Shown here: positions 1 through 64,000 of the stretch, in pieces
Layout of the letters: the number at the start of each line of letters is the position of its first letter
How positions within the stretch are numbered: position 1 is the first letter of the stretch
Origin: a virus
Lineage: Duplodnaviria; Caudoviricetes
Length of the DNA stretch: 64,000 nt
Virus record (IMG/VR): IMGVR_UViG_2909979649_000007
Span: 1 to 64,000 of that record
Reading direction: 5' to 3' (one strand)
Notes under the pieces: generated by a model
Told to the model about the DNA's origin: nothing
Databases searched by the model: none
What the model saw: only the letters and a program-made list of their open reading frames with translations
Program-made: the position numbers and the translations under genes

Positions 1-1800
1 TCATTCAGCTGTTGCATGCAGATATTCCAATTGATCATTTATCCATTTAACAGCTATTCTCTTTTCGAAACTTTTTGGTAGAGCAGAGCAGAATCCGCTA
101 ACTTCCATGATGTTCAACCTAGACATTCTCAAGTAAAATTCTAATAGCTTCGGTAAGTCATTGGGCTTCAAAATATATTGAATTGTTATTAATTTATTAT
201 ATGACCATTTGTTTACCAACAAAAATTCATTTTTGATTTGACTTAATGCGCTATATAGCCCGCCCTCAGAGTTTATTAATTGGTGTAGGTTAGGCTTTTT
301 CACTGCCAACTCTTTACCAAAAATGCAGATTCCATTATTAATAGATTGGTGCAAAAATAAAGGCGAAAGCAACTCCATTATTTGGCTAGTTATAAACAAT
401 AGGTGTAGCTGATTTTTATCGTCATTTAGGCTAATACCAAAGTCAGTATGTATATTATAATTCATTATCTTTGCATTAATATGTAGTTCACCCTCCAAAT
501 GACTTGACCACTCACTGACAAGAATAAGCAAATCGATATCTCTTGAGTGTTCTGTTTGTAGTGTGCTACCAAATAGATATATAGACTTAATTCCAATACC
601 ATTTGGAATGCACTCAATTATATCGAGAATGATGTTGTTAATTTTTTCCTTTTTAAGAGAGTAATTATATATACACTTAAGTCTTCTTATAGTTCTATTT
701 ATATCTAGTTCACTTTGACATAGTTTGCCAATAACTCTCCGTAACTCAGCATTCCATTCAGGCCAATATTTAGTTAAATACATAACTGATTTTCCAAACT
801 CTATGCTGTTTGGTTCTACAATTGAGATACATTTTGTGTAGCCTTTTAGATAATGACTAATTCCACATCGACTGCTTAGTACAACAGGAGTTCCATGGCA
901 TATAGCTTCTAGTGCAGTTAATGGTCCAGGATCATAAAAGCTGGGAATTATCAGCACATCAATATTCTGAAAGAAATTTTCTAGATTATAAACATATCCT
1001 TGATGTTCGTAAGAAATTTCATTAAATGATAGGCTCCACAGAAGTTGTTTCGCTAATGGTCCACTACCAGCAAGAAATAGTTTTGCCGTGGGCCCTAAGT
1101 ATTTCATGAAATCACATAGTAAATCACACCCTTTTTCAGATGCATATCTTCCTAAATAGCCAATACGCAATCTGTTAATTGGGGAAAAATACTGCTTGGA
1201 ATATTTTTTTATGGGAATACCTAGAGGAAGAACCTCTTTTATGCCTTGAATCGAAAAGTACAGAGTACTATCTAAAGCCGATTTTTTATCAAAGAACGTT
1301 ACGACATCAGAATTTTTTGCTGCCTCCCTTTGTAAATTTAAGGCTAAATTAAGCCCTTTCTTATCTGGCAATTCCAGAAACCCCTTTTTGAGCCTGACGT
1401 TCAGTACAGTATGTATTGTCAAAATTACTGGACAAGAATATTCTTGCCGAATTTTTTTTGCGGCCACCCAACACAACCAATCGTGACAATGAACTATAAT
1501 ACTATTTAAGGGTTGATCCAGATGATTAATAACACTCTCAAATAACGTAAAAAGCTGTTCGTTTTGTTCTATTAGGCTTTCGCTAAAATTGCTGGAGTGA
1601 CCAGAAGGTTCAGTACGATACCAACCCTCTTGAGATAGTCCACCTTTATAGTTATGAAAGCCAGGAAAACTCATAGCTAGAGGGATGTGTTTGACGGCAT
1701 TGCAAGATGATTGCGAATCGAGAAGATAACTTAACCATTTCCCTATTCCAGCTACTTTATCAGGTGGTGCTTCATGAGTTAGATGTATTGCTATTATCAT
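1..1800 (-). CDS. GT4-family glycosyltransferase fused to a C-terminal Pol-beta-type nucleotidyltransferase-like domain
   Basis: GT-B motifs HCHDW, GYLGRYASEKG and PSFYDPGPLTALEA; C-terminal IYLFGS...RDIDLLIL (GS plus DxD). The stop codon is at 1-3, so the ORF is complete. Confidence 0.8.
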   Translation of the reverse strand: MIIAIHLTHEAPPDKVAGIGKWLSYLLDSQSSCNAVKHIPLAMSFPGFHNYKGGLSQEGWYRTEPSGHSSNFSESLIEQNEQLFTLFESVINHLDQPLNSIIVHCHDWLCWVAAKKIRQEYSCPVILTIHTVLNVRLKKGFLELPDKKGLNLALNLQREAAKNSDVVTFFDKKSALDSTLYFSIQGIKEVLPLGIPIKKYSKQYFSPINRLRIGYLGRYASEKGCDLLCDFMKYLGPTAKLFLAGSGPLAKQLLWSLSFNEISYEHQGYVYNLENFFQNIDVLIIPSFYDPGPLTALEAICHGTPVVLSSRCGISHYLKGYTKCISIVEPNSIEFGKSVMYLTKYWPEWNAELRRVIGKLCQSELDINRTIRRLKCIYNYSLKKEKINNIILDIIECIPNGIGIKSIYLFGSTLQTEHSRDIDLLILVSEWSSHLEGELHINAKIMNYNIHTDFGISLNDDKNQLHLLFITSQIMELLSPLFLHQSINNGICIFGKELAVKKPNLHQLINSEGGLYSALSQIKNEFLLVNKWSYNKLITIQYILKPNDLPKLLEFYLRMSRLNIMEVSGFCSALPKSFEKRIAVKWINDQLEYLHATAE

Positions 1801-2996
1801 TAGTTATCTGACCAGTACTTATCAAGACAGCATCGTAATTTCCTATAGCTGATATCCTTTTTCTTGATTAAGTAACTAGGAATAGCTATTGATAGTGCAA
1901 TTAAAGAAGTGATAGCCTGGTCTAATATCATTAATGGCATAAAGTCTCGAAAAAACAAGTTTATAAACAGGACTACCAAAGCTCCATAAACACTGATTCG
2001 AAATATTATTTGATATAACAATTTAATAGATATGTTAGATGATAGATCAATGACTGCAAGATTTGCAAACTTGGATATTTGAAATTCCCAATTCTCTCTT
2101 GCGTTGAAATATTTCTGGTACCTAATAGCTAAGAAAGCACCAATATTGGCAACTCTCTTGCTATTTACAGAATAACTGGAAAGCGCAATCATTGCTAATA
2201 CAGCGGGCAAAGTAAATAAAAACCCAAGTAAAAAAGGTACTTCATTTGACAATGAAATTGTAATAAAGAAACCCCAGATAACTGTTGATGCAGTAACAAT
2301 CATCGATACACCGGATGCATTATTATTTTGTAACTCAGCGACTTCTCTACGTAGAGACTGATATTGTAGTTGAAGCATTTCTGGGTTAGACACAGTTTCA
2401 TTTAGTAATGTATCCTTGAATTCGGTAAGTCCATTATTGATTAAGTCACGAACATTAATGAACTTGACATTGGCTCGCGCAGCCAAATTTCTGTCTTTCG
2501 AAGAGTCTCCGACGTAAATACATTCTTCAAATGTTTTATTAATCGACTGGATAAATCGACATAGTGACTCACAGTCAATGTATTTGTTTGAATCCGAATA
2601 GATATCATCAAATGAAAAAGGAAGTGAGTTATTAGCTACTTGATTTACAATAAAGTCTTTATTTGATCTTGAGAAGATTATATTTTCACACTCCGCTATA
2701 TCAGGTATAGATAGTATCTCCTTGATGCACGGTAACAGATATGGGTTTTTGGGTTGCGCGTTATTGAATAAAATTTCAAACTCTGAATACTCTCGGCTCT
2801 CTAGATTGCTAGACTTGAGTATGTTGTATAGCCCTTGTAATGACATGGGGAGCGCTTGCTGAATGTTATGCCATGTAGTTTCTGGAACTTGGGAATACAT
2901 AGCTACTAGGGCTTCACGAATCCTTCTATTGCTATCTACCAAAGTGTTGTCGAAGTCCCAAATAATAGTTTTCATTGGGTATTCATCAAATGTCAC
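1800..2996 (-). CDS. HAD-family phosphatase fused to a multi-pass membrane domain
   Basis: DFDNT (motif I) and YVGDSSKD (motif IV), then YQSLRREV and about 4 hydrophobic segments. Stop overlaps the next start (TAATG). True start may be 2975. Confidence 0.8.
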   Translation of the reverse strand: MTFDEYPMKTIIWDFDNTLVDSNRRIREALVAMYSQVPETTWHNIQQALPMSLQGLYNILKSSNLESREYSEFEILFNNAQPKNPYLLPCIKEILSIPDIAECENIIFSRSNKDFIVNQVANNSLPFSFDDIYSDSNKYIDCESLCRFIQSINKTFEECIYVGDSSKDRNLAARANVKFINVRDLINNGLTEFKDTLLNETVSNPEMLQLQYQSLRREVAELQNNNASGVSMIVTASTVIWGFFITISLSNEVPFLLGFLFTLPAVLAMIALSSYSVNSKRVANIGAFLAIRYQKYFNARENWEFQISKFANLAVIDLSSNISIKLLYQIIFRISVYGALVVLFINLFFRDFMPLMILDQAITSLIALSIAIPSYLIKKKDISYRKLRCCLDKYWSDN

Positions 2997-3057
2997 GAGA
3001 TAGGTTGACTTAAGACATAAGACTTACATTCAGTGGTATGTCCGCTACAGTGCTTTG

Positions 3058-3867
3058 TTACAGCTCATTACCGATTCTCTTTTGCCTCTCAAGACCAAAA
3101 ATTGGTTGTCGGCGCATACTCTTACAAAAACCATCCAAACCAGGATATATATTGGCTGAATTGATATTCATTTTGTTCAGTTGTCGAAGGCCTTCAAGCC
3201 TCTGACTGGCAGGAATAATAATTTTAAGTACATAACCATTATGAATATTGTAATCATTTAAGATCTTCCCATGGCTTAAGTCTAAAGTGTTCGTAGCTAC
3301 AAATAACCCTTGTTGCGAGAGTAATCGTTGATTAGAGAATGTAGGCTCAAAAGCAAAAAGGCAAGGATCATCTTTTGAGCTAATAGGCTCAAGTATTCTT
3401 GAATAAACTTTGAGTCTATTTTTTCCGAAGTATTCATCATCATCATTACGAATGGCATCATGACTAATGCAATAAACAGAGGCATCTTCTTCACCAAACT
3501 CTAAGGCAAAGTAGAGCGCAACGTAGGGCGAAAACGAAAAATCCAACAGTCTTGTTGGGGCTCCATGGTGCTGCATCAAAGACAACCAACTTAAATGATC
3601 TTCAAATTGAGGCAAGTGATCAAGATACAAATGAGCGTTACATTTGAAACGGTCTATCATTACCTTTTCATGCTCAAACCTACTTAATCGCTTCTCATTG
3701 CCATTTTTCAATTTATGTATTAACTGAGCTTCTTCGAATGCACGATGTAATGAGCTTTCCAGAGGCCAACTCGAGTCAGACTGCCCCCTATAAATCCACT
3801 TGCGAAAATGCTTACACCTTACAAACTCATCAAATTCGCTCCAATTTCTTATGGTTTTAGTATCCAT
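3058..3867 (-). CDS. FRG-domain protein
   Basis: WIYRGQSDSSWPLESSLHR and MQHHGAPTRLLDFSFSPYVALYFA signature motifs. Confidence 0.9.
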   Translation of the reverse strand: MDTKTIRNWSEFDEFVRCKHFRKWIYRGQSDSSWPLESSLHRAFEEAQLIHKLKNGNEKRLSRFEHEKVMIDRFKCNAHLYLDHLPQFEDHLSWLSLMQHHGAPTRLLDFSFSPYVALYFALEFGEEDASVYCISHDAIRNDDDEYFGKNRLKVYSRILEPISSKDDPCLFAFEPTFSNQRLLSQQGLFVATNTLDLSHGKILNDYNIHNGYVLKIIIPASQRLEGLRQLNKMNINSANIYPGLDGFCKSMRRQPIFGLERQKRIGNEL

Positions 3868-4054
3868 CGTGATTCCTAGTTATAACCTAATTAACATTAA
3901 CTGATTAAATTCATAGTTTTTATATCCAGATTAATATTTAACTACTCTCTATAAATAGCTGATTTTTAATAGCTTCAATGAGTTTTATATTTCTATTACA
4001 CGTCTGAGTGGCCTAATATTTTGTGTCATGCTGACGCATAACTCGCTTTATACA

Positions 4055-4990
4055 TCACTTAACTAAACTGACACCTGTTGTATACCCCGAAGCACTTACC
4101 GAATGCTTTGCCTTCTTTACCACCCACCGACCATCAACGCCAATCCTTACTCCTTGAATAATCACAGGCCGTTCAGCGATTAATTCAGGATTACCCACTA
4201 CAGTTATACTTAAACTGGCTTCTGTATCATTTAATCCACTTAGTTTGGCTTTAGCACTGGCTTTGGCTGCTTCCCTGGTCGGATATACCATTTTAATAGT
4301 ATAGGTCGGTTCGCCATTACCCACCTTAACATGCTCTGTCTTACCACCTTCAGCGCTGTGATACTTAGCCATCACACTTTTATAATATTGCCTGTCAGGT
4401 GCTTTTAAACTCCATTTATTAATTTTAGAAATTGTTATAGGTGACAATTGTTTACCAGTAGCCGTTTTAGTTTTTCCTCGCTCGACAAACACTAAATGTT
4501 CCATCATCGGCTTAACAATTGCCCCATGATCTAACGCAATGCGACTTAAAAAATTAATATCAGATTCTTCTGTCTGGTCTATATGATCAATGACAATGGA
4601 GGTAAATACTTCTGCAATTTTAGGTTTCAAACCATTGTCATTGGCCACTGTGGTGACAATATCTACCAACTTTTTTTGATGCCATGAGCGTGATTTAGGG
4701 CTACGGAGTTGATATCGAAGGTTTGCCCCTTTAGCTTGAATGGTCATTTGGTTAGGTGGGCCAGAAAGTGACACTTCATCAATAATAAAATCACCCATAT
4801 GAATGTTCTGGATAGCGACTGATAGCCTAGTGCCTTTGGCGGGTATCGGTAAATTGCCATCATGATCAGAAAGTTTAAGGGTTACGCTATCTGACTTGAT
4901 ACCCGCTTCATCGGTAAGCTCTAGGCTGATTAGGTGGTTTTGGATGTTAATGGGGAACGATGGTATGGTGACTTGATGCTTTATAAACAT
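4055..4990 (-). CDS. Phage late control / baseplate hub protein (P2 gpD-like)
   Basis: LTDEAGIKSDSVTLKL and IDQTEESDINFLSRIA motifs; last gene of the tail operon. Confidence 0.9.
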   Translation of the reverse strand: MFIKHQVTIPSFPINIQNHLISLELTDEAGIKSDSVTLKLSDHDGNLPIPAKGTRLSVAIQNIHMGDFIIDEVSLSGPPNQMTIQAKGANLRYQLRSPKSRSWHQKKLVDIVTTVANDNGLKPKIAEVFTSIVIDHIDQTEESDINFLSRIALDHGAIVKPMMEHLVFVERGKTKTATGKQLSPITISKINKWSLKAPDRQYYKSVMAKYHSAEGGKTEHVKVGNGEPTYTIKMVYPTREAAKASAKAKLSGLNDTEASLSITVVGNPELIAERPVIIQGVRIGVDGRWVVKKAKHSVSASGYTTGVSLVK

Positions 4991-5132
4991 GGTGAATAAC
5001 TGTAAAAGAAAATACCTATATTTTTAAATTACTCTTGTAACAAAAAAGCAAATTGATTAAAATTCGTTCTTTTTTATTGGCTTAGCTTTAAGGTGCTTTA
5101 GAAGCCGAAACCTAATTTGAGTAAAAATAAAG

Positions 5133-5426
5133 ATGGAAAATATTGAGTTTGGGTTGATATATGCTATTGGTGGATCATTAATCCTTTGTTTTGTATTAAA
5201 AATATTGAAAATCGAATATAAAATTTGGCAACCTGTAGTAGCCTGCATTGCATCAGGAGTGTGTGCGGCTTTTATTCCTACTGCTGGAGCAGGACTAATT
5301 TCTTTGGGTGTTATGCTTCTCGTTTTAAAATTAGCTATAGGTGAAGACTGGGAATCTATTTGGCTCCCTGTTGTTATAACACGCCTATCTTTAGTGCCAG
5401 TATTTTTAATGTTTGGCTCTTGGTAA
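5133..5426 (+). CDS. Small 3-TM membrane protein (moron, antisense to the tail operon)
   Basis: 97 aa, almost entirely hydrophobic, AT-rich, inserted between the X and D genes. Confidence 0.6.
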   Translation: MENIEFGLIYAIGGSLILCFVLKILKIEYKIWQPVVACIASGVCAAFIPTAGAGLISLGVMLLVLKLAIGEDWESIWLPVVITRLSLVPVFLMFGSW

Positions 5427-5470
5427 TAAGAAATTAATTATCTTTATATTTTTTAAGTTGATGAAATAAA

Positions 5471-5674
5471 TTAGGACCATAAATTCTCAGACACCTGGGC
5501 TTTAAGGACAAGCTTAGGTAGTTTAATCTCAATCCCTGCAGCTAAAACTGGCCCTTGCTCCACTAACCTAGGATTGGCATCTAACACCTGCAGCACAAAG
5601 CTTTCATTACCATAATACTGCTTACAAATCCAATCCAGGGTATCACCGTCTTTGGTTCGGTAGACTGTCGCCAT
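5471..5674 (-). CDS. Tail protein X (P2 gpX, LysM-like)
   Basis: YRTKDGDTLDWICKQYYG...VLDANP motif. Confidence 0.9.
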   Translation of the reverse strand: MATVYRTKDGDTLDWICKQYYGNESFVLQVLDANPRLVEQGPVLAAGIEIKLPKLVLKAQVSENLWS

Positions 5675-6050
5675 AGTAGGTTATGCTCACACTGAATTCA
5701 ATCTTACGGCACTTGCCTTCTTTATCCGGGTAGGAACCGCTTTCACTGACTTGGGTAATACACCAGTAGCCGAGAATTTCACCAGTACCGGCTACCAGGA
5801 TAAAGGGCGCACCTGTACCCGCCAGCTCAACCATATGAAGCAGGCTATCACGACTGCCATACTGGCCAGGGTACATGGTGCCGGTTAAAGTCATGGTTCG
5901 CACGGTTTCCCCGGTATACTGCTGCTGGGGATAACCCCCGATAATAGGCTGACTAGCCCATTTAAATTGCCATTGTTGACGTAGTTGTTGGTAGCTGGCT
6001 GTTTTAATCGAGAAGATAAAATCACCCAGCTTAAGCAATGTATAACTCAT
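5643..6050 (-). CDS. Tail protein (P2 gpU-like)
   Basis: LGDFIFSIKTASYQQLRQQ...IEFSVSITYY. Confidence 0.85.
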   Translation of the reverse strand: MSYTLLKLGDFIFSIKTASYQQLRQQWQFKWASQPIIGGYPQQQYTGETVRTMTLTGTMYPGQYGSRDSLLHMVELAGTGAPFILVAGTGEILGYWCITQVSESGSYPDKEGKCRKIEFSVSITYYGDSLPNQRR

Positions 6051-8047
6051 AGAGTCGCCATATCCATGTCGTATAAAGCACTTCGCTGCCTGGCTTCAGC
6101 TTCCTGCTCGCGCTCTTCAAGTTTGGCATTAACCTGCTGAGCAATTTCTTCAGCTGACATGCCTGTTGCCCCCTGAATCGTGATCGGTGCATTGATGTGG
6201 GTGGTAGCATTCATGTTTTTTTGTTGGTTGATTTGCTGCAGCCGCCTTTCGATTTGTTTGGCATTGACGCCTTGTGTCGCTTGTATCTGGGCTCGGCGTT
6301 GTTCCATCCGTTGATTAACTTTGCCTGCAACGGTTTGCTTTTCTTCTTCGTCATCACCCGTAAACCAGCGCTTAATGCCTTTTAGTTTTTCAATGGCGGT
6401 ATTAATCCATTTAAATTTACTACGTAGCCAATTAATGGCGGGCTGCCAGATTTTCATCATTAACCCTAACGGCGAATAACTTAAAAAGCTTCTGGCAATA
6501 CCTGTTACTCCACCATCAAATGCCTTACCAATCCCATCCCATAGTTTGCTAAAAAAATCACTGATGCTATCCCAGTTAGAAACGATATAACCAAGCGGCG
6601 TGAAGTTGAGAAAGTATTTTTTAATTATTTCAAATGCATAGCTGCAAGCATTAGCAATCGAATCAAATGTATCCCCTAAAAAGGTAGAAACGGTGCTCCA
6701 GTTGGTATAAATCAACGTAGCGCCAACAGCAATAAGTTTAATGATTAAGCCAATGGGATTGGCCATCATGGCTAAGCCCACAGCTTTAATGGCTGGAATT
6801 AATGCCACTATTGCCGTTCCTGCTGCTAATACGGCACCGACTAATTTCACCCCAATTAATGCGCCTACAACAGCCGCAATATTTTTCCAGCCAATAGTGG
6901 CCTCAATAAAATGATTAATTTGACTGGCAACGGTAAATACCGTTTTACCCAGGCTCCACATAAAGCGACCCACATTCACTAAGGAATCTGCTATGTGGAT
7001 TAGCAATTGATTAAAGCGAGCACCGTATTTTTCATGAAAGGCTTTAAACTTAATCATCATTCGGGTAACCAAGGGCATAAACTTGGCCCCAATGGATGTA
7101 CTGACACTGCCAATGATTTGTTTAAAGTCTAAAAAGGCATCCTGAAAATCCTCGGCATTTTTAGCATCTTCTTTAGAAATTATATTACCAGTCGCTCTGG
7201 CGTCTTTTCTTAATGCTTCAAGGCCCGCTTTTCCGCCATTCAGCATATTCACCAGCCCAACACCCTCAGTGTCGAATAGCTTCATGGCCAGTCGTACACG
7301 ATCCGCTTTATTGGGGATATGCTTCATCGCTTCTGAGATTTGCTCAAACTGCTCTTCAGGTTTCAGTGAGTTTAACCACTTAGCATCTAGCCCTAATTCT
7401 TTGAGCGCTTTACCGGTTTTACCAATCCCGGCAGCCGCTTCCGACACCCGTCGTACCATCCGTTGGGAAGCGGTATTAAACTGTGCCGTCGATACCCCAG
7501 AGCGTTCAGCGGCATATTGATACTCTTGGAGTCCTTCAACAGTAAACCCCAATTTAGCTGCATGCTTGGCAATGGGGTCACCACGATCAGCCGTGGATTT
7601 AACCATGGCCAATAGGCCACCCGCTGCCCCGGCTAATCCACCGGCCGCCCATTTACCGGCAGTTTTTAACTGGCCAAGCCGTCTCAACCCTGATTGCTGA
7701 AGTCCTTGAAAACGAGCAGTACGCTGCAACTGTCGCTGTGTGCGGGCTAGGTTATTTAAATTCACCCCATAGCGTTGTGCAGAGCGAGAGGCCCGTGATA
7801 AGGATTGTTCGGTACGCCGAATCGCATTGGCTAACTGTTGATTACTTCCCCCGGCTTGTTGCTGTTGCCGACGTAATTGAGCCAAGCGTTGGCGATACCG
7901 ATCTACCTGTCGTACAGCGGCCAGTTTTTTATTGGTTTCCCGGTAGGCTTTACCTAATTTACTGGCAGCGGATTCGGTTTTTTTAAAGCTTTTTGCCAGC
8001 GACTTATCAATATAAGCGCCAATAGCAATATTGAGTTTATTGGCCAT
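6047..8047 (-). CDS. Tape measure protein
   Basis: 666 aa, coiled-coil N-terminus, MMANPIGL repeat-type segments, position after the chaperone. Confidence 0.9.
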   Translation of the reverse strand: MANKLNIAIGAYIDKSLAKSFKKTESAASKLGKAYRETNKKLAAVRQVDRYRQRLAQLRRQQQQAGGSNQQLANAIRRTEQSLSRASRSAQRYGVNLNNLARTQRQLQRTARFQGLQQSGLRRLGQLKTAGKWAAGGLAGAAGGLLAMVKSTADRGDPIAKHAAKLGFTVEGLQEYQYAAERSGVSTAQFNTASQRMVRRVSEAAAGIGKTGKALKELGLDAKWLNSLKPEEQFEQISEAMKHIPNKADRVRLAMKLFDTEGVGLVNMLNGGKAGLEALRKDARATGNIISKEDAKNAEDFQDAFLDFKQIIGSVSTSIGAKFMPLVTRMMIKFKAFHEKYGARFNQLLIHIADSLVNVGRFMWSLGKTVFTVASQINHFIEATIGWKNIAAVVGALIGVKLVGAVLAAGTAIVALIPAIKAVGLAMMANPIGLIIKLIAVGATLIYTNWSTVSTFLGDTFDSIANACSYAFEIIKKYFLNFTPLGYIVSNWDSISDFFSKLWDGIGKAFDGGVTGIARSFLSYSPLGLMMKIWQPAINWLRSKFKWINTAIEKLKGIKRWFTGDDEEEKQTVAGKVNQRMEQRRAQIQATQGVNAKQIERRLQQINQQKNMNATTHINAPITIQGATGMSAEEIAQQVNAKLEEREQEAEARQRSALYDMDMATL

Positions 8048-8049
8048 GA

Positions 8050-8196
8050 TTATGGTTGCTTAGGAAGGGATTGATACCAATCAAGCAAGTCGTCGAGGTC
8101 CATGTCTAACAGCTCAGACAATGGCGTACCTCGCAGGTAATAAGACAGGTTTAAACAGATTTGCTGGACCGATCGCCAGTCGAGTCTAAAAAACCC
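8050..8196 (-). other. gpE' extension reached by a -1 programmed frameshift at GGGTTTTTT
   Basis: Slippery site at 8188-8196; the -1 frame reads FFRLDWRS...LSELLDMDLDDLLDWY...stop at 8050, a P2 E'-like motif. Confidence 0.75.
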
Positions 8197-8423
8197 GCCA
8201 CCACATCATTCAAGTGTTGAAAATCAGCGGCATCTAACTCTTCTATGGTTTTAATATCCAAGCCGGATAAATCCGCAATCATATGGATACTTTGGCTAAT
8301 TTCACCGCCACCGCGTTTTTCAATATTTTTCATGTCTTTGGTTTTAGGGCGGCGTAAGGTGACTTCGTTAATGACTTCGCCATTGATTTCGATGGGGTAA
8401 TTTAATTTAATAATTTCGCTCAT
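8151..8423 (-). CDS. Tail assembly chaperone (gpE / Mu gp41-like)
   Basis: VTLRRPKTKDM...IEELDAADF. Confidence 0.85.
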   Translation of the reverse strand: MSEIIKLNYPIEINGEVINEVTLRRPKTKDMKNIEKRGGGEISQSIHMIADLSGLDIKTIEELDAADFQHLNDVVAGFLDSTGDRSSKSV

Positions 8424-8483
8424 GGTGTACCTATTGTGTTGTGTGTTTGTTTGCTTGTTAGCTGGTTGAGATAGTTGGTTTTT

Positions 8484-8987
8484 TTATAAGCCTAATAATT
8501 CACGGATAGTTTGCATGTGGTCAGTGCCTTCTACGTTACGGACATGGTTAACCACATCAATCTCATAAATCAGCTGGTTGTTAATGGTGAGTTTGTAGTA
8601 ATCCAGTTTGAGGGTGGCGGTTAAGCTGGATAATTCCGCTTGTTTCCATTCCCCAAAATCCAGTTCACTGACCAAACCACGACAGACCGCATCAATCCCT
8701 TGTTCACCCTGGCCAGGATTGCGCAGGACGCCTTTAATATTAAACGGCACCTGTTTGCCTTTTTGAAAACCAAAATGCTTAAGGACGTCGGTATTACAGT
8801 CGTCAATGGTAAAGCTCAGCTCCATGGCTTCCATCCCCAAATCCAAATGGGTTACTCCATCCATGCCGCCACCTCTAAACTCTTCAGTTTTAAGGGTAAG
8901 CTTGGGCAAGGTAATGGACTGGACCCGTCCCGCTTGGCTAGCCCCATCAATAAATAACGTGGCATAAGCGACGTGATTAGCGTGCAT
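8484..8987 (-). CDS. Major tail tube protein (P2 FII-like)
   Basis: LPKLTLKTEEFRGGGMDG and IYEIDVVNHVRNV motifs. Confidence 0.92.
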   Translation of the reverse strand: MHANHVAYATLFIDGASQAGRVQSITLPKLTLKTEEFRGGGMDGVTHLDLGMEAMELSFTIDDCNTDVLKHFGFQKGKQVPFNIKGVLRNPGQGEQGIDAVCRGLVSELDFGEWKQAELSSLTATLKLDYYKLTINNQLIYEIDVVNHVRNVEGTDHMQTIRELLGL

Positions 8988-10173
8988 TAAACACCTCCTT
9001 AAAATAATCGTCGGTTAAGGTGGCATTGAAGGTGATATGTTCCGCTGGTGCGGGGGGCGTAAAATCAAAATTAAAATACACCTTGCCATCGGCTAAAGCA
9101 TCCGGGGTATTTAATTCAGGATCAGCCCAGCAAGTGCCACCTAAAATAGCACCGATATTTTTTAACCGGCGCAGATAATTATTTACACCTTCAGTGACAT
9201 CAGCGATGTAGTTTTTCGTGATATTACGATCCACTGCCCATAGGTGTGCCCGTTGCAGTGAGTCATAAATAATTTCTGCGGTACGCACTACACTGACAAA
9301 CGCCCATTTCGGATCACCACTACAAGTCCGGTTACCCCAGAGACGGTAGCCGTCTTCTTGAATAATGGTAGTGACATCATGGCTATTTAAATAATTGGCT
9401 CGGCAGTTTTTATCCCCCAATTTAAAATCAATCGGTCGAGCCGTACCTAAAATGCCGTTAATTAATTTATTCGACGGGGAATGCCAAAAGCCATGATCGT
9501 TATCAATTTTAGCCATTAATCCCGCCACACGAGCCGAAGGGGGTTCAATGACAATGCCACCTTTACCTTCGTTTATGTCGCTATTCCAGACTTTAACCCA
9601 CGGATCGATTAGGTAAGCGTAACGCTTACCAAATACATCACGATATTTAACCGCCTCTTCACCGGTCGTATTAGGGCCATCAATGATCGCGATACCGCCT
9701 AATCGCTCTGCTACGAGCACCAACTTTTGGGCGGCGGCCTTGATATGTGAAAATTCTGGGGCAATTAAAATCCGGGGCTCGACATGGACCGTACTTTTAG
9801 CATCCAGCAACGCATACATGCCGGTATTAGGTTCACCTTGCTTACCAATAATGGCATTCAGTGCCGTATTTTCATTATCTGTGGTTTCTGGGGATACAGG
9901 CGGTTTATCGTTAACCCGAATAACCACCACCATCGCCCCAATCTGATCAAAAATACCTTGCAAGGCGGCTGGTAACGTCCCTTGCTTACCGAGTGCTTTC
10001 GCTTTTTTTAAGCTGCCGGCTAATAAAATCGGGGTGTCATAAGGAAAAACGTCGTCTTTCGCGTCGGGGGCTGTGCCGACTAAACCAATCACACTGCTTT
10101 TAACGGTACGTATGGGGCGTGGGCCGCTGTCAATTTCAACGACCTCGACGCCATGGAGAAATTCACCTGGCAT
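8977..10173 (-). CDS. Tail sheath protein (P2 FI-like)
   Basis: FLHGVEVVEI, PRILIAPEFS, RLWGNRT and DFTPPAPAEHITF motifs. Confidence 0.95.
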   Translation of the reverse strand: MPGEFLHGVEVVEIDSGPRPIRTVKSSVIGLVGTAPDAKDDVFPYDTPILLAGSLKKAKALGKQGTLPAALQGIFDQIGAMVVVIRVNDKPPVSPETTDNENTALNAIIGKQGEPNTGMYALLDAKSTVHVEPRILIAPEFSHIKAAAQKLVLVAERLGGIAIIDGPNTTGEEAVKYRDVFGKRYAYLIDPWVKVWNSDINEGKGGIVIEPPSARVAGLMAKIDNDHGFWHSPSNKLINGILGTARPIDFKLGDKNCRANYLNSHDVTTIIQEDGYRLWGNRTCSGDPKWAFVSVVRTAEIIYDSLQRAHLWAVDRNITKNYIADVTEGVNNYLRRLKNIGAILGGTCWADPELNTPDALADGKVYFNFDFTPPAPAEHITFNATLTDDYFKEVFNAR

Positions 10174-10232
10174 GGGGGTTCCTTTTTATGATTAAAGAAT
10201 GAAGTCAAAAATACAAGGTAGGGTAAATTTAT

Positions 10233-11549
10233 TTAAAAGACTTCGAAGGTAATAGTGGCACTTTCAATATCTTCATATTCCAGTGGTAGCCCTTTTTTAA
10301 CTTGTTCAGTCGTTAAGCGCTTTATTCCCATTGAAAATAGTTCTTCATCACCATCAATCGTATCGTCCGGGCTAACTTTTTTCACATATTCACTTTGATG
10401 GTTTTGCATATACAGCAAGTCATCAATGATATCACCGGTTAATGTACTAATACTGACTTCACCGTTACTGTTATTGCTGGTCAACCAAAATTCATCATCA
10501 CTATCTAGTTCAACACTCATGTTGTCACCATGTTTGTTTCCTCTCATGGTAAATAATGCAGTATGCGCCTTATCAACTGACTGGATTAAAATATTTCCTT
10601 TCTGCTGTTGATTTCTAATTGTGACTAATAAACGAAAAGAACGATCTCGATAGCCTAGCGGTAACCATAGCGTACCTTTGCCGGAAACTTGTGGTCGATA
10701 TATCCGTTTAGATGCAATGATCGTTGGGTAAAATTCACTGCTTTCAATTTTCCCTAACAACACATCGTCATAGCTTGAATCAAAAGATACATGTTGTTCA
10801 TCCAAACCATGAGTATTATACGTGCCATCCTCTAAGTCTCTTAAATTGAAGCCTGTAGAAGGTGACCATCGTAAGTGATAGGTTTTGTCTTGCTCATAGG
10901 AGAATGTACGTTCACCTTCTGAATAACTTGCCGTATTGAAGTTTTTCCACCCGCGCCAGCGTATAATTTGATTGGGCTTTATCGTTAATAATTGGCTACT
11001 CAGATTGACTTTAAGCCGGTTATCGTCATTCAGTATTTCTGCAGCAACCGGTATTTGTGAAAAACTATTGGCTAACAAGTTTTCAACATATGAGCGAGAA
11101 GCCAATACAATTGCAGGATCAATTTTAAGTTCTACATTCGCTGTATTACTTAGCTCAAAAATAACCTTTATATATAGGCTACTACCACTACCTTGAGCCA
11201 AAGTGGGTTTATACGTTTTCGGGTATTTACCGATGGCAATTAAATTATCATCTGTATCATACAGTCCAAATTCAGTAATATAAAAGTTACCATCTTCTTC
11301 AGGGATGACCGTTTCAATCACCAGCCAATGATCGTTATCCGGGTCTTGGAAAATACTATTAATAGGCCCCTGCCATTTTTCTCTAACCAGTGATGTATCC
11401 GTTTCTTTGGGGTTGGTTTCTTTACCGCCATCTTCACCACCGTCACCCACTTTCAGTTTGGTGATTTTAACCGTTTTACCCAATGCTTGGGCATTAATAA
11501 TCCTGGCCTGCCCAAGCTTAGTGAGCAGACTAAAGTATTCTTGATTCAA
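10233..11549 (-). CDS. Tail fibre / receptor-binding protein (P2 gpH-type N-terminus)
   Basis: YFSLLTKLG...ITEFGLYD...LIAIGKYPKTYKP N-terminus; C-terminus shared with 56825-58561. Confidence 0.88.
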   Translation of the reverse strand: MNQEYFSLLTKLGQARIINAQALGKTVKITKLKVGDGGEDGGKETNPKETDTSLVREKWQGPINSIFQDPDNDHWLVIETVIPEEDGNFYITEFGLYDTDDNLIAIGKYPKTYKPTLAQGSGSSLYIKVIFELSNTANVELKIDPAIVLASRSYVENLLANSFSQIPVAAEILNDDNRLKVNLSSQLLTIKPNQIIRWRGWKNFNTASYSEGERTFSYEQDKTYHLRWSPSTGFNLRDLEDGTYNTHGLDEQHVSFDSSYDDVLLGKIESSEFYPTIIASKRIYRPQVSGKGTLWLPLGYRDRSFRLLVTIRNQQQKGNILIQSVDKAHTALFTMRGNKHGDNMSVELDSDDEFWLTSNNSNGEVSISTLTGDIIDDLLYMQNHQSEYVKKVSPDDTIDGDEELFSMGIKRLTTEQVKKGLPLEYEDIESATITFEVF

Positions 11550-11551
11550 AT

Positions 11552-12247
11552 TTAGGCTCCTTTGGGATAGATCGTGATGGTATTAACTGCTTGATAGCCC
11601 GTCACCAGTACCCGGCAAATGTTGCTTGTCAGTTGCGTTGTAATAAATGGATAAATCTGGTGTGTCACAGCACTTTGGTAACCGGACGTCAAACAAGTAC
11701 ACAGCTGGCTATTCATTTCTTTGGTTAAATAGGGAATAACCGTGGTTTGTTGACCTTGTTGACATGTCACTGCCACACGCGGCATTTTTGTTTTATTGGT
11801 TAAATAAACGGTTAAGTCAAAATGACTCCGAACATTTTTAGTACGCTTAATTAGCCGATTAATATTGTCGTATTCTTTTTCAGTAAGGCCACGGGTTTCT
11901 AAATTCACATCGGCTTTAAACGTATAAGGCTGGCCGTTATATTCAAACCATTCGGTTACCGTGATATCTACACCTGTTGCAGCCAACGCTTTTTTTACCG
12001 CGCCAAGGGTGCCTTTATGTCGATGCACTTCAATGGATGCCTTAATGACATTACGCTTGGTTTGCTCTTCCCAAGCTTCGTCCCATTCATCCACCGATAA
12101 GGCCCAAGCCAACCAGGGTAAACAATTAGCCGGGCAAGACTCAGGATGCCAGACGTGATTAGGGTAAGCGGGTATTTCACTGATACGACGGGTACTGTCG
12201 GCTAACCCTTCCTCTAAAGGAGTGGTGTTATTCGGTAGTAAACTCAT
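11552..12247 (-). CDS. Baseplate/tail protein I (P2 gpI-like)
   Basis: MSLLPNNTTPLE...LPWLAWALSVDEWD...HRHKGT; start moved to the ATG at 12247 (track start 12328 overlaps the J gene). Confidence 0.9.
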   Translation of the reverse strand: MSLLPNNTTPLEEGLADSTRRISEIPAYPNHVWHPESCPANCLPWLAWALSVDEWDEAWEEQTKRNVIKASIEVHRHKGTLGAVKKALAATGVDITVTEWFEYNGQPYTFKADVNLETRGLTEKEYDNINRLIKRTKNVRSHFDLTVYLTNKTKMPRVAVTCQQGQQTTVIPYLTKEMNSQLCTCLTSGYQSAVTHQIYPFITTQLTSNICRVLVTGYQAVNTITIYPKGA

Positions 12248-13006
12248 GAAGTTATGCGAGGGTAATGAAAATAGATTTAGCTTTAGGCGCTTGAAAAACT
12301 TTGGCTTGAATATCAGAAGTTGGAGCAATTAATTCGACGCGAGTAACGCCCCCCATATGCAACGCATCATAAATACCCGATAAGGCGACGGTTTTACCCA
12401 GCTTATAACACTGATCAACATACGTATTTAAGGCAGCCGTCGCCGTATCCATAATGGTTTTGGAAGACGGCCCTTGTTGTACATGCAGTTTCGCATCAAT
12501 GGCATAGTCGATAATTTCCGCCGCTTGCACAGTAATATGATCAGTTAATGGCCTGACATCTTCATCATTTAACGCGGTTAACAACGCCTGTTTTATTTCC
12601 TCATCCGGTGCCATATCCGCTTCATCAGCCAATGGTCGCCGTAAAAAAGTAATAACCACCTCGCCCGGCTGATCAGAATACACCGAGACATCGGCAATTT
12701 GATCATGGGCATTATGGGCATGGGCTAAATATGCCCCAACCGGGCCAGCGGTTGAATACCCTTCAGGGCCTAATTGAATGCGACGACGAAAGTCTTCATC
12801 AGATTCCATCACAGCAGGTGTGGGTGGCACTTGATTATCATCAGCCGGTTTAATCACTTTACGTTTAACGCCGTAATTCGCACCCAAATGATCTAAATCC
12901 GAACCTTGCGCATAAGCTAACATGACCGCTTTTGCTCGTTCATTAAATTGCCCTCTCTGTCAGGCTAGTTGTCGTTTTTATTCACTGAGATGACGACAGA
13001 TAACTG

Positions 13007-13489
13007 ATGGCTAAATATACCAAACAGCAAAAAGAAAATATCTTAAAGCTATTGCTCCCACCCGAAAATAAATCAGTCCCAGTGGTACACAAAATGACTG
13101 GCATTCCTCAGTCAACCCTGCATACTTGGAAAACCAAAGTGCGAAGTCAATCTGCCAACATGCCGAAAGAAACATCAAATCAAAGCTGGTCATCAGAACA
13201 AAGGCTTAATGTGATCATTGAGACAGCGGCCTTATCTCAAGCAGAGCTAGCAGCCTATTGCCGAAAAAAAGGGTTGTATGTTGAGCAAGTTGAGCAGTGG
13301 AAACAGGCATTTATTCAGCCAGAGCAACCCTCCCAGGAGCTAAAGAAAAGCTTGCAAGTGGAAAAGCAGCGGTGCCAACAACTTGAAAAAGAGCTAAAGC
13401 GAAAAGAAAAAGCACTGGCCGAAGCCGCGGCCCTGTTAGTCCTTCAAAAAAAAGCTCAGTCAATCTGGGGACCGGACGAGGAAGCCTAA
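13007..13489 (+). CDS. IS3 transposase OrfA
   Basis: N-terminal HTH, leucine-zipper end LAEAAALLVLQKK. Confidence 0.9.
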   Translation: MAKYTKQQKENILKLLLPPENKSVPVVHKMTGIPQSTLHTWKTKVRSQSANMPKETSNQSWSSEQRLNVIIETAALSQAELAAYCRKKGLYVEQVEQWKQAFIQPEQPSQELKKSLQVEKQRCQQLEKELKRKEKALAEAAALLVLQKKAQSIWGPDEEA

Positions 13490-14532
13490 CGTCGTATGCG
13501 GATAGGCAACAAACAGTTCAGTTAATTGGGGAAGCCACAACTGCAGGGGCTCGGCAATTTAAGGCCTGTGAAGTATTAGGGTTAACCCCGCGCACTTATC
13601 AACGGTGGCAGCAAGGCGGTGAGCTACAACCGGATGGCCGCACCACTGCACAGCGTCCATTGCCGCCTAATAAGCTGCCTCCCAATGTTCATCAACAGAT
13701 GCGAGAAACGCTGAATTCACCGGAGTTTGCTGACCTCCCACCTTCTCAGATTGTGCCTAAATTAGCAGATCAAGGTGAGTATATTGCCAGTGAAGCCAGC
13801 TTTTATCGGCTCATGCGGGCAGAAGGGTTATCAACCCATCGAGGGAAGACCCAATCTCGTCAACCCAAACCGAAAACCACCCACACGGCGACAGGCCCTA
13901 ATCAACTTTGGTGCTGGGATATCACTTGGTTGCCAGGTCCCGTCACCGGCATCTTTTTTTACCTGTATTTGATCCTTGATGTTTTCAGCCGCAAGGTGGT
14001 TGGCTGGGAGGTGCACGATTGTGAGCGTAGTAGCCTAGCGGCAGACTTAATACAGAAAGCCTTCTGGCGGGAAAATCTCCATAAAATTCACCAGCAGCCC
14101 CTGATATTACATTCAGATAATGGGAGTCCAATGAAGGGAAGCGCTTTACAAGTCAAACTCGCTGAACTTGGTATTGAGCCTTCTTATAGTCGACCGCGAG
14201 TTAGCAATGACAATGCTTATGCAGAGTCCATATTTAAGACCACTAAATACCGACCAGATTTCCCTCACCAAGGGTTTACCTCATTAGAAAGCGCTCAACG
14301 GTGGGTTGATCAATTTGTTCATTGGTATAACCATGAGCATCAGCATAGTGGATTAAAGTTTGTAACACCGGTACAACGCCATACAGGTGAAGACCTAGTT
14401 ATTTTAAGCCGGCGGAAACAGGTTTATGAGCAAGCTAAAGCAGCTTCCCCTAACCGATGGAGTGGGAATATACGAAACTGGGAGTTGGCAGATGAAGTCC
14501 ACTTAAACCCTGAGAGAAATCAAACTCGTTAA
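13446..14532 (+). CDS. IS3 transposase OrfB (DDE), fused to OrfA by a -1 frameshift
   Basis: A8G slippery run at 13446-13454; -1 frame open to 14532; WCWDITW, LHSDNGS and DNAYAES catalytic motifs. Confidence 0.9.
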
Positions 14533-14944
14533 TATCCATTTAAAACTGTGCAACTCCCCTCTTTAATTGAAGCTGCTGAGGATGGATGCTTTGCATCGCA
14601 AGGCGTCCACCAGAAGGAGCAATGGGTGTTGTCTGTGTTATTAATAATTAGCCCTAAATTGATTATTAATATTTATTATGCCTCACGTTTTGAGATAGCT
14701 CGATGAAGATAAGAAGATAACACGACAACTACGTTGACAAACACCGATTGCTGGCGAATTAGCATTTCGCGATACGCGCAGACTTCTAAAATCTTCATGG
14801 CCGGGTCTGATTCGACTAAGGCTGTAAAGCTACTATCGCGCTTTTGTAAATCATCTAGCATGGATGCTAGGACCATTTCATAATCAATCGGCTCAATCAC
14901 ATCTGGCGCGGGTAACTGTGATAAATCAATGGCAGTAAATTCGC

Positions 14945-15280
14945 TCATACAATGATGCCATCCAATGTAATGGGTTTGCCTTCGGGTAAATAAATCCCTT
15001 CTAACGCAATCAATAACTCGCCAGGTTCACCACGAAACGCTTGCACCTTGGTGACCTTTATACGAGGTTCCCAACGGATTAAGGCTTCAGCGGTGGCCGC
15101 ATAGATTTCCACTAGCCACTGACCATTCATGGGGCGATCCACTAATTCAGGTAAACGACTGCCATAGTCACGCCGCATCAGTCGGGTACCAATGCGGGTG
15201 GTTAGAATGTCAGTGATGGATTGGCGGAGGTGATAGAGGTTAGAAAGGGGTTTACCGGTTTGTCGGTGAGTGCCTTTCAT
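14945..15280 (-). CDS. Baseplate wedge protein W (gp25-like)
   Basis: QSITDILTTRIGTRLMRRDYGS...WEPRI. Confidence 0.92.
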   Translation of the reverse strand: MKGTHRQTGKPLSNLYHLRQSITDILTTRIGTRLMRRDYGSRLPELVDRPMNGQWLVEIYAATAEALIRWEPRIKVTKVQAFRGEPGELLIALEGIYLPEGKPITLDGIIV

Positions 15281-15347
15281 AAAATATTTTAGAGGAGTTA
15301 ATTACTAAAACGATTAACAACTAAAATTTAATGTCATTATAAAATTT

Positions 15348-15767
15348 TTATACCACTGATCCTAAAGAAAATATAGGTATATACATAGAAATCATCGAAA
15401 ATCCATTTATAACTAGTGTTAACACGAATATTAAAACTGAAAAAGCAAGCATTGGGTTTTTACGGCGTTTTTCCTTACCTTTGTAAATTAATTTTTTTCT
15501 GTAAATAAGAGTGCAAATAGGTAAAAGAACCAGAAACACTAAGAAATAAAACCGATAAGTACTTAAAACAAACTCGGTAATAGCTGGTAAATCAGCCCCA
15601 AAACCAGCAAATACTTTTTGAAATTGTGGAATAACAAAAATTACTCCAATATGGATAAATAAAGATAAAACAATCAGCCCTAGTGATAGCAGTACAGCCC
15701 ACGTACTCATTGACTCTATTTTACAGTCTTCAAGGCTTGATTCTGGTACAGCATAAGGCTCTTTCAC
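15348..15767 (-). CDS. Mini PilC/GspF-like inner-membrane protein (moron)
   Basis: VIPQFQKVFAGFGADLPAITEFV and terminal SMYIPIFSLGSVV resemble PilC TM segments; probable GTG start at 15767 after GGAG (track start 15842). Confidence 0.7.
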   Translation of the reverse strand: MKEPYAVPESSLEDCKIESMSTWAVLLSLGLIVLSLFIHIGVIFVIPQFQKVFAGFGADLPAITEFVLSTYRFYFLVFLVLLPICTLIYRKKLIYKGKEKRRKNPMLAFSVLIFVLTLVINGFSMISMYIPIFSLGSVV

Positions 15768-15844
15768 TAATTTCTCCACAACGTGCTTTAATCCTAGATT
15801 TTGTAGCGCGTGTATATTAATTGAACAGACGCTGTTTGGCAATG

Positions 15845-16450
15845 CTATTGTTTAGCTCCTGTCGGCACCGCTGTACCATGACCTGGCACATCATGCCCAT
15901 GGCCGTTATAAATATCCCGATCACCTTGCATACTTCGCGTGTGGTCGGTTATTTCTTGAGTGGCTTTAATATTCCCCTCAACCAATAAATCACCGACACA
16001 ATGAATACCTTCGGGACTAATTAATTTGGTATTACCTGCACCGGTTAACTCAATGATTAATTCATCACTGCCTCGGTGATAGCTAAACCGGGCATGATTT
16101 TTAAACTGCCATACCCACTCATCTGGATCATGGCTAGGGGTTGGGTACTTGTTTTGATAGACAGCCGGTAACACAAAACCATTGGCTAATTCGCCACTGG
16201 GGGATAACACAATGACTTGCTCACCCACTTCCGGTGCCCACCAGCTTTGGTCATGGCCAGCTCTGGTGGTTAACCAAGGTAACCAGCCAGAGGTTAATTG
16301 ATCGATTTGCACTCTGACGCGCGTGCGTTGGTGATCCACTTGGTGAATGGTGCCAGGGCGAATTAAGTTAACTAAAAGCCGGTAAAGCTCATTAACGCGA
16401 AACAACTCGGTAGTCATCTTTATGAGGGATTCCAATTTCAGGGGCGTCAC
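15845..16450 (-). CDS. Baseplate spike protein V
   Basis: WLPWLTTRAG...WWAPEVGEQVIVLSP; probable start 16417. Confidence 0.92.
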   Translation of the reverse strand: MTPLKLESLIKMTTELFRVNELYRLLVNLIRPGTIHQVDHQRTRVRVQIDQLTSGWLPWLTTRAGHDQSWWAPEVGEQVIVLSPSGELANGFVLPAVYQNKYPTPSHDPDEWVWQFKNHARFSYHRGSDELIIELTGAGNTKLISPEGIHCVGDLLVEGNIKATQEITDHTRSMQGDRDIYNGHGHDVPGHGTAVPTGAKQ

Positions 16451-17252
16451 TGCATAAGACAGTGGTTGGTGGTGTACCGCTGTCTTGCCAGATTGATGCT
16501 TCGGTTCTAATCACTTGCTGCCAATTCACTTGCCAGCGCTCGTAGGGTGTCTCACCCAGTGACATAACTTCTTGATCAGCGGTAATGTTTTTCGGGAAGT
16601 CCAGCGCGTCGCCTAAGTCCCATTGATTTGCATTAATCAGTAATGATACTTGAGTCGCCAAATCCCCAGCGTAGCCAACTTGGTGGCAGCAATAGGCAGT
16701 TAAGTTACATTCTACTGCGCCCGGCCCACTCCAATCGTTAGCAGGCTTAATTTGTCGTAGCTTAAGGACAATGGCGGGTAATACTGGCTGAACTAGTTGG
16801 TAATCAGTCAGCGCGGTATTGGAAACCATAGACAGCTGCTGCTGTACATTATTTAAAAACTGTTTAATTGGGCTTTTGTCTGGGGTGCTTTGCCGATCTG
16901 CCACTAAGGCTAAATCACCCCAGCACTCAAACTCCATAATCACCGAGTGCAGCATTTTTTCTGGCTCAAAGCCATCCGCACTGGATATCAGTTGCAGCCC
17001 TAAACCGGCAAACTCAGTTATACACTGCTTTTGTAGCAAATGTGCTTGGCCATAATTTTGGCTCCAAACAACCACCTGAAATACGCTGTTTTGTCCACTG
17101 ATCTCAGTGGTATTAATACGGCCACTGCCTTGAGCTGCATTCACCCGATGGTAAGTGATGGCTGGGTATTTGGCTTTTTCAGGTAGTATGGTTGGGTAAG
17201 CTCGATCATCCACTAATGCGGACAAGGCTTGTTGGATTTTAATTTCAATCAT
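16392..17252 (-). CDS. Tail terminator/completion protein, apparently two fused domains
   Basis: N-half RAYP...YPAITY...VFQVVVW (DUF3168/HK97-like); C-half WQVNWQQVI...APEIG..HKDDY (myophage-like). Confidence 0.65.
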   Translation of the reverse strand: MIEIKIQQALSALVDDRAYPTILPEKAKYPAITYHRVNAAQGSGRINTTEISGQNSVFQVVVWSQNYGQAHLLQKQCITEFAGLGLQLISSADGFEPEKMLHSVIMEFECWGDLALVADRQSTPDKSPIKQFLNNVQQQLSMVSNTALTDYQLVQPVLPAIVLKLRQIKPANDWSGPGAVECNLTAYCCHQVGYAGDLATQVSLLINANQWDLGDALDFPKNITADQEVMSLGETPYERWQVNWQQVIRTEASIWQDSGTPPTTVLCSDAPEIGIPHKDDYRVVSR

Positions 17253-17664
17253 TTAGCAATTCATCAAGCCTTTTTTCAATCAGCTCGATAACCTCCTGCT
17301 TAGCGTTGGAAAAATTGGATTGATCAACAGCGGGTTGAATAAAGGGCTTTTTAGCTTTTTGCCGGTTGTTGCCATATTCCATGGCTAACGCTTTTTGTAC
17401 GACGGATGGCTGATGCTTTTTTTGCGAAATGCCCGAATAAACCACCGCAAATTGGTCTTTAGCAAAGGATTTATGATTAATCGCTTTTTTTAGTTCACCC
17501 GTATCAACCGGTGCATTCTGCTTCATCTGCTTTTTAACCGGCTTAATAATTTCTAACAAGCCTTGCCGTACCGCCCGATTAATTAGCTTTTCTTCTACAT
17601 CACGAAACTGCTCGGTTAACTCTTCCACATCGGTTAAATTCAGATTAAGTTCCATGTTCTTCAC
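17245..17664 (-). CDS. HK97 gp10-family neck protein
   Basis: NAPVDTGELKKAI, MEYGN and PFIQPA motifs. Confidence 0.88.
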   Translation of the reverse strand: MKNMELNLNLTDVEELTEQFRDVEEKLINRAVRQGLLEIIKPVKKQMKQNAPVDTGELKKAINHKSFAKDQFAVVYSGISQKKHQPSVVQKALAMEYGNNRQKAKKPFIQPAVDQSNFSNAKQEVIELIEKRLDELLND

Positions 17665-17965
17665 ACATCAGCTGTAATTCGCGATTGGCTTCTTTGGGGT
17701 TGAGTACTGCGTGAATGTCAAAAAGCCGATCTTTATACTTCACCCGACACTGCGGCTTAATGCCTGGCCGATAACGCATCGTTATTTTGTAATTAATGGC
17801 GTTATTAATTTGCTGGGCAGCAAAAAACTCTTTACCTGATATGGGATCAATGGCGGCTCTTGTTGTACATACCACGACCCAAGTTTTAGTGGGCTGGCCA
17901 AATTCATCTTTAGTTAACTCAGGTTTTTCAATGGTAATACGATGTTTTAAACGTCCAGCTCTCAT
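17645..17965 (-). CDS. Head closure protein (SPP1 gp16-like)
   Basis: MRAGRLKHRITIE...ITMRYRPGI. Confidence 0.92.
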   Translation of the reverse strand: MRAGRLKHRITIEKPELTKDEFGQPTKTWVVVCTTRAAIDPISGKEFFAAQQINNAINYKITMRYRPGIKPQCRVKYKDRLFDIHAVLNPKEANRELQLMCEEHGT

Positions 17966-18270
17966 AGGGATTTAAAACGGTATTTATTCCAAATCGTTTG
18001 GGTAGATAACGGTAATTCACTGACAACCCCGCCAATCACTACAGACTCCCGGTTGTTATACCAGTGGCCAATGAGCATGAGTAAACCAATTTCAATTTCA
18101 CGGGTGATCACCACGGCGGTATCAGTGAGGTTTTCTTGCACTAGCAAGCGTTGTGTCGTGCTTTCAAAATGAGCGATAGCCGCCTCGGTTAATACCTGTA
18201 AATAGGCATCATCTTCGGTTATTTCTTCATCAATATTCAGGTGTTTTTTAACTAGGTTGAGTTCAAGCAT
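17962..18270 (-). CDS. Head-tail connector (HK97 gp6-like)
   Basis: VKKHLNID...LMLIGHWYNNRESV. Confidence 0.92.
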   Translation of the reverse strand: MLELNLVKKHLNIDEEITEDDAYLQVLTEAAIAHFESTTQRLLVQENLTDTAVVITREIEIGLLMLIGHWYNNRESVVIGGVVSELPLSTQTIWNKYRFKSL

Positions 18271-18414
18271 AGTGATTGCCTAATATTAACCGCGCAACAA
18301 TAAATAAAGGGCCTTTCTGCACAAAATTTGCAAATTTAATGCACACCAATTGCTTCAATAACCAGTAGTATATTGAGATGGATAATTTAAACGTCTGGTG
18401 AGGCTCTTTGTACT

Positions 18415-18606
18415 GTGAGTAAAAACATCAAAATGAAGTTGTTAATTATTATTGCCGTTTTGGGCGGTATGGCTATTCTTTTTTGGCTGGCCGCGACAGG
18501 TATTATTTATGCGCTCCATGATTTTGATCCCAACGCATTACAAATTGATGCCTGTTTAGATGCGGGTGGCGCATGGGATTATGAGGGAAGTACATGCAAA
18601 TACTAA
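18415..18606 (+). CDS. Small membrane-anchored protein (moron, antisense)
   Basis: N-terminal TM; C-terminal DACLDAGGAWDY...C motif. Confidence 0.6.
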   Translation: MSKNIKMKLLIIIAVLGGMAILFWLAATGIIYALHDFDPNALQIDACLDAGGAWDYEGSTCKY

Positions 18607-18625
18607 CCATATGCACTGGGCGATT

Positions 18626-18648
18626 AAAAAAGGCGGGAATCCCCGCCT
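18626..18648 (-). terminator. Intrinsic terminator after the major capsid gene
   Basis: AGGCGGGGATTCCCGCC followed by T6 on the minus strand. Confidence 0.8.
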
Positions 18649-18652
18649 CTAA

Positions 18653-19864
18653 TTATCCCGCTTTAATTTGTAATACCTTAACAGCATTGCTATCCAACAA
18701 CATATTCCCCACCCGCTTGGTGGTATAAAACGACACAAAGGGTTTATTGGTGTAGGGATCGCGCAATACCCGTGTACCAATCCGATCTAAGATCAAATAC
18801 GCCCGCTTAAAATTACCAAAGGATATCGGCGCTTTTTTCGCAGCAATGTCATCGACTTGCTCATTTTCCGTCAGCGAATAGCCCAGCAGTTTCGACGGCT
18901 CACCGGCTTGTAAACCAGGGCTCCATAAATAATTACCGTCATTATCCTTCATCAGCCGTACTTGCCCAACACTGGTGCTGTTCATCATCCAGCGAGCACC
19001 GGTGCGGTATTTACGTTTTAAAGCGTACAACAGCTTTAACAGGTCATCTGCTTCGAGCTTAGCGGTGGCGGTATCCAAATACTGCAATTTGCCAAACGCT
19101 CTTTTGTCGTCGGTTTCTAGGGTGCGAGGATAAGCAAACAATCCCTTTGGCTTGTCATTACCATCACCGCGAGTAAAAGCAATTTCTTCTTGTTCGCTAA
19201 ATTCTTCACCAACTTCCCCCACTAAAAACTGTTGTACATTAAAAAAGGCATCATCCAGCATGGTTTGCGTGGCTTCAGGATTGGCGTAAATCTCTCCCCA
19301 GGTGGGTGTAATCGTTTTGAGTTTAGGGGTATCCGTTTGTGGTCTTGGGTCGGTTTCCCCTACCCAGCCCGATGTCGCTCGGCCTTCTTTGCGTAGTTTT
19401 TTAAACTCAGGTGTCGATAAGGTTTGGCTGGCGCAAACCGAACGCATCACCACTTGATCACGGCCAAAATCGATAATTTGCCGGTCTAATTGTTCCGGTA
19501 CCGCATAACCGCCATCCTCATCATTGCCGGTTTGCATGGTTTTGGTTTTTAAATCATCGATCTGGTCGGTTTTACCTTTTCTGACAAATTGATCAAAGGC
19601 TTTTTCATATTCGGCGTTTTGTTGTTTACCGCCAAACGTGCTGCCGGGGCGATTCGCTTTGGTTTCCAATTCTTCAAACTGACCTTTGAGCTTTTCCAGT
19701 TCCGAAAGTTTGTCATTGATTGACTTCAGTTTGCCTTCCACCAATCCATCCAGCGCGTCACCTTTTTCTAAGGTCGTTAAGCGTTCATCATTGGTTTTTT
19801 TAAATTCATTAAAGGCACCACCTAATGCCTCAATTGTCTTATTAATCTCTTCAGCGTAAGCCAT
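18653..19864 (-). CDS. HK97-family major capsid protein
   Basis: Coiled delta domain, DGGYAVPEQL, WVGET, FYTTKRVG. Confidence 0.95.
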   Translation of the reverse strand: MAYAEEINKTIEALGGAFNEFKKTNDERLTTLEKGDALDGLVEGKLKSINDKLSELEKLKGQFEELETKANRPGSTFGGKQQNAEYEKAFDQFVRKGKTDQIDDLKTKTMQTGNDEDGGYAVPEQLDRQIIDFGRDQVVMRSVCASQTLSTPEFKKLRKEGRATSGWVGETDPRPQTDTPKLKTITPTWGEIYANPEATQTMLDDAFFNVQQFLVGEVGEEFSEQEEIAFTRGDGNDKPKGLFAYPRTLETDDKRAFGKLQYLDTATAKLEADDLLKLLYALKRKYRTGARWMMNSTSVGQVRLMKDNDGNYLWSPGLQAGEPSKLLGYSLTENEQVDDIAAKKAPISFGNFKRAYLILDRIGTRVLRDPYTNKPFVSFYTTKRVGNMLLDSNAVKVLQIKAG

Positions 19865-19868
19865 TCAT

Positions 19869-20540
19869 TTATCCTTTTAAGGTTTGAATAAGGGATTGCA
19901 ATTGATTCACGGTACTTGATAACTCAGCGTCGCGCTGATTCAAGGCGTGATAACCATCGGCCATTAAGCCTCTGGCTTGGGCTCGCGATAAACCGGCTTC
20001 GCGCAGGAATCGCTCAAAGGTTTTGGGGCCACCGTCAATGGCGGATTTAACGCCATCCACCGTGGCCGATTCATTGGCAGGAAATGTTACTAAGGACACT
20101 TCCCATAATTTCACTTGCTTTAGACGATAGGTGTCGGTGTCTTCATCCCATTCACCACCACCTTTGGGAAGAGTAAAGCCAATCGATAACCCGGTGACTG
20201 AACCCGCTTTTAAATGGGCATACGCCCGCTTCGCTAAGGGATCATCGTCTATTAATAATTTGCCCTCTACATACAGGCCGTGGTTATCCTCCATCATTTT
20301 GGTATAGACGCCGATGGGCTCGTCATAACGATGCTGCCACAATAAAGCGGGTAATTTATTTTTCTGTTGCCACTGATTCAGTGATTGTAAAAAAGCGCCT
20401 TTTTCAACCACATCACCGTAACTGTCTTCCACATCAAACACCGAGCCATAACCCGCAAATACCCCTGACTCGTCTATCGATTTAATTTCAAAGGGTTTAG
20501 CAATCTTAGTGAGTTTCATTTTTTTCTGGCTCTTTGCCAT
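19869..20540 (-). CDS. HK97-family prohead protease
   Basis: FAGYGSVF, LLWQH, GLSIGF and EVSLVTFPAN motifs. Confidence 0.95.
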   Translation of the reverse strand: MAKSQKKMKLTKIAKPFEIKSIDESGVFAGYGSVFDVEDSYGDVVEKGAFLQSLNQWQQKNKLPALLWQHRYDEPIGVYTKMMEDNHGLYVEGKLLIDDDPLAKRAYAHLKAGSVTGLSIGFTLPKGGGEWDEDTDTYRLKQVKLWEVSLVTFPANESATVDGVKSAIDGGPKTFERFLREAGLSRAQARGLMADGYHALNQRDAELSSTVNQLQSLIQTLKG

Positions 20541-21714
20541 TAATCAGCATATTCATGGGGGTTAAATAAATATCACCGCCCTCCCTTGGGTCTAAATCTT
20601 CCAGTGCCCGAATTTCATTGGGGGATAAGGAGCCGGTTTGTTGCAGCTTGGTGTAAAACTCAGCACGGGATTTCATATCCCCTCGCAACAGGCTATTCAC
20701 ATTAAACTTGGCAAAGTGGCTGGCACGTTTGGCTTCAGGAATTAAACTCACCTGAATACGTTGTTCAATCCGGGTTAAATACGGCACCAGTGCATTGACC
20801 ACAAATTCTTGGGCTTGATGTTCAATATTGGAAAACGTGGCTTTTTCTAAATCACCCACCATATGGGGTGGCACGCGAAATAATCCACAAATTTCCGAAC
20901 GTTGGTATTTGCGGGTTTCTAAAAACTGAGCATCATCTGACGTCATGCCCACACTCACCCATTTTAAGCCAGCCTCTAAAATCGCGACTTTATGAGCGTT
21001 ATCTAACCCTTGATATTGATCGTCCCAACTTTGTTTAACACGCTTAACCACATCATCCGTTAACTGCTGATCCGTGCTTAAAATGCCCCCAGGACGTGCC
21101 CCATTACTGAATAATTTCGAACCGTGTTTTTCCGTGGCTAAACCCAAGCCAATGGCATTACGGGCATAGCTAATGGGTGACACACCTTTGATGCCATCAA
21201 CGGAAAACCCCTTCACATGAAACACTTCATCAGCGGTAAGAATGTCGCGGCTACCATTAGCGAAGGTGACATCATAAACCAGGGTGTAATTGTCCAGTAA
21301 TTTGGGTTCTACGTTATCCGGGTTTAAGGGTAATAGTTCCCGTAGTTCACCCTTTACCGTATTTTTATAGGCGTAAAAATTACCGCGCAAACATAAATGG
21401 GTAATGCACAACTCCCATAACTCTTGGGACGTCATATAACTGTTCGGCGACAGTTTAAGTAGGCTATAAAGACGACTCCCAGTGGCTTTTACCCGTTTTT
21501 CACCTTGCTGCACAAAATAATTCAGCGGTAACTGGCCAACCGATTCAGCCAATACCCGAATACAGGAAAACACCGTGCAACAACGCATGGCACTCTCAGG
21601 CGTAACCGTGATATTGGTATCGGTTTCATAACCCATGCCTAACGCTTGCAGCAAAGCATGCGAATCAAATGGGACCGCCTGACTTTTGGTAAACAGTTTT
21701 TTAAAAAAACTCAT
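20506..21714 (-). CDS. HK97-family portal protein
   Basis: VFSCIRVLAESV, RGNFYAY, FSNGARPGGIL, FRVPPHMVG. Confidence 0.95.
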   Translation of the reverse strand: MSFFKKLFTKSQAVPFDSHALLQALGMGYETDTNITVTPESAMRCCTVFSCIRVLAESVGQLPLNYFVQQGEKRVKATGSRLYSLLKLSPNSYMTSQELWELCITHLCLRGNFYAYKNTVKGELRELLPLNPDNVEPKLLDNYTLVYDVTFANGSRDILTADEVFHVKGFSVDGIKGVSPISYARNAIGLGLATEKHGSKLFSNGARPGGILSTDQQLTDDVVKRVKQSWDDQYQGLDNAHKVAILEAGLKWVSVGMTSDDAQFLETRKYQRSEICGLFRVPPHMVGDLEKATFSNIEHQAQEFVVNALVPYLTRIEQRIQVSLIPEAKRASHFAKFNVNSLLRGDMKSRAEFYTKLQQTGSLSPNEIRALEDLDPREGGDIYLTPMNMLINGKEPEKNETH

Positions 21715-23408
21715 AGAAAACGAATGCCGTGGTTTTCGTACACTTTATTTAATGAAGGATTATCATCGTCGAGCATGGAGCGACCAATACCCATAATTAA
21801 TGCAACGGCACCATCAATTTTATTATGGGGCTTTTCTTTGCGCGGAAAGATATTTTCGTTAGCGTCTTCTTTCACCGTGACGTTCGACATCATCCAAGTT
21901 AAGATGGGGTTGCCATCGTGGTGAAGTCGCTGCGCTTTTATCGCTGCCTCTAACTCTTTCATCGCCGGTGAAAAGTTGGAGGTGGTTTGAGGAAATTTAA
22001 CCGGATTTAAATGGTATTGATCCAGCTCTTGTGCCAGTTGTACCGCGCCCCAAGGGTCGTGGGGAATTTCCCTGACTTGATGCTGCTCGGATAGTTCTAG
22101 AATATCTTGCCTGACTTGGCTGTAATCAATTTCAGCCCCATCAGTTTTCGTTAAATAACCCTCGTTTAACCACTGCTGATACGCGGAATGGTTTTTATTA
22201 TTCTCGTCATAGATCGTGTCTTCCGGTAAATAGTGACGAGAAAAGGCATAATAATGCTGTTTATCTGCGACTTGACGGGTAAATACCTGCACAAAAGAAC
22301 AAATATCAATGTGTGATGAAAGGTCAATCGCAAAAACAGCCTCATCCCCTTTAAAATCATCAAGGGATAACCCTTTATCACAGCACCGATGCCAATCGAC
22401 TAAATTAATCCAGGCTTCTCGGGCATTGACCCAAACATTCAGGTGCTTCGTTTTAAATGGATTTTGGCGGCTGGCATTGGCAACGGCACTGGCTTGCTGG
22501 GATAATAAAAAATCCTCCAATACCGATACATTGTAATTCGGATTGGCTTTGATTAATGCTTCCGGTTGGGTCCAGTCGTCGTCTTCATCAATGGTATAAA
22601 TGAGTCCCCACAGTTCATCATTCGGCACGGAACCGTTAAGGATATTAATCACTTCTTGTCGTTTATCATAACAAGGCCCAGCAATGTTAAAGCCTGCCGT
22701 GGTAATCACAAATAATAATGGCTGTTCCCGCGCTCCCATGCCTGAACGCATGGTGTCGTATAAATCACTGGTTTGATGCTCGTGGTACTCATCAATTAAT
22801 GCACAACTCGGTGAAGCACCATCACCCGGGTTACCAATCAACGGTTCAAAGCGGGCATGGTCTAATACAATATGCATGTTTTTGGCGTTGACTTGAATGC
22901 CCGCATGTTCCTGCAGCTTCGGCCTTTTCTCGACCATGATTTTGGCCGGTCGAAATACTTCCCAGGCTTGTTTTTCAGTGGTGGCACCTGAATACACTTC
23001 CGCACCAAACTCACCATCCATGGCAAAGCAATATAAGCCAACGCCTGCCGCCAAAATGGACTTGCCGTTTTTACGGGGGACTTCGTAATACACCTCACGA
23101 TAACGGCGGGTGTGGTCTTTTTTCTTGCACCAGCCAAACGGCACACCAAACGCAAAACACTGCCAGGGTTCTAACTGAATATTTTGCTTTTTAGAGGCCC
23201 ACTTGCCTTTGGTATGCGGCAGTAGCTGAACAAATTTACAAATACGCTCGGCTTTTTCCTCATCAAAATAATAAGGGAAATCAGGGTCATCAACTTGGGT
23301 TAAATCGGTTAAATGGCGCTGACATGCTTGAATAACGTATTGGCAAGCCGGTATATCACCAGCGACCACCGCCTTCGCGTAATGTTGAGCGCGCTCGTAA
23401 TTCATCAT
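21711..23408 (-). CDS. terL: Terminase large subunit
   Basis: Walker A VPRKNGKS, IDEYHEH, KIDGAVALIM. Confidence 0.96.
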   Translation of the reverse strand: MMNYERAQHYAKAVVAGDIPACQYVIQACQRHLTDLTQVDDPDFPYYFDEEKAERICKFVQLLPHTKGKWASKKQNIQLEPWQCFAFGVPFGWCKKKDHTRRYREVYYEVPRKNGKSILAAGVGLYCFAMDGEFGAEVYSGATTEKQAWEVFRPAKIMVEKRPKLQEHAGIQVNAKNMHIVLDHARFEPLIGNPGDGASPSCALIDEYHEHQTSDLYDTMRSGMGAREQPLLFVITTAGFNIAGPCYDKRQEVINILNGSVPNDELWGLIYTIDEDDDWTQPEALIKANPNYNVSVLEDFLLSQQASAVANASRQNPFKTKHLNVWVNAREAWINLVDWHRCCDKGLSLDDFKGDEAVFAIDLSSHIDICSFVQVFTRQVADKQHYYAFSRHYLPEDTIYDENNKNHSAYQQWLNEGYLTKTDGAEIDYSQVRQDILELSEQHQVREIPHDPWGAVQLAQELDQYHLNPVKFPQTTSNFSPAMKELEAAIKAQRLHHDGNPILTWMMSNVTVKEDANENIFPRKEKPHNKIDGAVALIMGIGRSMLDDDNPSLNKVYENHGIRFL

Positions 23409-23857
23409 AAATTAAATTCGTTGGTTTCTTCCGCTGGCTGGCCAACCGCTAATCGAGCACGACTGGCAGGATCAAGACCCAACTTGGCACCGTAGCTATC
23501 CACCTGTTTAATGGATTCGTTCGCCACGGTACAAGCCGGGTTTTTCTTTAAGTTACCGTTGTTATCTGTGACCATAATGCCGTGTTGTTCTATCGCTGCT
23601 TCAGCGGCACGCCAACGCGCGTATGCCGTACAAAAGATTTCCAGGTTATGAAAATCGACTTCAGTTAACACACCACTCTTGATTAACTTCGGGGCTAGAT
23701 AGCCCCACAACTCCGTAGCAGTGGCATCCAACCAGGCAGGCGGGTCAACATTAGTCAGTGCACCATAACTCGGTTCATCATGATTTAAAGCCCGTTTGCC
23801 GGGATTCCCTGCGAGTAACTTCTGCTGGGTGGGCTTTGGTTTTCGACCTCTAGCCAT
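23405..23857 (-). CDS. terS: Terminase small subunit (P27 family)
   Basis: GRKPKPT...GNPGKRALN...LGLDPASRARL. Confidence 0.93.
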   Translation of the reverse strand: MARGRKPKPTQQKLLAGNPGKRALNHDEPSYGALTNVDPPAWLDATATELWGYLAPKLIKSGVLTEVDFHNLEIFCTAYARWRAAEAAIEQHGIMVTDNNGNLKKNPACTVANESIKQVDSYGAKLGLDPASRARLAVGQPAEETNEFNL

Positions 23858-23859
23858 CG

Positions 23860-23960
23860 CATGTTGTAATTTTTAATTTCGCGGGAATAAAAAAATTCTT
23901 GAAACGCTCGATACCTAGCTACAAGCCCCAGAGATTAACCCCGCCCCTCCCCTTGCAGGA
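23860..23960 (-). other. Probable cos region
   Basis: Non-coding gap between HNH and terS, with G-rich GGGGAGGGGCGGGG and TTTTTTATTCCCGCG; position typical of HK97-like phages. Confidence 0.5.
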
Positions 23961-24018
23961 ATTTAATAGCAGGACATTAATCATCTTTAGCGTTGCTTAC
24001 AAAGGCTCTCAGACAGTC

Positions 24019-24384
24019 TTAGCGACGATAATTTTTTTCTTGATCGGTTTTTTTCTGGTGGCAAGCACGACAGATAGCCTGTAGATTTTCAAGCGCATCA
24101 TCACCACCTTGGCTCTTGGGTTTAATGTGGTCAACACTATTCGCAGGTGTATATTTATTCATTAATAAACACATTTGGCATAGATAAGTATCACGCTCTA
24201 ATACCTGCTTTCGCAGTCTTTCCCATGGTTTGCCATAGCCACGCTGGTGGCGGTTGCCTTTGTTCTTTTGCCATTGAGTCCAGCCTGACGCCTGTTGTTT
24301 ATGTTGCTCACAATAACCGTGTTTTTCTCGGGTTAAACCATTGCAACCTAATGATCGACAAGGACGAGGTGTGCGCTTAGGCAT
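24019..24384 (-). CDS. Terminase-associated HNH endonuclease (HK97 gp74-like)
   Basis: CQMC...VDHIKP...NLQAICRACH. Confidence 0.9.
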   Translation of the reverse strand: MPKRTPRPCRSLGCNGLTREKHGYCEQHKQQASGWTQWQKNKGNRHQRGYGKPWERLRKQVLERDTYLCQMCLLMNKYTPANSVDHIKPKSQGGDDALENLQAICRACHQKKTDQEKNYRR

Positions 24385-24486
24385 GATGTTCTTTAGTGTT
24401 GCTATCTACGTCAGTAGTAGTTAGTGAGTAATTAAATAGTGAAGAGACTAAAACGACTAATAAGATAAATCGCATAATAAATACCT

Positions 24487-24510
24487 AAAAAAAAGCCCAC
24501 CGAAGTGGGC
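24487..24510 (-). terminator. Intrinsic terminator
   Basis: GCCCAC-TTCG-GTGGGC followed by T8. Confidence 0.85.
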
Positions 24511-24538
24511 AAGCTTCCTTTTGAGTTTACTGGTTAAA

Positions 24539-25270
24539 TTAATGCACTAATAATGCTTGATTCAACTGTTTTGCTAGAAATGTTAGTCCTTTTGGGGTAA
24601 CCCTAACTTGCTCAACTATCTTTTCTGTTCCATCGGAACGGTATACTTCAGTCACTTTATGTTCTAACAGGCCACGTTGAATTTTATCCTGATACGCTAT
24701 CCAGTTGGCATTACCGGTCCGGCGATATATCCATTTATTTTCAGATAACCAATTAAATAAATCTTTTGGCCTCACTTGTAAGTCTTTAGCTGCATTAGTA
24801 ATGCACAATGCACCATCGGATTCAGCAATGCGATGATAGGCCTCTGCTTGCGGTTTCATTACTTCTATTTGCAGGCTTTGTTCTTGTATTTTTTCCATTG
24901 ATTGAGCCAAGATACCTGCAATTTGTTGTGGATTAGACCAATCAATTTGAGTTAGTCCATAGCTGCCAGTTTTGCGAATACTTGGCAATACTTCTCCCAT
25001 TACCCACTCTTCAAACTTTTGAGCCTCTGGAAGTTTAGATTTAACAATTAACCTAAATATATCACTTTCCGGAATGATCGCTAACTCTTGAACTCCACTA
25101 GTGGTGGGGAGGTAACGTTTCGTTACCCCCTTACAATGACGACCTATTGTAGCGTTTGGATTGCTATAACCTAATAGTTTTGCAACATCTTTAGCCACAA
25201 ACCAAGGTTCACCATTTTTGTCGATAACACGAATTGATGAGTGATTAAATTCGAAAGGAATAATATTCAT
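24539..25270 (-). CDS. BRO-N / KilAC antirepressor-like protein
   Basis: PWFVAKDVAKLLGY, WVMGEVLPSIRKTGSY, QVRVTPKGL. Confidence 0.9.
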   Translation of the reverse strand: MNIIPFEFNHSSIRVIDKNGEPWFVAKDVAKLLGYSNPNATIGRHCKGVTKRYLPTTSGVQELAIIPESDIFRLIVKSKLPEAQKFEEWVMGEVLPSIRKTGSYGLTQIDWSNPQQIAGILAQSMEKIQEQSLQIEVMKPQAEAYHRIAESDGALCITNAAKDLQVRPKDLFNWLSENKWIYRRTGNANWIAYQDKIQRGLLEHKVTEVYRSDGTEKIVEQVRVTPKGLTFLAKQLNQALLVH

Positions 25271-25340
25271 AAATTACCTATCTTCTTTGTTGTTTTAAAA
25301 AAAAACCACAGGGCGTGGGCAAAGGTTGGTGGTTAGCTAT

Positions 25341-25562
25341 TTACTCTTTATCAGGTGATGATGCACCACCATACATTTCCCGATAAAAACGTTCTGTTTC
25401 ACGCCTATCTTGTCGATGCTTATAAATCCAATTAACCACAACGGTAGTTGTAGTGAGAATAACACCGATGATTACACCCCAGTCTTTGACTGTCATACCT
25501 GCAATTACGGTTGCTGCACTTGCAACATAAGGGGCATTAGAAATGATTTTTTCAGTCACCAT
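25341..25562 (-). CDS. Holin-like protein (HP1-type)
   Basis: Two hydrophobic segments and VNWIYKHRQDRRE charged tail; lysis region. Confidence 0.6.
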   Translation of the reverse strand: MVTEKIISNAPYVASAATVIAGMTVKDWGVIIGVILTTTTVVVNWIYKHRQDRRETERFYREMYGGASSPDKE

Positions 25563-25582
25563 TGGACTAACCGTGTTGTCAG

Positions 25583-25975
25583 TTACTTTCCAAATCGTTT
25601 TGTTAAATACTGAACTAACACACTACGCAGTATTCTTCTAAATCCAAAGGTATCAATAAATACAAGGGCTAAGGCGTATAAGTACCATTCAGGCACACTG
25701 GCTTTTAAAGCATCAAAACCATCCTGAATATAAATGCTCATACCAGGTACAAAGCAAATGACTAGCGGGAACACCGTAATAATCAACAAAAAGTCATCTT
25801 TCCAGCCACGCGACTGAATGCTTATCGAATCAAGCTCTGAGGCACTGATATTACCTTGCTGTATTTCGTCTAATTGCTTTTGGTGAATGGCTTGTTTTAG
25901 TTCGGCTTTGTGTTGTTTGTTGGTTAAATAGGATTGAAATAAACTACTAACGGCTGTGACGATAGTGGCTATCAT
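25583..25975 (-). CDS. Holin-like membrane protein
   Basis: GWKDDFLLII...PEWYLYALALVF; located in the lysis cassette. Confidence 0.55.
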   Translation of the reverse strand: MIATIVTAVSSLFQSYLTNKQHKAELKQAIHQKQLDEIQQGNISASELDSISIQSRGWKDDFLLIITVFPLVICFVPGMSIYIQDGFDALKASVPEWYLYALALVFIDTFGFRRILRSVLVQYLTKRFGK

Positions 25976-26117
25976 TTGGTTTGCACTTTCTATTTAAGTA
26001 GTCTTGGGAATACTTACTGCGTTGGTAATTACAGTAAACTAATAAACCAAGGGCAGGTAATGCAATGCCAATAAAGGCAGCTGCAAGAATGATGAAAAAG
26101 CTAATCGTTAATTCCAT
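25947..26117 (-). CDS. Small single-TM protein in the lysis cassette
   Basis: MELTISFFIILAAAFIGIALPALGLLVY; start chosen at the ATG at 26117. Confidence 0.45.
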   Translation of the reverse strand: MELTISFFIILAAAFIGIALPALGLLVYCNYQRSKYSQDYLNRKCKPNDSHYRHSR

Positions 26118-26523
26118 TCTGGCTATATTTCCTAATATCCTTAACCGAAATCCACCACTCAGGCACATCAAAGTTAGGGCAGGTTTTACCCGAGTCTAAA
26201 TCACAATGGCCAACCACTTCAGCATCAGGATATTTCAATAGCCAGTCGTCAATTACTTTTCCTAAGCTAACTAACTGAGCGGAAGTAATGCAATCACGGC
26301 CAATTAAGCATACACCTAAACTGTGTTGATTGTGGTTTTTAACATGTGCGCCAGGCCAATAGTCAGGGCGTCCATTTTCAACTGTGCCATCACGTTTAAT
26401 GACTTTGTGATAACCAATGCCGTCCCACCCCCGTTCTTTATGCCATCGATGGATATCCTCAGCTGATATATCTCTATCGTCGGGTGTATCAGAACAATGA
26501 ACAACGAGTTTAGTGATTTTCAT
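26101..26523 (-). CDS. Endolysin, T7-lysozyme-type N-acetylmuramoyl-L-alanine amidase
   Basis: VVHCSDTP, GWDGIGYH, VVGHCDL..KTCPNFDV. Confidence 0.93.
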   Translation of the reverse strand: MKITKLVVHCSDTPDDRDISAEDIHRWHKERGWDGIGYHKVIKRDGTVENGRPDYWPGAHVKNHNQHSLGVCLIGRDCITSAQLVSLGKVIDDWLLKYPDAEVVGHCDLDSGKTCPNFDVPEWWISVKDIRKYSQNGIND

Positions 26524-26525
26524 AG

Positions 26526-26699
26526 TTAAAAAGAATTAACTTGCTCTAAAGCGGATTTAGGGAATACGTCTTTATGTGGGGTAGCGCCATCAAACCAACG
26601 ACATTCGACAGCTGAAGTGTTTACATTAATAACAGTCATCACCGGTCCGCCTGATTTTAATCTAACAAGCGAGCCAGCATATAAGCTAGTAGTGTCCAT
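26526..26699 (-). CDS. YodC/DUF2158-family small protein
   Basis: GSLVRLKSGGPVMTV...CRWFDG; probable ATG at 26699. Confidence 0.8.
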   Translation of the reverse strand: MDTTSLYAGSLVRLKSGGPVMTVINVNTSAVECRWFDGATPHKDVFPKSALEQVNSF

Positions 26700-26736
26700 A
26701 GTGATATCTAGTAGGGAAATGGTTTTCTGCAGGCAT

Positions 26737-26766
26737 AAAAAAAGCCCCATCGAATGATAGGGCTTT
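26737..26766 (-). terminator. tR'-like terminator upstream of the lysis and late genes
   Basis: AAAGCCC...GGGGCTTTTTTT hairpin about 60 nt downstream of the late promoter. Confidence 0.75.
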
Positions 26767-26828
26767 CTTCTCAAGACTTTCTATACTCGAATGAATTTTG
26801 ATTAGACGCAAAAATACATTCTGGAAAA

Positions 26829-26857
26829 ATAGTACACAATTCACCGACCTCTGTCAA
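26829..26857 (-). promoter_or_regulatory. pR'-like late promoter
   Basis: TTGACA-17 nt-TACTAT overlapping the Q stop codon. Confidence 0.8.
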
Positions 26858-27432
26858 AGGGATTTTTTATTTTTTTCCAAATATTCACTTAAATGAAAAA
26901 TAATTTGAGCATGCCATTTATGAACTTGCTTTAAGCATACTTCATAACGTGCATACCAACGTTCACGCCAGCACTTTTCAAATATACCGCAAAACTCTGC
27001 TTGCTTCATTTTAGTTAGTGGTCTTTTGCCATCATTACAATTGCACTTTCTGAATTTATTAGATCGTTTGTCAATGCCTGTTCCTTTACATACATCACAT
27101 AGGTTTTCGAATACTATTTCGTTAATCATTAATCGGGCAAATTGCTTAAAGAACATTAAGGAGCGCTTTTTGTCATTTGGCCATGGTTCGCGCCATTTTT
27201 CCCTCACCCCCACACGAATTACATATTCCTGCACCAATCTATCCAATTCATGCAACACAGTCTTATCACCTGCATACTTTAACAGCCCTAATAAGTACGC
27301 CTCTCGTGGTAGGTTGCCCATACCCAATGCACCGGCAACATCTTCAGCGGTTAATTGGGGAGTACCTCCAGCTACACCTTCATAATTGATACTGCCATGG
27401 GCTAATAATGCCATTACGTTTGCATTTACCAT
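26854..27432 (-). CDS. Late antiterminator Q-like protein
   Basis: LTAEDVAGALG, CDVCKGTG zinc finger; directly upstream of the pR'/tR' layout. Confidence 0.8.
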   Translation of the reverse strand: MVNANVMALLAHGSINYEGVAGGTPQLTAEDVAGALGMGNLPREAYLLGLLKYAGDKTVLHELDRLVQEYVIRVGVREKWREPWPNDKKRSLMFFKQFARLMINEIVFENLCDVCKGTGIDKRSNKFRKCNCNDGKRPLTKMKQAEFCGIFEKCWRERWYARYEVCLKQVHKWHAQIIFHLSEYLEKNKKSL

Positions 27433-27671
27433 ACTTCACTCCTTCAAGGGTTTATTCGTTCTTACTAATATGGTCTTAGCCTCTCTAGCACGATAAGTAG
27501 CGGCAAATTGGAGGCTTTATTCTTGTTGTTGGTTTTCTTGATTTATGCTTGTTGATTTGGTGTTAGCCGCTCTAATTCAGGTATTAGCAGCTGATTTAGG
27601 CTTAATACGTTGTACTTAGTTTATTGTGTGTTCCACCCCCTAATTCGGTCTCAGGCTGTCTAGCACGCCTA

Positions 27672-27989
27672 CTAGGAACTAGCAGACAACAGCTTTTGTA
27701 TCAGTTCTACCGCTCGGCCACTGTGGATTAGCTCGCTGTTGCAGCGGTAGATGTTCCAGCCGAGGCTCATTGCTTCGTGGTATTTCTCCATATCGCTGGC
27801 AAAGCCTTTACCCCGGTTGTGCCTTCCGTTTACCCATCCGCCTCCTTCTACCTCTACTGCTAACTTTTTATCTGGCCAAGCAAAGTCAAAGCGCCACTTT
27901 CTTGTGGGATGGAACTTGTATTCGCTTACTGGCATGGGGAGCTTGTGGGCTTTTAAGTAAAGTTCTAAGGTTAACTCCAATTGACTCAT
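27672..27989 (-). CDS. Small PD-(D/E)XK endonuclease (DUF559-like)
   Basis: EYKFHPTRKWRFDFAWPDKKLAVEVEGG. Confidence 0.8.
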   Translation of the reverse strand: MSQLELTLELYLKAHKLPMPVSEYKFHPTRKWRFDFAWPDKKLAVEVEGGGWVNGRHNRGKGFASDMEKYHEAMSLGWNIYRCNSELIHSGRAVELIQKLLSASS

Positions 27990-28164
27990 ATCAAACCCTG
28001 GGTTGTTTTATGACTTACCATTCATTTATTGTTAGCCAAGTAGACTTCACATGTTGTATTGTCTGGCTCGATTTGTATAAGACACTTAAAGCCATTCGTT
28101 ATGGTGCATTGCCTCAGCCTTCCTTCTGTTCGTCCGTACTTTTTTGCTGAGGTAATGCTTTTTT

Positions 28165-28446
28165 TTAACATCGCTCTATCGAATGACCACATAACTGGCT
28201 TAGTTTTAAATACACCTCATACATAGCTTGAGCTTCATTATCTGGTTCACTGCGGGTATGCCATTCAACTACTCCATCTAGGCTGTATGTGTTGCCTTTT
28301 CCGTCTTCCCATACCCACTGACCGGGCTTTACGTTTATTGCAGTTTTACTGACTGCAGGTTTGGCTAACTGCTTGAACATTGATTTTGGAAACTGCTGTT
28401 TTATGAGTGGCAAGTTGATGCTTGTCATTTTGTTTCCCTTATCCAA
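28165..28446 (-). CDS. Hypothetical phage protein
   Basis: ORF overlapping the upstream gene in the operon. Confidence 0.55.
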   Translation of the reverse strand: MDKGNKMTSINLPLIKQQFPKSMFKQLAKPAVSKTAINVKPGQWVWEDGKGNTYSLDGVVEWHTRSEPDNEAQAMYEVYLKLSQLCGHSIERC

Positions 28447-28787
28447 GTTTTTAATCCTTCTGGTAGAGGACAGTGGTTTTTAGCAAGTAGGTGTAAGCAT
28501 TCGATGTACAGCTGGTGTTGGGTACCGTAGCGTTTTTCAAATCGGGTTTTGTATGGGTGAATTGCCCAGCCTTTTAATATGTTATGGCCGGTGCCGTCTT
28601 GGTGGTGTCCAGCACATAGAGGCAATACATACCAATGAGCGTGGTCTTTTGTTCTGCCATCTATGTGGTGGATTGATACCCAGTTGTTGTGGCAACCAGC
28701 TTTTCTACATGCAATACAGCCGACGTGTTCTGCCAAGGCATCATGAAATAGCTTTTGTTCTTTGGTTACTGTACGTCCAGATAGCAA
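28425..28787 (-). CDS. Ref-like (HNH-class) recombination enhancement nuclease
   Basis: GCIACR...IHHIDGRTK...VLPLCAGHHQ. Confidence 0.8.
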   Translation of the reverse strand: MLSGRTVTKEQKLFHDALAEHVGCIACRKAGCHNNWVSIHHIDGRTKDHAHWYVLPLCAGHHQDGTGHNILKGWAIHPYKTRFEKRYGTQHQLYIECLHLLAKNHCPLPEGLKTWIRETK

Positions 28788-28878
28788 TTTGTTGCTCCTG
28801 AATCTAAATTGAAAAAATAAACTGGTTTAAAACCGAGGAATTAGATTAATTATGAAGGGAAAAAAGAGTTGTGTTTAG

Positions 28879-28931
28879 GTGCAACGTTGCACTTTCGTAA
28901 TTTTTTAAGCGAACTGTTTTAGTTCGCTTAA
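28879..28931. promoter_or_regulatory. Perfect 14-bp palindrome plus an 11-bp-stem hairpin at the downstream edge of the radical SAM moron
   Basis: GTGCAACGTTGCAC (28879-92); TTAAGCGAACT-gtttt-AGTTCGCTTAA (28905-31). Confidence 0.55.
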
Positions 28932-28965
28932 ATTATTTTTTGCAACAACTATCAAAAGACTGTAT

Positions 28966-29286
28966 TTACTGTAGAAATGATTGCGGGGTAGGCTTTAGCA
29001 TATTGACTCGTGTCTTCTCACGAATAATCATATCTGCAATTTTGGGACGTATATTATTTTTCCAATGATCACTACCATACACTCGGTCATACAGCTGTTG
29101 TTTCTCTTCCTTATTTTTATACCTACGCAACCAAATATAACAGTTCTCGTCTTCAGTATCGATAAAGCTTCCAATTACTAGCATACCTTGAGATAGCTGA
29201 AATGGAATAATACACGTTTCCATTATTTTAATGAAGTCGTTTATCATGCCGGGTTGGATATAATAATATCGAAGTTCATATAACAT
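28966..29286 (-). CDS. NIPSNAP-family protein
   Basis: MLYELRYYYIQPG...VIGSF...YIWLRRY...LKPTP.S. Confidence 0.88.
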   Translation of the reverse strand: MLYELRYYYIQPGMINDFIKIMETCIIPFQLSQGMLVIGSFIDTEDENCYIWLRRYKNKEEKQQLYDRVYGSDHWKNNIRPKIADMIIREKTRVNMLKPTPQSFLQ

Positions 29287-29304
29287 ATTTATCTTTATTC
29301 CTAA

Positions 29305-30651
29305 CTATATAACATTAGAGATGTAGGGGTTATTAACAGGATCAATACCAAATTCTATGTCACTTCTGACTCTTTCAGATTCTAGGGCGAGGATTAGCTC
29401 AAAAGGATTCAGGTTAATGTAGTCAAGTCTTGGTAGAGGCTTTCCCTTTTTTATTAAGTCTAACAAGCTACTTGTATCGCTAATAATACCAATAAATTCA
29501 CTGCTATCTAATTCACAGCCACTTCTGGGGTATGCCCAATAATGAAGTGGAGTACATTCACCAAAAGGGTTTATAAATAATTTATGAGCTACCTGGTCTT
29601 TTGGTAGACAATATCCTTTTGGAATACTATTGAAGAAGTTGTCACGACCGAGCGAACCAGTTAAATTAACCTTAGTAACACCAAATTTTCCATCAGCAAT
29701 TTCATTTTTAATTATATTCACTATTGTCTCTAGCTGATTAAAGTAAGCATCATTCTTGTTATCAAAATAATCGCTTTTTATTTCAATGTAATCCATTTCT
29801 ATATTGGAAATATCACGAACAAGCCTTTCAAGCTCGTGAAAATTAAACTCGCCAGCCACTGTATTGATACCAAGCTGAGTCTTTGACCCAATTTTATTAC
29901 GAACTAACACTAGCTCCTTAAGTGTTTCCATCAACTCAGACAAACTAGCTACTTTTTTGTTTTTTATATGGTCTCCAAAATATGCTTCATTGTAGCTATT
30001 ACTATCTGATGTGCTTAGACTAACGCGTAAGTTGTCACACTGCAGAGCTAGTTTGCGATTCTTTTCAATCTTAAGTAGCATACCATTTGTGAATATTGTT
30101 GAGTTTATGCCATGCTTTCTGGATAACTGCAAAATCCACTCTATAGTTTTAGGATCAGTAAAAGGTTCTAGGCCTCCTGAAATTTTAATATTTACCTGTA
30201 CACCTTCCTCTATCATTTTTCCTAAATCATCAAATATTCTTACAAAGTCCTCATAATTCAATTTCTTTTTACCTGGTGTTTTACTTTGAAATCTAAACAG
30301 TTCACGATATCCATCTTCATGTATTTTGACGCTTGGACAAAAATGACATCTTGCAGGACAATATAAGCCTACAAAAAAAACAACAGTGTATATTTTCCTG
30401 CCAAAGTGATTATTTACTGTATCAAAATAATCCCTATTATCTGAGCTTTTTAATTCATGTTGTAGCTTAGTTGACGATCTAATAAATTTATATATTCGAT
30501 TAATTTCATATAAGTTTAACGATAAACGCTTCGATACCTCTTCTGCTTTAATGTAAGGTAACCGCTTTAACAAATTAAAGACTGACCGAATTTTATTGAC
30601 AGGTATTAAACTGGAATTAAATTGAGGATCTTCTTTTAGCAACATAAACAC
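29305..30651 (-). CDS. Radical SAM enzyme, DesII-like
   Basis: CPARCHFC (CX3CX2C), SGGLEPFTDP, IFTNG, RVSL, IKSDY; collinear with DesII motifs as recalled. Confidence 0.8.
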   Translation of the reverse strand: MFMLLKEDPQFNSSLIPVNKIRSVFNLLKRLPYIKAEEVSKRLSLNLYEINRIYKFIRSSTKLQHELKSSDNRDYFDTVNNHFGRKIYTVVFFVGLYCPARCHFCPSVKIHEDGYRELFRFQSKTPGKKKLNYEDFVRIFDDLGKMIEEGVQVNIKISGGLEPFTDPKTIEWILQLSRKHGINSTIFTNGMLLKIEKNRKLALQCDNLRVSLSTSDSNSYNEAYFGDHIKNKKVASLSELMETLKELVLVRNKIGSKTQLGINTVAGEFNFHELERLVRDISNIEMDYIEIKSDYFDNKNDAYFNQLETIVNIIKNEIADGKFGVTKVNLTGSLGRDNFFNSIPKGYCLPKDQVAHKLFINPFGECTPLHYWAYPRSGCELDSSEFIGIISDTSSLLDLIKKGKPLPRLDYINLNPFELILALESERVRSDIEFGIDPVNNPYISNVI

Positions 30652-30805
30652 TATCCAACATCCATGAAAAACAATATTTCTTTAGTCTAAGTGGATATCA
30701 CAGGTTATCTCAATTTAATTAGATATTACACTCATTAATATAAAATGGAGCTTAAGTACCTATCAAAGAAAGTTTTTTAAATACCAAAATAGTACTATTT
30801 AGTAA

Positions 30806-31213
30806 CTAATTACTTGTAGAAATTTTTATCTTTCTTCCTCTGCAACCTATAATGTTAAACACCTGCCTTCTTGATAATGCATATTTTAATGCAACTAAGT
30901 CAGCTCTTGAGACACCTGTGCTAGGTTTTGTATTGATATACTCTTTCCTAATTAACTGATTTCTGAGTTCTTTAAATTCGTTTTTCGTTGGAAAATGAAT
31001 TGTTTGCCCACTGAGACGTGCTGCAATTTTATTAGCCGCCTCATGACCAACAGCAAGGGTGATCAGATGACCCTTACCTATAACTCGGGGGATGTATAAC
31101 CTAGCCCCTCCAAGGCACTGACCTAACTTGATAGCTGCTTGTTCTCCAATAGTTTCGGTTAGCTCGTTCATGATTGACATGATGTATATCCTCTTTGGAT
31201 CGATATAAAGCAC
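30806..31213 (-). CDS. Mor-family transcription activator
   Basis: LGGARLYIP...LRNQLIRKEY...LALKYALSRRQVFNII. Confidence 0.8.
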   Translation of the reverse strand: MLYIDPKRIYIMSIMNELTETIGEQAAIKLGQCLGGARLYIPRVIGKGHLITLAVGHEAANKIAARLSGQTIHFPTKNEFKELRNQLIRKEYINTKPSTGVSRADLVALKYALSRRQVFNIIGCRGRKIKISTSN

Positions 31214-31329
31214 TAAGTGTGAACTTCTTTAATTGGCTAGGGTCATACTGATTACACGGTAGCCCCCGTGTGCATTGCTTCGTTTTACCTACTACTCCCT
31301 AAACCTGCGTTGACGAAGCAGTGCTTTTT

Positions 31330-32046
31330 TTAATTCCTACCCAACATGCGATATATTTCGCTCATTGCGTCCTTTGGATTATTTAATTGATCCAACCCTT
31401 TTTCTTGTAACTGTTTTTTCTGCTGATCATCGTGGTAAGCCTTGTTTCGCTCAGCAATGGTCTTTTGTACTTGGCCAGGTAACGCTTTGGGTATATCACT
31501 GATGGGCTCGCCCTTGAGTATTTTCTTGGTGATAATGTCGTAGTTTCTCGTGAAGACAGGCAGTATGTGTTTTTCTGCCATAGACTTTAATTCAAAGAAA
31601 CCCGTTTGTTTTGCTGCTTCGTATACGGCTTGGTGTGACCATTTCGCTTTTAGTGGTTCGTGGCTATGCCTGCACGCTTCACGGTAAGCAATTTCAACCT
31701 CGGGCAATCCCAGCTCTTCAAGCTTTGGTTGGCAAAACTTAATGAATTCTGAGGGCGTAGGGACAAATGCTTTTCCCTGGTTACGCACGTTTTTGAGGCC
31801 ATAGTAAATTTGAAAGTCAGTGTTAATGCCATTCTCGATAAACGCTTTTAACCATTCTTGTTTAGCTAGGTTAAGCGACTCATTATCTGGGTATGCATGA
31901 CTCCAAGCCGGGCAACAACCTTTGAGCTTTTGAAAAACATCGTTAATTAGCTTAACCGCTATTTTTTTATCATCAGCTGTTAATTTTGGCTGAGGTGGCA
32001 ACTGACCAGGTTTCAGGTTTTGTGTAATTTCGTTGATGCGTTTCAT
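31330..32046 (-). CDS. Replication protein P (lambda P-like helicase loader)
   Basis: CPAWSHAY...AKQEWLKAFIENGI...FVPTPSEFIKFC. Confidence 0.85.
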   Translation of the reverse strand: MKRINEITQNLKPGQLPPQPKLTADDKKIAVKLINDVFQKLKGCCPAWSHAYPDNESLNLAKQEWLKAFIENGINTDFQIYYGLKNVRNQGKAFVPTPSEFIKFCQPKLEELGLPEVEIAYREACRHSHEPLKAKWSHQAVYEAAKQTGFFELKSMAEKHILPVFTRNYDIITKKILKGEPISDIPKALPGQVQKTIAERNKAYHDDQQKKQLQEKGLDQLNNPKDAMSEIYRMLGRN

Positions 32047-32912
32047 TTGAAAACCTCCATATCGTCTGCCCAGGTTTCATCATCAAGGTCAACGGGTTTC
32101 TTAGTTGATTTACTGGCAAGGTTTTTGGTTTCTTGCTCGATGTTTTGCACTTGCTGCTGAGTTTTCTTTTCCAACGCCTGGTTAAGTTGCTGCTGCCGTT
32201 TCTGTTGGCTTTGGTAGTAAGGCCATTGGCTGATCAGGTGTTTGATAAACTTGGCTGTCCATGATGGGTGGACGACATGTGTTCGATCAAGCCAGTAGGT
32301 TTTAAATTCTTCAAGACTCAAGGTTGCAAAAGCGGGATCAATGCCTGCCAGCATTAAACTCGCTTTAACTCGTTGCCAGTCAGGTTGCCAATCCGCAGTC
32401 ATGGGATTGCCTTGGGTTTTTACTGGGGTTTCGTATTTTTTTTGAAAAATATCGGGCTCTGAATTTTTGACCTCGCGCGCGGTTGTTGTAATTGTGTTTG
32501 ATGATTCTAATGATGATTCTAGGGGTACCACAGCTGTGATACCCTCCCCCTTACAGAGCTCTGATACCCCTTCTGTTATAGGGGTATCAGATTTTACCCC
32601 CTTATTTTTCTGGGGTTCCTCGGTTAGTGGCTCTTTAATGGTTGCACCGATATGCAAGAAAAAACCATTCGTGCTGGTGGCGCCATTTGCACGCGTTCTT
32701 TGTTGTTTAGTAATTAAATTTAATTCTTCTAATGATTTTAAGTGTCGTCTAACTGTCTGCTTGGACATTGAGGATTTATTGGCAATTGTATCCATTGACG
32801 GCCAGCAGTAGCCTTGGTCATTCGCATTATCAGCCAATGACAATAAAACGATTTTTTTATAAGGGTCTAGTTTCGAAAGGGTAAATACCCAAGACATCGC
32901 TTGAATACTCAT
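32043..32912 (-). CDS. Replication initiator (O-like, N-terminal HTH)
   Basis: MSIQAMSWVF...KIVLLSLADNANDQGYCWPS. Confidence 0.88.
   Translation of the reverse strand: MSIQAMSWVFTLSKLDPYKKIVLLSLADNANDQGYCWPSMDTIANKSSMSKQTVRRHLKSLEELNLITKQQRTRANGATSTNGFFLHIGATIKEPLTEEPQKNKGVKSDTPITEGVSELCKGEGITAVVPLESSLESSNTITTTAREVKNSEPDIFQKKYETPVKTQGNPMTADWQPDWQRVKASLMLAGIDPAFATLSLEEFKTYWLDRTHVVHPSWTAKFIKHLISQWPYYQSQQKRQQQLNQALEKKTQQQVQNIEQETKNLASKSTKKPVDLDDETWADDMEVFK
32520..32601. repeat. Iteron-like repeats (probable ori) inside the initiator gene
   Basis: Four to five TGATACCCCT-like units, including the perfect IR CTGATACCCCT-8 nt-AGGGGTATCAG (32561-90). Confidence 0.65.
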
Positions 32913-32991
32913 AAATAACCCTCTTGAAACACTGAATTGATGTTGATTTTTTCGACAGTTTTCTGCATAATATCTACATCCTTTTGTTGTT

Positions 32992-33031
32992 AAAAAAACT
33001 GCTTCGCTTTGACGGGTAAAGCAGTTTTTTT
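32992..33031. terminator. Bidirectional terminator-like hairpin (tR1-like)
   Basis: A7-CTGCTT...AAGCAG-T7. Confidence 0.7.
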
Positions 33032-33410
33032 ATGCCTAAAATTTATCCCCGCCAATCTACAGCTAAGAAAATCAGCGCGTAAAAATACCCTGCCAGCAAA
33101 AACAATTTATTTGCTAGCCACTAATTGAGCGTTAAACCCAATAATTGATAACGGTTAAGTTACCCAGACTGAGACTTTGGATTAATGCATTGTGGTTTTA
33201 CTACTTCCATATCAGCGCTCCTTTATATTGGATACTGTACAAGTAGACAGACCTTTTAGTTTCAATGACAACCAAACAGAAACTCGGTATAGTTTTTACA
33301 CAACATGAGCGCTAGAACTACGAGAGCTGGGTCTAACACTCACCCCCAAACTTTGGCGTAAGGGTACCTCTCAAGCACTAGTGTTAGTGTTGATAAGGGT
33401 TTATTATGAG

Positions 33411-33444
33411 GCCGGGCTTCCTATATGAGAGGTCCGGCTTTTTT
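33411..33444 (+). terminator. Hairpin plus T-run facing the repressor promoter region
   Basis: GCCGGG...TCCGGC followed by a T-run. Confidence 0.6.
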
Positions 33445-33457
33445 ATTTATGAGTTGA

Positions 33458-33486
33458 ATAGTATTAATAGCGTTTTAAGTTGTCAA
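33458..33486 (-). promoter_or_regulatory. PR-like early lytic promoter
   Basis: TTGACA-17 nt-TACTAT, divergent from the repressor gene. Confidence 0.8.
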
Positions 33487-33544
33487 TAACAATTGTTTTA
33501 GAATACTTAAACTAATTTCTGTTACAGTTTGGTTACCTGTAAAT

Positions 33545-34246
33545 ATGACTGAAAAGAATAGCGAGCTTAAAGATAGAATCCGAGTATCTAGACAAGCTCT
33601 TGGCTTTTCCCAGCAAGAAGTAGCCGATAAGTTAGGAGTAACTAAGTCGGCTGTAGGTGCTTGGGAGCAAGGTAGGAATGATCCTTCAAAGCTTGTTATG
33701 AAAGAGTTGGCTAATATTCTTGATACCCCTTTAGAGTGGCTAGAGTCTGATGAAACTTATATTACTGATGACTGGATTGAGACAGGATTTGAAAAGAATA
33801 GTGAGTTTAAAGATCGACTAAAGGTTGTACGAAAGTTTCGAAAACTTACTCAAAAGGAGCTGGCTGAACAGTTACACATTACCCCGGCTGCCGTTGCGGC
33901 ATGGGAAACTGGCCGCAGTAGACCTAATGAGGTAATAATTAAAAGGGTTAGTGAAATTTTTGATTGCCCATACAAATGGCTATCCTCTGATGAGGTTGCT
34001 CTTGGCAAGAAGTGGAAGGCAGGTATAAACGAAGATAGCTCATCACCACCTAATATTGTCGAAGATTCCGCTTCTAAAACATACGGGCAAAAAGCTGTTG
34101 CAGATGAAGCAGGCTTTGTTGAAGAAATTAGTAAGCTATCAATAAGAATGACCAAGCTAGCATTTGAAAAACGCGTTACAGCAAGTGATATCCAGATGTT
34201 GAAAGCTTTCCTTGATGTTATTGAAAATAGGCAAGATAAAAAATAA
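33545..34246 (+). CDS. Prophage repressor with two tandem XRE HTH domains and no S24 peptidase domain
   Basis: EKNSELKDRIR...SQQEVADKLGVTKSAVGAWEQG and EKNSEFKDRLK...TQKELAEQLHITPAAVAAWETG. Confidence 0.85.
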   Translation: MTEKNSELKDRIRVSRQALGFSQQEVADKLGVTKSAVGAWEQGRNDPSKLVMKELANILDTPLEWLESDETYITDDWIETGFEKNSEFKDRLKVVRKFRKLTQKELAEQLHITPAAVAAWETGRSRPNEVIIKRVSEIFDCPYKWLSSDEVALGKKWKAGINEDSSSPPNIVEDSASKTYGQKAVADEAGFVEEISKLSIRMTKLAFEKRVTASDIQMLKAFLDVIENRQDKK

Positions 34247-34405
34247 CTACCTACCGCTATCTTCCTGTTCCTTTCTGAACCTCCTTGAATTTCATACAAA
34301 TAGATTTTATCTATTGTTTTTTTCTTTACAATAACCAAAATAAACTTCAAATCTACTCAAATTTAACAAATTATTATATGGTTACTTTAGTGTTTTGGTA
34401 TAGCT

Positions 34406-34846
34406 ATGGACAGCACAATAACTTCAGATGGACACTGGCAAGCTCACTTGGACAACCCATATTTAGCGCCACGTGAGACTGAATACTGCTTAGGTTTACT
34501 ATCCGGCAAGACTGATAAAGTCATTGCTCGTGAGCAGGGTGTAGAGCCCAACTCAGTGAGCAGCAGAATAAAAAACGTACATTACAAGCTTAAAACTGCT
34601 AATCGAGCGCATTTAGTGGCCGAGTTAATACGGCTGAAGATTGTCACCCTTAATGTTTCGCCAGTGGTGATGATGTTGTTATCTGCATTTGTCGTTAATA
34701 GTGTGCCGATGGTGGTGAATGATAACCCTGATAAACCCAGGCAAGTCCGCATAGTACAACGGACTGGAAGACGGCTGGAGTATTTACCGTTAGATAACTC
34801 AAAAGGAGACGAGCTATGTATGAAAACGCAAATGTATATCAGCTAA
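34406..34846 (+). CDS. LuxR-type HTH phage protein
   Basis: LAPRETE...GKTDKVIAREQGV...VHYKLKTANRAHLV. Confidence 0.75.
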   Translation: MDSTITSDGHWQAHLDNPYLAPRETEYCLGLLSGKTDKVIAREQGVEPNSVSSRIKNVHYKLKTANRAHLVAELIRLKIVTLNVSPVVMMLLSAFVVNSVPMVVNDNPDKPRQVRIVQRTGRRLEYLPLDNSKGDELCMKTQMYIS

Positions 34847-35322
34847 ATGCTAATGCTGATTATGTTGTTGAGCAGTTATTAGGTGGGGTTAGAGATGCTG
34901 AGTTTACCCCTTGTAGTAAATATCAAGAATTAAGTTATGGTTTTGTACCGGTTAAAAAAGGTAGTTATCTGGAGACACGAAAAAAATTAGCCGTATTCAA
35001 AGTTAAATTAGAGAAAAAGGTATTATCACCTACGGTTTTAAGACAGCGTGTCATTGAAGCTGTTGAAGACCATAAAGACCTTACGGGAGAACGTTTGACT
35101 AAACAGCAAATTGAATGTGTATGGAAAGAAATTAGAACCGGGCTGATTCCTCAGGCACCCAAAATAACAACAGTGGTTGAGGTTTATATTGATACGGAGC
35201 GAGGCTGCTTAGTCGTTAACAATCAAGATATCGATTTAAATAAGTTATTTCTACAGTTATTTACACAAATAGTTAGCAGTGGCAAAACTGCCATAATGCT
35301 AAACCACATGGTGGCTGCATGA
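34816..35322 (+). CDS. RdgC-like protein (N-terminal part only)
   Basis: FTPCSKYQELSYGFVP...EKKVLSPTVLRQ...LIPQAP. Confidence 0.7.
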   Translation: MYENANVYQLNANADYVVEQLLGGVRDAEFTPCSKYQELSYGFVPVKKGSYLETRKKLAVFKVKLEKKVLSPTVLRQRVIEAVEDHKDLTGERLTKQQIECVWKEIRTGLIPQAPKITTVVEVYIDTERGCLVVNNQDIDLNKLFLQLFTQIVSSGKTAIMLNHMVAA

Positions 35323-35525
35323 CTATGGCTACTCGATTACCTAAGAATGAAATAGTTATTAACCAGCAACAAAGAAGGAGAAAAACAGAAGCCGATTTGC
35401 TATGGGATAAAATAACCGAAAAATATCAAGCTGATTTAGCTATTCATAAAAGTCTGCGCTGTCGAATGCGGTATGTGCTTGATAAAACCCGGCATAAGTT
35501 ATTTGTAGAACCAGCAACTTTTTAA
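35319..35525 (+). CDS. Hypothetical phage protein
   Basis: ATGA overlap with the upstream gene. Confidence 0.55.
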   Translation: MTMATRLPKNEIVINQQQRRRKTEADLLWDKITEKYQADLAIHKSLRCRMRYVLDKTRHKLFVEPATF

Positions 35526-35600
35526 ACTAAATAAATAATAGTTATTAAATGCTCAATTTTGAGCCACGGCACCTTATTGCCTGAAGAAAGGAGATAATTA

Positions 35601-36095
35601 ATGAATACCCAAACCATCATCAATGAACTTAAAGAGAAGGCTAGAGGTAGTTGGGAAGGAAAAGTCGGTGAAGACAGAGCAGTTAAACTTGAGTCCTTTT
35701 TGAATAAAATGCTTACCGAATACTCAGAAAAACTTGGCTACTCCGAGTACGAAATTATCTCTGCTATCGAAAAAACCAGAAATTATTCAGCCATTAACTA
35801 TTATCAAGAGTCAAACTTTCCCAGTCTAGAAGGTGTTGATGTATATGAAACACTAAAAGACTTGAAAGCTGCAATAAAAACAGTCGCTTTCAAGTGCCCT
35901 GCATGCAATGGTATTTCAACTAATCCTTATGAGTGTAATTCTGGTGTGAAGTCAAAAGAAGGTAAAGCGTGTGACTGGAAGTCTTATGGCTTATTTAGAA
36001 CATTAGGGGAAGGCTATCGATTTACTATCAAAGAAAGCTTTTTAGAAAAACCAAGAATTGACGAAATATTTATGCCAGTTGACCTCATTAAGTAG
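35601..36095 (+). CDS. Hypothetical Cys-containing phage protein
   Basis: CPAC...EC...ACDWKSYGLF; GGAG RBS. Confidence 0.7.
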   Translation: MNTQTIINELKEKARGSWEGKVGEDRAVKLESFLNKMLTEYSEKLGYSEYEIISAIEKTRNYSAINYYQESNFPSLEGVDVYETLKDLKAAIKTVAFKCPACNGISTNPYECNSGVKSKEGKACDWKSYGLFRTLGEGYRFTIKESFLEKPRIDEIFMPVDLIK

Positions 36096-36124
36096 CTAAT
36101 ACTATCTATTATGGAGAAATTGAC

Positions 36125-36340
36125 ATGGAAATCAATCGAATGGAGTTAACTAAAAAGAATTTAAAGCTATACGAGAAAGCCAAACAATATATTGAGTATT
36201 ACACCCTCGCTAAAAATAGAAAACCAAGACAATTACATATTACTAAAGAGCAGTTGGAAGCCTTTAAAACGAACTTAATTAAATACAATTGCAAGCCGCC
36301 GTATACCATTAATGGCGTGCGGCTTATACCCTTAAACTAA
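36125..36340 (+). CDS. Hypothetical protein, paralog of the C-terminus of the next gene
   Basis: KNLKL..K..QYI...K.RKP...T..Q...PP...GV pattern shared with 36358-36759. Confidence 0.65.
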   Translation: MEINRMELTKKNLKLYEKAKQYIEYYTLAKNRKPRQLHITKEQLEAFKTNLIKYNCKPPYTINGVRLIPLN

Positions 36341-36357
36341 GGAAGACGCCGATAACC

Positions 36358-36759
36358 ATGATCAATAACGAACTGGACTTACAACCATGGAAACCACGCA
36401 CCAGGGTGTTTAATTATCGTCGTATTGATGCTAATAGTAATGAAATAGGCGTCACTGAGTTTATTCTTGATCAGTCTGCAGGTATCGCTAACCAGGCAAT
36501 AGCTAAAATGGTTGCCTCAAATAAATTAAAAAATAATGACTTTGATGCTGAAAAATTGAGTAAAGATAACCAAAAGCTAGTTAATAAAATTTACCAATAC
36601 ATTCAAGTTTTTGAGGCGAATAAAGGTCGTAAGCCACACTTTATTTGGCTTACTCACGACCAGATAAGAAGTATAAAAAGTGATTGCAGAAAAGCTGGAA
36701 TCTCACCCCCTAAAAATTTCCGAGGGGTAATGTACACGCACTATTTAGGAGCTGTTTAA
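36358..36759 (+). CDS. Hypothetical protein, C-terminal domain paralogous to the upstream gene
   Basis: See the alignment in findings. Confidence 0.65.
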   Translation: MINNELDLQPWKPRTRVFNYRRIDANSNEIGVTEFILDQSAGIANQAIAKMVASNKLKNNDFDAEKLSKDNQKLVNKIYQYIQVFEANKGRKPHFIWLTHDQIRSIKSDCRKAGISPPKNFRGVMYTHYLGAV

Positions 36760-36761
36760 TT

Positions 36762-37091
36762 ATGTTGACTGTAACACGTCGTATAGGTGAATCCCTGAAG
36801 GTTGGGGATTACCGGCTGGTAATGCGAGCGAGAAGAGTGGGCGGAGTAACGCTCACTACCTTGCATCGAGGTCATATAAGCATTAAAGACATTGAGTTTG
36901 GCCACCCCCTTAAGTTGAATCACGAGATAACAGTTTACCCCTACCCTAGCAATAGGGAGAGTTTATCTAAGTCAATGGGGCAGGCAAAGCTAAGTGTTAG
37001 TGCACCTAAACACATAAAAGTCGAGCGTGATGAAATTGAAACAGGCTTTAACAGGAGTAATAGTCAAACTTATTTTGGCGTAGTGACTTGA
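36762..37091 (+). CDS. CsrA/RsmA-like protein with an internal duplication
   Basis: MLTVTRRIGESLKVGD start and LSVSAPKHIKVERDEI end match the CsrA termini. Confidence 0.75.
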   Translation: MLTVTRRIGESLKVGDYRLVMRARRVGGVTLTTLHRGHISIKDIEFGHPLKLNHEITVYPYPSNRESLSKSMGQAKLSVSAPKHIKVERDEIETGFNRSNSQTYFGVVT

Positions 37092-37130
37092 GGTTTTTAC
37101 AACAACCAACAAATATAAAGGTAATTATTT

Positions 37131-37340
37131 ATGATAAAAAAACCCAATTTATTATCAATTAAAGATTGGATTGCAACCCGCTTTATTTCAGGTGCACCCT
37201 CTATTAGCACAGTAAACCGCTTATGTCGTGAAGGTAAACTACCCGCCACTAAAATAGGCAATACTTGGTACATTGAAGCAGATATTGAAAAGAGTATGAC
37301 TGGTAATGAGCTGGTTGATAAAGTATTAAATGGTTTGTAA
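37131..37340 (+). CDS. xis: Excisionase
   Basis: TVNRLCREGKLPATKIGNTWYI winged HTH immediately before the integrase. Confidence 0.8.
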   Translation: MIKKPNLLSIKDWIATRFISGAPSISTVNRLCREGKLPATKIGNTWYIEADIEKSMTGNELVDKVLNGL

Positions 37341-37342
37341 TT

Positions 37343-38458
37343 ATGCCACCACGCAAAAGAAGTAGGAAAAATCTAGGGCTAGAGCCTAACTTATATACCT
37401 ATGGACCAAAAAACGACTACTTCCGGTACAAGCACCCCCTTACTGGAAAGTACCACCCCATGGGTAAGAATCGAGCCAAAGCACAAGCGGCGGCTCGTCA
37501 GCTGAATATTAGGCTTGATGGCCAGTGTATGCTGGTCGCTCATGTGATGGACTCCGATGCAGCTAATGTTGAGCTGCTAATTGATAGGTTTAAAAAAGAG
37601 TTTTTACCTACTCGCAACCTTAAGCCTCGCAGCTTATTGAATTCTGAGTATCGATTAAATCGCATTGCCAGGGATATTGGAAAGCTGCCATTAAAAGAAC
37701 TTACAGTGCCAACTGTTGCTGACTATCTAGATAATAGTTTTTCAGGTGACTCTTACTGCCAACATCGATCAATTTTAATTCAAGTTTGTCGCTTCGGTAT
37801 CACTAAAGGATTACTAACTTTCAACCCCGCTGAAGTAACAATGAATAAAAAAGCTGAAAAAATACGGCAACGGATGACCATTGAGCAATACCACGCTATA
37901 TACCAATTAGCAGACCCTTGGTTGAAAAATGCTATGGATATTGGGTTAATTACCCTTCAACGTGCAGGTGATGTTGTAAAAATGAAGTTTGAGGACATCA
38001 AAGACAACCGCCTCTTTGTTATACAACAGAAGACAGAAAAGCATGGTGAATCAGCCTACCTGGCCATCAACATTGGCGAAGAGCTAGGTGCAGTTATTAA
38101 ACGAGCAAGCGAGAGTGGTATACGTAGCCCCTACATTGTTCACAGAAACCCTGACAGGCGCAGTAGCAGCCATCGGCGTAATGACCACTGGACAGCTATT
38201 AAGCGTGATTATCTCAGCCGAGCATTCTCTGAGGTGCGGGATAAAACTAACTTATTTAAGGAGTTAAAAGCCAGAGAGCGCCCCACCTTTCACGAAATAC
38301 GATCCCTGGGTGGCTACCTCTATGAAAAAGCGGGATACGACAAGGACTTTATTAGACGACTAATGGGTCATACTTCTGAAAAAATGACATCACATTACTT
38401 AGATGGTCATGCTAATCGATGGACAGAATGTTCAGCTGAACTAGTCATACCAGATTAG
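37343..38458 (+). CDS. int: Lambda-type tyrosine integrase with an arm-binding domain
   Basis: Catalytic R (LQRAGD), HxxR (FHEIRS), H (LMGHT) and Y (TSHYL). Confidence 0.96.
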   Translation: MPPRKRSRKNLGLEPNLYTYGPKNDYFRYKHPLTGKYHPMGKNRAKAQAAARQLNIRLDGQCMLVAHVMDSDAANVELLIDRFKKEFLPTRNLKPRSLLNSEYRLNRIARDIGKLPLKELTVPTVADYLDNSFSGDSYCQHRSILIQVCRFGITKGLLTFNPAEVTMNKKAEKIRQRMTIEQYHAIYQLADPWLKNAMDIGLITLQRAGDVVKMKFEDIKDNRLFVIQQKTEKHGESAYLAINIGEELGAVIKRASESGIRSPYIVHRNPDRRSSSHRRNDHWTAIKRDYLSRAFSEVRDKTNLFKELKARERPTFHEIRSLGGYLYEKAGYDKDFIRRLMGHTSEKMTSHYLDGHANRWTECSAELVIPD

Positions 38459-38541
38459 TGGTACTATCATAAATTACATTCCCCTTGGCAACCATGTGTA
38501 TATAAAAATTCGCTTCACGATTGCCAAGGCAATACATTTAT

Positions 38542-39324
38542 TTAAAGCCCATCGCTTTTCTTACTTATAACAATTACTCCAACAAGCTGATAATCCTCAT
38601 TTCCATCTAGTTCATATTCCTGTACATATGGATCATCAGGTCTAGGAAAATATCCCTCTTCAACTGTAAAAACATTTATATCTTGTGATACTTTATTTAG
38701 AATTGGCTCATGCCTTATATATTTTTTATAACGTTTTTTTATTTTTTCTTTGTTCTTATTTTTGTCTGAGTCGTTTATAGCTTTTCTAAAACTGTGAAAA
38801 GCCATAAATGCCGTAAAAGAAAGTTTTGAGACACCTGTAGTAAATTTTAAATTAAGGAGTTCACTATTTCTTTTCAAGTCTCGAAGAATATATTTTTTTA
38901 CTGGATTAAACCCCTTACATTCTATCACGCAAAGCGGATCGTGAATTATAGGATTCCTACTTTTTTTGTATACAGCAATATCAACTCTTCCTCTTCTACT
39001 TACCCTTTTTCCGGGACCATAAACTTCCCTCGGATATAGCCAACTTTTTTTTGACATAAGAGGCCTTCTTGAAGGACGTGGTTTACACCTAGATTCTAGC
39101 TTAGCTGTCTTATGTTCTAAGAAAATTTGGTATACCCCGCTTGTGAATGGCGTGCCTGGATCCTTGTTCAACTCATCAATTGCTTTAGCAGCATTTACTG
39201 TTAACAGGTACTCTGCTCCTATTGGCATGCTCTCATCTTGCAAGAAACGAAATGAATCCATGTGCGAAGTAAACATGGACTCTTTTAACTTTTTGATAAT
39301 TTCATCTTCCATGACTAAATCCAT
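38542..39324 (-). CDS. Hypothetical protein with a restriction-endonuclease-like PD-(D/E)XK motif
   Basis: RVDIAVY...VIECKG...RDLKR; AT-rich. Confidence 0.55.
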   Translation of the reverse strand: MDLVMEDEIIKKLKESMFTSHMDSFRFLQDESMPIGAEYLLTVNAAKAIDELNKDPGTPFTSGVYQIFLEHKTAKLESRCKPRPSRRPLMSKKSWLYPREVYGPGKRVSRRGRVDIAVYKKSRNPIIHDPLCVIECKGFNPVKKYILRDLKRNSELLNLKFTTGVSKLSFTAFMAFHSFRKAINDSDKNKNKEKIKKRYKKYIRHEPILNKVSQDINVFTVEEGYFPRPDDPYVQEYELDGNEDYQLVGVIVISKKSDGL

Positions 39325-39529
39325 ACAATACAGAAGGCTTTCAAACCGTCGATATCAGGGATCAAACTTCATTTACAAGTCATACCACGCTAATAGTAAC
39401 GTCACAAACTGTTGTTTTTAGATCATATAAGAATATAGCATGAAGTAGGGCTCAACTAAAAAAATAGACTTAGCGAACTAGATTACACGTCAACTGACTT
39501 CTAAAAACAGGGGTAGAATCTGGTGTTAT

Positions 39530-39560
39530 TTACTTAAAATATACTTAATTTATACTTAAA
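39530..39560 (+). repeat. Three TACTTAA direct repeats with an 11-bp period (possible Int arm or Xis sites)
   Basis: Units start at 39531, 39542 and 39553. Confidence 0.45.
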
Positions 39561-39590
39561 GAAGAATGATTCTTAATTGCAGAAAGGATG

Positions 39591-39603
39591 TAAGTAATTG
39601 AAT
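39591..39603. promoter_or_regulatory. IHF-like site, left of the att core
   Basis: TAAGTAATTGAAT, one mismatch to YAANNNNTTGATW. Confidence 0.45.
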
Positions 39604-39617
39604 CTAAAGAGAAAAAA

Positions 39618-39662
39618 TGGTCGGAGTGAGAGGATTCGAACCTCCGACCCCCACAACCCCAT
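39618..39662 (-). other. att site: 3' half of tRNA-Pro(GGG), anticodon loop to CCA
   Basis: ATGGGGT-TGTGG-GGGTC-GGAGGTTCGAATCCTCT-CACTCCG-ACCA; the 5' half is absent. Confidence 0.9.
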
Positions 39663-39682
39663 ATATATCCTATGATCTAGTA

Positions 39683-39695
39683 TAACCTATTGATT
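39683..39695. promoter_or_regulatory. IHF consensus site, right of the att core
   Basis: TAACCTATTGATT matches YAANNNNTTGATW. Confidence 0.6.
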
Positions 39696-40186
39696 TTATT
39701 GAAAAAAGCACCCTCTTGTCCTACACCCATTATAGCCATTATACCCCCTTATGAATCCTGGGCTACAAGGTGCATATTGCAGACATTCTGGGCCTTTGGG
39801 ATAGGTAACACCTGTCGTGGTTAAAATTTAGGCTTCTTGTCTTTTGATCTATCGTCTAACAATCGATCCCCTACCCCACTCAGCTGGCCTCTACTTTTCA
39901 TTCTGAAGACGCTCCACTTTCTATAAATTCAGGCCATTACCAGAACCAATATTTAGATTAATTATTTATATTTATAGATGTTTTTATAACCTTAATATAT
40001 CGCTTTTACGTCAATAAGGTCCTTTTGCATCAGTTAGTGAACTAAATACACAACAGATCAATTTATCGTTTGGTTCTAAAAATATTTCCTGGAAGAATTT
40101 CCCCTAATTTTTCAGTATCATAGCTTTTTAAATAGCACCAGGTGTGAATACACCCTTTTTCAATCATTGATTAACAAGGGCTAAGA

Positions 40187-40408
40187 ATGTCTGAAAATAA
40201 ACCCTGGAATAATAACCAAATACAAAAGTTAATAGCTGAGTTAAACCAATCGTCGTTGACGACAGATGAGATTGGTCATGTGAGCATAGAAGAGTATAAG
40301 GAGTTAAAAAATAAATATTTAAAAGTGACTATGAAAGCTATAGAAATGGAGCAAGCTTTACGCACAATTAATAGAGCATCAAATATTGCTCTTTTGGATG
40401 AGTGTTAA
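40187..40408 (+). CDS. Hypothetical protein (coiled)
   Basis: 73-aa ORF. Confidence 0.45.
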   Translation: MSENKPWNNNQIQKLIAELNQSSLTTDEIGHVSIEEYKELKNKYLKVTMKAIEMEQALRTINRASNIALLDEC

Positions 40409-40573
40409 TATCGAAGAATAAGTTATCTGGTTAGCTATGGTGTTGAAGTACATAGCAAGCCGAAAAATAAGCTGTAAGTAACCGTGTTTAGTCTTGCTTC
40501 CAGCCACATCATATAGCAGGCCCAATATTGGGTTAGCTTTCCTTTCTTGTTCCTTTTTCATGTTCTTTGTCAA
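40379..40573 (-). CDS. Hypothetical small protein
   Basis: 64-aa ORF, convergent overlap. Confidence 0.3.
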   Translation of the reverse strand: MTKNMKKEQERKANPILGLLYDVAGSKTKHGYLQLIFRLAMYFNTIANQITYSSILTLIQKSNI

Positions 40574-40762
40574 GCTTGATTGGGTGGTATTTTCTACGTA
40601 GTTACCGAGCCATAATCACTCACACTTATGATTAATTACTTTCCCTATAACTGAAATTAATAAACGTGAATTAAATTTGATCTTTGCTTGTGTGTGAGTA
40701 AAAATTGCGCATTTTCATGTTTGCAAAACATAGTTTTGATCGTTTCAGAAGTGGATGTGTGA

Positions 40763-42307
40763 ATGAGCATTAATGTAAAGTTGTCTTTCTTGTTGGGGGC
40801 TGGGTTAGCCTCAGTTCTTTGTTGTAGCACTCAGGCTGAAGTTAGATGGTATGCTCCTTACACTTCACATGATCCATGGAAAACAGACAGTATATCAGGT
40901 GTCTATGTAGCCACTCCCTATGAGTCTTGCATAGAGCAGATGAATTCGTATCAGCGTTCTGCAGATGCTTTTAGGAAAGATGGCCGAGGATATAGTTTTT
41001 TAGCTGTTGAAAATACTTATTGGGCAGGGAAGGTAAATCCTAATTTTAAAAAGTGCTCTTATTTATTTACTTATCCAAATGGCTATAGCTATCAATGGCA
41101 CCTGAATGCAGGTCTTCAAGGAAAAGGGTGTGAGTCTCCTTTAGTCTTTGACGAGAAAGTCAGTGGTTGTATTAACAAAAATGCACAGCCTCAAAGCTGC
41201 GAGACGTTAAAAGGAAACCCTGTCAATATTGCTACAGGCAATAAAATTCAGTGGTTTACTGACTTAAGCTTGTCCAACTTATCTATTAAGCGCCTTTATC
41301 TTCAAGCAGGTAAAACGGGTAGTTGGCGTTTTAGCTTTAGTCGTAAGTTAAGTGTTTATCTCAGTGCCGATAACCTCATTGCCCACATCACTCGTGACAA
41401 CGGCCAGGAAGTAGTTATGTACCAAGAAGATGGTGTTTGGCAGGATGATGATGCTAACGGTTATCAAGTTAAGGCATTGGAAAATGGTCAATACCAGCTA
41501 GTAACAGCTGCTAACTTAACCGAGACCTATGATAATCAAGGCCGCTTAATTAAAGTTGAGTCTCCCTCACAGCAGGCAATAGAATTGGCTTATGAGGATA
41601 AAAAGTTAGTTATTAGTCAAGGCAATTCATCGATTAACTATCACCTCAACGATAATCAGCAAATTACCCGTATTGAAAGCGGTAGTTTAGTGCGTAATTA
41701 TCAATATGATGAGCAAGGTCAATTAACGAGTGCTGATTTTAATGGTAACTATAAGGAAACCTACCATTATGAGAATGATCAGTATCCTACCTTATTAACG
41801 GGTATTACCAACGCGAACAATCAACGTTATGCTACTTGGCAGTATGATGAAAAGGGCCGTGCCACAGTTAGTAAACACGCAGGGGATGTAGATAATGTTA
41901 CGTTTAGCTATCCTGATGAAAACTCAACGACTGTTACTAATCCTCTCGGTAAGAAAACCACGTATCGTTTTGAGGAAATAAATGGTTTTCGTAAAGTAAA
42001 ATCAGTGGAAGGTCATGCCTCTGCTAATTGCTTAGCCGCTAATAAAGACTACGAATATTTCGATAATGGGTTATTAAAATCCAAAACCGATTGGCAAGGT
42101 GTTAAAACTACTTATCAATATAATGATCGTGGTTTAGCAACTGAAAAAACAGAAGCGGCAGGTACACCACAAGCTCGAACAGTATCCACGGAATGGCACG
42201 AAACCTTTAGTTTACCAGTAAAGGTGACAGAACCAGGTAAAACCACCATTTACGAATATAGCGATAAAGGCCAGCTAACAAGTCAACGGCAGGAAAGCGC
42301 TAAATAA
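40763..42307 (+). CDS. Rhs/YD-repeat protein, N-terminal chain (signal peptide, DUF6531-like domain, YD repeats)
   Basis: Signal peptide ending STQA; GNPVNIATGNK; repeated YD units; no Rhs core. Confidence 0.88.
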   Translation: MSINVKLSFLLGAGLASVLCCSTQAEVRWYAPYTSHDPWKTDSISGVYVATPYESCIEQMNSYQRSADAFRKDGRGYSFLAVENTYWAGKVNPNFKKCSYLFTYPNGYSYQWHLNAGLQGKGCESPLVFDEKVSGCINKNAQPQSCETLKGNPVNIATGNKIQWFTDLSLSNLSIKRLYLQAGKTGSWRFSFSRKLSVYLSADNLIAHITRDNGQEVVMYQEDGVWQDDDANGYQVKALENGQYQLVTAANLTETYDNQGRLIKVESPSQQAIELAYEDKKLVISQGNSSINYHLNDNQQITRIESGSLVRNYQYDEQGQLTSADFNGNYKETYHYENDQYPTLLTGITNANNQRYATWQYDEKGRATVSKHAGDVDNVTFSYPDENSTTVTNPLGKKTTYRFEEINGFRKVKSVEGHASANCLAANKDYEYFDNGLLKSKTDWQGVKTTYQYNDRGLATEKTEAAGTPQARTVSTEWHETFSLPVKVTEPGKTTIYEYSDKGQLTSQRQESAK

Positions 42308-42383
42308 AATCAATTAATTTAAATTGCTAGGCGGCACTAGACCGCCTTGGCCAGGTTTTAAATTTATTTTGAGTAGTCATATT

Positions 42384-45014
42384 ATGCAGTTTAAACAGAC
42401 TTTATTAGCCGGGGCTTTATCGTTAGTTATTTCCCCGTTAGCGCTTTCAGCGATCACTACTAATACCAGCTATCAATATAATGACCAGAACAAGGTTAGC
42501 CAAATTGATGGTCCACGCACTGATGTGCAAGATATCACTCAATTTCGTTACAACAATGAAGGGCAATTAACCGAAGTTGTTAATGCACTGGGACATTCGA
42601 CACAATTATCTGACCATAATGCCTTTGGAAATCCCCAGAAAATTACTGATGCTAATGGCACGGTAACTAATCTGTCCTATGATGAGATGGGGCAATTAAC
42701 CCAATCCACTATTAAAAGTACAGCGGGTGATATCACCACTCGCTTTGAATACGATGCCATTGGCCAAGTGACAGCGATCTATTTACCCAATAGCAGTGAA
42801 TTGCATTATGAATATGATGGAGCGAAACGTTTAACGGCTATTCAAAATGGTTTAGGCGAGCGTGTCGAATATCAACACGATAATGCTGGGAATATTACTA
42901 AGCAGGTCGTTAAATCTTCTACTGGCGCAGTAGTCAGCCAATTTAGCCAGGCTTATGATGAAATGAGTAGACTGTTAAAGTCTGTTGGCGCTAATGGTCA
43001 AACCAGCCGGTTTGAATACGATAAAAACAGTAATACAACAGGTGCAACTAATCCTCGTAATTATAAAAGTGGTAATGCGTATGATGCGTTAAATCGGTTA
43101 GTCACTAGCACTGATGCATTAAACCAAAACACCCAATTTAAATACGATTCGCAAGATAATTTAACCCAAGTCACTGACCCGCGCGGCGTTACCACCACTT
43201 ATCAATATGATGGTTTAGGGCGTTTGGTAAAAGAAGTCAGCCCTAGCAGTGGTGAAACGGTTTATAGCCATGATGCCGCCGGTAATGTGACTCAAAAGGT
43301 AGATGGCCGTGGTGTTGTTACCAAATACAGCTATGACGCTTTAAACCGTCAAACCAGCCGGTCTTATCCTGCTAGTCCAGAGCTGAATGTTACTTACCTT
43401 TATGATGGCACCAATGATGGTAACAAAGGCATTGGCCGCTTAACGGGCATTCAGGATCAATCAGGCTTAATTGCTTACCAATATGATGACCGGGGTAATG
43501 TTACCAAAACCATGCGCTCGGTTAGCTTCAATGGTAAGGATCAATTCTTTGGTGTGGCCTATGGCTACAACCTAGCTAACCAACTGACTCGTATCCAATA
43601 CCCCTCTGGTTTAACTATCAGCTACCAACGCAATAGCAATGGGCAAGTTAACCAGGTTACCGGTCAATTTAAGGGCAGCGATCAGGTCATTAATTTAGCC
43701 AACAATATTGGCTATGTACCGTTTGGCCCTGTACAACAACTGACGTGGGGTAATGGGAAAACCTTAAACCGCCAATATGATCAGGACTTACAGTTAATTC
43801 AGCAAACGGTACAAGGCATCCAAGAGCTGAATTACCAGTACGATCCAAACGGAAACATTACCGGCATTGATAACTTATTAGCTCAGCAAAACAACAGCTC
43901 ATATGGTTATGATGCGTTAGACCGCTTAATCGAAGAGCAAGCTAACTATGGCCGTAAAACCTATGAATATGATCCGGTCGGTAACCGTACTAAGCGTACA
44001 ACCGAAAAAGCCGGTAAAACTGAAACCCAAAAACTAACTTATGCCGAAAACAGCAACCGCTTAATCAAGCATGAAGAAAGCAATGTCAGTTATGACGGCA
44101 TGGGCAATACCCAAAATAATGGTAATGGTTTACAGCTCCAATATGATGGTCAAGGGCGATTAAAAGCTGTTGTTAAAGGTGGAACTACCCAAGCTGAATA
44201 CCGTTATAACGCGATTGGCGAACGATTAGTAAAAGTCTTAAATAACCAAACCGTTATTTACAACTATGACCAAAACGGGCAACTGTTAGCAGAAGCTTAT
44301 TACAACGCTAACAACCAGCTGTTCTACACCCGCAACTATGCATGGTTAGGTACTCAACCAATTGCCATGTTAGAGCAATGGCTAAACGACAAAGGCCAAA
44401 GCACTAAACAGCAAGTGGCGTATATTCACAGTGATCACCTTAACACCCCGCGAGTTGCCTCCAATACAGCAGGCCAGGCTGTTTGGCAGTGGCAATCAGA
44501 TGCCTTTGGGGTTGGCCGGGCCAATGAAGATGTTGATGGCAATGGCCAGAAAACAGTGGTTGCACTGCGTTTTCCTGGGCAGGTTTTTGACCCAGAGTCA
44601 GGACTACACTACAACTACTTTAGGGATTATGACCCTAACCTTGGACGCTATGTTCAGAGTGATCCGATTGGACTTGAAGGTGGACTGAATACTTATGCTT
44701 ATGTATTGGGTAACCCTCTAAAATACTCAGACTCTACTGGAGAGGCAGCAAATCCAGTATCAACTGCTGGAGGAGCAGTCCTTGGCTTCGGTTGGGGAGT
44801 AGTAAGTGAAGTTACTTCTCAAATTCAAAATGGATTTGATCCAGTAAAAATCATATTATACCCGATTGCTGATGGAGTAACAGGAGCAATGGCTTGTAGT
44901 ATGAATCCATATTTAATGGGAGGAGCATATCCTGCAAATACTACTATGAAGCGTGCTGCTGATGCATTATCTAATGGCTTAAAAGAAGCAATGTCAGGTA
45001 TGGCAGGCAATTAA
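42384..45014 (+). CDS. Rhs protein, C-terminal chain (own signal peptide, YD repeats, Rhs core, 90-aa tip)
   Basis: MQFKQTLLAGALSLVISPLALSA; RFPGQ...SGLHYNYFRDYDP...GRYVQSDPIGLEGG...DSTG. Confidence 0.92.
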   Translation: MQFKQTLLAGALSLVISPLALSAITTNTSYQYNDQNKVSQIDGPRTDVQDITQFRYNNEGQLTEVVNALGHSTQLSDHNAFGNPQKITDANGTVTNLSYDEMGQLTQSTIKSTAGDITTRFEYDAIGQVTAIYLPNSSELHYEYDGAKRLTAIQNGLGERVEYQHDNAGNITKQVVKSSTGAVVSQFSQAYDEMSRLLKSVGANGQTSRFEYDKNSNTTGATNPRNYKSGNAYDALNRLVTSTDALNQNTQFKYDSQDNLTQVTDPRGVTTTYQYDGLGRLVKEVSPSSGETVYSHDAAGNVTQKVDGRGVVTKYSYDALNRQTSRSYPASPELNVTYLYDGTNDGNKGIGRLTGIQDQSGLIAYQYDDRGNVTKTMRSVSFNGKDQFFGVAYGYNLANQLTRIQYPSGLTISYQRNSNGQVNQVTGQFKGSDQVINLANNIGYVPFGPVQQLTWGNGKTLNRQYDQDLQLIQQTVQGIQELNYQYDPNGNITGIDNLLAQQNNSSYGYDALDRLIEEQANYGRKTYEYDPVGNRTKRTTEKAGKTETQKLTYAENSNRLIKHEESNVSYDGMGNTQNNGNGLQLQYDGQGRLKAVVKGGTTQAEYRYNAIGERLVKVLNNQTVIYNYDQNGQLLAEAYYNANNQLFYTRNYAWLGTQPIAMLEQWLNDKGQSTKQQVAYIHSDHLNTPRVASNTAGQAVWQWQSDAFGVGRANEDVDGNGQKTVVALRFPGQVFDPESGLHYNYFRDYDPNLGRYVQSDPIGLEGGLNTYAYVLGNPLKYSDSTGEAANPVSTAGGAVLGFGWGVVSEVTSQIQNGFDPVKIILYPIADGVTGAMACSMNPYLMGGAYPANTTMKRAADALSNGLKEAMSGMAGN

Positions 45015-45120
45015 TACTACTATAATACTAGAGCCAAGCATTGCTTGGCATCTGAAAAAAGTTTAGTTTTTAAAATTTTAAGCCATAGCAAAATATAAAT
45101 TTTGGTATTCAGGATTAAAA

Positions 45121-45354
45121 GTGAAATATTTAATAAATAATATTATTACCTCAAATAATGCAAAGTACTTTGTGAAAAATAGACTAACATTGTGCTGTTG
45201 TTTGTTTGCACACTTTCTAGCTTTAGTTGGCACATTACATGGAGAAGTTACTAGTGCTATACCTTTATTTTTTATGTTTGTTTTACCTACTATTTATCTT
45301 CTAATAATGAAGGGTATGTTCGATAAGCAAAAAATTAGTACTAACTCAGAATAA
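45121..45354 (+). CDS. Small 2-TM protein, candidate Rhs immunity protein
   Basis: Directly downstream of the Rhs tip, same strand, AT-rich. Confidence 0.4.
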   Translation: MKYLINNIITSNNAKYFVKNRLTLCCCLFAHFLALVGTLHGEVTSAIPLFFMFVLPTIYLLIMKGMFDKQKISTNSE

Positions 45355-45951
45355 TTAAGTTTCTACAAAAAACCCCACTTTGAATTATGTTTTAAAATCA
45401 AGCTTTCCAATAAAGCTTTAGCGATTTTAATCTCTTCCTCATCAAACTGATTGAGAGAGCCTCAAACTGGTGTTTCAGCTCTATCTCTAGGCTCTCCGTT
45501 TGAAGATTGATTCAAGGTGGAGCACACTAAACTACTAGTATACACTTTGATGGTAATCAAAGTAGATAAGCCCCTGCTAATCAGCGGGCTTACCTGCTCT
45601 CCCCTCCTATCGTTTATCACCTTGTTCATCTACTTCGTATACGCTTGCCACCCATCCAGGCAAAGATAGGCTTAGACATGGAGTCTCCTTCTACAAGGTG
45701 TAGCGAACCAAATTACCGTCATACTTTTTACCAAATTATTGGTCGTACAGTTTGGTGGTTATTTAGGGAAGGTGCGATGAAGGTTAATAAGGCTAGGGGT
45801 AATTGGCGCTTCATTCTACTGGCTGTTTTGTGTTGTCGCTTAAGTAGAATAGTAGATATTTTGAAGAAAATAAATTTTCTGGTGTTTTTTAATGGTTAGA
45901 TTAATATCTTCTTGATCTCAATAGAGGATAGTTGCAATAAGCTCAACTGTA

Positions 45952-48612
45952 TTAATTTTGAGAATCCACAAGCTTAAGATCAAACTTCTTATGGTCACGA
46001 TTATATTTTATGACTTCGATTTCCACCCAATCACCTTCTTCATAACTATCCAAAGACTCTATATTTTTGAGTTTGCTTTTGTGAACTAAGCCAGTTCCAT
46101 TTAAGCCAAATTCTACAAAAAAGCCATATTTTTGGATAGATACTACCTGAGCAGCAACTTGTAGTCCTGGAGGGTACTCATCTTCTAATCTTTTTACAGT
46201 ACAATATTGATAATCATTTCCAGCAACTGATGTAACATAATCGTAGATATTGGATATATAGTCATCATTTATGTTAGTATCTTCTTTGAGGATTTTTGCA
46301 TAACCCATAAAATAGCTTTTATGATATGAATTCATATAATCTATAAGGTATTTAGCATTGCTAATCTGTGACTGTTTAGAGTCATTTCTAAATTTACCCC
46401 TTCCAATGAGATTATCTGCTATGCTTTTAGCTACTTGATTTTCTCTAAATAAAGTATCTTCCGATATTGCTGATAAGTAACTTATATTTTTCAACAGTTC
46501 AAGGTGGATTATACCTGCTGGTGAAATGGAAACAAGATCTTCTATATTAATATCAGATTTCTGAGCCTCAGAGCTAACACAACCTGAGAGTATTAAGCTT
46601 GATAGCTCGATTAAAATTCTTGAATGGGAGTGACCGTAAGACTGAAGATTTTGTACCAAGCTTCCAACTTTATGGAATCCCTTTGTTTTATTAGGACCAT
46701 ACTCTCTAAACTTAGAGTGTAACCACTCTAATATAGCAATTCTAACAAATGGATCTGGAAGACTATCCTCACTATCAGAGTTAAATAGATTTTTTATATG
46801 GGACTCCTGGTCACTATAGTACTTCCTCTTTCCCTTCAAAAGTATCTTAGCTATTAAATAATTAGGTAGTCGATAATCTCCATTTGACTGCCTAACCTTT
46901 AAAATTTCACTTTCGCTAATATGTCCACTTTTACAAAAATATAATATAATTTCTAGTCCTTTTCTTATATTACGACCTGCTATTCCAGATATTATTCTTT
47001 TAAACATCCTATCTTGAAAAAGAGATGCGATCATCGACTTTAAATATTTTCCTATATCAACACGAGAGCACACAACCTTCATATCGTTTGGCAAAAAATA
47101 TACGAAGTCTGTGTTCTGTTTTTGAATTTCTCTCAGCACATAATTAAGACGTTCATATATAACTCTATCCAACAGCGGAGGATCAATTCTAAATACTAAA
47201 TCTTTTATTACAGTATCAAGTGGAGGTTCATTTCGAAATTGATCGTATGTAGTATCTCTAATTGGCAGAAAGACCATGGTCAAAAAACTGCTCTTTAGCC
47301 ATGAAGCCACCTCAAACATAAGAAGTTGATCATCGCGATTTCGTTTGTCACAATTATCTAGCACAATGACTAATAGTTTATTTTTTTTAACAAAATAATG
47401 ATTTATTATCCCTCTCAAAGTTGCACTATGATCGTGCTGCAGCCTTGTAATTTCATTATATATTACATCTATATACTTCTCTGAATCTTTTGGATATAGT
47501 GAAGCTATTTTTTCTGTTTTCTCTAGCTCTTTAGAGTATATTTTCTTTAGCTCTTCTATACTATCAAAATCTATCTTTGAGTGATTTTTTTTAATTTCAT
47601 TAATAGTTTCACTAACAATCCAAGTATATATAAGCTCTCTAGATAGAGGTGCTTTATTGAGATTTAAATTTACCCACTCAGTTGAGAGTCTTATTGACTC
47701 AGGTAATGCCTTTATGCGAAGGTAATCGGTAAATGTTGATTTTCCTGACCCCACGCTACCAATTAGAAGACATATTTCATTTGAAATTTTTTGTGTGTTA
47801 GATAGTTGTTCAGTGATTTCTGTAGGAAATTCGGTATCTTGCAGAGACCTGGCATTAATTATATGCTCAGGTATTGCAGCTCTGACTATTTTATCAATTG
47901 GAGAGATATGGGAAAGTTTTCGTTTTGATTTTACATAAGCATTTTGAACTATTGCAGCGCGATCTTCAGCAGTATCAGGATTAAATAGACATTTGTACTC
48001 TACTGAGATATTTGCACCAAATGAGTTTTCTCCAACTGTTTCATTTTTTACAGATTTTCCGCCAAGCAAGTAAACTGGTTTATAGTATTTTGCTGACTTC
48101 TTTATTTTGAGTAATATATCTTGACTTCTAGACAAGACAGTTTTTTTTGAAAGAAAATCAATTAATGCTGAAAAATTTGTATCAACTGAACTAAAATTTT
48201 TAGATTCGACAAAAATCTCGATTTTGTTTCTATCACAATATCCTGCCGCAACAACCATCCCATCTGTTACTACAATTTTCTCACATGGATTGATGTTTTT
48301 AGGATAAGATGCATTTATTTCATTTGCATATAGACGAGCTTCCCTTAACGCTTCGTCAATGTCTTCACCAGGTTTTTTAGCCTCAACTATTACTGAAGGC
48401 ACACCGTCAACAATAATTGCATAATCTGGATAATATAATTTTTTATTAGCGCCTTTATCAATAGCCAACTTTCTAATGTCTGGCTTCGTTCTAAAATCTG
48501 TATCCGAATAGCCTAAGCCTATAGGCTCCCCTTCTGTAAGAAGCCTATATATGAATTTCTGTTCTACATCACTCTCAGTTAACAATTCCAATTCACTATA
48601 AACTTTATACAT
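45952..48612 (-). CDS. HsdR-N-like nuclease, P-loop ATPase and C-terminal S1 domain in one protein
   Basis: YPDYAI...IVEAKKP; GSVGSGKST; VIVLDNCD; VVSIQKYGFFVEF...GLVHKS...GDWVEIEVI. Confidence 0.82.
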   Translation of the reverse strand: MYKVYSELELLTESDVEQKFIYRLLTEGEPIGLGYSDTDFRTKPDIRKLAIDKGANKKLYYPDYAIIVDGVPSVIVEAKKPGEDIDEALREARLYANEINASYPKNINPCEKIVVTDGMVVAAGYCDRNKIEIFVESKNFSSVDTNFSALIDFLSKKTVLSRSQDILLKIKKSAKYYKPVYLLGGKSVKNETVGENSFGANISVEYKCLFNPDTAEDRAAIVQNAYVKSKRKLSHISPIDKIVRAAIPEHIINARSLQDTEFPTEITEQLSNTQKISNEICLLIGSVGSGKSTFTDYLRIKALPESIRLSTEWVNLNLNKAPLSRELIYTWIVSETINEIKKNHSKIDFDSIEELKKIYSKELEKTEKIASLYPKDSEKYIDVIYNEITRLQHDHSATLRGIINHYFVKKNKLLVIVLDNCDKRNRDDQLLMFEVASWLKSSFLTMVFLPIRDTTYDQFRNEPPLDTVIKDLVFRIDPPLLDRVIYERLNYVLREIQKQNTDFVYFLPNDMKVVCSRVDIGKYLKSMIASLFQDRMFKRIISGIAGRNIRKGLEIILYFCKSGHISESEILKVRQSNGDYRLPNYLIAKILLKGKRKYYSDQESHIKNLFNSDSEDSLPDPFVRIAILEWLHSKFREYGPNKTKGFHKVGSLVQNLQSYGHSHSRILIELSSLILSGCVSSEAQKSDINIEDLVSISPAGIIHLELLKNISYLSAISEDTLFRENQVAKSIADNLIGRGKFRNDSKQSQISNAKYLIDYMNSYHKSYFMGYAKILKEDTNINDDYISNIYDYVTSVAGNDYQYCTVKRLEDEYPPGLQVAAQVVSIQKYGFFVEFGLNGTGLVHKSKLKNIESLDSYEEGDWVEIEVIKYNRDHKKFDLKLVDSQN

Positions 48613-48679
48613 TTCTTTTCTCTTATTCCAAATAACTATTTTATGGAATTTCCTGGTTAACTAGCATGAATTCTTTGAC

Positions 48680-49660
48680 TCAACTTTTACTATTGTATGT
48701 ATTAAAACCACTAGAATTACTTCCGACAAACCTGAAATTTGTTTTATTGAAAATTTTGAATAACCATTGTGTAAGTATAAGAAACTCATATATACTGTTT
48801 CCTATTTCATATTCTTTAGTTGATTCTTTAATAACCTCATTTCCAAGTAATTTAGATGCTTCTTCAGAATCAATAACAAAGTTATGATCTTTATAATGAT
48901 TAGTAAAATGATCAGCAAGAGAACTAGCTGATAGATTTCCAGGCAGACTTTTTCCAATTAATAACCTCTCTGCATATTGAGCTGCTGATTCGTTTAGACG
49001 TTCAAACAAGCCAAGTTGTACAACACTAACTTTCTCTGCTAAGAATTTAGCAAACATATCTGAAGCACTTGGAAATTTAGAGGTCATTTCTGCAACTTTC
49101 TCAATTGCATTAGCTAAGCCTAAAGCAGGAAACCCCTGTATTTGAGGATCAATTGGCCCCAATTCACTCAATAATCCCATATGAACTTCATTTGCTCCTA
49201 GTGCTATTAAAGTTGCTGCTGATTTAGCTAGACGAGGTACTAAAACATTAAATTTTGACTTTGCTAATTTTTTACATGTTTTGCTAATTAAGTAAGCAGG
49301 CTCAATTTGCCCCCCATTTGAATGAAGTATCATAAGAATATCTTTATCTTTAGAATCTTTTATAGCATGATATATCTGGTTTGCGTGAAAGCTATTTATT
49401 GGGTTTTCGTCATCAAACAGGTAAATTATATTGTAGCTAGATAGATTAGTTTCCTTAGTTAGATCACATAAATGGGCTGATATTATTTTTTTTATATTAT
49501 CTTCAGGTTCTTTATTTCGAAACATTTCAACATATTCTTCTTCGTTGAATTTTTTGCTTACAGTTTCTTTTTTATCTTGTTTGGTATTTGTTATTTTAAA
49601 CTCATCTACTACTTCCTTCTTATTTTCCATGCTTGCAATGTTTTCAATTGATGAGTTCAT
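48680..49660 (-). CDS. ClpP-class (SDH_sah/S49-like) serine protease, cytoplasmic
   Basis: LHSNGG, AKSAATLIALGA, ELGPIDPQ; no signal peptide. Confidence 0.85.
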   Translation of the reverse strand: MNSSIENIASMENKKEVVDEFKITNTKQDKKETVSKKFNEEEYVEMFRNKEPEDNIKKIISAHLCDLTKETNLSSYNIIYLFDDENPINSFHANQIYHAIKDSKDKDILMILHSNGGQIEPAYLISKTCKKLAKSKFNVLVPRLAKSAATLIALGANEVHMGLLSELGPIDPQIQGFPALGLANAIEKVAEMTSKFPSASDMFAKFLAEKVSVVQLGLFERLNESAAQYAERLLIGKSLPGNLSASSLADHFTNHYKDHNFVIDSEEASKLLGNEVIKESTKEYEIGNSIYEFLILTQWLFKIFNKTNFRFVGSNSSGFNTYNSKS

Positions 49661-49707
49661 GATGCCTCCTTGAAGACAGTTCTTTTATTTTATATAAATA
49701 TTTTTCC

Positions 49708-50715
49708 TTAGTTACTTACCCCAACAGCACTCACCGAACATCGACACCCCATCGATTTATTGCCTCTAAACATCACCCGCTCAATCGACCACTTACCTTG
49801 CATATGAGCAGGAAAACTCCCATCCAATTCGATTAATCCTTCAGCCACTAATAACGGATTAGCCGGCATTTCTAAAGAAATATTCACCCCTTTACGCCCT
49901 ACTTTCCTTAATTGACGTTCACCAATTTCTCTGGCTTTAGCTTCACTATCAAACAGGTGCCGTAGTTTTTTATAGGCAGGCTTTCCTATTTTCACTTCTC
50001 GTTCCTTAGCGGCTTTTCCATCCCACCAGAGAGTGACCACACCATTATATTTACCTCGACTCGGTAAAGTGGCATGTGCATTAATAAAATTATGATTTGT
50101 CGGCTGGTTATTGGCAGGCAAACCCACTTTAACAGTCGATAACTTTTTACCCGATATGCTTTTCAGCTGTCCTTTTTTAGCCAGTACATACAGCTTATTG
50201 ATAGGCTTAGCTACCGCATCATACTGCCTGGCTAACCGAGTAATAAACGACATATCCGTTTCGTCGGTTTGATCGACATGACTCACTATAATTTTAGCTA
50301 ATGCTGGATCGACGCGAGGTAAAAAACCGTGTTTTTTTACGATATTTTCAAATAACACACCGAGTGTATATTGCTCATAGGACTGTGACCGTCTTTTCTT
50401 AAACGCACTGTCATCTTTCACCTGAAATGGTGCTGCGGTGGCGACTATGGTTATTTCCATCGGAAATAATTTAGCGTTAATCCGAGTAATTAAAAACTCG
50501 CCTTTATCGTAGGGAACACCTTGATAATTCAGTATTAATCCTATTCGTTCGCCTTCTTTCGGTAGTCCAGGTAGCCCTTCTGCATCGACGACTAGTTTTA
50601 ATTGGTCAGACTGATGACCATCGGCATCGGTTAATTCCCAGGAAATGAGCCGTTGATTAATAATCTTGGCATGCGCCCCCGTCATGGTAGGATATACGCG
50701 ATAATCTAATCCCAT
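49708..50715 (-). CDS. Late control / baseplate hub protein D
   Basis: LTDADGHQSDQL and HVDQTDETDMSFITRLA. Confidence 0.9.
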   Translation of the reverse strand: MGLDYRVYPTMTGAHAKIINQRLISWELTDADGHQSDQLKLVVDAEGLPGLPKEGERIGLILNYQGVPYDKGEFLITRINAKLFPMEITIVATAAPFQVKDDSAFKKRRSQSYEQYTLGVLFENIVKKHGFLPRVDPALAKIIVSHVDQTDETDMSFITRLARQYDAVAKPINKLYVLAKKGQLKSISGKKLSTVKVGLPANNQPTNHNFINAHATLPSRGKYNGVVTLWWDGKAAKEREVKIGKPAYKKLRHLFDSEAKAREIGERQLRKVGRKGVNISLEMPANPLLVAEGLIELDGSFPAHMQGKWSIERVMFRGNKSMGCRCSVSAVGVSN

Positions 50716-50918
50716 AATTGTATAACTTGCTTTGGTTTTATCGGTTGTGGGGTGGGTACAGTGAGGGGAATACCGGCAGGTAAGATATAAGTTAGTTGTG
50801 TTATTTCTGGATTAAGCTGATAAAAAGCCTTCTCTAATTCGTCATTATCTTGCCCTAAATGCCGATACAATACATCAGCTACTGTATCACCGGCCAGGGT
50901 CGAGACGCGCATTGGCAT
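50706..50918 (-). CDS. Tail protein X
   Basis: TLAGDTVADVLYRHLG...LNP. Confidence 0.88.
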   Translation of the reverse strand: MPMRVSTLAGDTVADVLYRHLGQDNDELEKAFYQLNPEITQLTYILPAGIPLTVPTPQPIKPKQVIQLWD

Positions 50919-51288
50919 ACTCCTCTAATGACAGGGTAAATTCAATTACTTGGGGTTCCCCGGTAGGTAATATCCGTTTATGGGTTTCGGTCACTTCCAA
51001 TATTTTCCACTGCCCTAAATTGGTACCCCGGCCATCCACTAAAAAATAAGGCTGACCGGCCAGCTGCATCTGTCGTAAACGCAATAAATTATCTTCGCCA
51101 GTCACACCAAAGACCTTACCATTTACACTAATGGTATCTAAATTCGGGGCACTGAAGTGGCTTAATGGTTTACCATTCACCACTTCGGTATTCACCCACT
51201 TAACAGAAGATTTATATTGTAATTGCTCATACGCCGAGCGATGGGTAATACTGAATACAAAATCCCCTAATGCCATTTGTTGTCGCAT
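50887..51288 (-). CDS. Tail protein U
   Basis: MALGDFVFSI...IEFTLSLEEY. Confidence 0.88.
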   Translation of the reverse strand: MRQQMALGDFVFSITHRSAYEQLQYKSSVKWVNTEVVNGKPLSHFSAPNLDTISVNGKVFGVTGEDNLLRLRQMQLAGQPYFLVDGRGTNLGQWKILEVTETHKRILPTGEPQVIEFTLSLEEYANARLDPGR

Positions 51289-53873
51289 TAATCGTTATTC
51301 CTATCTGAAAGCGAACCATCCAGCCGCTCAGCTAATTGACCACTGGCCATCAGCGGTAAGACTTGGGATTGCATTTGGTTCATGACGTTGTTAGCGATGG
51401 CTTGGGTATTATTGGGATCAATGCCAGGTGGCATCATAAAACTTAGGTTAAAGGTAGGCGACACTTGTTGGTGATTATTATTGGTCACGATCTGTTGTGC
51501 GACTTTTTCCGGGGAAGGTAATTTATCGGTAATGGGTTGATTAACAATATCAGCCACCTTGGGTTTAAGCTCGACTGTTTCTTTTTCATCGTCAAACCAG
51601 CTGCCAACCCCTTCGCCAATCCATTTACCTAAACTACTCCCAGCAATACCCCCCACTACGCTACCAATGGCCCCACCAATTACCGTACCCACGACCGGTA
51701 CGACGCTTCCTACTGCCGCCCCCATGGCACCACCTGCCATCGCCCCACTTAAACTGCCGGCTATATCGCCTATCTGTCCGCCGGCTTCTGTCGCATCACC
51801 CGCCATGGCCGCATCGGCTAAGGCAGTCGCCGCCAGTCCAACGCCTAATGGCCTGACTACACGACCTGCACCTTGTAATAAACGTCTGCCCAGTCCTGGG
51901 GGCGAAGCGGCTGCCGCAGCAGGGTTGGGTAAAACGGGTAATGTACGGCCTCTGCCGGATAGTCTCCCACGTCGGCTTCGCCCTCTGTTTCTTCTACCAC
52001 GCCTTCTTCGTCTACCACCACCGTCCATCTGGCAACAACAGCAAGCACAGTTAGCGCCTAATTGTCGTCTATTGTTATTGCCTCGACCCGTACCCGCTAA
52101 GGTATTATTCAACTGTCGTAGTGACGTATTCGCTTGTTGGGTTTGGGTGGCCGTGGTCGCTGTCGTACCGCCTAACCTGGCACGGGCTCGGCGTAAATAA
52201 TTAATCCCTTGGCCAATACCGAGGGCCATTAATTTAATGGCTAATCCAGCCCCAATTAACGCCACACCACCAGCGCCAATTAAGCCGATGGTTTTAGCTA
52301 CGGTTGGATATTCCTCGGCGGCATCCGCTAATGAGTTAATAAATTCGGTGAGAGGATCAACAATGTCATTTAATACCGGCAATAACTGATCGCCCATTAC
52401 TATAAATAAGCGGTCAAAACTGTTGCCTAATAATTCTAAGTTATTCGCAGTAGTGGCTGAACGGGCCTGATACTCCTTTTCCATGGAGCTAAGGTAACGA
52501 CTTTCATCCCCGGTTAATTTGAATGCATTTTTTAAATTATCCAGGTTTTTAATTAAGGGCATCACTGCCCCTTTCGATTCTTCTCCAAATAAGGCAGAGA
52601 CTAAGGCGCTGATTTCTTCCTCGGGCATATCCTGAAAGGCTTCAAAGACCCGAATAATGGTGTTAGGCGCATCCTGTAGCATTTCACCGGCTAATAATTC
52701 CGGGTCAAAGCCTAATTGCCCCCACACTTGTTTTTGGCGTTTGGAGGCCATTTTCCCTTTGGACATGGCCCCGGTGATATTTTTTAAGGCCGTAGCAGCG
52801 ACTTCTTCAGCTGCACCACCGGATAATAAGGCAGCCGAAAAACTCGCGGCCTGGACTTCTGAAAAGCCAGAGGACATCGCCACTGATCCCTGGCGTTTCA
52901 TTACCCCAGCAATATCCTTGGCTTCTGCTGATAGGTTATTTGATAAATAATTAGTAGCATCCGCCAGCTTAATTGCCCGGTCTTGATTTAATCCCATTGC
53001 CGAACGCCAGGCGGCCATGGTTTTACCGGCTTCTTCTGCCTCAATATCAAAGGCCACACCCATTTTGGCCGCCGAGGTCGCAAAGTTTAATAACTCACCT
53101 TTGGCGATATTACTTTGGCCACCGGCGGCAATAATTTCTGATAAGCCGTCTGCGGCCATCGGGATTTTAGTGGACAGCTTCAGTATGTCACTGGCCATTT
53201 GCTTGTCTTCGCCTTTGGACCCGTCAAAGTCCACGACTTTTTTTACATCGGCAAAAGACGATTCATAATCAATGGCTTTTCTGACAGGCTGGGCCATTAA
53301 ATACCCGGCGGCGGCCACTTCCATCATGGCCCCATAGACTTTGCCCCGTTCCGCCTGGTTGGCATCAATTCGGGCTTGGGCTTGATTGACCGCCTGCATC
53401 CGTTGCTGCTGAGACTCTAAGGCATTATTGGCTTGGTTCACCGCACCCGCCATGCGGATTTGCTCAACCACTAAGCGGTTAGTATCCACACCGGCATCAG
53501 ACAACTCCCGTTGTAGATGGTCTAACCGGTTAGTTTGAGTTTGATACTGCACATTTAACTGCGAAACGGCCCGATTAACCCGTTCAAAGGTCCGCGTCAA
53601 TTGTCGGCTGGGGTTTTGGGTTTCCTCCATCTGTTGGGCTAATTGCCGTTGCTCATTTCTGGCTTCCGTGAGCGAACGACTGGTGTCTTCCATTTGCCGC
53701 TGCAATCGATCATAACTGCTCATATCCCGTTGCACGGCATTAAGCCTACGAACCTCAGAACGTTGCTCACGTAATTGTGACGTTAACTGTTCTGTAGTGC
53801 GCTGATACGACTGTAGTGGTGCCGAAAAGCGGTCTATCGCCGCAATGGCAATACTATATTGAGCGTTTGGCAT
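51288..53873 (-). CDS. Tape measure protein (TP901-type core)
   Basis: AIDYESSFADVKKVVDF, AAKMGVAFD, LFGEES. Confidence 0.92.
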   Translation of the reverse strand: MPNAQYSIAIAAIDRFSAPLQSYQRTTEQLTSQLREQRSEVRRLNAVQRDMSSYDRLQRQMEDTSRSLTEARNEQRQLAQQMEETQNPSRQLTRTFERVNRAVSQLNVQYQTQTNRLDHLQRELSDAGVDTNRLVVEQIRMAGAVNQANNALESQQQRMQAVNQAQARIDANQAERGKVYGAMMEVAAAGYLMAQPVRKAIDYESSFADVKKVVDFDGSKGEDKQMASDILKLSTKIPMAADGLSEIIAAGGQSNIAKGELLNFATSAAKMGVAFDIEAEEAGKTMAAWRSAMGLNQDRAIKLADATNYLSNNLSAEAKDIAGVMKRQGSVAMSSGFSEVQAASFSAALLSGGAAEEVAATALKNITGAMSKGKMASKRQKQVWGQLGFDPELLAGEMLQDAPNTIIRVFEAFQDMPEEEISALVSALFGEESKGAVMPLIKNLDNLKNAFKLTGDESRYLSSMEKEYQARSATTANNLELLGNSFDRLFIVMGDQLLPVLNDIVDPLTEFINSLADAAEEYPTVAKTIGLIGAGGVALIGAGLAIKLMALGIGQGINYLRRARARLGGTTATTATQTQQANTSLRQLNNTLAGTGRGNNNRRQLGANCACCCCQMDGGGRRRRRGRRNRGRSRRGRLSGRGRTLPVLPNPAAAAASPPGLGRRLLQGAGRVVRPLGVGLAATALADAAMAGDATEAGGQIGDIAGSLSGAMAGGAMGAAVGSVVPVVGTVIGGAIGSVVGGIAGSSLGKWIGEGVGSWFDDEKETVELKPKVADIVNQPITDKLPSPEKVAQQIVTNNNHQQVSPTFNLSFMMPPGIDPNNTQAIANNVMNQMQSQVLPLMASGQLAERLDGSLSDRNND

Positions 53874-54024
53874 AACGTTGTAGAGTCAGTTGATAACGAC
53901 GCAGGGCTTTATCGACCGGCCAGGATAAAATTTCCTGTTCGGTGACGTGGTAAACCAGGGGGATGGTATCGGTTAGGGTGTTAATGTCTCGACGGGAAAG
54001 CAGTCCGCCGTTTCGGTCAAAAAA
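53854..54024 (-). other. Chaperone extension via a -1 frameshift at TTTTTTG
   Basis: T6G at 54018-24; the -1 frame reads FFDRNGG...LVYHVTEQEILSWPVDKALRRY...stop at 53854. Confidence 0.7.
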
Positions 54025-54551
54025 TCCGTAATCCTCGTTTGAATATGCAACCAGTCAGGCATGGCTAGCCGATTAATTTCGGTTTCACTTAACCCGGTAC
54101 AAGCACGGGTAATAAATAAGCCTCTTAATTCCGTGGTTTTTTGTGCTTGCATTAATTCGCTGGTTTCAACAGTGGGGATTTTTAAATCAATGTTATTAAT
54201 CAGCTGATCATCATCGCCTTTAATCGGTACCAACAACGCTGGATGGTCTTTATCAAAATCCTCGCCCAGTTTTTCAAAAAAATAATCCGCGCCTTTACTG
54301 ACTAGATCAATGAGTTTGTCTTTAATACTGTTCCAGTCGGGCGTATTTAACCGTTTAATTTCACTGATCGATAATCCACAGGATAATTGGGCTAACCGAT
54401 ATAAAGCTTCATTGTCTTCTGGCTTGTCTTTTAAAGCGTTAACGTGATCCTTTCGGTTAACCGGTTTTAGGGTGACTTGGGTTAAAGGCTGGTCTTTATC
54501 ATCCGTAATTGCCCAGCGTAATTGATAGACTTCGGGTGTCCATTGGGTCAT
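53973..54551 (-). CDS. Tail assembly chaperone (duplicated gp41-like domain)
   Basis: Two GLS..EI.RL..PDW units. Confidence 0.85.
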   Translation of the reverse strand: MTQWTPEVYQLRWAITDDKDQPLTQVTLKPVNRKDHVNALKDKPEDNEALYRLAQLSCGLSISEIKRLNTPDWNSIKDKLIDLVSKGADYFFEKLGEDFDKDHPALLVPIKGDDDQLINNIDLKIPTVETSELMQAQKTTELRGLFITRACTGLSETEINRLAMPDWLHIQTRITDFLTETADCFPVETLTP

Positions 54552-54625
54552 AATAATTTACCTTTTAAATAAATAATTAAATTATGGATTTCACTTAAAT
54601 TACAATGAAGTTAAATAGCTAAATA

Positions 54626-54961
54626 TTGATCAAAAAGCATATCATTACTAAACTAAATTTATACCAACTTCTCAGTGAGAGATTTATGAGTATGTCTTGT
54701 TTAGGTGATTGTGGAAAGCTTCCCACCTTGATTCATTCTAAAACCCATAATTCCTATCTTATTAATTGCTCTGTGTGTGGAAAATATGCTGTTTCAGAGT
54801 CTTTATGGGCAGAACAGTGTATGTCGCCTGTGCATTACTTTCAGAATGAATTTAAACAGCTCATTAACGGTACTTATAAAAACAAAGTGATTAGTTTAAA
54901 TGATCTAATGACAAAAGAATTTATGGATATTAAATTATTGAATACCAAAAATTATCTTTAA
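54626..54961 (+). CDS. Small Cys-motif protein (moron, antisense)
   Basis: CLGDC...CSVCG; AT-rich; inserted between tube and chaperone genes. Confidence 0.55.
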   Translation: MIKKHIITKLNLYQLLSERFMSMSCLGDCGKLPTLIHSKTHNSYLINCSVCGKYAVSESLWAEQCMSPVHYFQNEFKQLINGTYKNKVISLNDLMTKEFMDIKLLNTKNYL

Positions 54962-54963
54962 AT

Positions 54964-55470
54964 TCAAGGTAAACCTAATCCCCGCCGATCCTCCGCAAAA
55001 ATATCCCCCTGACCTAAATCGATTTTCTGGGTACGGGTATTAATATCACAGAGGGTTTTGCCATTTTCGGTTTTCTTAAAGGCGATACAGCTGCCACTGA
55101 TGGTCACTTCGGGTTTACTGCCCATCTTAATGGCTTCTTCTTTAATCCCAGTGAGTTGGCCGGATAAACTGTAGTGGATAATAAACTTACCGCCGTCTTT
55201 ATCCCGTTCGGCGGCTTTAATATCTACTTGGCAGATTTCCCCGTGTTTTAGGCCGTATTGTTGTAATAGCTCTACACCCGCCCCAGCAATTTTTAATTCG
55301 AAAGTGAGTTTTTCTAACCCCACCCAGACTTCATCAGGAATAAATTTACCGCCCTGACTGTCTTCCATTTTGTGTTTCAGTTCTGGCGGGGTAAATTCTT
55401 CTACCTCAGCCATTAACGGATGCCCGTTAACATTGGCACTTAACATCGTGCGATAACGTTGTTCAGCCAT
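54964..55470 (-). CDS. Major tail tube protein
   Basis: VEEFTPPELK...GLEKLTFELK...ID. Confidence 0.88.
   Translation of the reverse strand: MAEQRYRTMLSANVNGHPLMAEVEEFTPPELKHKMEDSQGGKFIPDEVWVGLEKLTFELKIAGAGVELLQQYGLKHGEICQVDIKAAERDKDGGKFIIHYSLSGQLTGIKEEAIKMGSKPEVTISGSCIAFKKTENGKTLCDINTRTQKIDLGQGDIFAEDRRGLGLP

Positions 55471-64000: not shown

Follow-up and report, generated by a model that had tools for sequence, protein, structure and literature searches.

The window analysed here, a 64,000-nucleotide stretch of viral DNA, begins in a cargo slot that we read as holding two units: a stand-alone FRG gene and a coupled trio encoding a HAD phosphatase fused to a four-helix transmembrane domain (HAD-TM), a GT4 glycosyltransferase fused to a Pol-beta nucleotidyltransferase (GT-NTase), and a cyclodipeptide synthase (CDPS)-like enzyme. 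The trio is conserved and coupled, bears intact motifs in all four of its enzyme domains and occupies a mobile-cargo position. We tentatively take it to be conflict cargo specifying a small-molecule pathway that is associated with the membrane and draws on aminoacyl-tRNA, with the FRG gene as a separate unit, a reading in which we place slightly less than even confidence. The combination of coupled enzymes looks undescribed; in the literature searched we found neither a description of the module nor a paper joining these enzymes.

Gene content and conservation

Behind the gpD tail gene, an ORF check of the window gave FRG, HAD-TM and GT-NTase on the minus strand (Table 1). All are AT-rich, with a GC content over positions 1-4000 of 32-37% as compared with 40-51% in the tail genes. 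These observations bore out the earlier note, which had described three co-oriented, AT-rich genes next to the last tail gene, the last two of them translationally coupled. The coupling lies in a TAATG at 1802..1798, where the HAD-TM stop and the GT-NTase start share one base. The HAD-TM frame (2996/2975..1800, minus strand) encodes 398 aa from a GTG or 391 aa from an ATG; the ATG at 2975 is likely the true start, since the L003 homologue (50% identical) begins at the equivalent Met. A gap of 82 nt separates FRG from HAD-TM. GT-NTase (1800..1, minus strand, 599 aa) ends with its stop codon on window bases 3..1, and the fourth gene, CDPS-like (minus strand, G000:C1:4418967-4419614), overlaps that stop by 17 nt; the conserved unit crosses the window edge, and the fourth gene continues outside.

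Table 1. Features at the cargo end of the window, with the evidence for each
Feature	Position in window	Strand	Evidence
FRG-domain protein, 269 aa, single-gene cargo	3058..3867	-	Pfam, PADLOC, phrog
HAD phosphatase domain of HAD-TM	2436..2975	-	HAD_2 / HAD-IA models, motifs
Coiled coil, 4-TM domain and stop codon of HAD-TM	1800..2414	-	hydropathy
GT4 (GT-B fold) domain of GT-NTase, residues 1-385	646..1800	-	Pfam, Foldseek, VIA
Pol-beta NTase core and C-terminal helical/hairpin subdomain, residues 386-599, and stop	1..645	-	Pfam, profiles
CDPS-like gene, first 17 nt (17..1); remainder at G000:C1:4418967-4419597	1..17	-	flanking sequence
gpD-like tail/baseplate hub gene	4055..4990	-	Pfam Phage_GPD PF05954
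GpU tail gene	5643..6050	coordinates given 6050..5643	domain match

The same gene order, with the same overlaps, was found in a second full copy, metagenomic L003/L004 (identity to the window trio of 50% for HAD-TM, 38% for GT-NTase and 45% for the CDPS-like protein), and L005 is a third, degraded locus in which the NTase part is broken, the comparison of the trio resting on two full loci plus fragments. The trio is extremely rare: close relatives of GT-NTase numbered 2 among 5.8 billion proteins, and a search of species genomes, phages and plasmids gave none. The three-gene operon of the earlier note therefore stood in part. HAD-TM and GT-NTase do belong together, as their joint occurrence in L003/L004 and L005 indicates; FRG does not belong with them, since the trio recurs elsewhere without it (no FRG gene lies upstream of the trio in L003/L004), and the third partner is instead the CDPS-like gene outside the window.

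FRG is better regarded as a separate single-gene defence candidate, outside the conserved trio. Its product matched Pfam FRG (PF08867, 1.4e-24), phage family phrog_4962 (2e-38) and, at full length, the PADLOC PDC-S15 model PDLC04937 (1.2e-51, residues 4-253). Phages encode relatives too, for example in the end region of Peduovirus P22H1. The likeness to PDC-S15 FRG candidates extends over the whole length of the protein, but PDC-S15 is itself a candidate rather than a characterised system, and here FRG merely neighbours the trio.

The CDPS-like enzyme

The 215-aa product of the fourth gene matched no Pfam family at E<=1 and so falls below the CDPS model PF16715, as do its close relatives (P0015-P0018). 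A profile built from it and its relatives nonetheless matched PDB 9gun_A, the Porphyromonas gingivalis CDPS and nearest solved structure, over nearly the whole length (E=1e-14, positions 6-192 of 204), matched FoCDPS at 7.7e-4, and in a search of 1.84 billion representatives recovered Pfam-verified CDPSs at 1e-13 to 1e-15. Four residues, Ser13, Tyr144, Glu148 and Tyr166, were invariant in an alignment of 15 sequences that included Pfam-verified CDPSs; they correspond to the catalytic set S37, Y178, E182 and Y202 of AlbC. Besides this Ser/Tyr/Glu/Tyr set, the protein shares with CDPSs a size of about 205-215 aa and a Tyr-Pro pair like that of XYP-type CDPSs. Because it misses the Pfam model, it may perform some other chemistry on aminoacyl-tRNA.

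CDPSs are secondary-metabolite enzymes, and CDPS pathways with exporters are known. The subfamily found here is tiny, has motifs of its own (SIFKPRF and IADLPE) and in every case has a membrane-protein gene adjacent; related CDPS-like genes are paired with a 13-TM protein of weak likeness to sodium/solute symporters, a pairing that argues for small-molecule logic. Known CDPS clusters contain oxidases, P450s and methyltransferases, whereas this enzyme is accompanied by the GT4-NTase fusion and the HAD-4TM protein and, unlike known CDPSs, lies on a prophage or beside Tn7-like genes. To our knowledge the enzymes that usually tailor CDPS products do not include GT4, Pol-beta NTase or HAD proteins.

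The membrane phosphatase and the glycosyltransferase

Pfam and hydropathy agreed with the domains that the earlier note had named, namely FRG, HAD with about four TM helices, and GT4 joined to a Pol-beta NTase. In HAD-TM, HAD_2 matched residues 11-182 (4.7e-12) and covered the whole model (1-178/178), and the NCBIfam HAD-IA match was sub-threshold (19.2 bits vs a cut-off of 23.3). Two motifs typical of the HAD superfamily, motif I DFDNT (DxDxT) and motif IV GDSSKD (GDxxxD), are kept in the homologues, and the sole match in PADLOC-DB v2 was 'Hydrolase' at 5.5e-4. Capped HADs work on small phospho-metabolites, and together with the full HAD_2 match this points to small-molecule logic: the domain would be a phosphatase of the capped, small-molecule type and is no known ligand sensor. 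The C-terminal half contains four hydrophobic helices, predicted from hydropathy to pair up as two hairpins whose outer loops are very short, with the other loops cytoplasmic. The coiled coil and 4-TM domain share 46 invariant columns across three homologues; the 4-TM domain matched no Pfam family at E<=10, and its structural look-alikes in the Atlas were unnamed proteins of ~200 aa (TM 0.71 and 0.62). Its predicted topology would suit an anchor or effector better than a transporter.

The GT domain matched Pfam Glycos_transf_1 at 1e-16, its AF2 model had a pLDDT of 72, and its sugar-nucleotide site carries the EX7E-like motif D-x7-E (YDPGPLTALE) of GT-B enzymes. The best Foldseek matches were GlgM, BshA, MshA, SPS and OtsA (GT4 E 5e-16), enzymes with small or phosphorylated acceptors, which again supports small-molecule logic; VIA Z was highest (26.9) against BshA and sucrose-phosphate synthase, followed by GlgM, MshA and OtsA, at identities of just 12-17%. 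The lipid/LPS GT4s PimA, WaaG and DGD2 scored slightly lower (VIA Z 19-22), and such ranking within GT4 leaves the acceptor unfixed.

Those lipid relatives, the membrane anchoring of the phosphatase and the membrane proteins always found beside the CDPS-like relatives are what an envelope or lipid modification would predict. By lysogenic conversion or superinfection exclusion, it would block phage adsorption or injection, with GT4 at work on the inner leaflet to form a glyco(phospho)lipid, which the HAD domain would dephosphorylate (PgpC-like) and the CDPS-like enzyme would aminoacylate from aminoacyl-tRNA (cf. MprF). Prophage morons often change the cell surface. We consider this explanation distinctly unlikely: it leaves the NTase without a role, and neither Gtr (GtrA/GtrB/GtrC-type) nor Wzx/Wzy genes were found in the window unit or in L003-L007, polyprenyl-phosphate and acyltransferase genes being absent as well. 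The homologues also lie outside O-antigen and capsule clusters, a placement on which the earlier note had staked its defence reading, and have Tn7-like transposition genes and other cargo as neighbours. We know of no CDPS-family enzyme that acylates lipids.

The nucleotidyltransferase

Pfam, profile and structural comparisons bear out the NTase character that the earlier note had proposed for the C-terminal domain of the fusion. Pfam Polbeta matched residues 394-460 at 29.1 bits (29.1-32.5 across searches) vs a cut-off of 26.9; profiles matched MNT, the AF0614 NTase and streptomycin adenylyltransferase at E 0.03-0.06; and structural matches in the Atlas were DUF4037/NTP_transf_2 clusters at TM about 0.5. 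The motif hG[GS]x9-13Dh[DE]h is present (FGSTLQTEHSRDIDLL), and its GS..DxD core (GS...DIDLL here) is kept in four loci: the window, L003, L005 and L015. Later invariant columns of the alignment, considered for a third catalytic carboxylate on a later strand, are His/Leu/Phe.

Pairing of a Pol-beta-superfamily NTase with a multi-TM protein in a phage-borne, defence-rich slot recalls CBASS with TM effectors and Hailong HalB/HalA. On that model the trio would be a nucleotide-signalling abortive-infection system in which the NTase makes a nucleotide-based signal or a guard molecule, GT and CDPS-like domains modify that molecule or sense infection, HAD breaks it down or reads it, and membrane permeabilisation falls to the 4-TM domain. 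An NTase and a membrane protein occur in all loci complete enough to judge, the TM domain has the cytoplasmic loops and tiny outer loops of effector or anchor domains, and the module lies both in this slot and beside Tn7-like genes. In conflict systems, GT4 domains have been predicted to act as effectors (PMC8195603), and the GT domain does reach the GT4-conflict family PF20706 (27.8 bits vs a cut-off of 26), although the match spans just 49 residues at the common sugar-nucleotide site. Against PADLOC-DB v2, however, the NTase matched no model for CBASS (including CD-NTase/SMODS), AbiE, MenT-type or other NTase-based systems, its sole match being PDC-S09 (E=0.004), and no SMODS, SAVED, CARF, TIR or cNMP-binding domain was found in the unit by Pfam. 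Unlike its counterparts in CBASS and Hailong, the TM protein bears a catalytic HAD domain, with small-molecule phosphatase residues, in place of a signal-binding domain; neither of those systems has anything equivalent to the GT4 and CDPS-like enzymes, and signalling leaves the aminoacyl-tRNA-dependent enzyme without a role. The earlier note's scheme of signal maker, HAD reader and TM effector thus gained no specific support, and we judge nucleotide signalling unlikely. A biosynthetic pathway fits better because of the aminoacyl-tRNA-dependent enzyme and the pairing of GT4 with HAD.

The tightest conserved linkage in the unit is that of NTase then CDPS, genes which overlap or abut in five loci (the adjacency is seen also in L007 and L015). 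CDPSs bind aminoacyl-tRNA and Pol-beta NTases include tRNA-modifying toxins, and the linkage and the homology of the fourth gene to CDPSs would suit a tRNA-directed module: its NTase, likened to CCA-adding, MenT or AbiEii-type enzymes, and its CDPS-like enzyme would act on tRNA 3' ends, depleting or marking specific (aminoacyl-)tRNAs and stalling translation during infection. Such a module strikes us as very improbable: AbiE and MenT-type matches are missing, the capped HAD and GT4 domains indicate small molecules, membrane anchoring is left unexplained, and CDPS turnover merely deacylates tRNA, which can be recharged.

A proposed pathway

Substrates, order of steps, product and biological role of the preferred small-molecule pathway we infer from family chemistry, as follows. 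First, GT4 would move a sugar from an NDP-sugar onto a phosphorylated acceptor. Next, the 4-TM domain would keep the capped HAD domain at the inner membrane face, where the phosphatase would strip the acceptor phosphate, following the logic of the synthase/phosphatase pairs OtsA/OtsB, SPS/SPP and MshA/MshA2. The CDPS-like enzyme would then use its catalytic Ser to relieve aminoacyl-tRNA of one or two aminoacyl groups, yielding a cyclodipeptide or an aminoacyl moiety. Finally, the NTase would nucleotidylate a hydroxyl of the intermediate, in the manner of ANT/Lnu enzymes, or alternatively regulate a partner; its role is the weakest step of the proposed pathway.

The trio resembles the three pairs in coupling a GT-B/GT4 enzyme to a HAD phosphatase and differs in having its phosphatase joined to a 4-TM domain and its GT to a Pol-beta NTase; unlike the housekeeping OtsA, SPS and MshA loci, it is mobile-element cargo. 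The mycothiol pathway adds its amino acid via MshC, a class-I aaRS-like enzyme, as a CDPS fold would, but in contrast to the thiol-cofactor pathways (BshA; MshA with MshC) the amino-acid donor of the trio would be aminoacyl-tRNA. The use of the pathway would be conflict with phages or with competitors. It is possible, if rather doubtful, that the trio is a new anti-phage or inter-bacterial system in which aminoacyl-tRNA feeds the synthesis, at the membrane, of a (di)peptide that is glycosylated, nucleotidylated or both; the product would serve as a chemical antiviral or a new type of immune signal, and prophages and Tn7-like transposons would spread the system. Should the module protect against phages, aminoacyl-tRNA-derived small molecules would join bacterial immunity; should it make a secreted compound, it would offer a small, mobile set of three genes for making a new glyco- or nucleotidyl-dipeptide scaffold. 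With three genes and four obvious catalytic point mutants, it is directly testable.

The cargo slot

In the window the cargo fills a slot of variable content in a myovirus-type prophage, bordered by gpD on one side and by a dam methylase gene or its remnant on the other. gpD forms the conserved right border: at least 9 more prophages, in this genome and in a sister species, have copies ~90% identical to it, each with different cargo behind, and the content of the gpD-dam slot varies among 11 related prophages. The cargo of sister prophages includes a PD-T7-5 homologue (1.7e-109), a TM-Mrr nuclease protein and a nuclease-NTPase-S1 protein, which places the cargo named by the earlier note in a defence-rich slot; a defence role argued from this location would be guilt by association. 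The second full copy of the trio (L003/L004) adjoins Tn7-like tnsA, rve, tniB and tniQ genes, and these neighbours, together with the low GC content and the variable slot, favour the reading as conflict cargo. A CDPS-like enzyme, a GT4-NTase fusion and a membrane phosphatase are here tied together in a slot otherwise holding anti-phage genes, for which the sister prophages with other cargo provide a natural comparison set. Rhs toxins, too, are encoded in these prophages.

Gene arrangement and the conserved unit

The window corresponds to G000:C1:4419598-4483597. On the minus strand, the P2-type tail genes GpU and gpD are followed by FRG, HAD-TM and GT-NTase, which have a GC content of 32-37% as compared with 40-51% in the tail genes. 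The HAD-TM stop and GT-NTase start have one base in common (TAATG, 1802..1798), and the first 17 nt of a fourth gene (gene 4), encoding a cyclodipeptide synthase (CDPS)-like protein, overlap the end of GT-NTase; gene 4 extends beyond the window edge into the flanking DNA (L002). Judged from alignment, the true start of HAD-TM is likely ATG 2975 (391 aa), since a homologue aligns from Met8. A promoter and terminator scan gave no signal above shuffled sequences.

Only two close relatives of GT-NTase were found among 5.8 billion clustered proteins, and the contigs of both have the same gene arrangement as the window. In L003/L004 (JGI metagenomes), the HAD-4TM protein (389 aa, 50% identity), GT-NTase (598 aa, 38%) and CDPS-like protein (204 aa, 45%) are encoded by genes that overlap at both junctions, like those of the window; L005 (an NCBI assembly) carries all three genes too, its NTase part being interrupted. 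In two further loci (L007, L015), an NTase C-terminal half is followed directly by a CDPS-like gene and then a small TM protein. In L003 the 432 nt preceding HAD-TM contain no ORF; FRG in the window terminates 82 nt before HAD-TM.

Because FRG is not conserved with the other genes, the sequence comparison places it outside the conserved unit and divides the region into two: FRG, and HAD-4TM / GT4-NTase / CDPS-like (the trio; G000:C1:4418967-4422572). The earlier note had proposed an operon of FRG, HAD-TM and GT-NTase as a candidate defence system; the last two genes are indeed coupled and co-occur in L003/L004, but FRG was rejected as a member and the real partner is gene 4. The FRG call itself was sound (Pfam FRG, 1.4e-24). 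The protein matches the PADLOC single-gene candidate PDC-S15 (1.2e-51) and also a phage protein family, and has relatives in phages, among them a Peduovirus, where the relative lies in the end region.

Locations of the genes, slot borders and comparison loci (window bases unless prefixed)
Feature	Location	Strand	Description
GpU	6050..5643	-	P2-type tail gene
gpD	4990..4055	-	P2-type tail gene (Pfam)
FRG	3867..3058	-	269 aa
HAD-TM	2996..1800	-	398 aa from GTG
GT-NTase	1800..1	-	599 aa; stop at bases 3..1
Gene 4 (CDPS-like)	17 to G000:C1:4418967	-	215 aa
dam-type border	L002:14213-14398 = G000:C1:4418809-4418994		Just left of window
dam-type border, second copy	45541-45698
gpD prophages, host genome	G000:C1 ~85 kb, 1.28 Mb, 1.40 Mb, 4.42 Mb, 4.61 Mb
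gpD prophages, sister species	L028-L036		Five G402 sites; locus range given for host and sister-species prophages together
gpD-B, tandem neighbour prophage	50715..49708
Slot, this prophage			FRG + trio
Slot, tandem neighbour	45952-49660		ClpP/SDH-type serine protease (49660..48680) + 886-aa nuclease (HSDR_N)-NTPase-S1 gene
Slot, sister species	L032:10889-11914		PD-T7-5 homologue (1.7e-109)
Slot cargo	L030:8663-9904		TM-Mrr_cat nuclease protein
Slot cargo	L028:1128-1922		K-channel-like protein
Slot cargo	L029:11542-11931		DUF3574/SAM-lyase-like protein
Left arms compared	L002:7263-12415; 39544-44704		Integrase + two-gene Rhs toxin
Transposase-like ORF	L002:5141-5818
Prophage integrase	L002:6016-7179
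Proteins between trio and tniQ	L003:4119-6381		446-aa and 254-aa proteins
Second-module loci	L006:806-3558; L038:2-1567; L039:2783-5737; L037:557-2713; L016:2-916

Domains and predicted activities

The domains that the earlier note had read from the sequence were recovered in both proteins. HAD-TM carries HAD_2 (Pfam, residues 11-182, full model; DFDNT and GDSSKD visible) and, in place of an approximate 4-TM call, four hydrophobic helices forming two hairpins in its C-terminal half; GT-NTase carries a GT4 domain (Pfam Glycos_transf_1, 1e-16) and a Pol-beta-type NTase (Polbeta 394-460, above the gathering score; FGS...DIDLL). The HAD domain matches the capped HAD_2/IA type, whose substrates are small phospho-metabolites, not macromolecules. 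No Pfam family matched the 4-TM domain, its look-alikes were only unnamed proteins of ~200 aa, and the AF2 model of HAD-TM (pLDDT 50) was too poor for use.

Modelling of GT-NTase with AF2 (pLDDT 72) predicts a GT-B domain at the N terminus. Structurally, this domain matched BshA and sucrose-phosphate synthase best (VIA Z 26.9) and then GlgM, MshA, OtsA and TreT; its sugar-nucleotide motif is D-x7-E. The lipid and LPS enzymes PimA and WaaG, which bear on superinfection exclusion through modified envelopes or lipids, a reading we consider quite improbable, scored lower by a few Z units. Both structure searches used the full-length model, and the matches were taken up by GT-B, masking the NTase part. 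In the window the NTase half scores above the Polbeta threshold, and in L003 and L015 just below it; its profile weakly matched MNT, an archaeal minimal NTase and streptomycin adenylyltransferase, phmmer found no match in the PDB, and structural matches in the Atlas were to NTP_transf_2/DUF4037 clusters. The Polbeta, profile and Atlas matches argue for the NTase fold, a point the earlier note had left to be checked. None of the PADLOC models for CBASS, AbiE or other NTase systems matched this half. An abortive-infection system coupling an NTase signal to a TM effector would use two domains that are present, but it has no model match, lacks a sensor domain and leaves the CDPS without a role; we regard it as unlikely.

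Gene 4 had no Pfam match. A profile of gene 4 and its relatives matched 9gun_A, the solved 'cyclodipeptide synthase from Porphyromonas gingivalis', over near full length (E=1e-14), and FoCDPS at 7.7e-4; it gave 498 matches among 1.84 billion representative proteins, with Pfam-verified CDPSs just past a few close relatives in the list. When 15 sequences including Pfam-verified CDPSs were aligned, Ser13, Asp45, Tyr144, Glu148 and Tyr166 showed no variation; four of the five correspond to the CDPS catalytic set Ser/Tyr/Glu/Tyr (AlbC numbering), and a Pro directly after Tyr166 is an XYP-type feature. Gene 4 and its nearest relatives form a subfamily marked by SIFKPRF and IADLPE. Given the profile matches and invariant catalytic residues, gene 4 was assigned to the CDPS family; it apparently encodes a divergent, aminoacyl-tRNA-dependent member, predicted to be catalytically intact. 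A module of a tRNA-directed NTase and a CDPS, which would account for these two adjacent genes, strikes us as very improbable.

Relation to known systems and possible function

Every trio domain is assignable to a known superfamily. The trio is not a member of the Gtr-type conversion modules, nor of the described CDPS clusters, among which its GT4/NTase and membrane-HAD partners are unprecedented. CBASS membership was rejected for want of a model match, and O-antigen or serotype conversion because no such genes or context were present. Full-text searches returned no paper connecting CDPSs with prophages, with NTase or GT partners, or with defence against phages, and nothing relevant on the P. 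gingivalis CDPS or FoCDPS; the sole related idea found was that GT4 domains are predicted effectors in conflict systems (PMC8195603). We rate the trio as a CDPS-centred gene cluster, new in its partners and in its carriage on mobile elements; within a small comparative sample, it is rare, conserved and readily testable.

Since four catalytic domains with intact motifs are encoded by tightly coupled genes, we tentatively favour a small-molecule pathway of several steps, located at the membrane's inner face, with a product used in conflict (antiviral or antibacterial). The activities would be glycosyl transfer, phosphate-ester hydrolysis, nucleotidyl transfer and aminoacyl-tRNA-dependent acyl transfer. 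The GT4 and capped HAD domains would follow a synthase/phosphatase logic, as in OtsA/OtsB, SPS/SPP and MshA/MshA2; the CDPS-like enzyme would contribute either an aminoacyl group or a cyclodipeptide; and the NTase might tag a hydroxyl, like ANT/Lnu-type enzymes, or regulate a partner. Gene content, conservation, motifs and context are what the analysis shows directly; the substrates, product, step order and phenotype are our inference. That the trio represents a categorically new defence mechanism is a serious possibility, though less likely than not.

Distribution

No copy of the trio turned up in the genus's two other species or in the 58 further relatives searched, and 400 genomes of the class yielded only distant CDPS matches and no trio. 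A pattern scan with the CDPS profile, of limited sensitivity, found no relatives in 185,579 GTDB species-representative genomes, IMG/VR or JGI metagenome contigs; tblastn with GT-NTase and CDPS found no match in 50,697 phage and 72,556 plasmid records, and a homologue search with the TM domain returned solely the window's own protein. The known L003 homologue was missed by the metagenome pattern scan and by the word-based TM-domain search, and trio counts are therefore lower bounds. One soil metagenome contained two contigs of 151 nt, identical to each other and falling within the GT gene, too little to indicate habitat; no RNA dataset with the sequence appeared among the sequencing runs listed.

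Mobile contexts

At least five prophages of the host genome have ~90% identical gpD, as do five more in the sister species, and we compared the DNA downstream of each gpD copy. Most copies share a conserved border, ~90-250 nt past gene 4, formed by the 5' end of a gene for a dam-type DNA methylase (MSKPIFAW..GKRRL). This gene is cut short here; the sister prophages L032 and L034 have a longer or intact version. The content between gpD and dam differs in every lineage. The second full trio copy adjoins tnsA, an rve transposase, tniB and tniQ of a Tn7-like element. From the slot variation and these neighbours, we therefore consider the trio horizontally moved cargo, found where defence or other conflict genes collect, an association rather than functional proof.

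The gpD-dam slots form a natural hotspot series. The adjacent protease and nuclease-NTPase-S1 genes of the neighbour slot may be a pair, and another cargo pair may lie beside the trio in L003 (a 446-aa ComEC-like MBL-fold protein and a 254-aa protein of no family). The left arms of the two tandem prophages are 94% identical; their Rhs toxin tips and downstream immunity regions differ. A transposase-like ORF, IS6/IS26-type by eye, lies just outside the prophage integrase.

On integrase-bearing elements, members of the wider CDPS-like clade recur together with a small TM protein and a 13-TM protein weakly similar to sodium/solute symporters. The 13-TM operon of L006 has no NTase and begins with a CDPS of the subfamily found in the window's trio. 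A membrane-protein partner is the common theme of CDPS-like genes. The 13-TM protein, small TM protein and a CDPS-like protein of a different subfamily make up a second undescribed module (L006, L038, L039). L037 has a more distant 13-TM and CDPS pairing, L016 keeps just the small TM protein and the second module's CDPS type, and in L039 integrases, ArdC and PIN genes lie alongside the module.

What the first reader, a model, noticed from the sequence alone, without database searches (positions are those of the whole stretch)
15348..15767. 'Mini-PilC': a phage protein made only of PilC-like membrane segments
Seen: an AT-rich gene between baseplate V and W. It carries VIPQFQKVFAGFGADLPAITEFV and ends in SMYIPIFSLGSVV. 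Known, from recalled sequences: type IV pilus platform PilC has VVPQFQSVFEGFGAELPAFTQ in its first TM region and ends in AMYLPIFQLGxVV, with large cytoplasmic GspF domains in between. Those domains are missing here. Inference: a dominant-negative PilC mimic that blocks pilus or T2SS assembly and so excludes pilus-dependent phages. Known phage pilus inhibitors target PilB or PilZ rather than mimicking PilC.
Basis: partly seen in the sequence, partly recalled or inferred. Interest (0 to 1): 0.75.

Follow-up and report, generated by a model that had tools for sequence, protein, structure and literature searches.

The report
Prophage gene mimicking PilC's membrane core
A prophage in an Endozoicomonas-like genome carries a 139-residue membrane protein made only of the three membrane helices and outer-face motifs of the type IV pilus platform protein PilC; it belongs to a rare, undescribed family and probably acts as a decoy that shuts pili down, though this is untested.

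Summary
Window 15348-15767 (-) is a real, AT-rich (32% GC) gene between baseplate genes V and W of a P2-like prophage. Its product aligns in order with the host's own PilC. Residues 16-93 match PilC 170-247 (TM1, periplasmic loop, TM2). Residues 111-139 match PilC 382-409 (TM3 to the C-terminus). Both cytoplasmic GspF domains are absent.

It is not a one-off. An exhaustive HMMER search found about 130 cluster representatives of 95-180 aa that match over their whole length. This family has no Pfam model and I found no description in the papers searched.

The family keeps every PilC-invariant residue on the periplasmic side (P-x-F...F..FG..LP..T and Y-x-P-x-F..G). It lacks the Tyr-Pro and Glu-Pro pairs that form the ion-channel constriction of the platform trimer.

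Family members are rare: 5 genomes among roughly 1,200 sampled. None was found in phage or plasmid collections. They have no conserved neighbour, and two lie beside defence genes. Here the gene fills a cargo slot that holds different membrane or secreted proteins in three sibling prophages.

Best reading (about 45%): a platform decoy or poison subunit that blocks type IV pilus assembly, giving exclusion of pilus-dependent phages. No binding or phenotype was tested.

The parts
15348..15767 (-). mini-PilC coding sequence (139 aa plus stop), GTG start
   Evidence: ORF and translation. The N-terminus M-x-x-P-Y-x-x-P-E-S aligns with the family's conserved start, favouring the GTG at 15767 over the TTG at 15842. 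The same 139-aa product is on record here and in a sister genome. dN/dS is 0.38 against the ortholog.
15705..15767 (-). residues 1-21: short cytoplasmic N-terminal tail with the family motif (M-x-N/E-P-Y-x-x-P-E/x-S)
   Evidence: Family alignment A1. Non-helical in the AF2 model.
15576..15704 (-). residues 22-64: TM1 running into the periplasm-side PilC motif V-I-P-Q-F-Q-K-V-F-A-G-F-G-A-D-L-P-A-I-T
   Evidence: Helix 22-56 in the AF2 model. Aligns to host PilC 170-210. P47, F49, F53, F56, G57, L60, P61 and T64 are 77-97% conserved in the family and invariant in PilC. The PilC Tyr-Pro pair (Y172-P173) is replaced by aliphatic residues.
15504..15575 (-). residues 65-88: TM2
   Evidence: Helix 62-94. 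Aligns to PilC TM2.
15453..15503 (-). residues 89-105: short, strongly basic cytoplasmic loop (YRKKLIYKGKEKRRKNP), in the place of the roughly 130-aa second GspF domain of PilC
   Evidence: Read directly from the sequence. Eight K/R against one E fits the positive-inside rule. This part of the AF2 model has lower confidence.
15351..15452 (-). residues 106-139: TM3 ending in the PilC C-terminal motif S-M-Y-I-P-I-F-S-L-G-S-V-V
   Evidence: Helix 105-137. Aligns to the last 29 residues of host PilC, and both end at the same point. Y129 is invariant and P131 is 99% conserved in the family. There is no Glu-Pro pair at the position of PilC E375-P376.
15768..15844 (-). upstream spacer after gpV: GGAG (15774-15777) 6 nt before the GTG; one sigma-70-like site (TTGCCA, 17 nt, TAATAT; 15842-15814)
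   Evidence: Sequence. In the promoter scan, 1 site was found against 2.8 expected from shuffles, so the promoter is a lead only.
15845..16450 (-). baseplate spike/hub gene V (context)
   Evidence: PF04717 Phage_base_V, E 3.5e-19.
14945..15280 (-). baseplate wedge gene W/gp25 (context)
   Evidence: PF04965 GPW_gp25, E 1.4e-15.
13007..14532 (+). IS3-family insertion sequence (orfA and orfB) splitting baseplate gene J (context: the prophage is probably defective here)
   Evidence: HTH_Tnp_1 and rve. J is intact (298 aa, Baseplate_J) in the syntenic prophage of the sister genome. J pieces lie at 14676-14948 and 12252-12923.

Best explanation
Identity (well supported): a 139-aa inner-membrane protein with three helices and PilC's topology (N-terminus in, C-terminus out). 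It is homologous to the membrane core of the type IVa pilus platform protein PilC, with both cytoplasmic ATPase-docking GspF domains gone. It belongs to a rare, unannotated family of about 110-155-aa 'mini-PilC' proteins. Here it is an AT-rich cargo gene (moron) in a variable slot between baseplate genes V and W of a P2-like prophage.

Mechanism (inferred): the family keeps exactly the PilC-invariant residues at the periplasmic ends of TM1 and TM3 and in the TM1-TM2 loop. In the PulF trimer model, TM1 and TM3 of neighbouring subunits pack there. The family has lost the Tyr-Pro and Glu-Pro pairs that form the ion-conducting constriction, and everything that contacts PilB/PilT. It should therefore either slot into PilC trimers or sit in PilC's place at the centre of the pilus machine, possibly holding pilins or alignment proteins. 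The resulting platform could neither be driven by the ATPase nor conduct ions. The expected result is fewer or no type IV pili in the lysogen, and so exclusion of pilus-dependent phages, with side effects on twitching, adhesion and DNA uptake.
For: Homology and architecture: and a confident 3-helix AF2 model (pLDDT 87.7).

Family: an exhaustive HMMER search gave 439 hits, and about 130 of the best 151 are 95-180 aa and match end to end. A word-index search with the family profile gave 791 proteins of 61-272 aa.

Selective retention: family positions 47, 49, 53, 56, 57, 60, 61, 64, 129, 131, 133 and 136 coincide with PilC-invariant or near-invariant P193, F195, F199, F202, G203, L206, P207, T210, Y394, P396, F398 and G401. 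PilC-invariant Y172-P173 and E375-P376 are aliphatic in the family. The PulF study shows that TMS1 and TMS3 mediate oligomerisation, that cysteines at their periplasmic ends cross-link, and that the Tyr-Pro and Glu-Pro pairs form the constriction (PMC10790770).

Target choice: the protein is closer to the host's T4aP PilC (52 + 30 bits) than to its two GspF paralogs (33 and 29 bits). The host has pilB next to pilC, pilT/pilU-like genes and pilM.

Cargo status: GC 32% against 45-49% in the flanks. Three sibling prophages in the same genome carry unrelated AT-rich genes at the same V-W junction.

Selection: dN/dS 0.38, so the gene is constrained but evolves several-fold faster than neighbouring structural genes (0.04-0.10).

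Context elsewhere: no conserved partner, which fits a protein that acts on a ubiquitous host machine. Two of three other genome contexts lie near defence genes, Lamassu LmuB and candidate system PDC-S02.

Precedent: the small inner-membrane protein PfsE of phage Pf4 binds PilC, blocks pili and excludes pilus-dependent phages (PMC8764522).
Against: No interaction, piliation or phage-resistance data exist, and no complex could be modelled. The family is not enriched in phages: none was found in phage, plasmid or IMG/VR collections. Exclusion of phages is therefore at best one use of the family. The defence-gene neighbourhood rests on two loci. No promoter or terminator stands out, so expression in the lysogen is unknown. 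The prophage here carries an IS in gene J, so this copy may be drifting. Loss of the mid-membrane Tyr-Pro and Glu-Pro interface residues could also weaken co-assembly with PilC. The receptor of any phage infecting this host is unknown.
Confidence: 0.45

Rival explanations
1. A self-contained small membrane protein, perhaps a homotrimer, whose job has nothing to do with pili. Examples would be a membrane-perturbing or ion-leak effector, a stress protein, or another kind of phage exclusion at the inner membrane such as blocking DNA entry. On this reading the PilC motifs are kept only because they hold the helix bundle together.
For: No conserved gene partner and very varied contexts. The same prophage slot holds other membrane proteins, including a K+ channel. 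Some copies lie near defence genes. The weak top fold matches are trimeric 3-TM proteins such as DgkA (not significant).
Against: The polar channel residues of PilC are lost, and the family's helices are almost wholly aliphatic, which argues against an ion path. The residues kept are those invariant in PilC across distant bacteria. That is more than bundle packing would need.
Confidence: 0.2
2. A positive or neutral accessory of the pilus machine. It might be a pilin-holding chaperone or a spare platform core that tunes pilus number or pilin choice, possibly to the phage's benefit, rather than blocking assembly.
For: It keeps the periplasmic face of PilC, where pilins are presumed to dock. Family members occur as ordinary chromosomal genes. 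Viruses that supply pilus parts are known in archaea (PMC12426801).
Against: It is never linked to pil genes in the contexts seen. It is rare and patchy, about 5 of roughly 1,200 genomes, unlike a machine component. It cannot couple to the ATPase.
Confidence: 0.15
3. The same decoy mechanism, but aimed at the type II secretion platform GspF, or at both systems.
For: The host has two GspF paralogs. The motifs are shared across the superfamily: TIGR02120 GspF hit at E 1.6e-3 and BLASTP E 4e-6 and 1e-4.
Against: The protein is clearly closer to T4aP PilC in both segments. The C-terminal MY-x-PIF-x-LGSVV tail matches only PilC, not the host GspFs, which end LPIL-N-x-N-Q-L.
Confidence: 0.08
4. A decaying leftover of a pilC gene with no function.
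For: dN/dS is raised relative to neighbours. A copy with stop codons exists in a related genome (G003). The prophage here is hit by an IS.
Against: There are hundreds of end-to-end homologs with the same clean three-helix design, their own N-terminal motif and invariant residues. In a tree of the shared core, all 27 PilCs split from all 88 minis with support 1.0, so this gene is not a recent fragment of the host pilC. dN/dS is well below 1.
Confidence: 0.05

Closest known systems
PilC / GspF (PulF, HofC) platform proteins of type IV filament machines (Pfam T2SSF, PF00482)
   Same: Homologous TM1, periplasmic loop, TM2 and TM3. Same order, same predicted topology, same invariant periplasm-side residues, identical C-terminal end.
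   Different: Lacks the N-domain and both cytoplasmic GspF domains that dock PilB/PilT. Lacks the Tyr-Pro and Glu-Pro channel pairs. About one third the size. Not linked to pil or gsp genes. Has its own N-terminal P-Y-x-x-P tail.
PfsE (PA0721) of Pseudomonas filamentous phage Pf4
   Same: A small prophage-encoded inner-membrane protein acting at PilC. It blocks pilus extension and excludes pilus-dependent phages (PMC8764522). This is the closest functional precedent.
   Different: PfsE is a 30-aa single helix with a YxWGW motif and no likeness to PilC. It binds PilC rather than imitating it. The function of mini-PilC is only inferred.
Tip (D3112 gp05), Aqs1 (DMS3) and PlzR: phage or host inhibitors of type IV pili
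   Same: Accessory genes that switch off pili and so protect against pilus-specific phages (PMC8764522; PMC11436027; PMC11461919).
   Different: They are soluble proteins aimed at the ATPase PilB or at PilZ. They have no sequence relation: PHROGs gave no family for mini-PilC.
TadB/TadC and ComGB: naturally reduced platform proteins (from general knowledge and the PulF paper's discussion)
   Same: They show that the platform can be trimmed or split in evolution.
   Different: Those proteins keep at least one cytoplasmic GspF domain and work as true platforms inside their operons. ComGB is noted to keep the Tyr-Pro pair and a Gln-Pro pair. Mini-PilC keeps neither domain nor pairs.

Membership tests
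GspF/PilC platform protein family (PF00482 T2SSF; NCBIfam PilC/HofC/GspF equivalogs) | Two cytoplasmic GspF (T2SSF) helical domains that engage the ATPase | tested here: not met
   Pfam gave 0 families at E<=1 for the 139- and 164-aa forms. NCBIfam scores were 18-32 bits against cut-offs of 400-700. Only 17 residues lie between TM2 and TM3.
GspF/PilC platform protein family (PF00482 T2SSF; NCBIfam PilC/HofC/GspF equivalogs) | Three transmembrane segments, N-in/C-out, with a short TM1-TM2 periplasmic loop | tested here: met
   AF2 helices at 22-56, 62-94 and 105-137, pLDDT 87.7. A basic loop between helices 2 and 3. Collinear alignment to PilC TM1-TM2 and TM3.
GspF/PilC platform protein family (PF00482 T2SSF; NCBIfam PilC/HofC/GspF equivalogs) | Invariant periplasm-side motifs (P-x-F...F..FG..LP..T; Y-L-P-I-F..G) | tested here: met
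GspF/PilC platform protein family (PF00482 T2SSF; NCBIfam PilC/HofC/GspF equivalogs) | Tyr-Pro in TMS1 and Glu-Pro (or Gln-Pro) in TMS3, forming the channel constriction (PMC10790770) | tested here: not met
   Host PilC Y172-P173 and E375-P376 align to aliphatic positions in this protein and across the 88-member alignment.
GspF/PilC platform protein family (PF00482 T2SSF; NCBIfam PilC/HofC/GspF equivalogs) | Encoded with pilB/pilD or in a gsp operon | tested here: not met
   It lies between phage baseplate genes here. Other members sit in unrelated contexts.
Mini-PilC family (defined here; alignment A1) | 110-155 aa, end-to-end homology, three helices, short basic loop, PilC periplasmic motifs, N-terminal P-Y-x-x-P tail | tested here: met
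   140 bits against the family profile. Alignment. Best non-self relatives are 38-40% identical over the full length, E 1e-17.
Prophage-encoded type IV pilus inhibitors / superinfection-exclusion proteins (PfsE, Tip, Aqs1) | Accessory (non-structural) gene carried by a prophage | tested here: met
   AT-rich insert in a variable V-W slot.
Prophage-encoded type IV pilus inhibitors / superinfection-exclusion proteins (PfsE, Tip, Aqs1) | Binds a pilus-machine component and suppresses piliation, twitching and pilus-phage infection | not testable with these tools
No RNA run was listed. Bench assays are needed.
Prophage-encoded type IV pilus inhibitors / superinfection-exclusion proteins (PfsE, Tip, Aqs1) | Sequence relation to a known inhibitor family | tested here: not met
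   PHROGs gave 0 families. PADLOC gave only a marginal SLATT-type hit, E 9e-4.

The most novel reading that the evidence does not exclude
Mini-PilCs are a natural family of platform-protein decoys. They are membrane-core copies of PilC that co-assemble with or displace the real platform and switch off type IV pili. Bacteria, defence islands and at least one prophage lineage would use them to deny pilus-dependent phages their receptor. This would be the first case of receptor shut-down by structural mimicry of the platform itself. It would also be a ready-made minimal core for testing the trimeric-channel model of PilC/GspF.
Probability: 0.35. Interest if true: 0.8.

Novelty: new variant of a known kind. 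Interest (0 to 1): 0.66.

Why it matters
[quoted passage not shown] Nature has here dissected it: hundreds of small proteins keep only its three helices and its periplasmic-face invariants, and discard the ATPase-docking domains and the channel constriction.

If these proteins poison or replace the platform, three things follow. They are a new route to pilus shut-down and phage exclusion, by mimicry rather than by an unrelated binder. They explain a recurrent orphan gene in environmental genomes. They also give experimenters a small, expressible probe for which PilC surfaces mediate oligomerisation and pilin handling.

In Endozoicomonas, which are symbionts of marine animals, prophage control of pili could also affect host colonisation.

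Tried and rejected
- The look-up of sequencing runs: no RNA holder was listed.
- The genome-contig scan with the family alignment was swamped by full-length PilC: 80 of 80 loci, with 3 short frames that are probably PilC pieces.
- The alignment A1 was too diverse for the search for related loci.
- IMG/VR: the motif scan found nothing confirmed. Two spaced-motif scans gave one chance hit inside an unrelated gene, and none.
- GenBank phages: only PilC-like pieces in two 'Acinetobacter phage MD-2021a' records annotated gspF, E 0.09. Nothing was found with the G005 member. Plasmids gave nothing.
- Foldseek against PDB gave no significant match, only generic helix bundles.
- The ESM Atlas returned only unnamed clusters of 124-166 aa.
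- The earlier-findings look-up returned only an ordinary pilBCD block in another genome.
- Host-tracking of variable motif positions was examined. The three Endozoicomonadaceae minis share -EVF- (-KVF- in this copy) and LGSVV with their hosts' PilC. With only five mini/PilC pairs, and mixed results in G149 and G104, this is not evidence.
- Rejected readings: a recent fragment of the host pilC (tree split) and a structural baseplate part (variable slot; absent from sibling prophages).

Full report
**The gene.** The minus strand carries an open frame from 15842 (TTG) or 15767 (GTG) down to the stop at 15348-15350. The GTG is preceded by GGAG at a 6-nt spacing. The 139-aa product begins M-K-E-P-Y-A-V-P-E-S, which matches the conserved start of its relatives. 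The same 139-aa product is on record for this genome and for Endozoicomonas sp. SM1973. GC falls to 27-36% over the gene against 44-50% on either side. The flanking genes are baseplate V (PF04717) and W/gp25 (PF04965).

The surrounding region is a P2-like myovirus late region:
- terminase, portal and major head genes
- tail completion gene
- baseplate genes V, W, J and I
- tail fibre, sheath, tube and tape measure genes

An IS3-family element (HTH_Tnp_1 and rve) splits gene J at 13007-14532. J is intact in the syntenic prophage of the sister genome.

**Likeness to PilC.** Pfam finds no domain. NCBIfam PilC, HofC and GspF models match only their positions about 172-243, far below the family cut-offs. 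The genome holds four GspF-family proteins. BLASTP places the gene closest to the type IVa pilus PilC, whose gene sits next to pilB:
- residues 16-93 align to PilC 170-247 (37% identity, E 1e-12)
- residues 111-139 align to PilC 382-409, both proteins ending ...LGSVV (E 7e-5)

The two GspF paralogs score 33 and 29 bits and match only the first segment. A profile of the gene's family against a profile of 27 PilCs gives 99.1% probability, E 8e-19. The only solved-structure relative by sequence is Myxococcus PilC, again in two stretches. AlphaFold2 with the family alignment gives a confident three-helix protein (pLDDT 87.7; helices 22-56, 62-94, 105-137). The 17-residue link between helices 2 and 3 carries eight Lys/Arg, so it should face the cytoplasm. 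That reproduces PilC's N-in/C-out topology.

**A family, not a one-off.** A word-index search found only the SM1973 ortholog (79% identity). An exhaustive HMMER search of 1.84 billion representatives found 439 hits. About 130 of the best 151 are 95-180 aa and align over their whole length at 26-43% identity. A profile of 88 of them retrieves 791 proteins of 61-272 aa. Nearly all are from metagenomes. They are unnamed, or named 'type II secretory pathway component PulF' by JGI, and carry no Pfam domain apart from a few PilC fragments. The alignment shows:
- a short N-terminal tail with P-Y-x-x-P
- TM1 running into P-x-F-x-x-L-F-x-G-F-G-A-D-L-P-x-L-T
- TM2, then a short basic loop
- TM3 ending A-M-Y-L-P-I-F-x-x-G-x-V-V

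In a tree of the shared core, all 27 PilCs separate from all 88 minis with support 1.0. This gene is therefore not a recent deletion product of the host's pilC.

**What is kept and what is lost.** In the 27 PilCs, the invariant residues of the membrane part fall in two groups. The first group lies on the cytoplasmic side: K165, K168, A169, Y172, P173 and A180 in TM1, and E375, P376 and G387 in TM3. The second lies on the periplasmic side: V191, P193, F195, F199, F202, G203, A204, L206, P207 and T210, and Y394, L395, P396 and F398, with G401 near-invariant.

Of the periplasmic group, twelve residues (P193, F195, F199, F202, G203, L206, P207, T210, Y394, P396, F398, G401) have direct counterparts in the minis, 77-100% conserved. 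None of the first group is kept; Y172-P173 and E375-P376 are replaced by Ile, Val or Leu.

The PulF study (PMC10790770) supplies the meaning of these positions:
- TMS1 and TMS3 of three subunits form a six-helix bundle.
- The Tyr-Pro and Glu-Pro pairs form its ion-binding constriction.
- Blocking that constriction abolishes pilus assembly.
- Cysteines at the periplasmic ends of TMS1 and TMS3 cross-link readily.
- The cytoplasmic domains form the ring that docks the ATPase hexamer.

A mini-PilC is thus the outer-leaflet half of the platform's bundle on a minimal scaffold. It has no ATPase contact and no constriction.

**Where the family lives.** The profile was run against sampled genomes, counting only scores above those of true PilCs. 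It found minis in 3 of 400 genomes of the class, in 3 of 401 of the order (all in the window's own family), and in none but the window's genome in 401 of the phylum. At most 10 candidates per genome were scored, so these are floors. Four genomes marked unpublished (G146, G313, G301, G044) are part of the sample, but only as genomes without a mini.

The contexts are:
- **G001:** the same prophage slot as here.
- **G005:** a variable region with a GmrSD/HNH nuclease, DUF2310, a transposase and a Lamassu LmuB gene about 5 kb away.
- **G149:** beside an ankyrin protein and a DUF1016/PDC-S02 gene.
- **G104:** between PEPCK and an EthD protein.
- **G003:** a copy with stop codons beside ordinary genes.
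- **Five short metagenome contigs:** two with IS transposases adjacent.

No member was found in GenBank phages, PLSDB plasmids or IMG/VR. The family therefore has no fixed partner and is not phage-specific. This prophage lineage has picked one up.

**Cargo status here.** The genome holds three further prophages whose W proteins are 95-97% identical to this one. In each, V and W are separated by a different AT-rich insert read in the same direction:

| Prophage | Insert length | Cargo |
|---|---|---|
| this one | 567 nt | mini-PilC |
| sibling 2 | 417 nt | 85-aa membrane protein |
| sibling 3 | 520 nt | 123-aa protein with a signal-like N-terminus |
| sibling 4 | 811 nt | 234-aa six-helix potassium channel (Ion_trans, E 1.6e-37; TVGYGD filter) |

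The V-W junction is therefore a cargo slot.

Against the G001 ortholog the gene has dN/dS 0.38 (dS 0.31). Its structural neighbours have 0.04-0.10. It is constrained, but looser or faster-evolving than they are, as accessory genes often are. One promoter-like site lies upstream, which is no more than chance gives, and no terminator was found.

**Mechanism.** Shown:
- homology to PilC
- the three-helix architecture
- selective conservation of the periplasm-side residues
- cargo status in the prophage

Inferred: the protein inserts like PilC. Through the retained TM1/TM3 ends it either mixes into PilC trimers or occupies the platform's place. It may hold pilins or alignment proteins there. Either way the machine could not be driven or energised, so pili would be lost and pilus-dependent phages excluded. 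PfsE of Pf4, a 30-aa membrane protein that binds PilC with that outcome, is a working precedent for PilC as a target (PMC8764522). The papers searched describe no mimic of PilC itself.

I put this reading at about 45%. The rivals are a pilus-independent membrane function (20%), a non-inhibitory accessory role at the pilus machine (15%), action on type II secretion (8%) and a functionless remnant (5%).

**Verdict.** It needs two corrections: the family is mostly non-phage, and PilC-targeting phage proteins are already known. The finding's main value is the recognition of an undescribed family of PilC membrane-core proteins with a clear and cheap experimental test.

Noticed in passing
G000:C1:1390197-1390901 (L165:1198-1899, +); a sibling prophage outside the window: The V-W cargo slot of a sibling prophage carries a 234-aa voltage-gated-type potassium channel (Pfam Ion_trans, E 1.6e-37; TVGYGD selectivity filter). 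A K+ channel as tail-module cargo of a temperate phage is unusual.
   Followed up: partly
G000:C1 near 94796-95128, 1290939-1291271, 1390938-1391270, and window 14945-15280: There are four closely related P2-like prophages in one genome (W proteins 95-100% identical). Each has a different AT-rich (31-37% GC) gene between V and W: mini-PilC, an 85-aa membrane protein, a 123-aa secreted-looking protein, and the K+ channel. This is a cargo hot spot.
   Followed up: partly
window 13007-14532 (+), with J pieces at 14676-14948 and 12252-12923 (-): An IS3-family element (HTH_Tnp_1 and rve) interrupts baseplate gene J, so this prophage copy is probably unable to build tails. J is intact in the sister genome's prophage.
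   Followed up: partly
window 18271-18652, ORF 18415-18606 (+): A roughly 380-bp insert between the head-tail connector genes and the major head gene is absent from the syntenic prophage of G001, where the gap is 33 nt. It encodes a 63-aa protein with one hydrophobic helix and four Cys, on the opposite strand, with no Pfam family. It is possibly another moron.
   Followed up: partly
alignment A1, N-termini (window 15705-15767): Most mini-PilCs start with M-x-N-P-Y-x-x-P-x-S/A before the first helix. This tail is absent from PilC. Its role (targeting, turnover or a binding site) is unknown.
   Followed up: no
L024:15643-17436 (G005) and L136:1998-3014 (G149): Two non-prophage family members lie within about 1.5-5 kb of defence genes: Lamassu LmuB (E 3e-235) and candidate system PDC-S02 (E 4e-22). 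This hints at defence-island residence, but with only two cases.
   Followed up: partly
L025 about 1425-1775 (G003:C41): A degraded mini-PilC copy with in-frame stop codons lies between a choloylglycine-hydrolase-family gene and a solute-binding-protein gene. It shows that the family is lost as well as gained within this bacterial family.
   Followed up: no

Follow-up and report, generated by a model that had tools for sequence, protein, structure and literature searches.

We analyzed a 64,000-nt stretch of phage DNA (the window), in which a radical SAM enzyme gene and a NIPSNAP gene sit within a lambdoid prophage right operon together with O/DnaT-like, lambda-P, and Q-like genes. The first-pass annotation had described the pair as an AT-rich two-gene insert between a Mor and a Ref gene, and both open reading frames, the flanking genes, and the drop in GC content (0.28-0.34 over positions 28800-31000 versus 0.41-0.45 on either side) were borne out. 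The features of the locus are as follows.

28425..28787, minus strand: gene for a Ref-like RecA-dependent HNH nuclease, the downstream flank (Pfam PF16786, 86.8 bits)
28879..28892, no strand: perfect 14-bp palindrome GTGCAACGTTGCAC, in the conserved phage backbone and outside the insert
28896..30848, minus strand: variable cargo segment, ~1.95 kb, AT-rich (GC 0.28-0.34), delimited by DNA alignments of four related prophages
28904..28932, minus strand: 11-bp hairpin 3′ of the NIPSNAP gene, specific to the cargo (RNA fold -16.4 kcal/mol, z -3.9)
28966..29286, minus strand: NIPSNAP gene, an ORF of 106 aa (Pfam PF07978)
29305..30651, minus strand: radical SAM enzyme gene, an ORF of 448 aa from a GTG (Pfam PF04055)
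30652..30805, minus strand: AT-rich cargo leader with one sigma-70-like candidate site, TTGATA-18-TATATT, at 30766..30737
30806..31213, minus strand: Mor-like activator gene, the upstream flank (Pfam PF08765, phrog_836)

The large protein matched the Pfam Radical_SAM model at 36.6 bits, above the cutoff, and the small one matched NIPSNAP at 29.9 bits versus a gathering cutoff of 22.3. An alternative ATG start at 30645 would give an enzyme of 446 aa, as in the database copy P0001, and the NIPSNAP gene begins 18 nt past the enzyme stop codon. No sugar-pathway genes were found near the pair within the window (ORF list and Pfam), in agreement with its earlier description as stand-alone. A blastn search of GenBank phages returned no match to the region. 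The terminase of the phage was 58% identical to terminases of Vibrio phages.

Four related prophages all carry mor and ref (72-94% amino acid identity) with unrelated genes between them, and the ref copies of the sibling prophages are 82-94% identical. In the prophage alignments, homology was lost after a stretch ending in GTTTAACATTAT (~30849) and regained at AAAGTGCAA (~28895). The slot of the siblings holds either a pentapeptide-repeat gene with a 241-aa gene, a 501-aa gene, or a gene for a trypsin-like protease. The upstream breakpoint falls in the last codons of mor, and because the cargo junction sits there, the C-terminal tail of this Mor is unlike those of its siblings. Since the siblings hold unrelated cargo between Mor and Ref, the earlier view that the pair was inserted stands. 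With conserved backbone flanks, different cargo in relatives at the same site, and foreign composition, the segment at 28896-30848 counts as a moron: exchangeable cargo of the prophage, here an enzyme module of two genes. For phage biology, it marks a well-defined cargo slot, running from mor to a conserved predicted promoter, that is filled with different accessory genes in the sibling prophages of one genome.

The insert had been said to end in a palindrome and a hairpin. The hairpin is indeed cargo-specific and missing from the sibling prophages, but the palindrome is part of the phage backbone and is kept by the siblings with a palindrome-preserving CG-to-TA change. A -35/-10-like pair (TAAACA, 28877-28872; CATAAT, 28854-28849) preceding ref lies immediately downstream of it, and of the four copies of the palindrome in the genome, three are located ~100 bp upstream of ref homologs. 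It is probably a protein-binding site, namely, a promoter operator. A role as an RNA terminator was ruled out by its weak RNA hairpin (z -1.2) and by its conservation as DNA with the symmetric change. Nor would the cargo hairpin terminate the sense transcript in the canonical way, since its T-run is on the plus strand. Promoter-like sites in the leader were no more numerous than in shuffles, and the sigma-70-like site is thus just a candidate.

The AF2 model of the enzyme (pLDDT 91.5) comprises an N-terminal helical domain (residues ~1-85), a radical SAM core (~86-330), and a C-terminal β-hairpin with helices (~331-448). The top Foldseek structure for it was DesII of Streptomyces venezuelae (8hzv; E 2.6e-19, TM 0.72-0.75; next, 0.43), which has a six-helix N-domain, a radical SAM core, and a β-hairpin with helices likewise (PDB 8HZV/8HZY). 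VIA superposed the two over 413 residues with Z 29.7 and an rmsd of 3.1 Å, while core-only runners-up stayed at Z ~20; BlsE (7vob) scored 20.4. The match spans model residues 5-445 and DesII chain residues 32-486, i.e., all three domains, which is consistent with the noted resemblance of the N- and C-terminal helices to those of DesII. Sequence comparisons pointed the same way: hhalign against a DesII-like set gave a probability of 100 (E 1.6e-48, 445 columns), DesII headed the PDB matches of the family profile (E 3.4e-14), and it was also the best solved structure for the enzyme by sequence, rather than a generic or SPASM-type radical SAM protein. No SPASM or Fer4 Pfam match was found in the enzyme, in which only two conserved cysteines (348 and 366) lie outside CX3CX2C. 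DesII, too, has a single CX3CX2C site and no SPASM or twitch cluster (PMC11434129). Intact as a radical SAM enzyme, the protein has a lone CX3CX2C cluster site and all three domains of the DesII architecture.

The DesII-like assignment held for the fold and the superfamily, but not for DesII as such. Identity to DesII is 16-17%, and the NCBIfam equivalog model for DesII, TIGR04426, scored 40.2 bits (E 1.7e-10) against a curated cutoff of 450. Homology to the DesII-like subgroup (SFLD subgroup 7; RadicalSAM.org Megacluster-1-8) extends over the full length and ranks above that to other subgroups. By sequence, the enzyme falls in a rare uncharacterized sister clade within the DesII-like superfamily. 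To our knowledge, DesII is the only characterized member of its radical SAM subgroup. In the literature, we found "DesII-like" only as a subgroup name, as used in PMC9477430.

Motif conservation was judged on a 29-sequence family alignment. All DesII motifs that the first-pass annotation had listed are present in the enzyme and, except for one position, invariant in the family: the cysteines of the cluster site C98-x3-C102-x2-C105 (CPARCHFC), SGGLEP (158-163), TN (188-189), and RxSL (209-212) do not vary, and in the DY pair (294-295), Y295 is invariant and position 294 is D, E, or N. These include the counterparts of the SAM-binding motifs of DesII, i.e., CX3CX2C, GGLE, the R-x-S ribose motif, and the β6 D-Y (PMC11434129), with C98/C102/C105, G159-E162, R209/S211, and D294/Y295 aligning with DesII C141/145/148, G187-E190, R238/S240, and D323/Y324, respectively. 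The position of DesII Y242 is occupied by Ser or Thr in the family. All 55 family-invariant residues are present in the prophage enzyme.

Asp456 of DesII is catalytically essential, and its D456A variant is inactive (PMC11434129). In the hhalign alignment, the DesII-family motif L-D-x-[FW]-D corresponded to L414-N415-P416-F417-E418 of the enzyme, replacing D456 with N415 and D459 with E418, both invariant in the 29 sequences. The general base of DesII, E408, lies on the β-hairpin, which hhalign left unaligned in both local and global modes; when the two were aligned by hand with Gly364 and Pro375 as anchors, Tyr371 fell at E408 and the invariant His370 at R407. Compared with DesII, the enzyme also has an extra conserved segment that includes Cys348, Gln353, and Cys366. 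With Asn in place of D456 and, probably, Tyr371 in place of E408, the chemistry may differ from that of DesII.

The enzyme clade was present in 25 of 185,579 species genomes, and the nearest relative of the prophage enzyme was 63% identical (P0003). The prophage enzyme gene is single-copy in its genome and absent from the five other genomes of the family. No relative of the clade was found among 2.9 million viral contigs in IMG/VR, a metagenome scan added neither a nearer relative nor a phage context, and no viral model in BFVD had the three-domain fold (best TM 0.47). The prophage enzyme is the sole phage-borne copy of its clade in the collections searched. The nearest outgroup consisted of uncharacterized 820-880-aa fusions of a Gfo/Idh/MocA domain to a DesII-like domain, found in Nitrospirota and others, which aligned with the clade over their full length, scored 350-413 bits with the clade profile, and were sister to it in the tree (SH-aLRT 96-97). 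Rather than having a barrel partner, these fusions carry an NAD(P) sugar-oxidoreductase domain. A UDP-sugar/polysaccharide cluster surrounds at least one of them, which lies amid genes for a UDP-sugar dehydrogenase, a UDP-GlcNAc 2-epimerase, glycosyltransferases, and a flippase. In contrast, members of the enzyme clade are unfused, and none of the loci surveyed is in a sugar cluster, so homologs are not confined to complete sugar pathways, and the case for a sugar substrate comes from the sister clades. Unlike DesII, clade members pair with NIPSNAP or ABM genes, and a DesI-type aminotransferase or NDP-hexose 4,6-dehydratase gene was found neither in the window nor beside any clade member surveyed.

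The NIPSNAP protein is a single domain with a ferredoxin-like α+β fold (AF2 pLDDT 97.3). In Foldseek, it matched five bacterial NIPSNAP structures, 5k9f, 1vqy, 1vqs, and 2ap6 being examples of the fold, with TM 0.87-0.90 and rmsd 1.4-1.6 Å, followed by ABM, LsrG, YgiN, and YiiL (TM ~0.64-0.70 for ABM and LsrG); NIPSNAP and ABM proteins thus belong to the same fold class, which takes in ABM-fold enzymes such as LsrG. A NIPSNAP gene lies directly 3′ of the enzyme gene in at least seven different contexts in unrelated genomes, either overlapping it or separated from it by 9-20 nt, and in one subclade an ABM gene lies directly 5′ of it in all nine loci. The enzyme and NIPSNAP are inherited together in unrelated genomes. 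No barrel partner adjoins the cyanobacterial clade members, however, which indicates that the partner is not obligatory, and more distant NIPSNAP relatives (42-51% identity) were found without the enzyme. We know of no activity for bacterial NIPSNAP proteins, and a literature search returned no paper combining "NIPSNAP" and "radical SAM."

We consider it probable that the segment is a moron whose two-gene module performs radical chemistry on a sugar-type small molecule, the product of which is handled by the barrel protein. A [4Fe-4S] cluster on C98/C102/C105 would cleave SAM, and the 5′-deoxyadenosyl radical would abstract a hydrogen from a carbinol carbon of the substrate. This substrate, which the N- and C-terminal domains would hold, is most likely a sugar linked to a nucleotide or a polyol of that sort. 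The resulting α-hydroxyalkyl radical would lose a neighboring OH or NH3 or be oxidized, leaving a product of the keto or keto-deoxy type. This reactive product may then be tautomerized, isomerized, or bound by the barrel protein (NIPSNAP here, ABM in a sister subclade); in the sister clade, the fused Gfo/Idh/MocA NAD(P) oxidoreductase takes the place of the barrel and would reduce the ketone instead. The pair would in this way alter a pool of host metabolites, on behalf of either the phage or its lysogen. Because the pair lies between mor and the predicted ref promoter/operator on the operon strand, transcription of the early-right operon would run through it, and it may also be transcribed from its own AT-rich leader. 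On the other hand, the tie of the enzyme to a PAS kinase in Desulfobacterales fits a regulatory or stress role equally well. The clade is distinct and very rare, having kept the whole DesII scaffold while an essential acid changed and the sugar clusters were left behind. With two genes and one cluster, the module makes a clean, small target for new radical chemistry, and the pair gives a first way into the function of NIPSNAP proteins in bacteria.

A further step in this interpretation, that the pathway-independent DesII-fold enzyme and NIPSNAP turn a common host nucleotide-sugar or nucleotide into a reactive keto-deoxy analogue that acts as a weapon or signal, seems doubtful to us. Equally doubtful are particular targets for such an analogue, such as blocking the synthesis of rival phage DNA or of host glycans, or feeding a PAS-type sensor. 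If this reading held, the pair would found a new class of small-molecule effectors carried by phages, and a bacterial NIPSNAP protein would have a function assigned to it for the first time. The roles that the first-pass annotation had put forward, namely, surface remodeling, poisoning of DNA glycosylation in a rival phage, and a viperin-like inhibitor, are likewise speculative.

A viperin-like antiviral or superinfection-exclusion function is similarly unlikely. In this reading, the enzyme would make a dehydrated nucleotide(-sugar) analogue that poisons an incoming phage at the level of replication or DNA modification, thereby protecting the lysogen. Similarity to prokaryotic viperins is weak but real (53 bits with the PADLOC pVip model PDLC02903 and 47.5 bits with the NCBIfam viperin model NF038283), but it is limited to the core (residues 90-279 for NF038283) and far below the NCBIfam cutoff of 180, and viperin structures reached VIA Z scores of only 16.6-17.5 against the enzyme model, compared with 29.7 for DesII. 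Like viperin and pVips, the enzyme has a radical SAM core and a stand-alone gene without a surrounding pathway; unlike it, pVips are ~300 aa and lack the N- and C-domains of DesII. Viperin and DesII share a kind of radical elimination (PMC11434129), namely, one beside a carbinol radical on a nucleotide-bound sugar, which the present enzyme would have in common with them. As AT-rich, rare, and patchily distributed cargo in a variable prophage slot, the pair would also suit such a role. PADLOC searches of homolog neighbors and sibling cargo gave just faint P-loop, coiled-coil, and TIR-like matches, the TIR-like one in a sibling cargo gene. The neighbors of the homologs are housekeeping rather than defense genes, the enzyme itself has no defense context, a hybrid histidine kinase link is conserved in Desulfobacterales, and the viral contigs searched hold no relatives. 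The non-defense neighbors together with this kinase link point away from a dedicated antiviral role.

The same kinase suggests that the enzyme and the barrel protein could make or destroy a signaling or stress metabolite sensed by a PAS kinase, with the phage copy disturbing host signaling, although we regard this as improbable. A PAS-HisKA-HATPase-receiver hybrid histidine kinase gene adjoins the enzyme gene in 12 of 25 genome loci, and the structural neighbors of the partner include the ABM-fold LsrG, an isomerase of phospho-AI-2. However, the link is limited to the Desulfobacterales/Myxococcota clade and absent from that of the prophage enzyme, the phage copy travels without the kinase, and adjacency to a regulator may mean just regulation. 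It is very unlikely that the segment is decaying, functionless passenger DNA left by illegitimate recombination, as its foreign composition might suggest; the hairpin also looks like a terminator left behind by a convergent gene, a kind of gene that comes after the pair in other genomes. However, both frames are intact, every family-invariant residue is kept, and the two genes have retained their order and close spacing. Most improbable is a true DesII ortholog, a dTDP-4-amino-4,6-dideoxy-D-glucose ammonia-lyase altering surface polysaccharide via a host dTDP-aminosugar, since the three-domain fold and SAM motifs identical in kind are set against the TIGR04426 score, the low identity, the invariant Asn at D456, and clade neighborhoods lacking DesI-type aminotransferase and 4,6-dehydratase genes.

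Reading the pair as a radical enzyme with a product-handling partner has parallels in other sugar-modifying systems. AprD4 with its reductase AprD3 is a radical SAM sugar dehydratase system, and BlsE is a cytosylglucuronate decarboxylase; both act on sugar carbinol carbons. The combination of a radical step and a follow-up enzyme in AprD4/AprD3 parallels that of the radical SAM domain with Gfo/Idh/MocA or with the barrel protein, although AprD4 and BlsE belong to other subfamilies, whose C-terminal domains are of the twitch or another type, and have reductases rather than NIPSNAP or ABM proteins as partners. The ESM Atlas points to viral radical SAM clusters of ~475-512 aa. Genes resembling DesII proper do occur on viral contigs (~500-520 aa), where complete NDP-sugar operons, with DesI-type aminotransferase and 4,6-dehydratase genes, surround them and a Gfo/Idh/MocA gene follows immediately downstream.

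The two genes lie between a Mor-like and a Ref-like gene, both of which are part of a lambdoid prophage's rightward early operon. The prophage also encodes O/DnaT-like and lambda-P replication proteins, a Q-like protein, an amidase endolysin, and a terminase. The features concerned are as follows.

28425-28787, Ref-like RecA-dependent nuclease gene, one flank of the pair
28879-28892, perfect 14-bp palindrome, GTGCAACGTTGCAC, in the phage backbone
28904-28932, 11-bp hairpin (z -3.9) with a T-run on the plus strand
28966-29286, minus strand, NIPSNAP protein of 106 aa, intact ORF (Pfam NIPSNAP, 29.9 bits, over the cut-off)
29305-30651, minus strand, radical SAM protein of 448 aa, intact ORF (Pfam Radical_SAM, 36.6 bits, over the cut-off)
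30806-31213, Mor-like activator gene, other flank of the pair
33545-34246, double-HTH repressor of the prophage
37343-38458, lambda-type integrase of the prophage

The enzyme stop is separated from the NIPSNAP gene start by 18 nt, and the database copy of the enzyme (P0001) starts at the ATG at 30645, two codons downstream of the 448-aa start. The GC content was 0.28-0.34 over the pair versus 0.41-0.45 on both flanks. The first-pass annotation had described an AT-rich insert of these two genes between the Mor and Ref genes, and it was correct in this, as the ORFs, Pfam matches, flanking genes, and GC drop were all found.

The mor-ref interval is a hot spot for exchangeable cargo. Sibling prophages in the same genome and in a congener (72-76% identity for mor, 82-94% for ref) have the two genes about 1.7-2.1 kb apart, with different cargo between them each time: a 270-aa pentapeptide-repeat protein together with a 241-aa protein that has a faint ThsB/TIR-like match, on the opposite strand (L069, G000:C1:1374000-1378000); a 501-aa protein of no family (L070, G002:C133:10500-14500); or a 429-aa secreted trypsin-like protease accompanied by an IS4/5-type insertion in mor (L071, G000:C1:2646500-2650500). 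In DNA alignments, sibling homology stops in the last mor codons (about 30849) and restarts at AAAGTGCAA (about 28895). Because the cargo junction falls inside these last codons (30806-30850), the window Mor ends in a 13-residue tail (…GCRGRKIKISTSN) missing from the siblings. The enzyme gene is single-copy in the 6.69-Mb genome bearing this prophage (G000) and absent from the other five genomes of the host's family. In the same genome, the Mor-like protein had 11 matches, several of them interrupted by stop codons, and the Ref-like protein had 6, which indicates many related prophages and prophage remnants.

The insert had also been said to end in a palindrome and a hairpin, which holds for the hairpin but not for the palindrome. 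The hairpin arrived with the cargo, since sibling homology resumes only past it; it may be the leftover terminator of a convergent gene, given its plus-strand T-run and the convergent gene that follows the enzyme/NIPSNAP pair in other genomes. The palindrome is conserved in the sibling prophages with a symmetry-preserving CG-to-TA change. It is weak as an RNA hairpin and directly adjoins a -35/-10-like pair, TAAACA-17-CATAAT, about 100 bp upstream of ref; palindrome and pair together span 28849-28892. Of its four copies in the genome, three precede ref homologues by about 100 bp. If transcription starts where the -10 element suggests, the palindrome center is about 43.5 bp farther upstream, which would be the geometry of Mor binding at the Mu middle promoter. 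The palindrome is a candidate operator for the Mor-like activator, whose gene lies just upstream of the cargo. The pair should be cotranscribed with the early genes, to judge from its position on the operon strand upstream of the ref promoter and from the lack of a sense-strand terminator between mor and the pair. A separate promoter for the pair is possible but unsupported.

The enzyme is DesII-like in fold and superfamily. DesII (8HZV/8HZY) was the best solved structure both for its sequence alone (E 0.019) and for the family profile (E 3.4e-14). The AlphaFold model, based on 29 members of the family (pLDDT 91.5), matched DesII in Foldseek with E 2.6e-19 and TM 0.72-0.75 over about 480 columns, and the next entries (SuiB, SkfB, viperins, MoaA, and BlsE) were core-only matches with a TM of about 0.4. 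VIA-align gave Z 29.7 and an rmsd of 3.1 A over 413 residues (model 5-445), versus Z of about 20 for the next-best fold. The profile-profile alignment with five DesII-family sequences (probability 100, E 1.6e-48, 445 columns) took in the N-terminal and C-terminal helices, bearing out the likeness proposed for them. The DesII motifs listed in the first-pass annotation were each found and are invariant in the 29-member alignment: CPARCHFC (C98, C102, and C105), SGGLEP (which has the additional Leu), TN, RxSL, and D-Y, though in the last only Y295 is fixed and the residue before it is D, E, or N across the family. They match the SAM-binding motifs given for DesII (PMC11434129).

Nevertheless, the enzyme is not DesII proper, with which it shares 16-17% identity. 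The suggested search with the DesII-family HMM did not place it there: the equivalog model TIGR04426 gave 40 bits, far under its cut-off of 450 and no better than a viperin model (47.5) or a tungsten-maturase model (41.5). In DesII, the D456A mutant is inactive and E408A/Q are still active (PMC11434129). When DesII residues were mapped through the close DesII homologue P0167 and the profile alignment, D456 and D459 corresponded to Asn415 and Glu418, both invariant in the enzyme family. E408 probably corresponds to Tyr371, beside the invariant His370; this residue was placed by hand because hhalign leaves the hairpin unaligned. A further conserved stretch, with Cys348, Gln353, and Cys366, is peculiar to the family. 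An auxiliary cluster would need more than these two cysteines, and Pfam gave no SPASM match. The protein is an intact radical SAM enzyme on the DesII scaffold, with a single cluster site.

The family is very rare. It accounts for 35 clusters in a set of 5.8 billion proteins and for 41 representatives below 1e-30 in one of 1.84 billion; it has members in 25 of 185,579 species genomes and in none of 2.9 million viral contigs. A tree resolved three groups: the window's clade (support 100) of gammaproteobacterial MAGs and Okeania/Dapis cyanobacteria; a second clade of Desulfobacterales and Myxococcota; and a sister group of 820- to 880-aa fusion proteins, which combine the entire enzyme with a Gfo/Idh/MocA NAD(P) oxidoreductase. 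One fusion is flanked by a UDP-sugar dehydrogenase, a UDP-GlcNAc 2-epimerase, two glycosyltransferases, and a flippase, and another has no sugar genes among its neighbors.

The enzyme and NIPSNAP genes form a conserved two-gene unit. A 100- to 107-aa NIPSNAP gene lies directly 3′ of the enzyme gene in the window's clade and part of the second clade, overlapping it by 11-16 nt in two loci. Otherwise the surroundings have nothing in common (LptFG with peptidase M17, FeoB, MerR/FYVE, or an ABC transporter). In one subclade, an ABM gene directly upstream takes the place of NIPSNAP (9 of 9 loci); the two belong to one fold class. The window NIPSNAP model (pLDDT 97.3) had TM 0.87-0.90 to function-unassigned bacterial NIPSNAP structures, followed by ABM proteins, LsrG, YgiN, and the rhamnose mutarotase YiiL. 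Cyanobacterial members have no barrel partner beside them, and remoter NIPSNAP proteins (42-51% identity) occur without the enzyme. Three second-clade loci without a barrel partner have a convergent conserved membrane protein of about 257-265 aa just 3′ of the enzyme (L033:9202-9975, L034:9351-10148, and L039:9362-10135).

Judging from DesII chemistry and the sister clades, the enzyme would cleave SAM and then abstract H from a sugar-type small molecule at a carbinol carbon; the radical would go on, by elimination or oxidation, to a keto or keto-deoxy product, handled by the barrel protein or, in the sister clade, reduced instead by the fused oxidoreductase. We consider it fairly probable that the cargo of the early operon works in this way as a whole, in which case the chances that the substrate is nucleotide-linked are about balanced. 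A viperin-like antiviral module would have similar chemistry and suit a prophage cargo location, but it is unlikely, as the similarity is limited to the core, no defense neighborhoods surround the homologues, and relatives elsewhere sit in housekeeping or kinase contexts. Still less likely is a signal or stress metabolite tied to a PAS kinase. A PAS-HisKA-HATPase-receiver hybrid kinase of 640-660 aa does adjoin the operon, be it enzyme/ABM or enzyme/NIPSNAP, at 12 of the 25 genome loci (e.g., L030:5166-7109, L036:5642-7564, and L035:9427-11355, within L027-L047), but all of these belong to the second clade, not the window's. Dead passenger DNA is very improbable, with both frames and all invariant residues intact, and a true DesII is scarcely credible despite the shared fold, since four tests of membership came out against it.

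'DesII-like' is SFLD subgroup 7 of radical SAM (PMC9477430), a known subgroup to which the window enzyme belongs. The literature that we searched yielded neither the enzyme clade itself, nor its NIPSNAP/ABM pairing outside sugar clusters, nor its presence in a phage cargo slot. The enzyme/NIPSNAP module makes a clearly delimited and inexpensive target for experiments.

IMG/VR contigs do carry genes that are much nearer to DesII itself (L074-L086, e.g., L079:2376-14702). Their radical SAM proteins are 35-39% identical to P0167, and the genes lie inside complete, long one-strand NDP-sugar operons with a DegT aminotransferase, a 4,6-dehydratase, epimerases, a B12 radical SAM protein, and a PfkB kinase, with a Gfo/Idh/MocA(-DAO) gene immediately 3′. 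Full deoxy-aminosugar pathways with DesII-type chemistry are therefore encoded by phages. DesII-like domains are also embedded in giant proteins of 5,700-7,800 aa (P0057, P0073, P0083, P0090, and P0174); the annotation of P0057 gives a Candidatus Omnitrophota MAG as its source.
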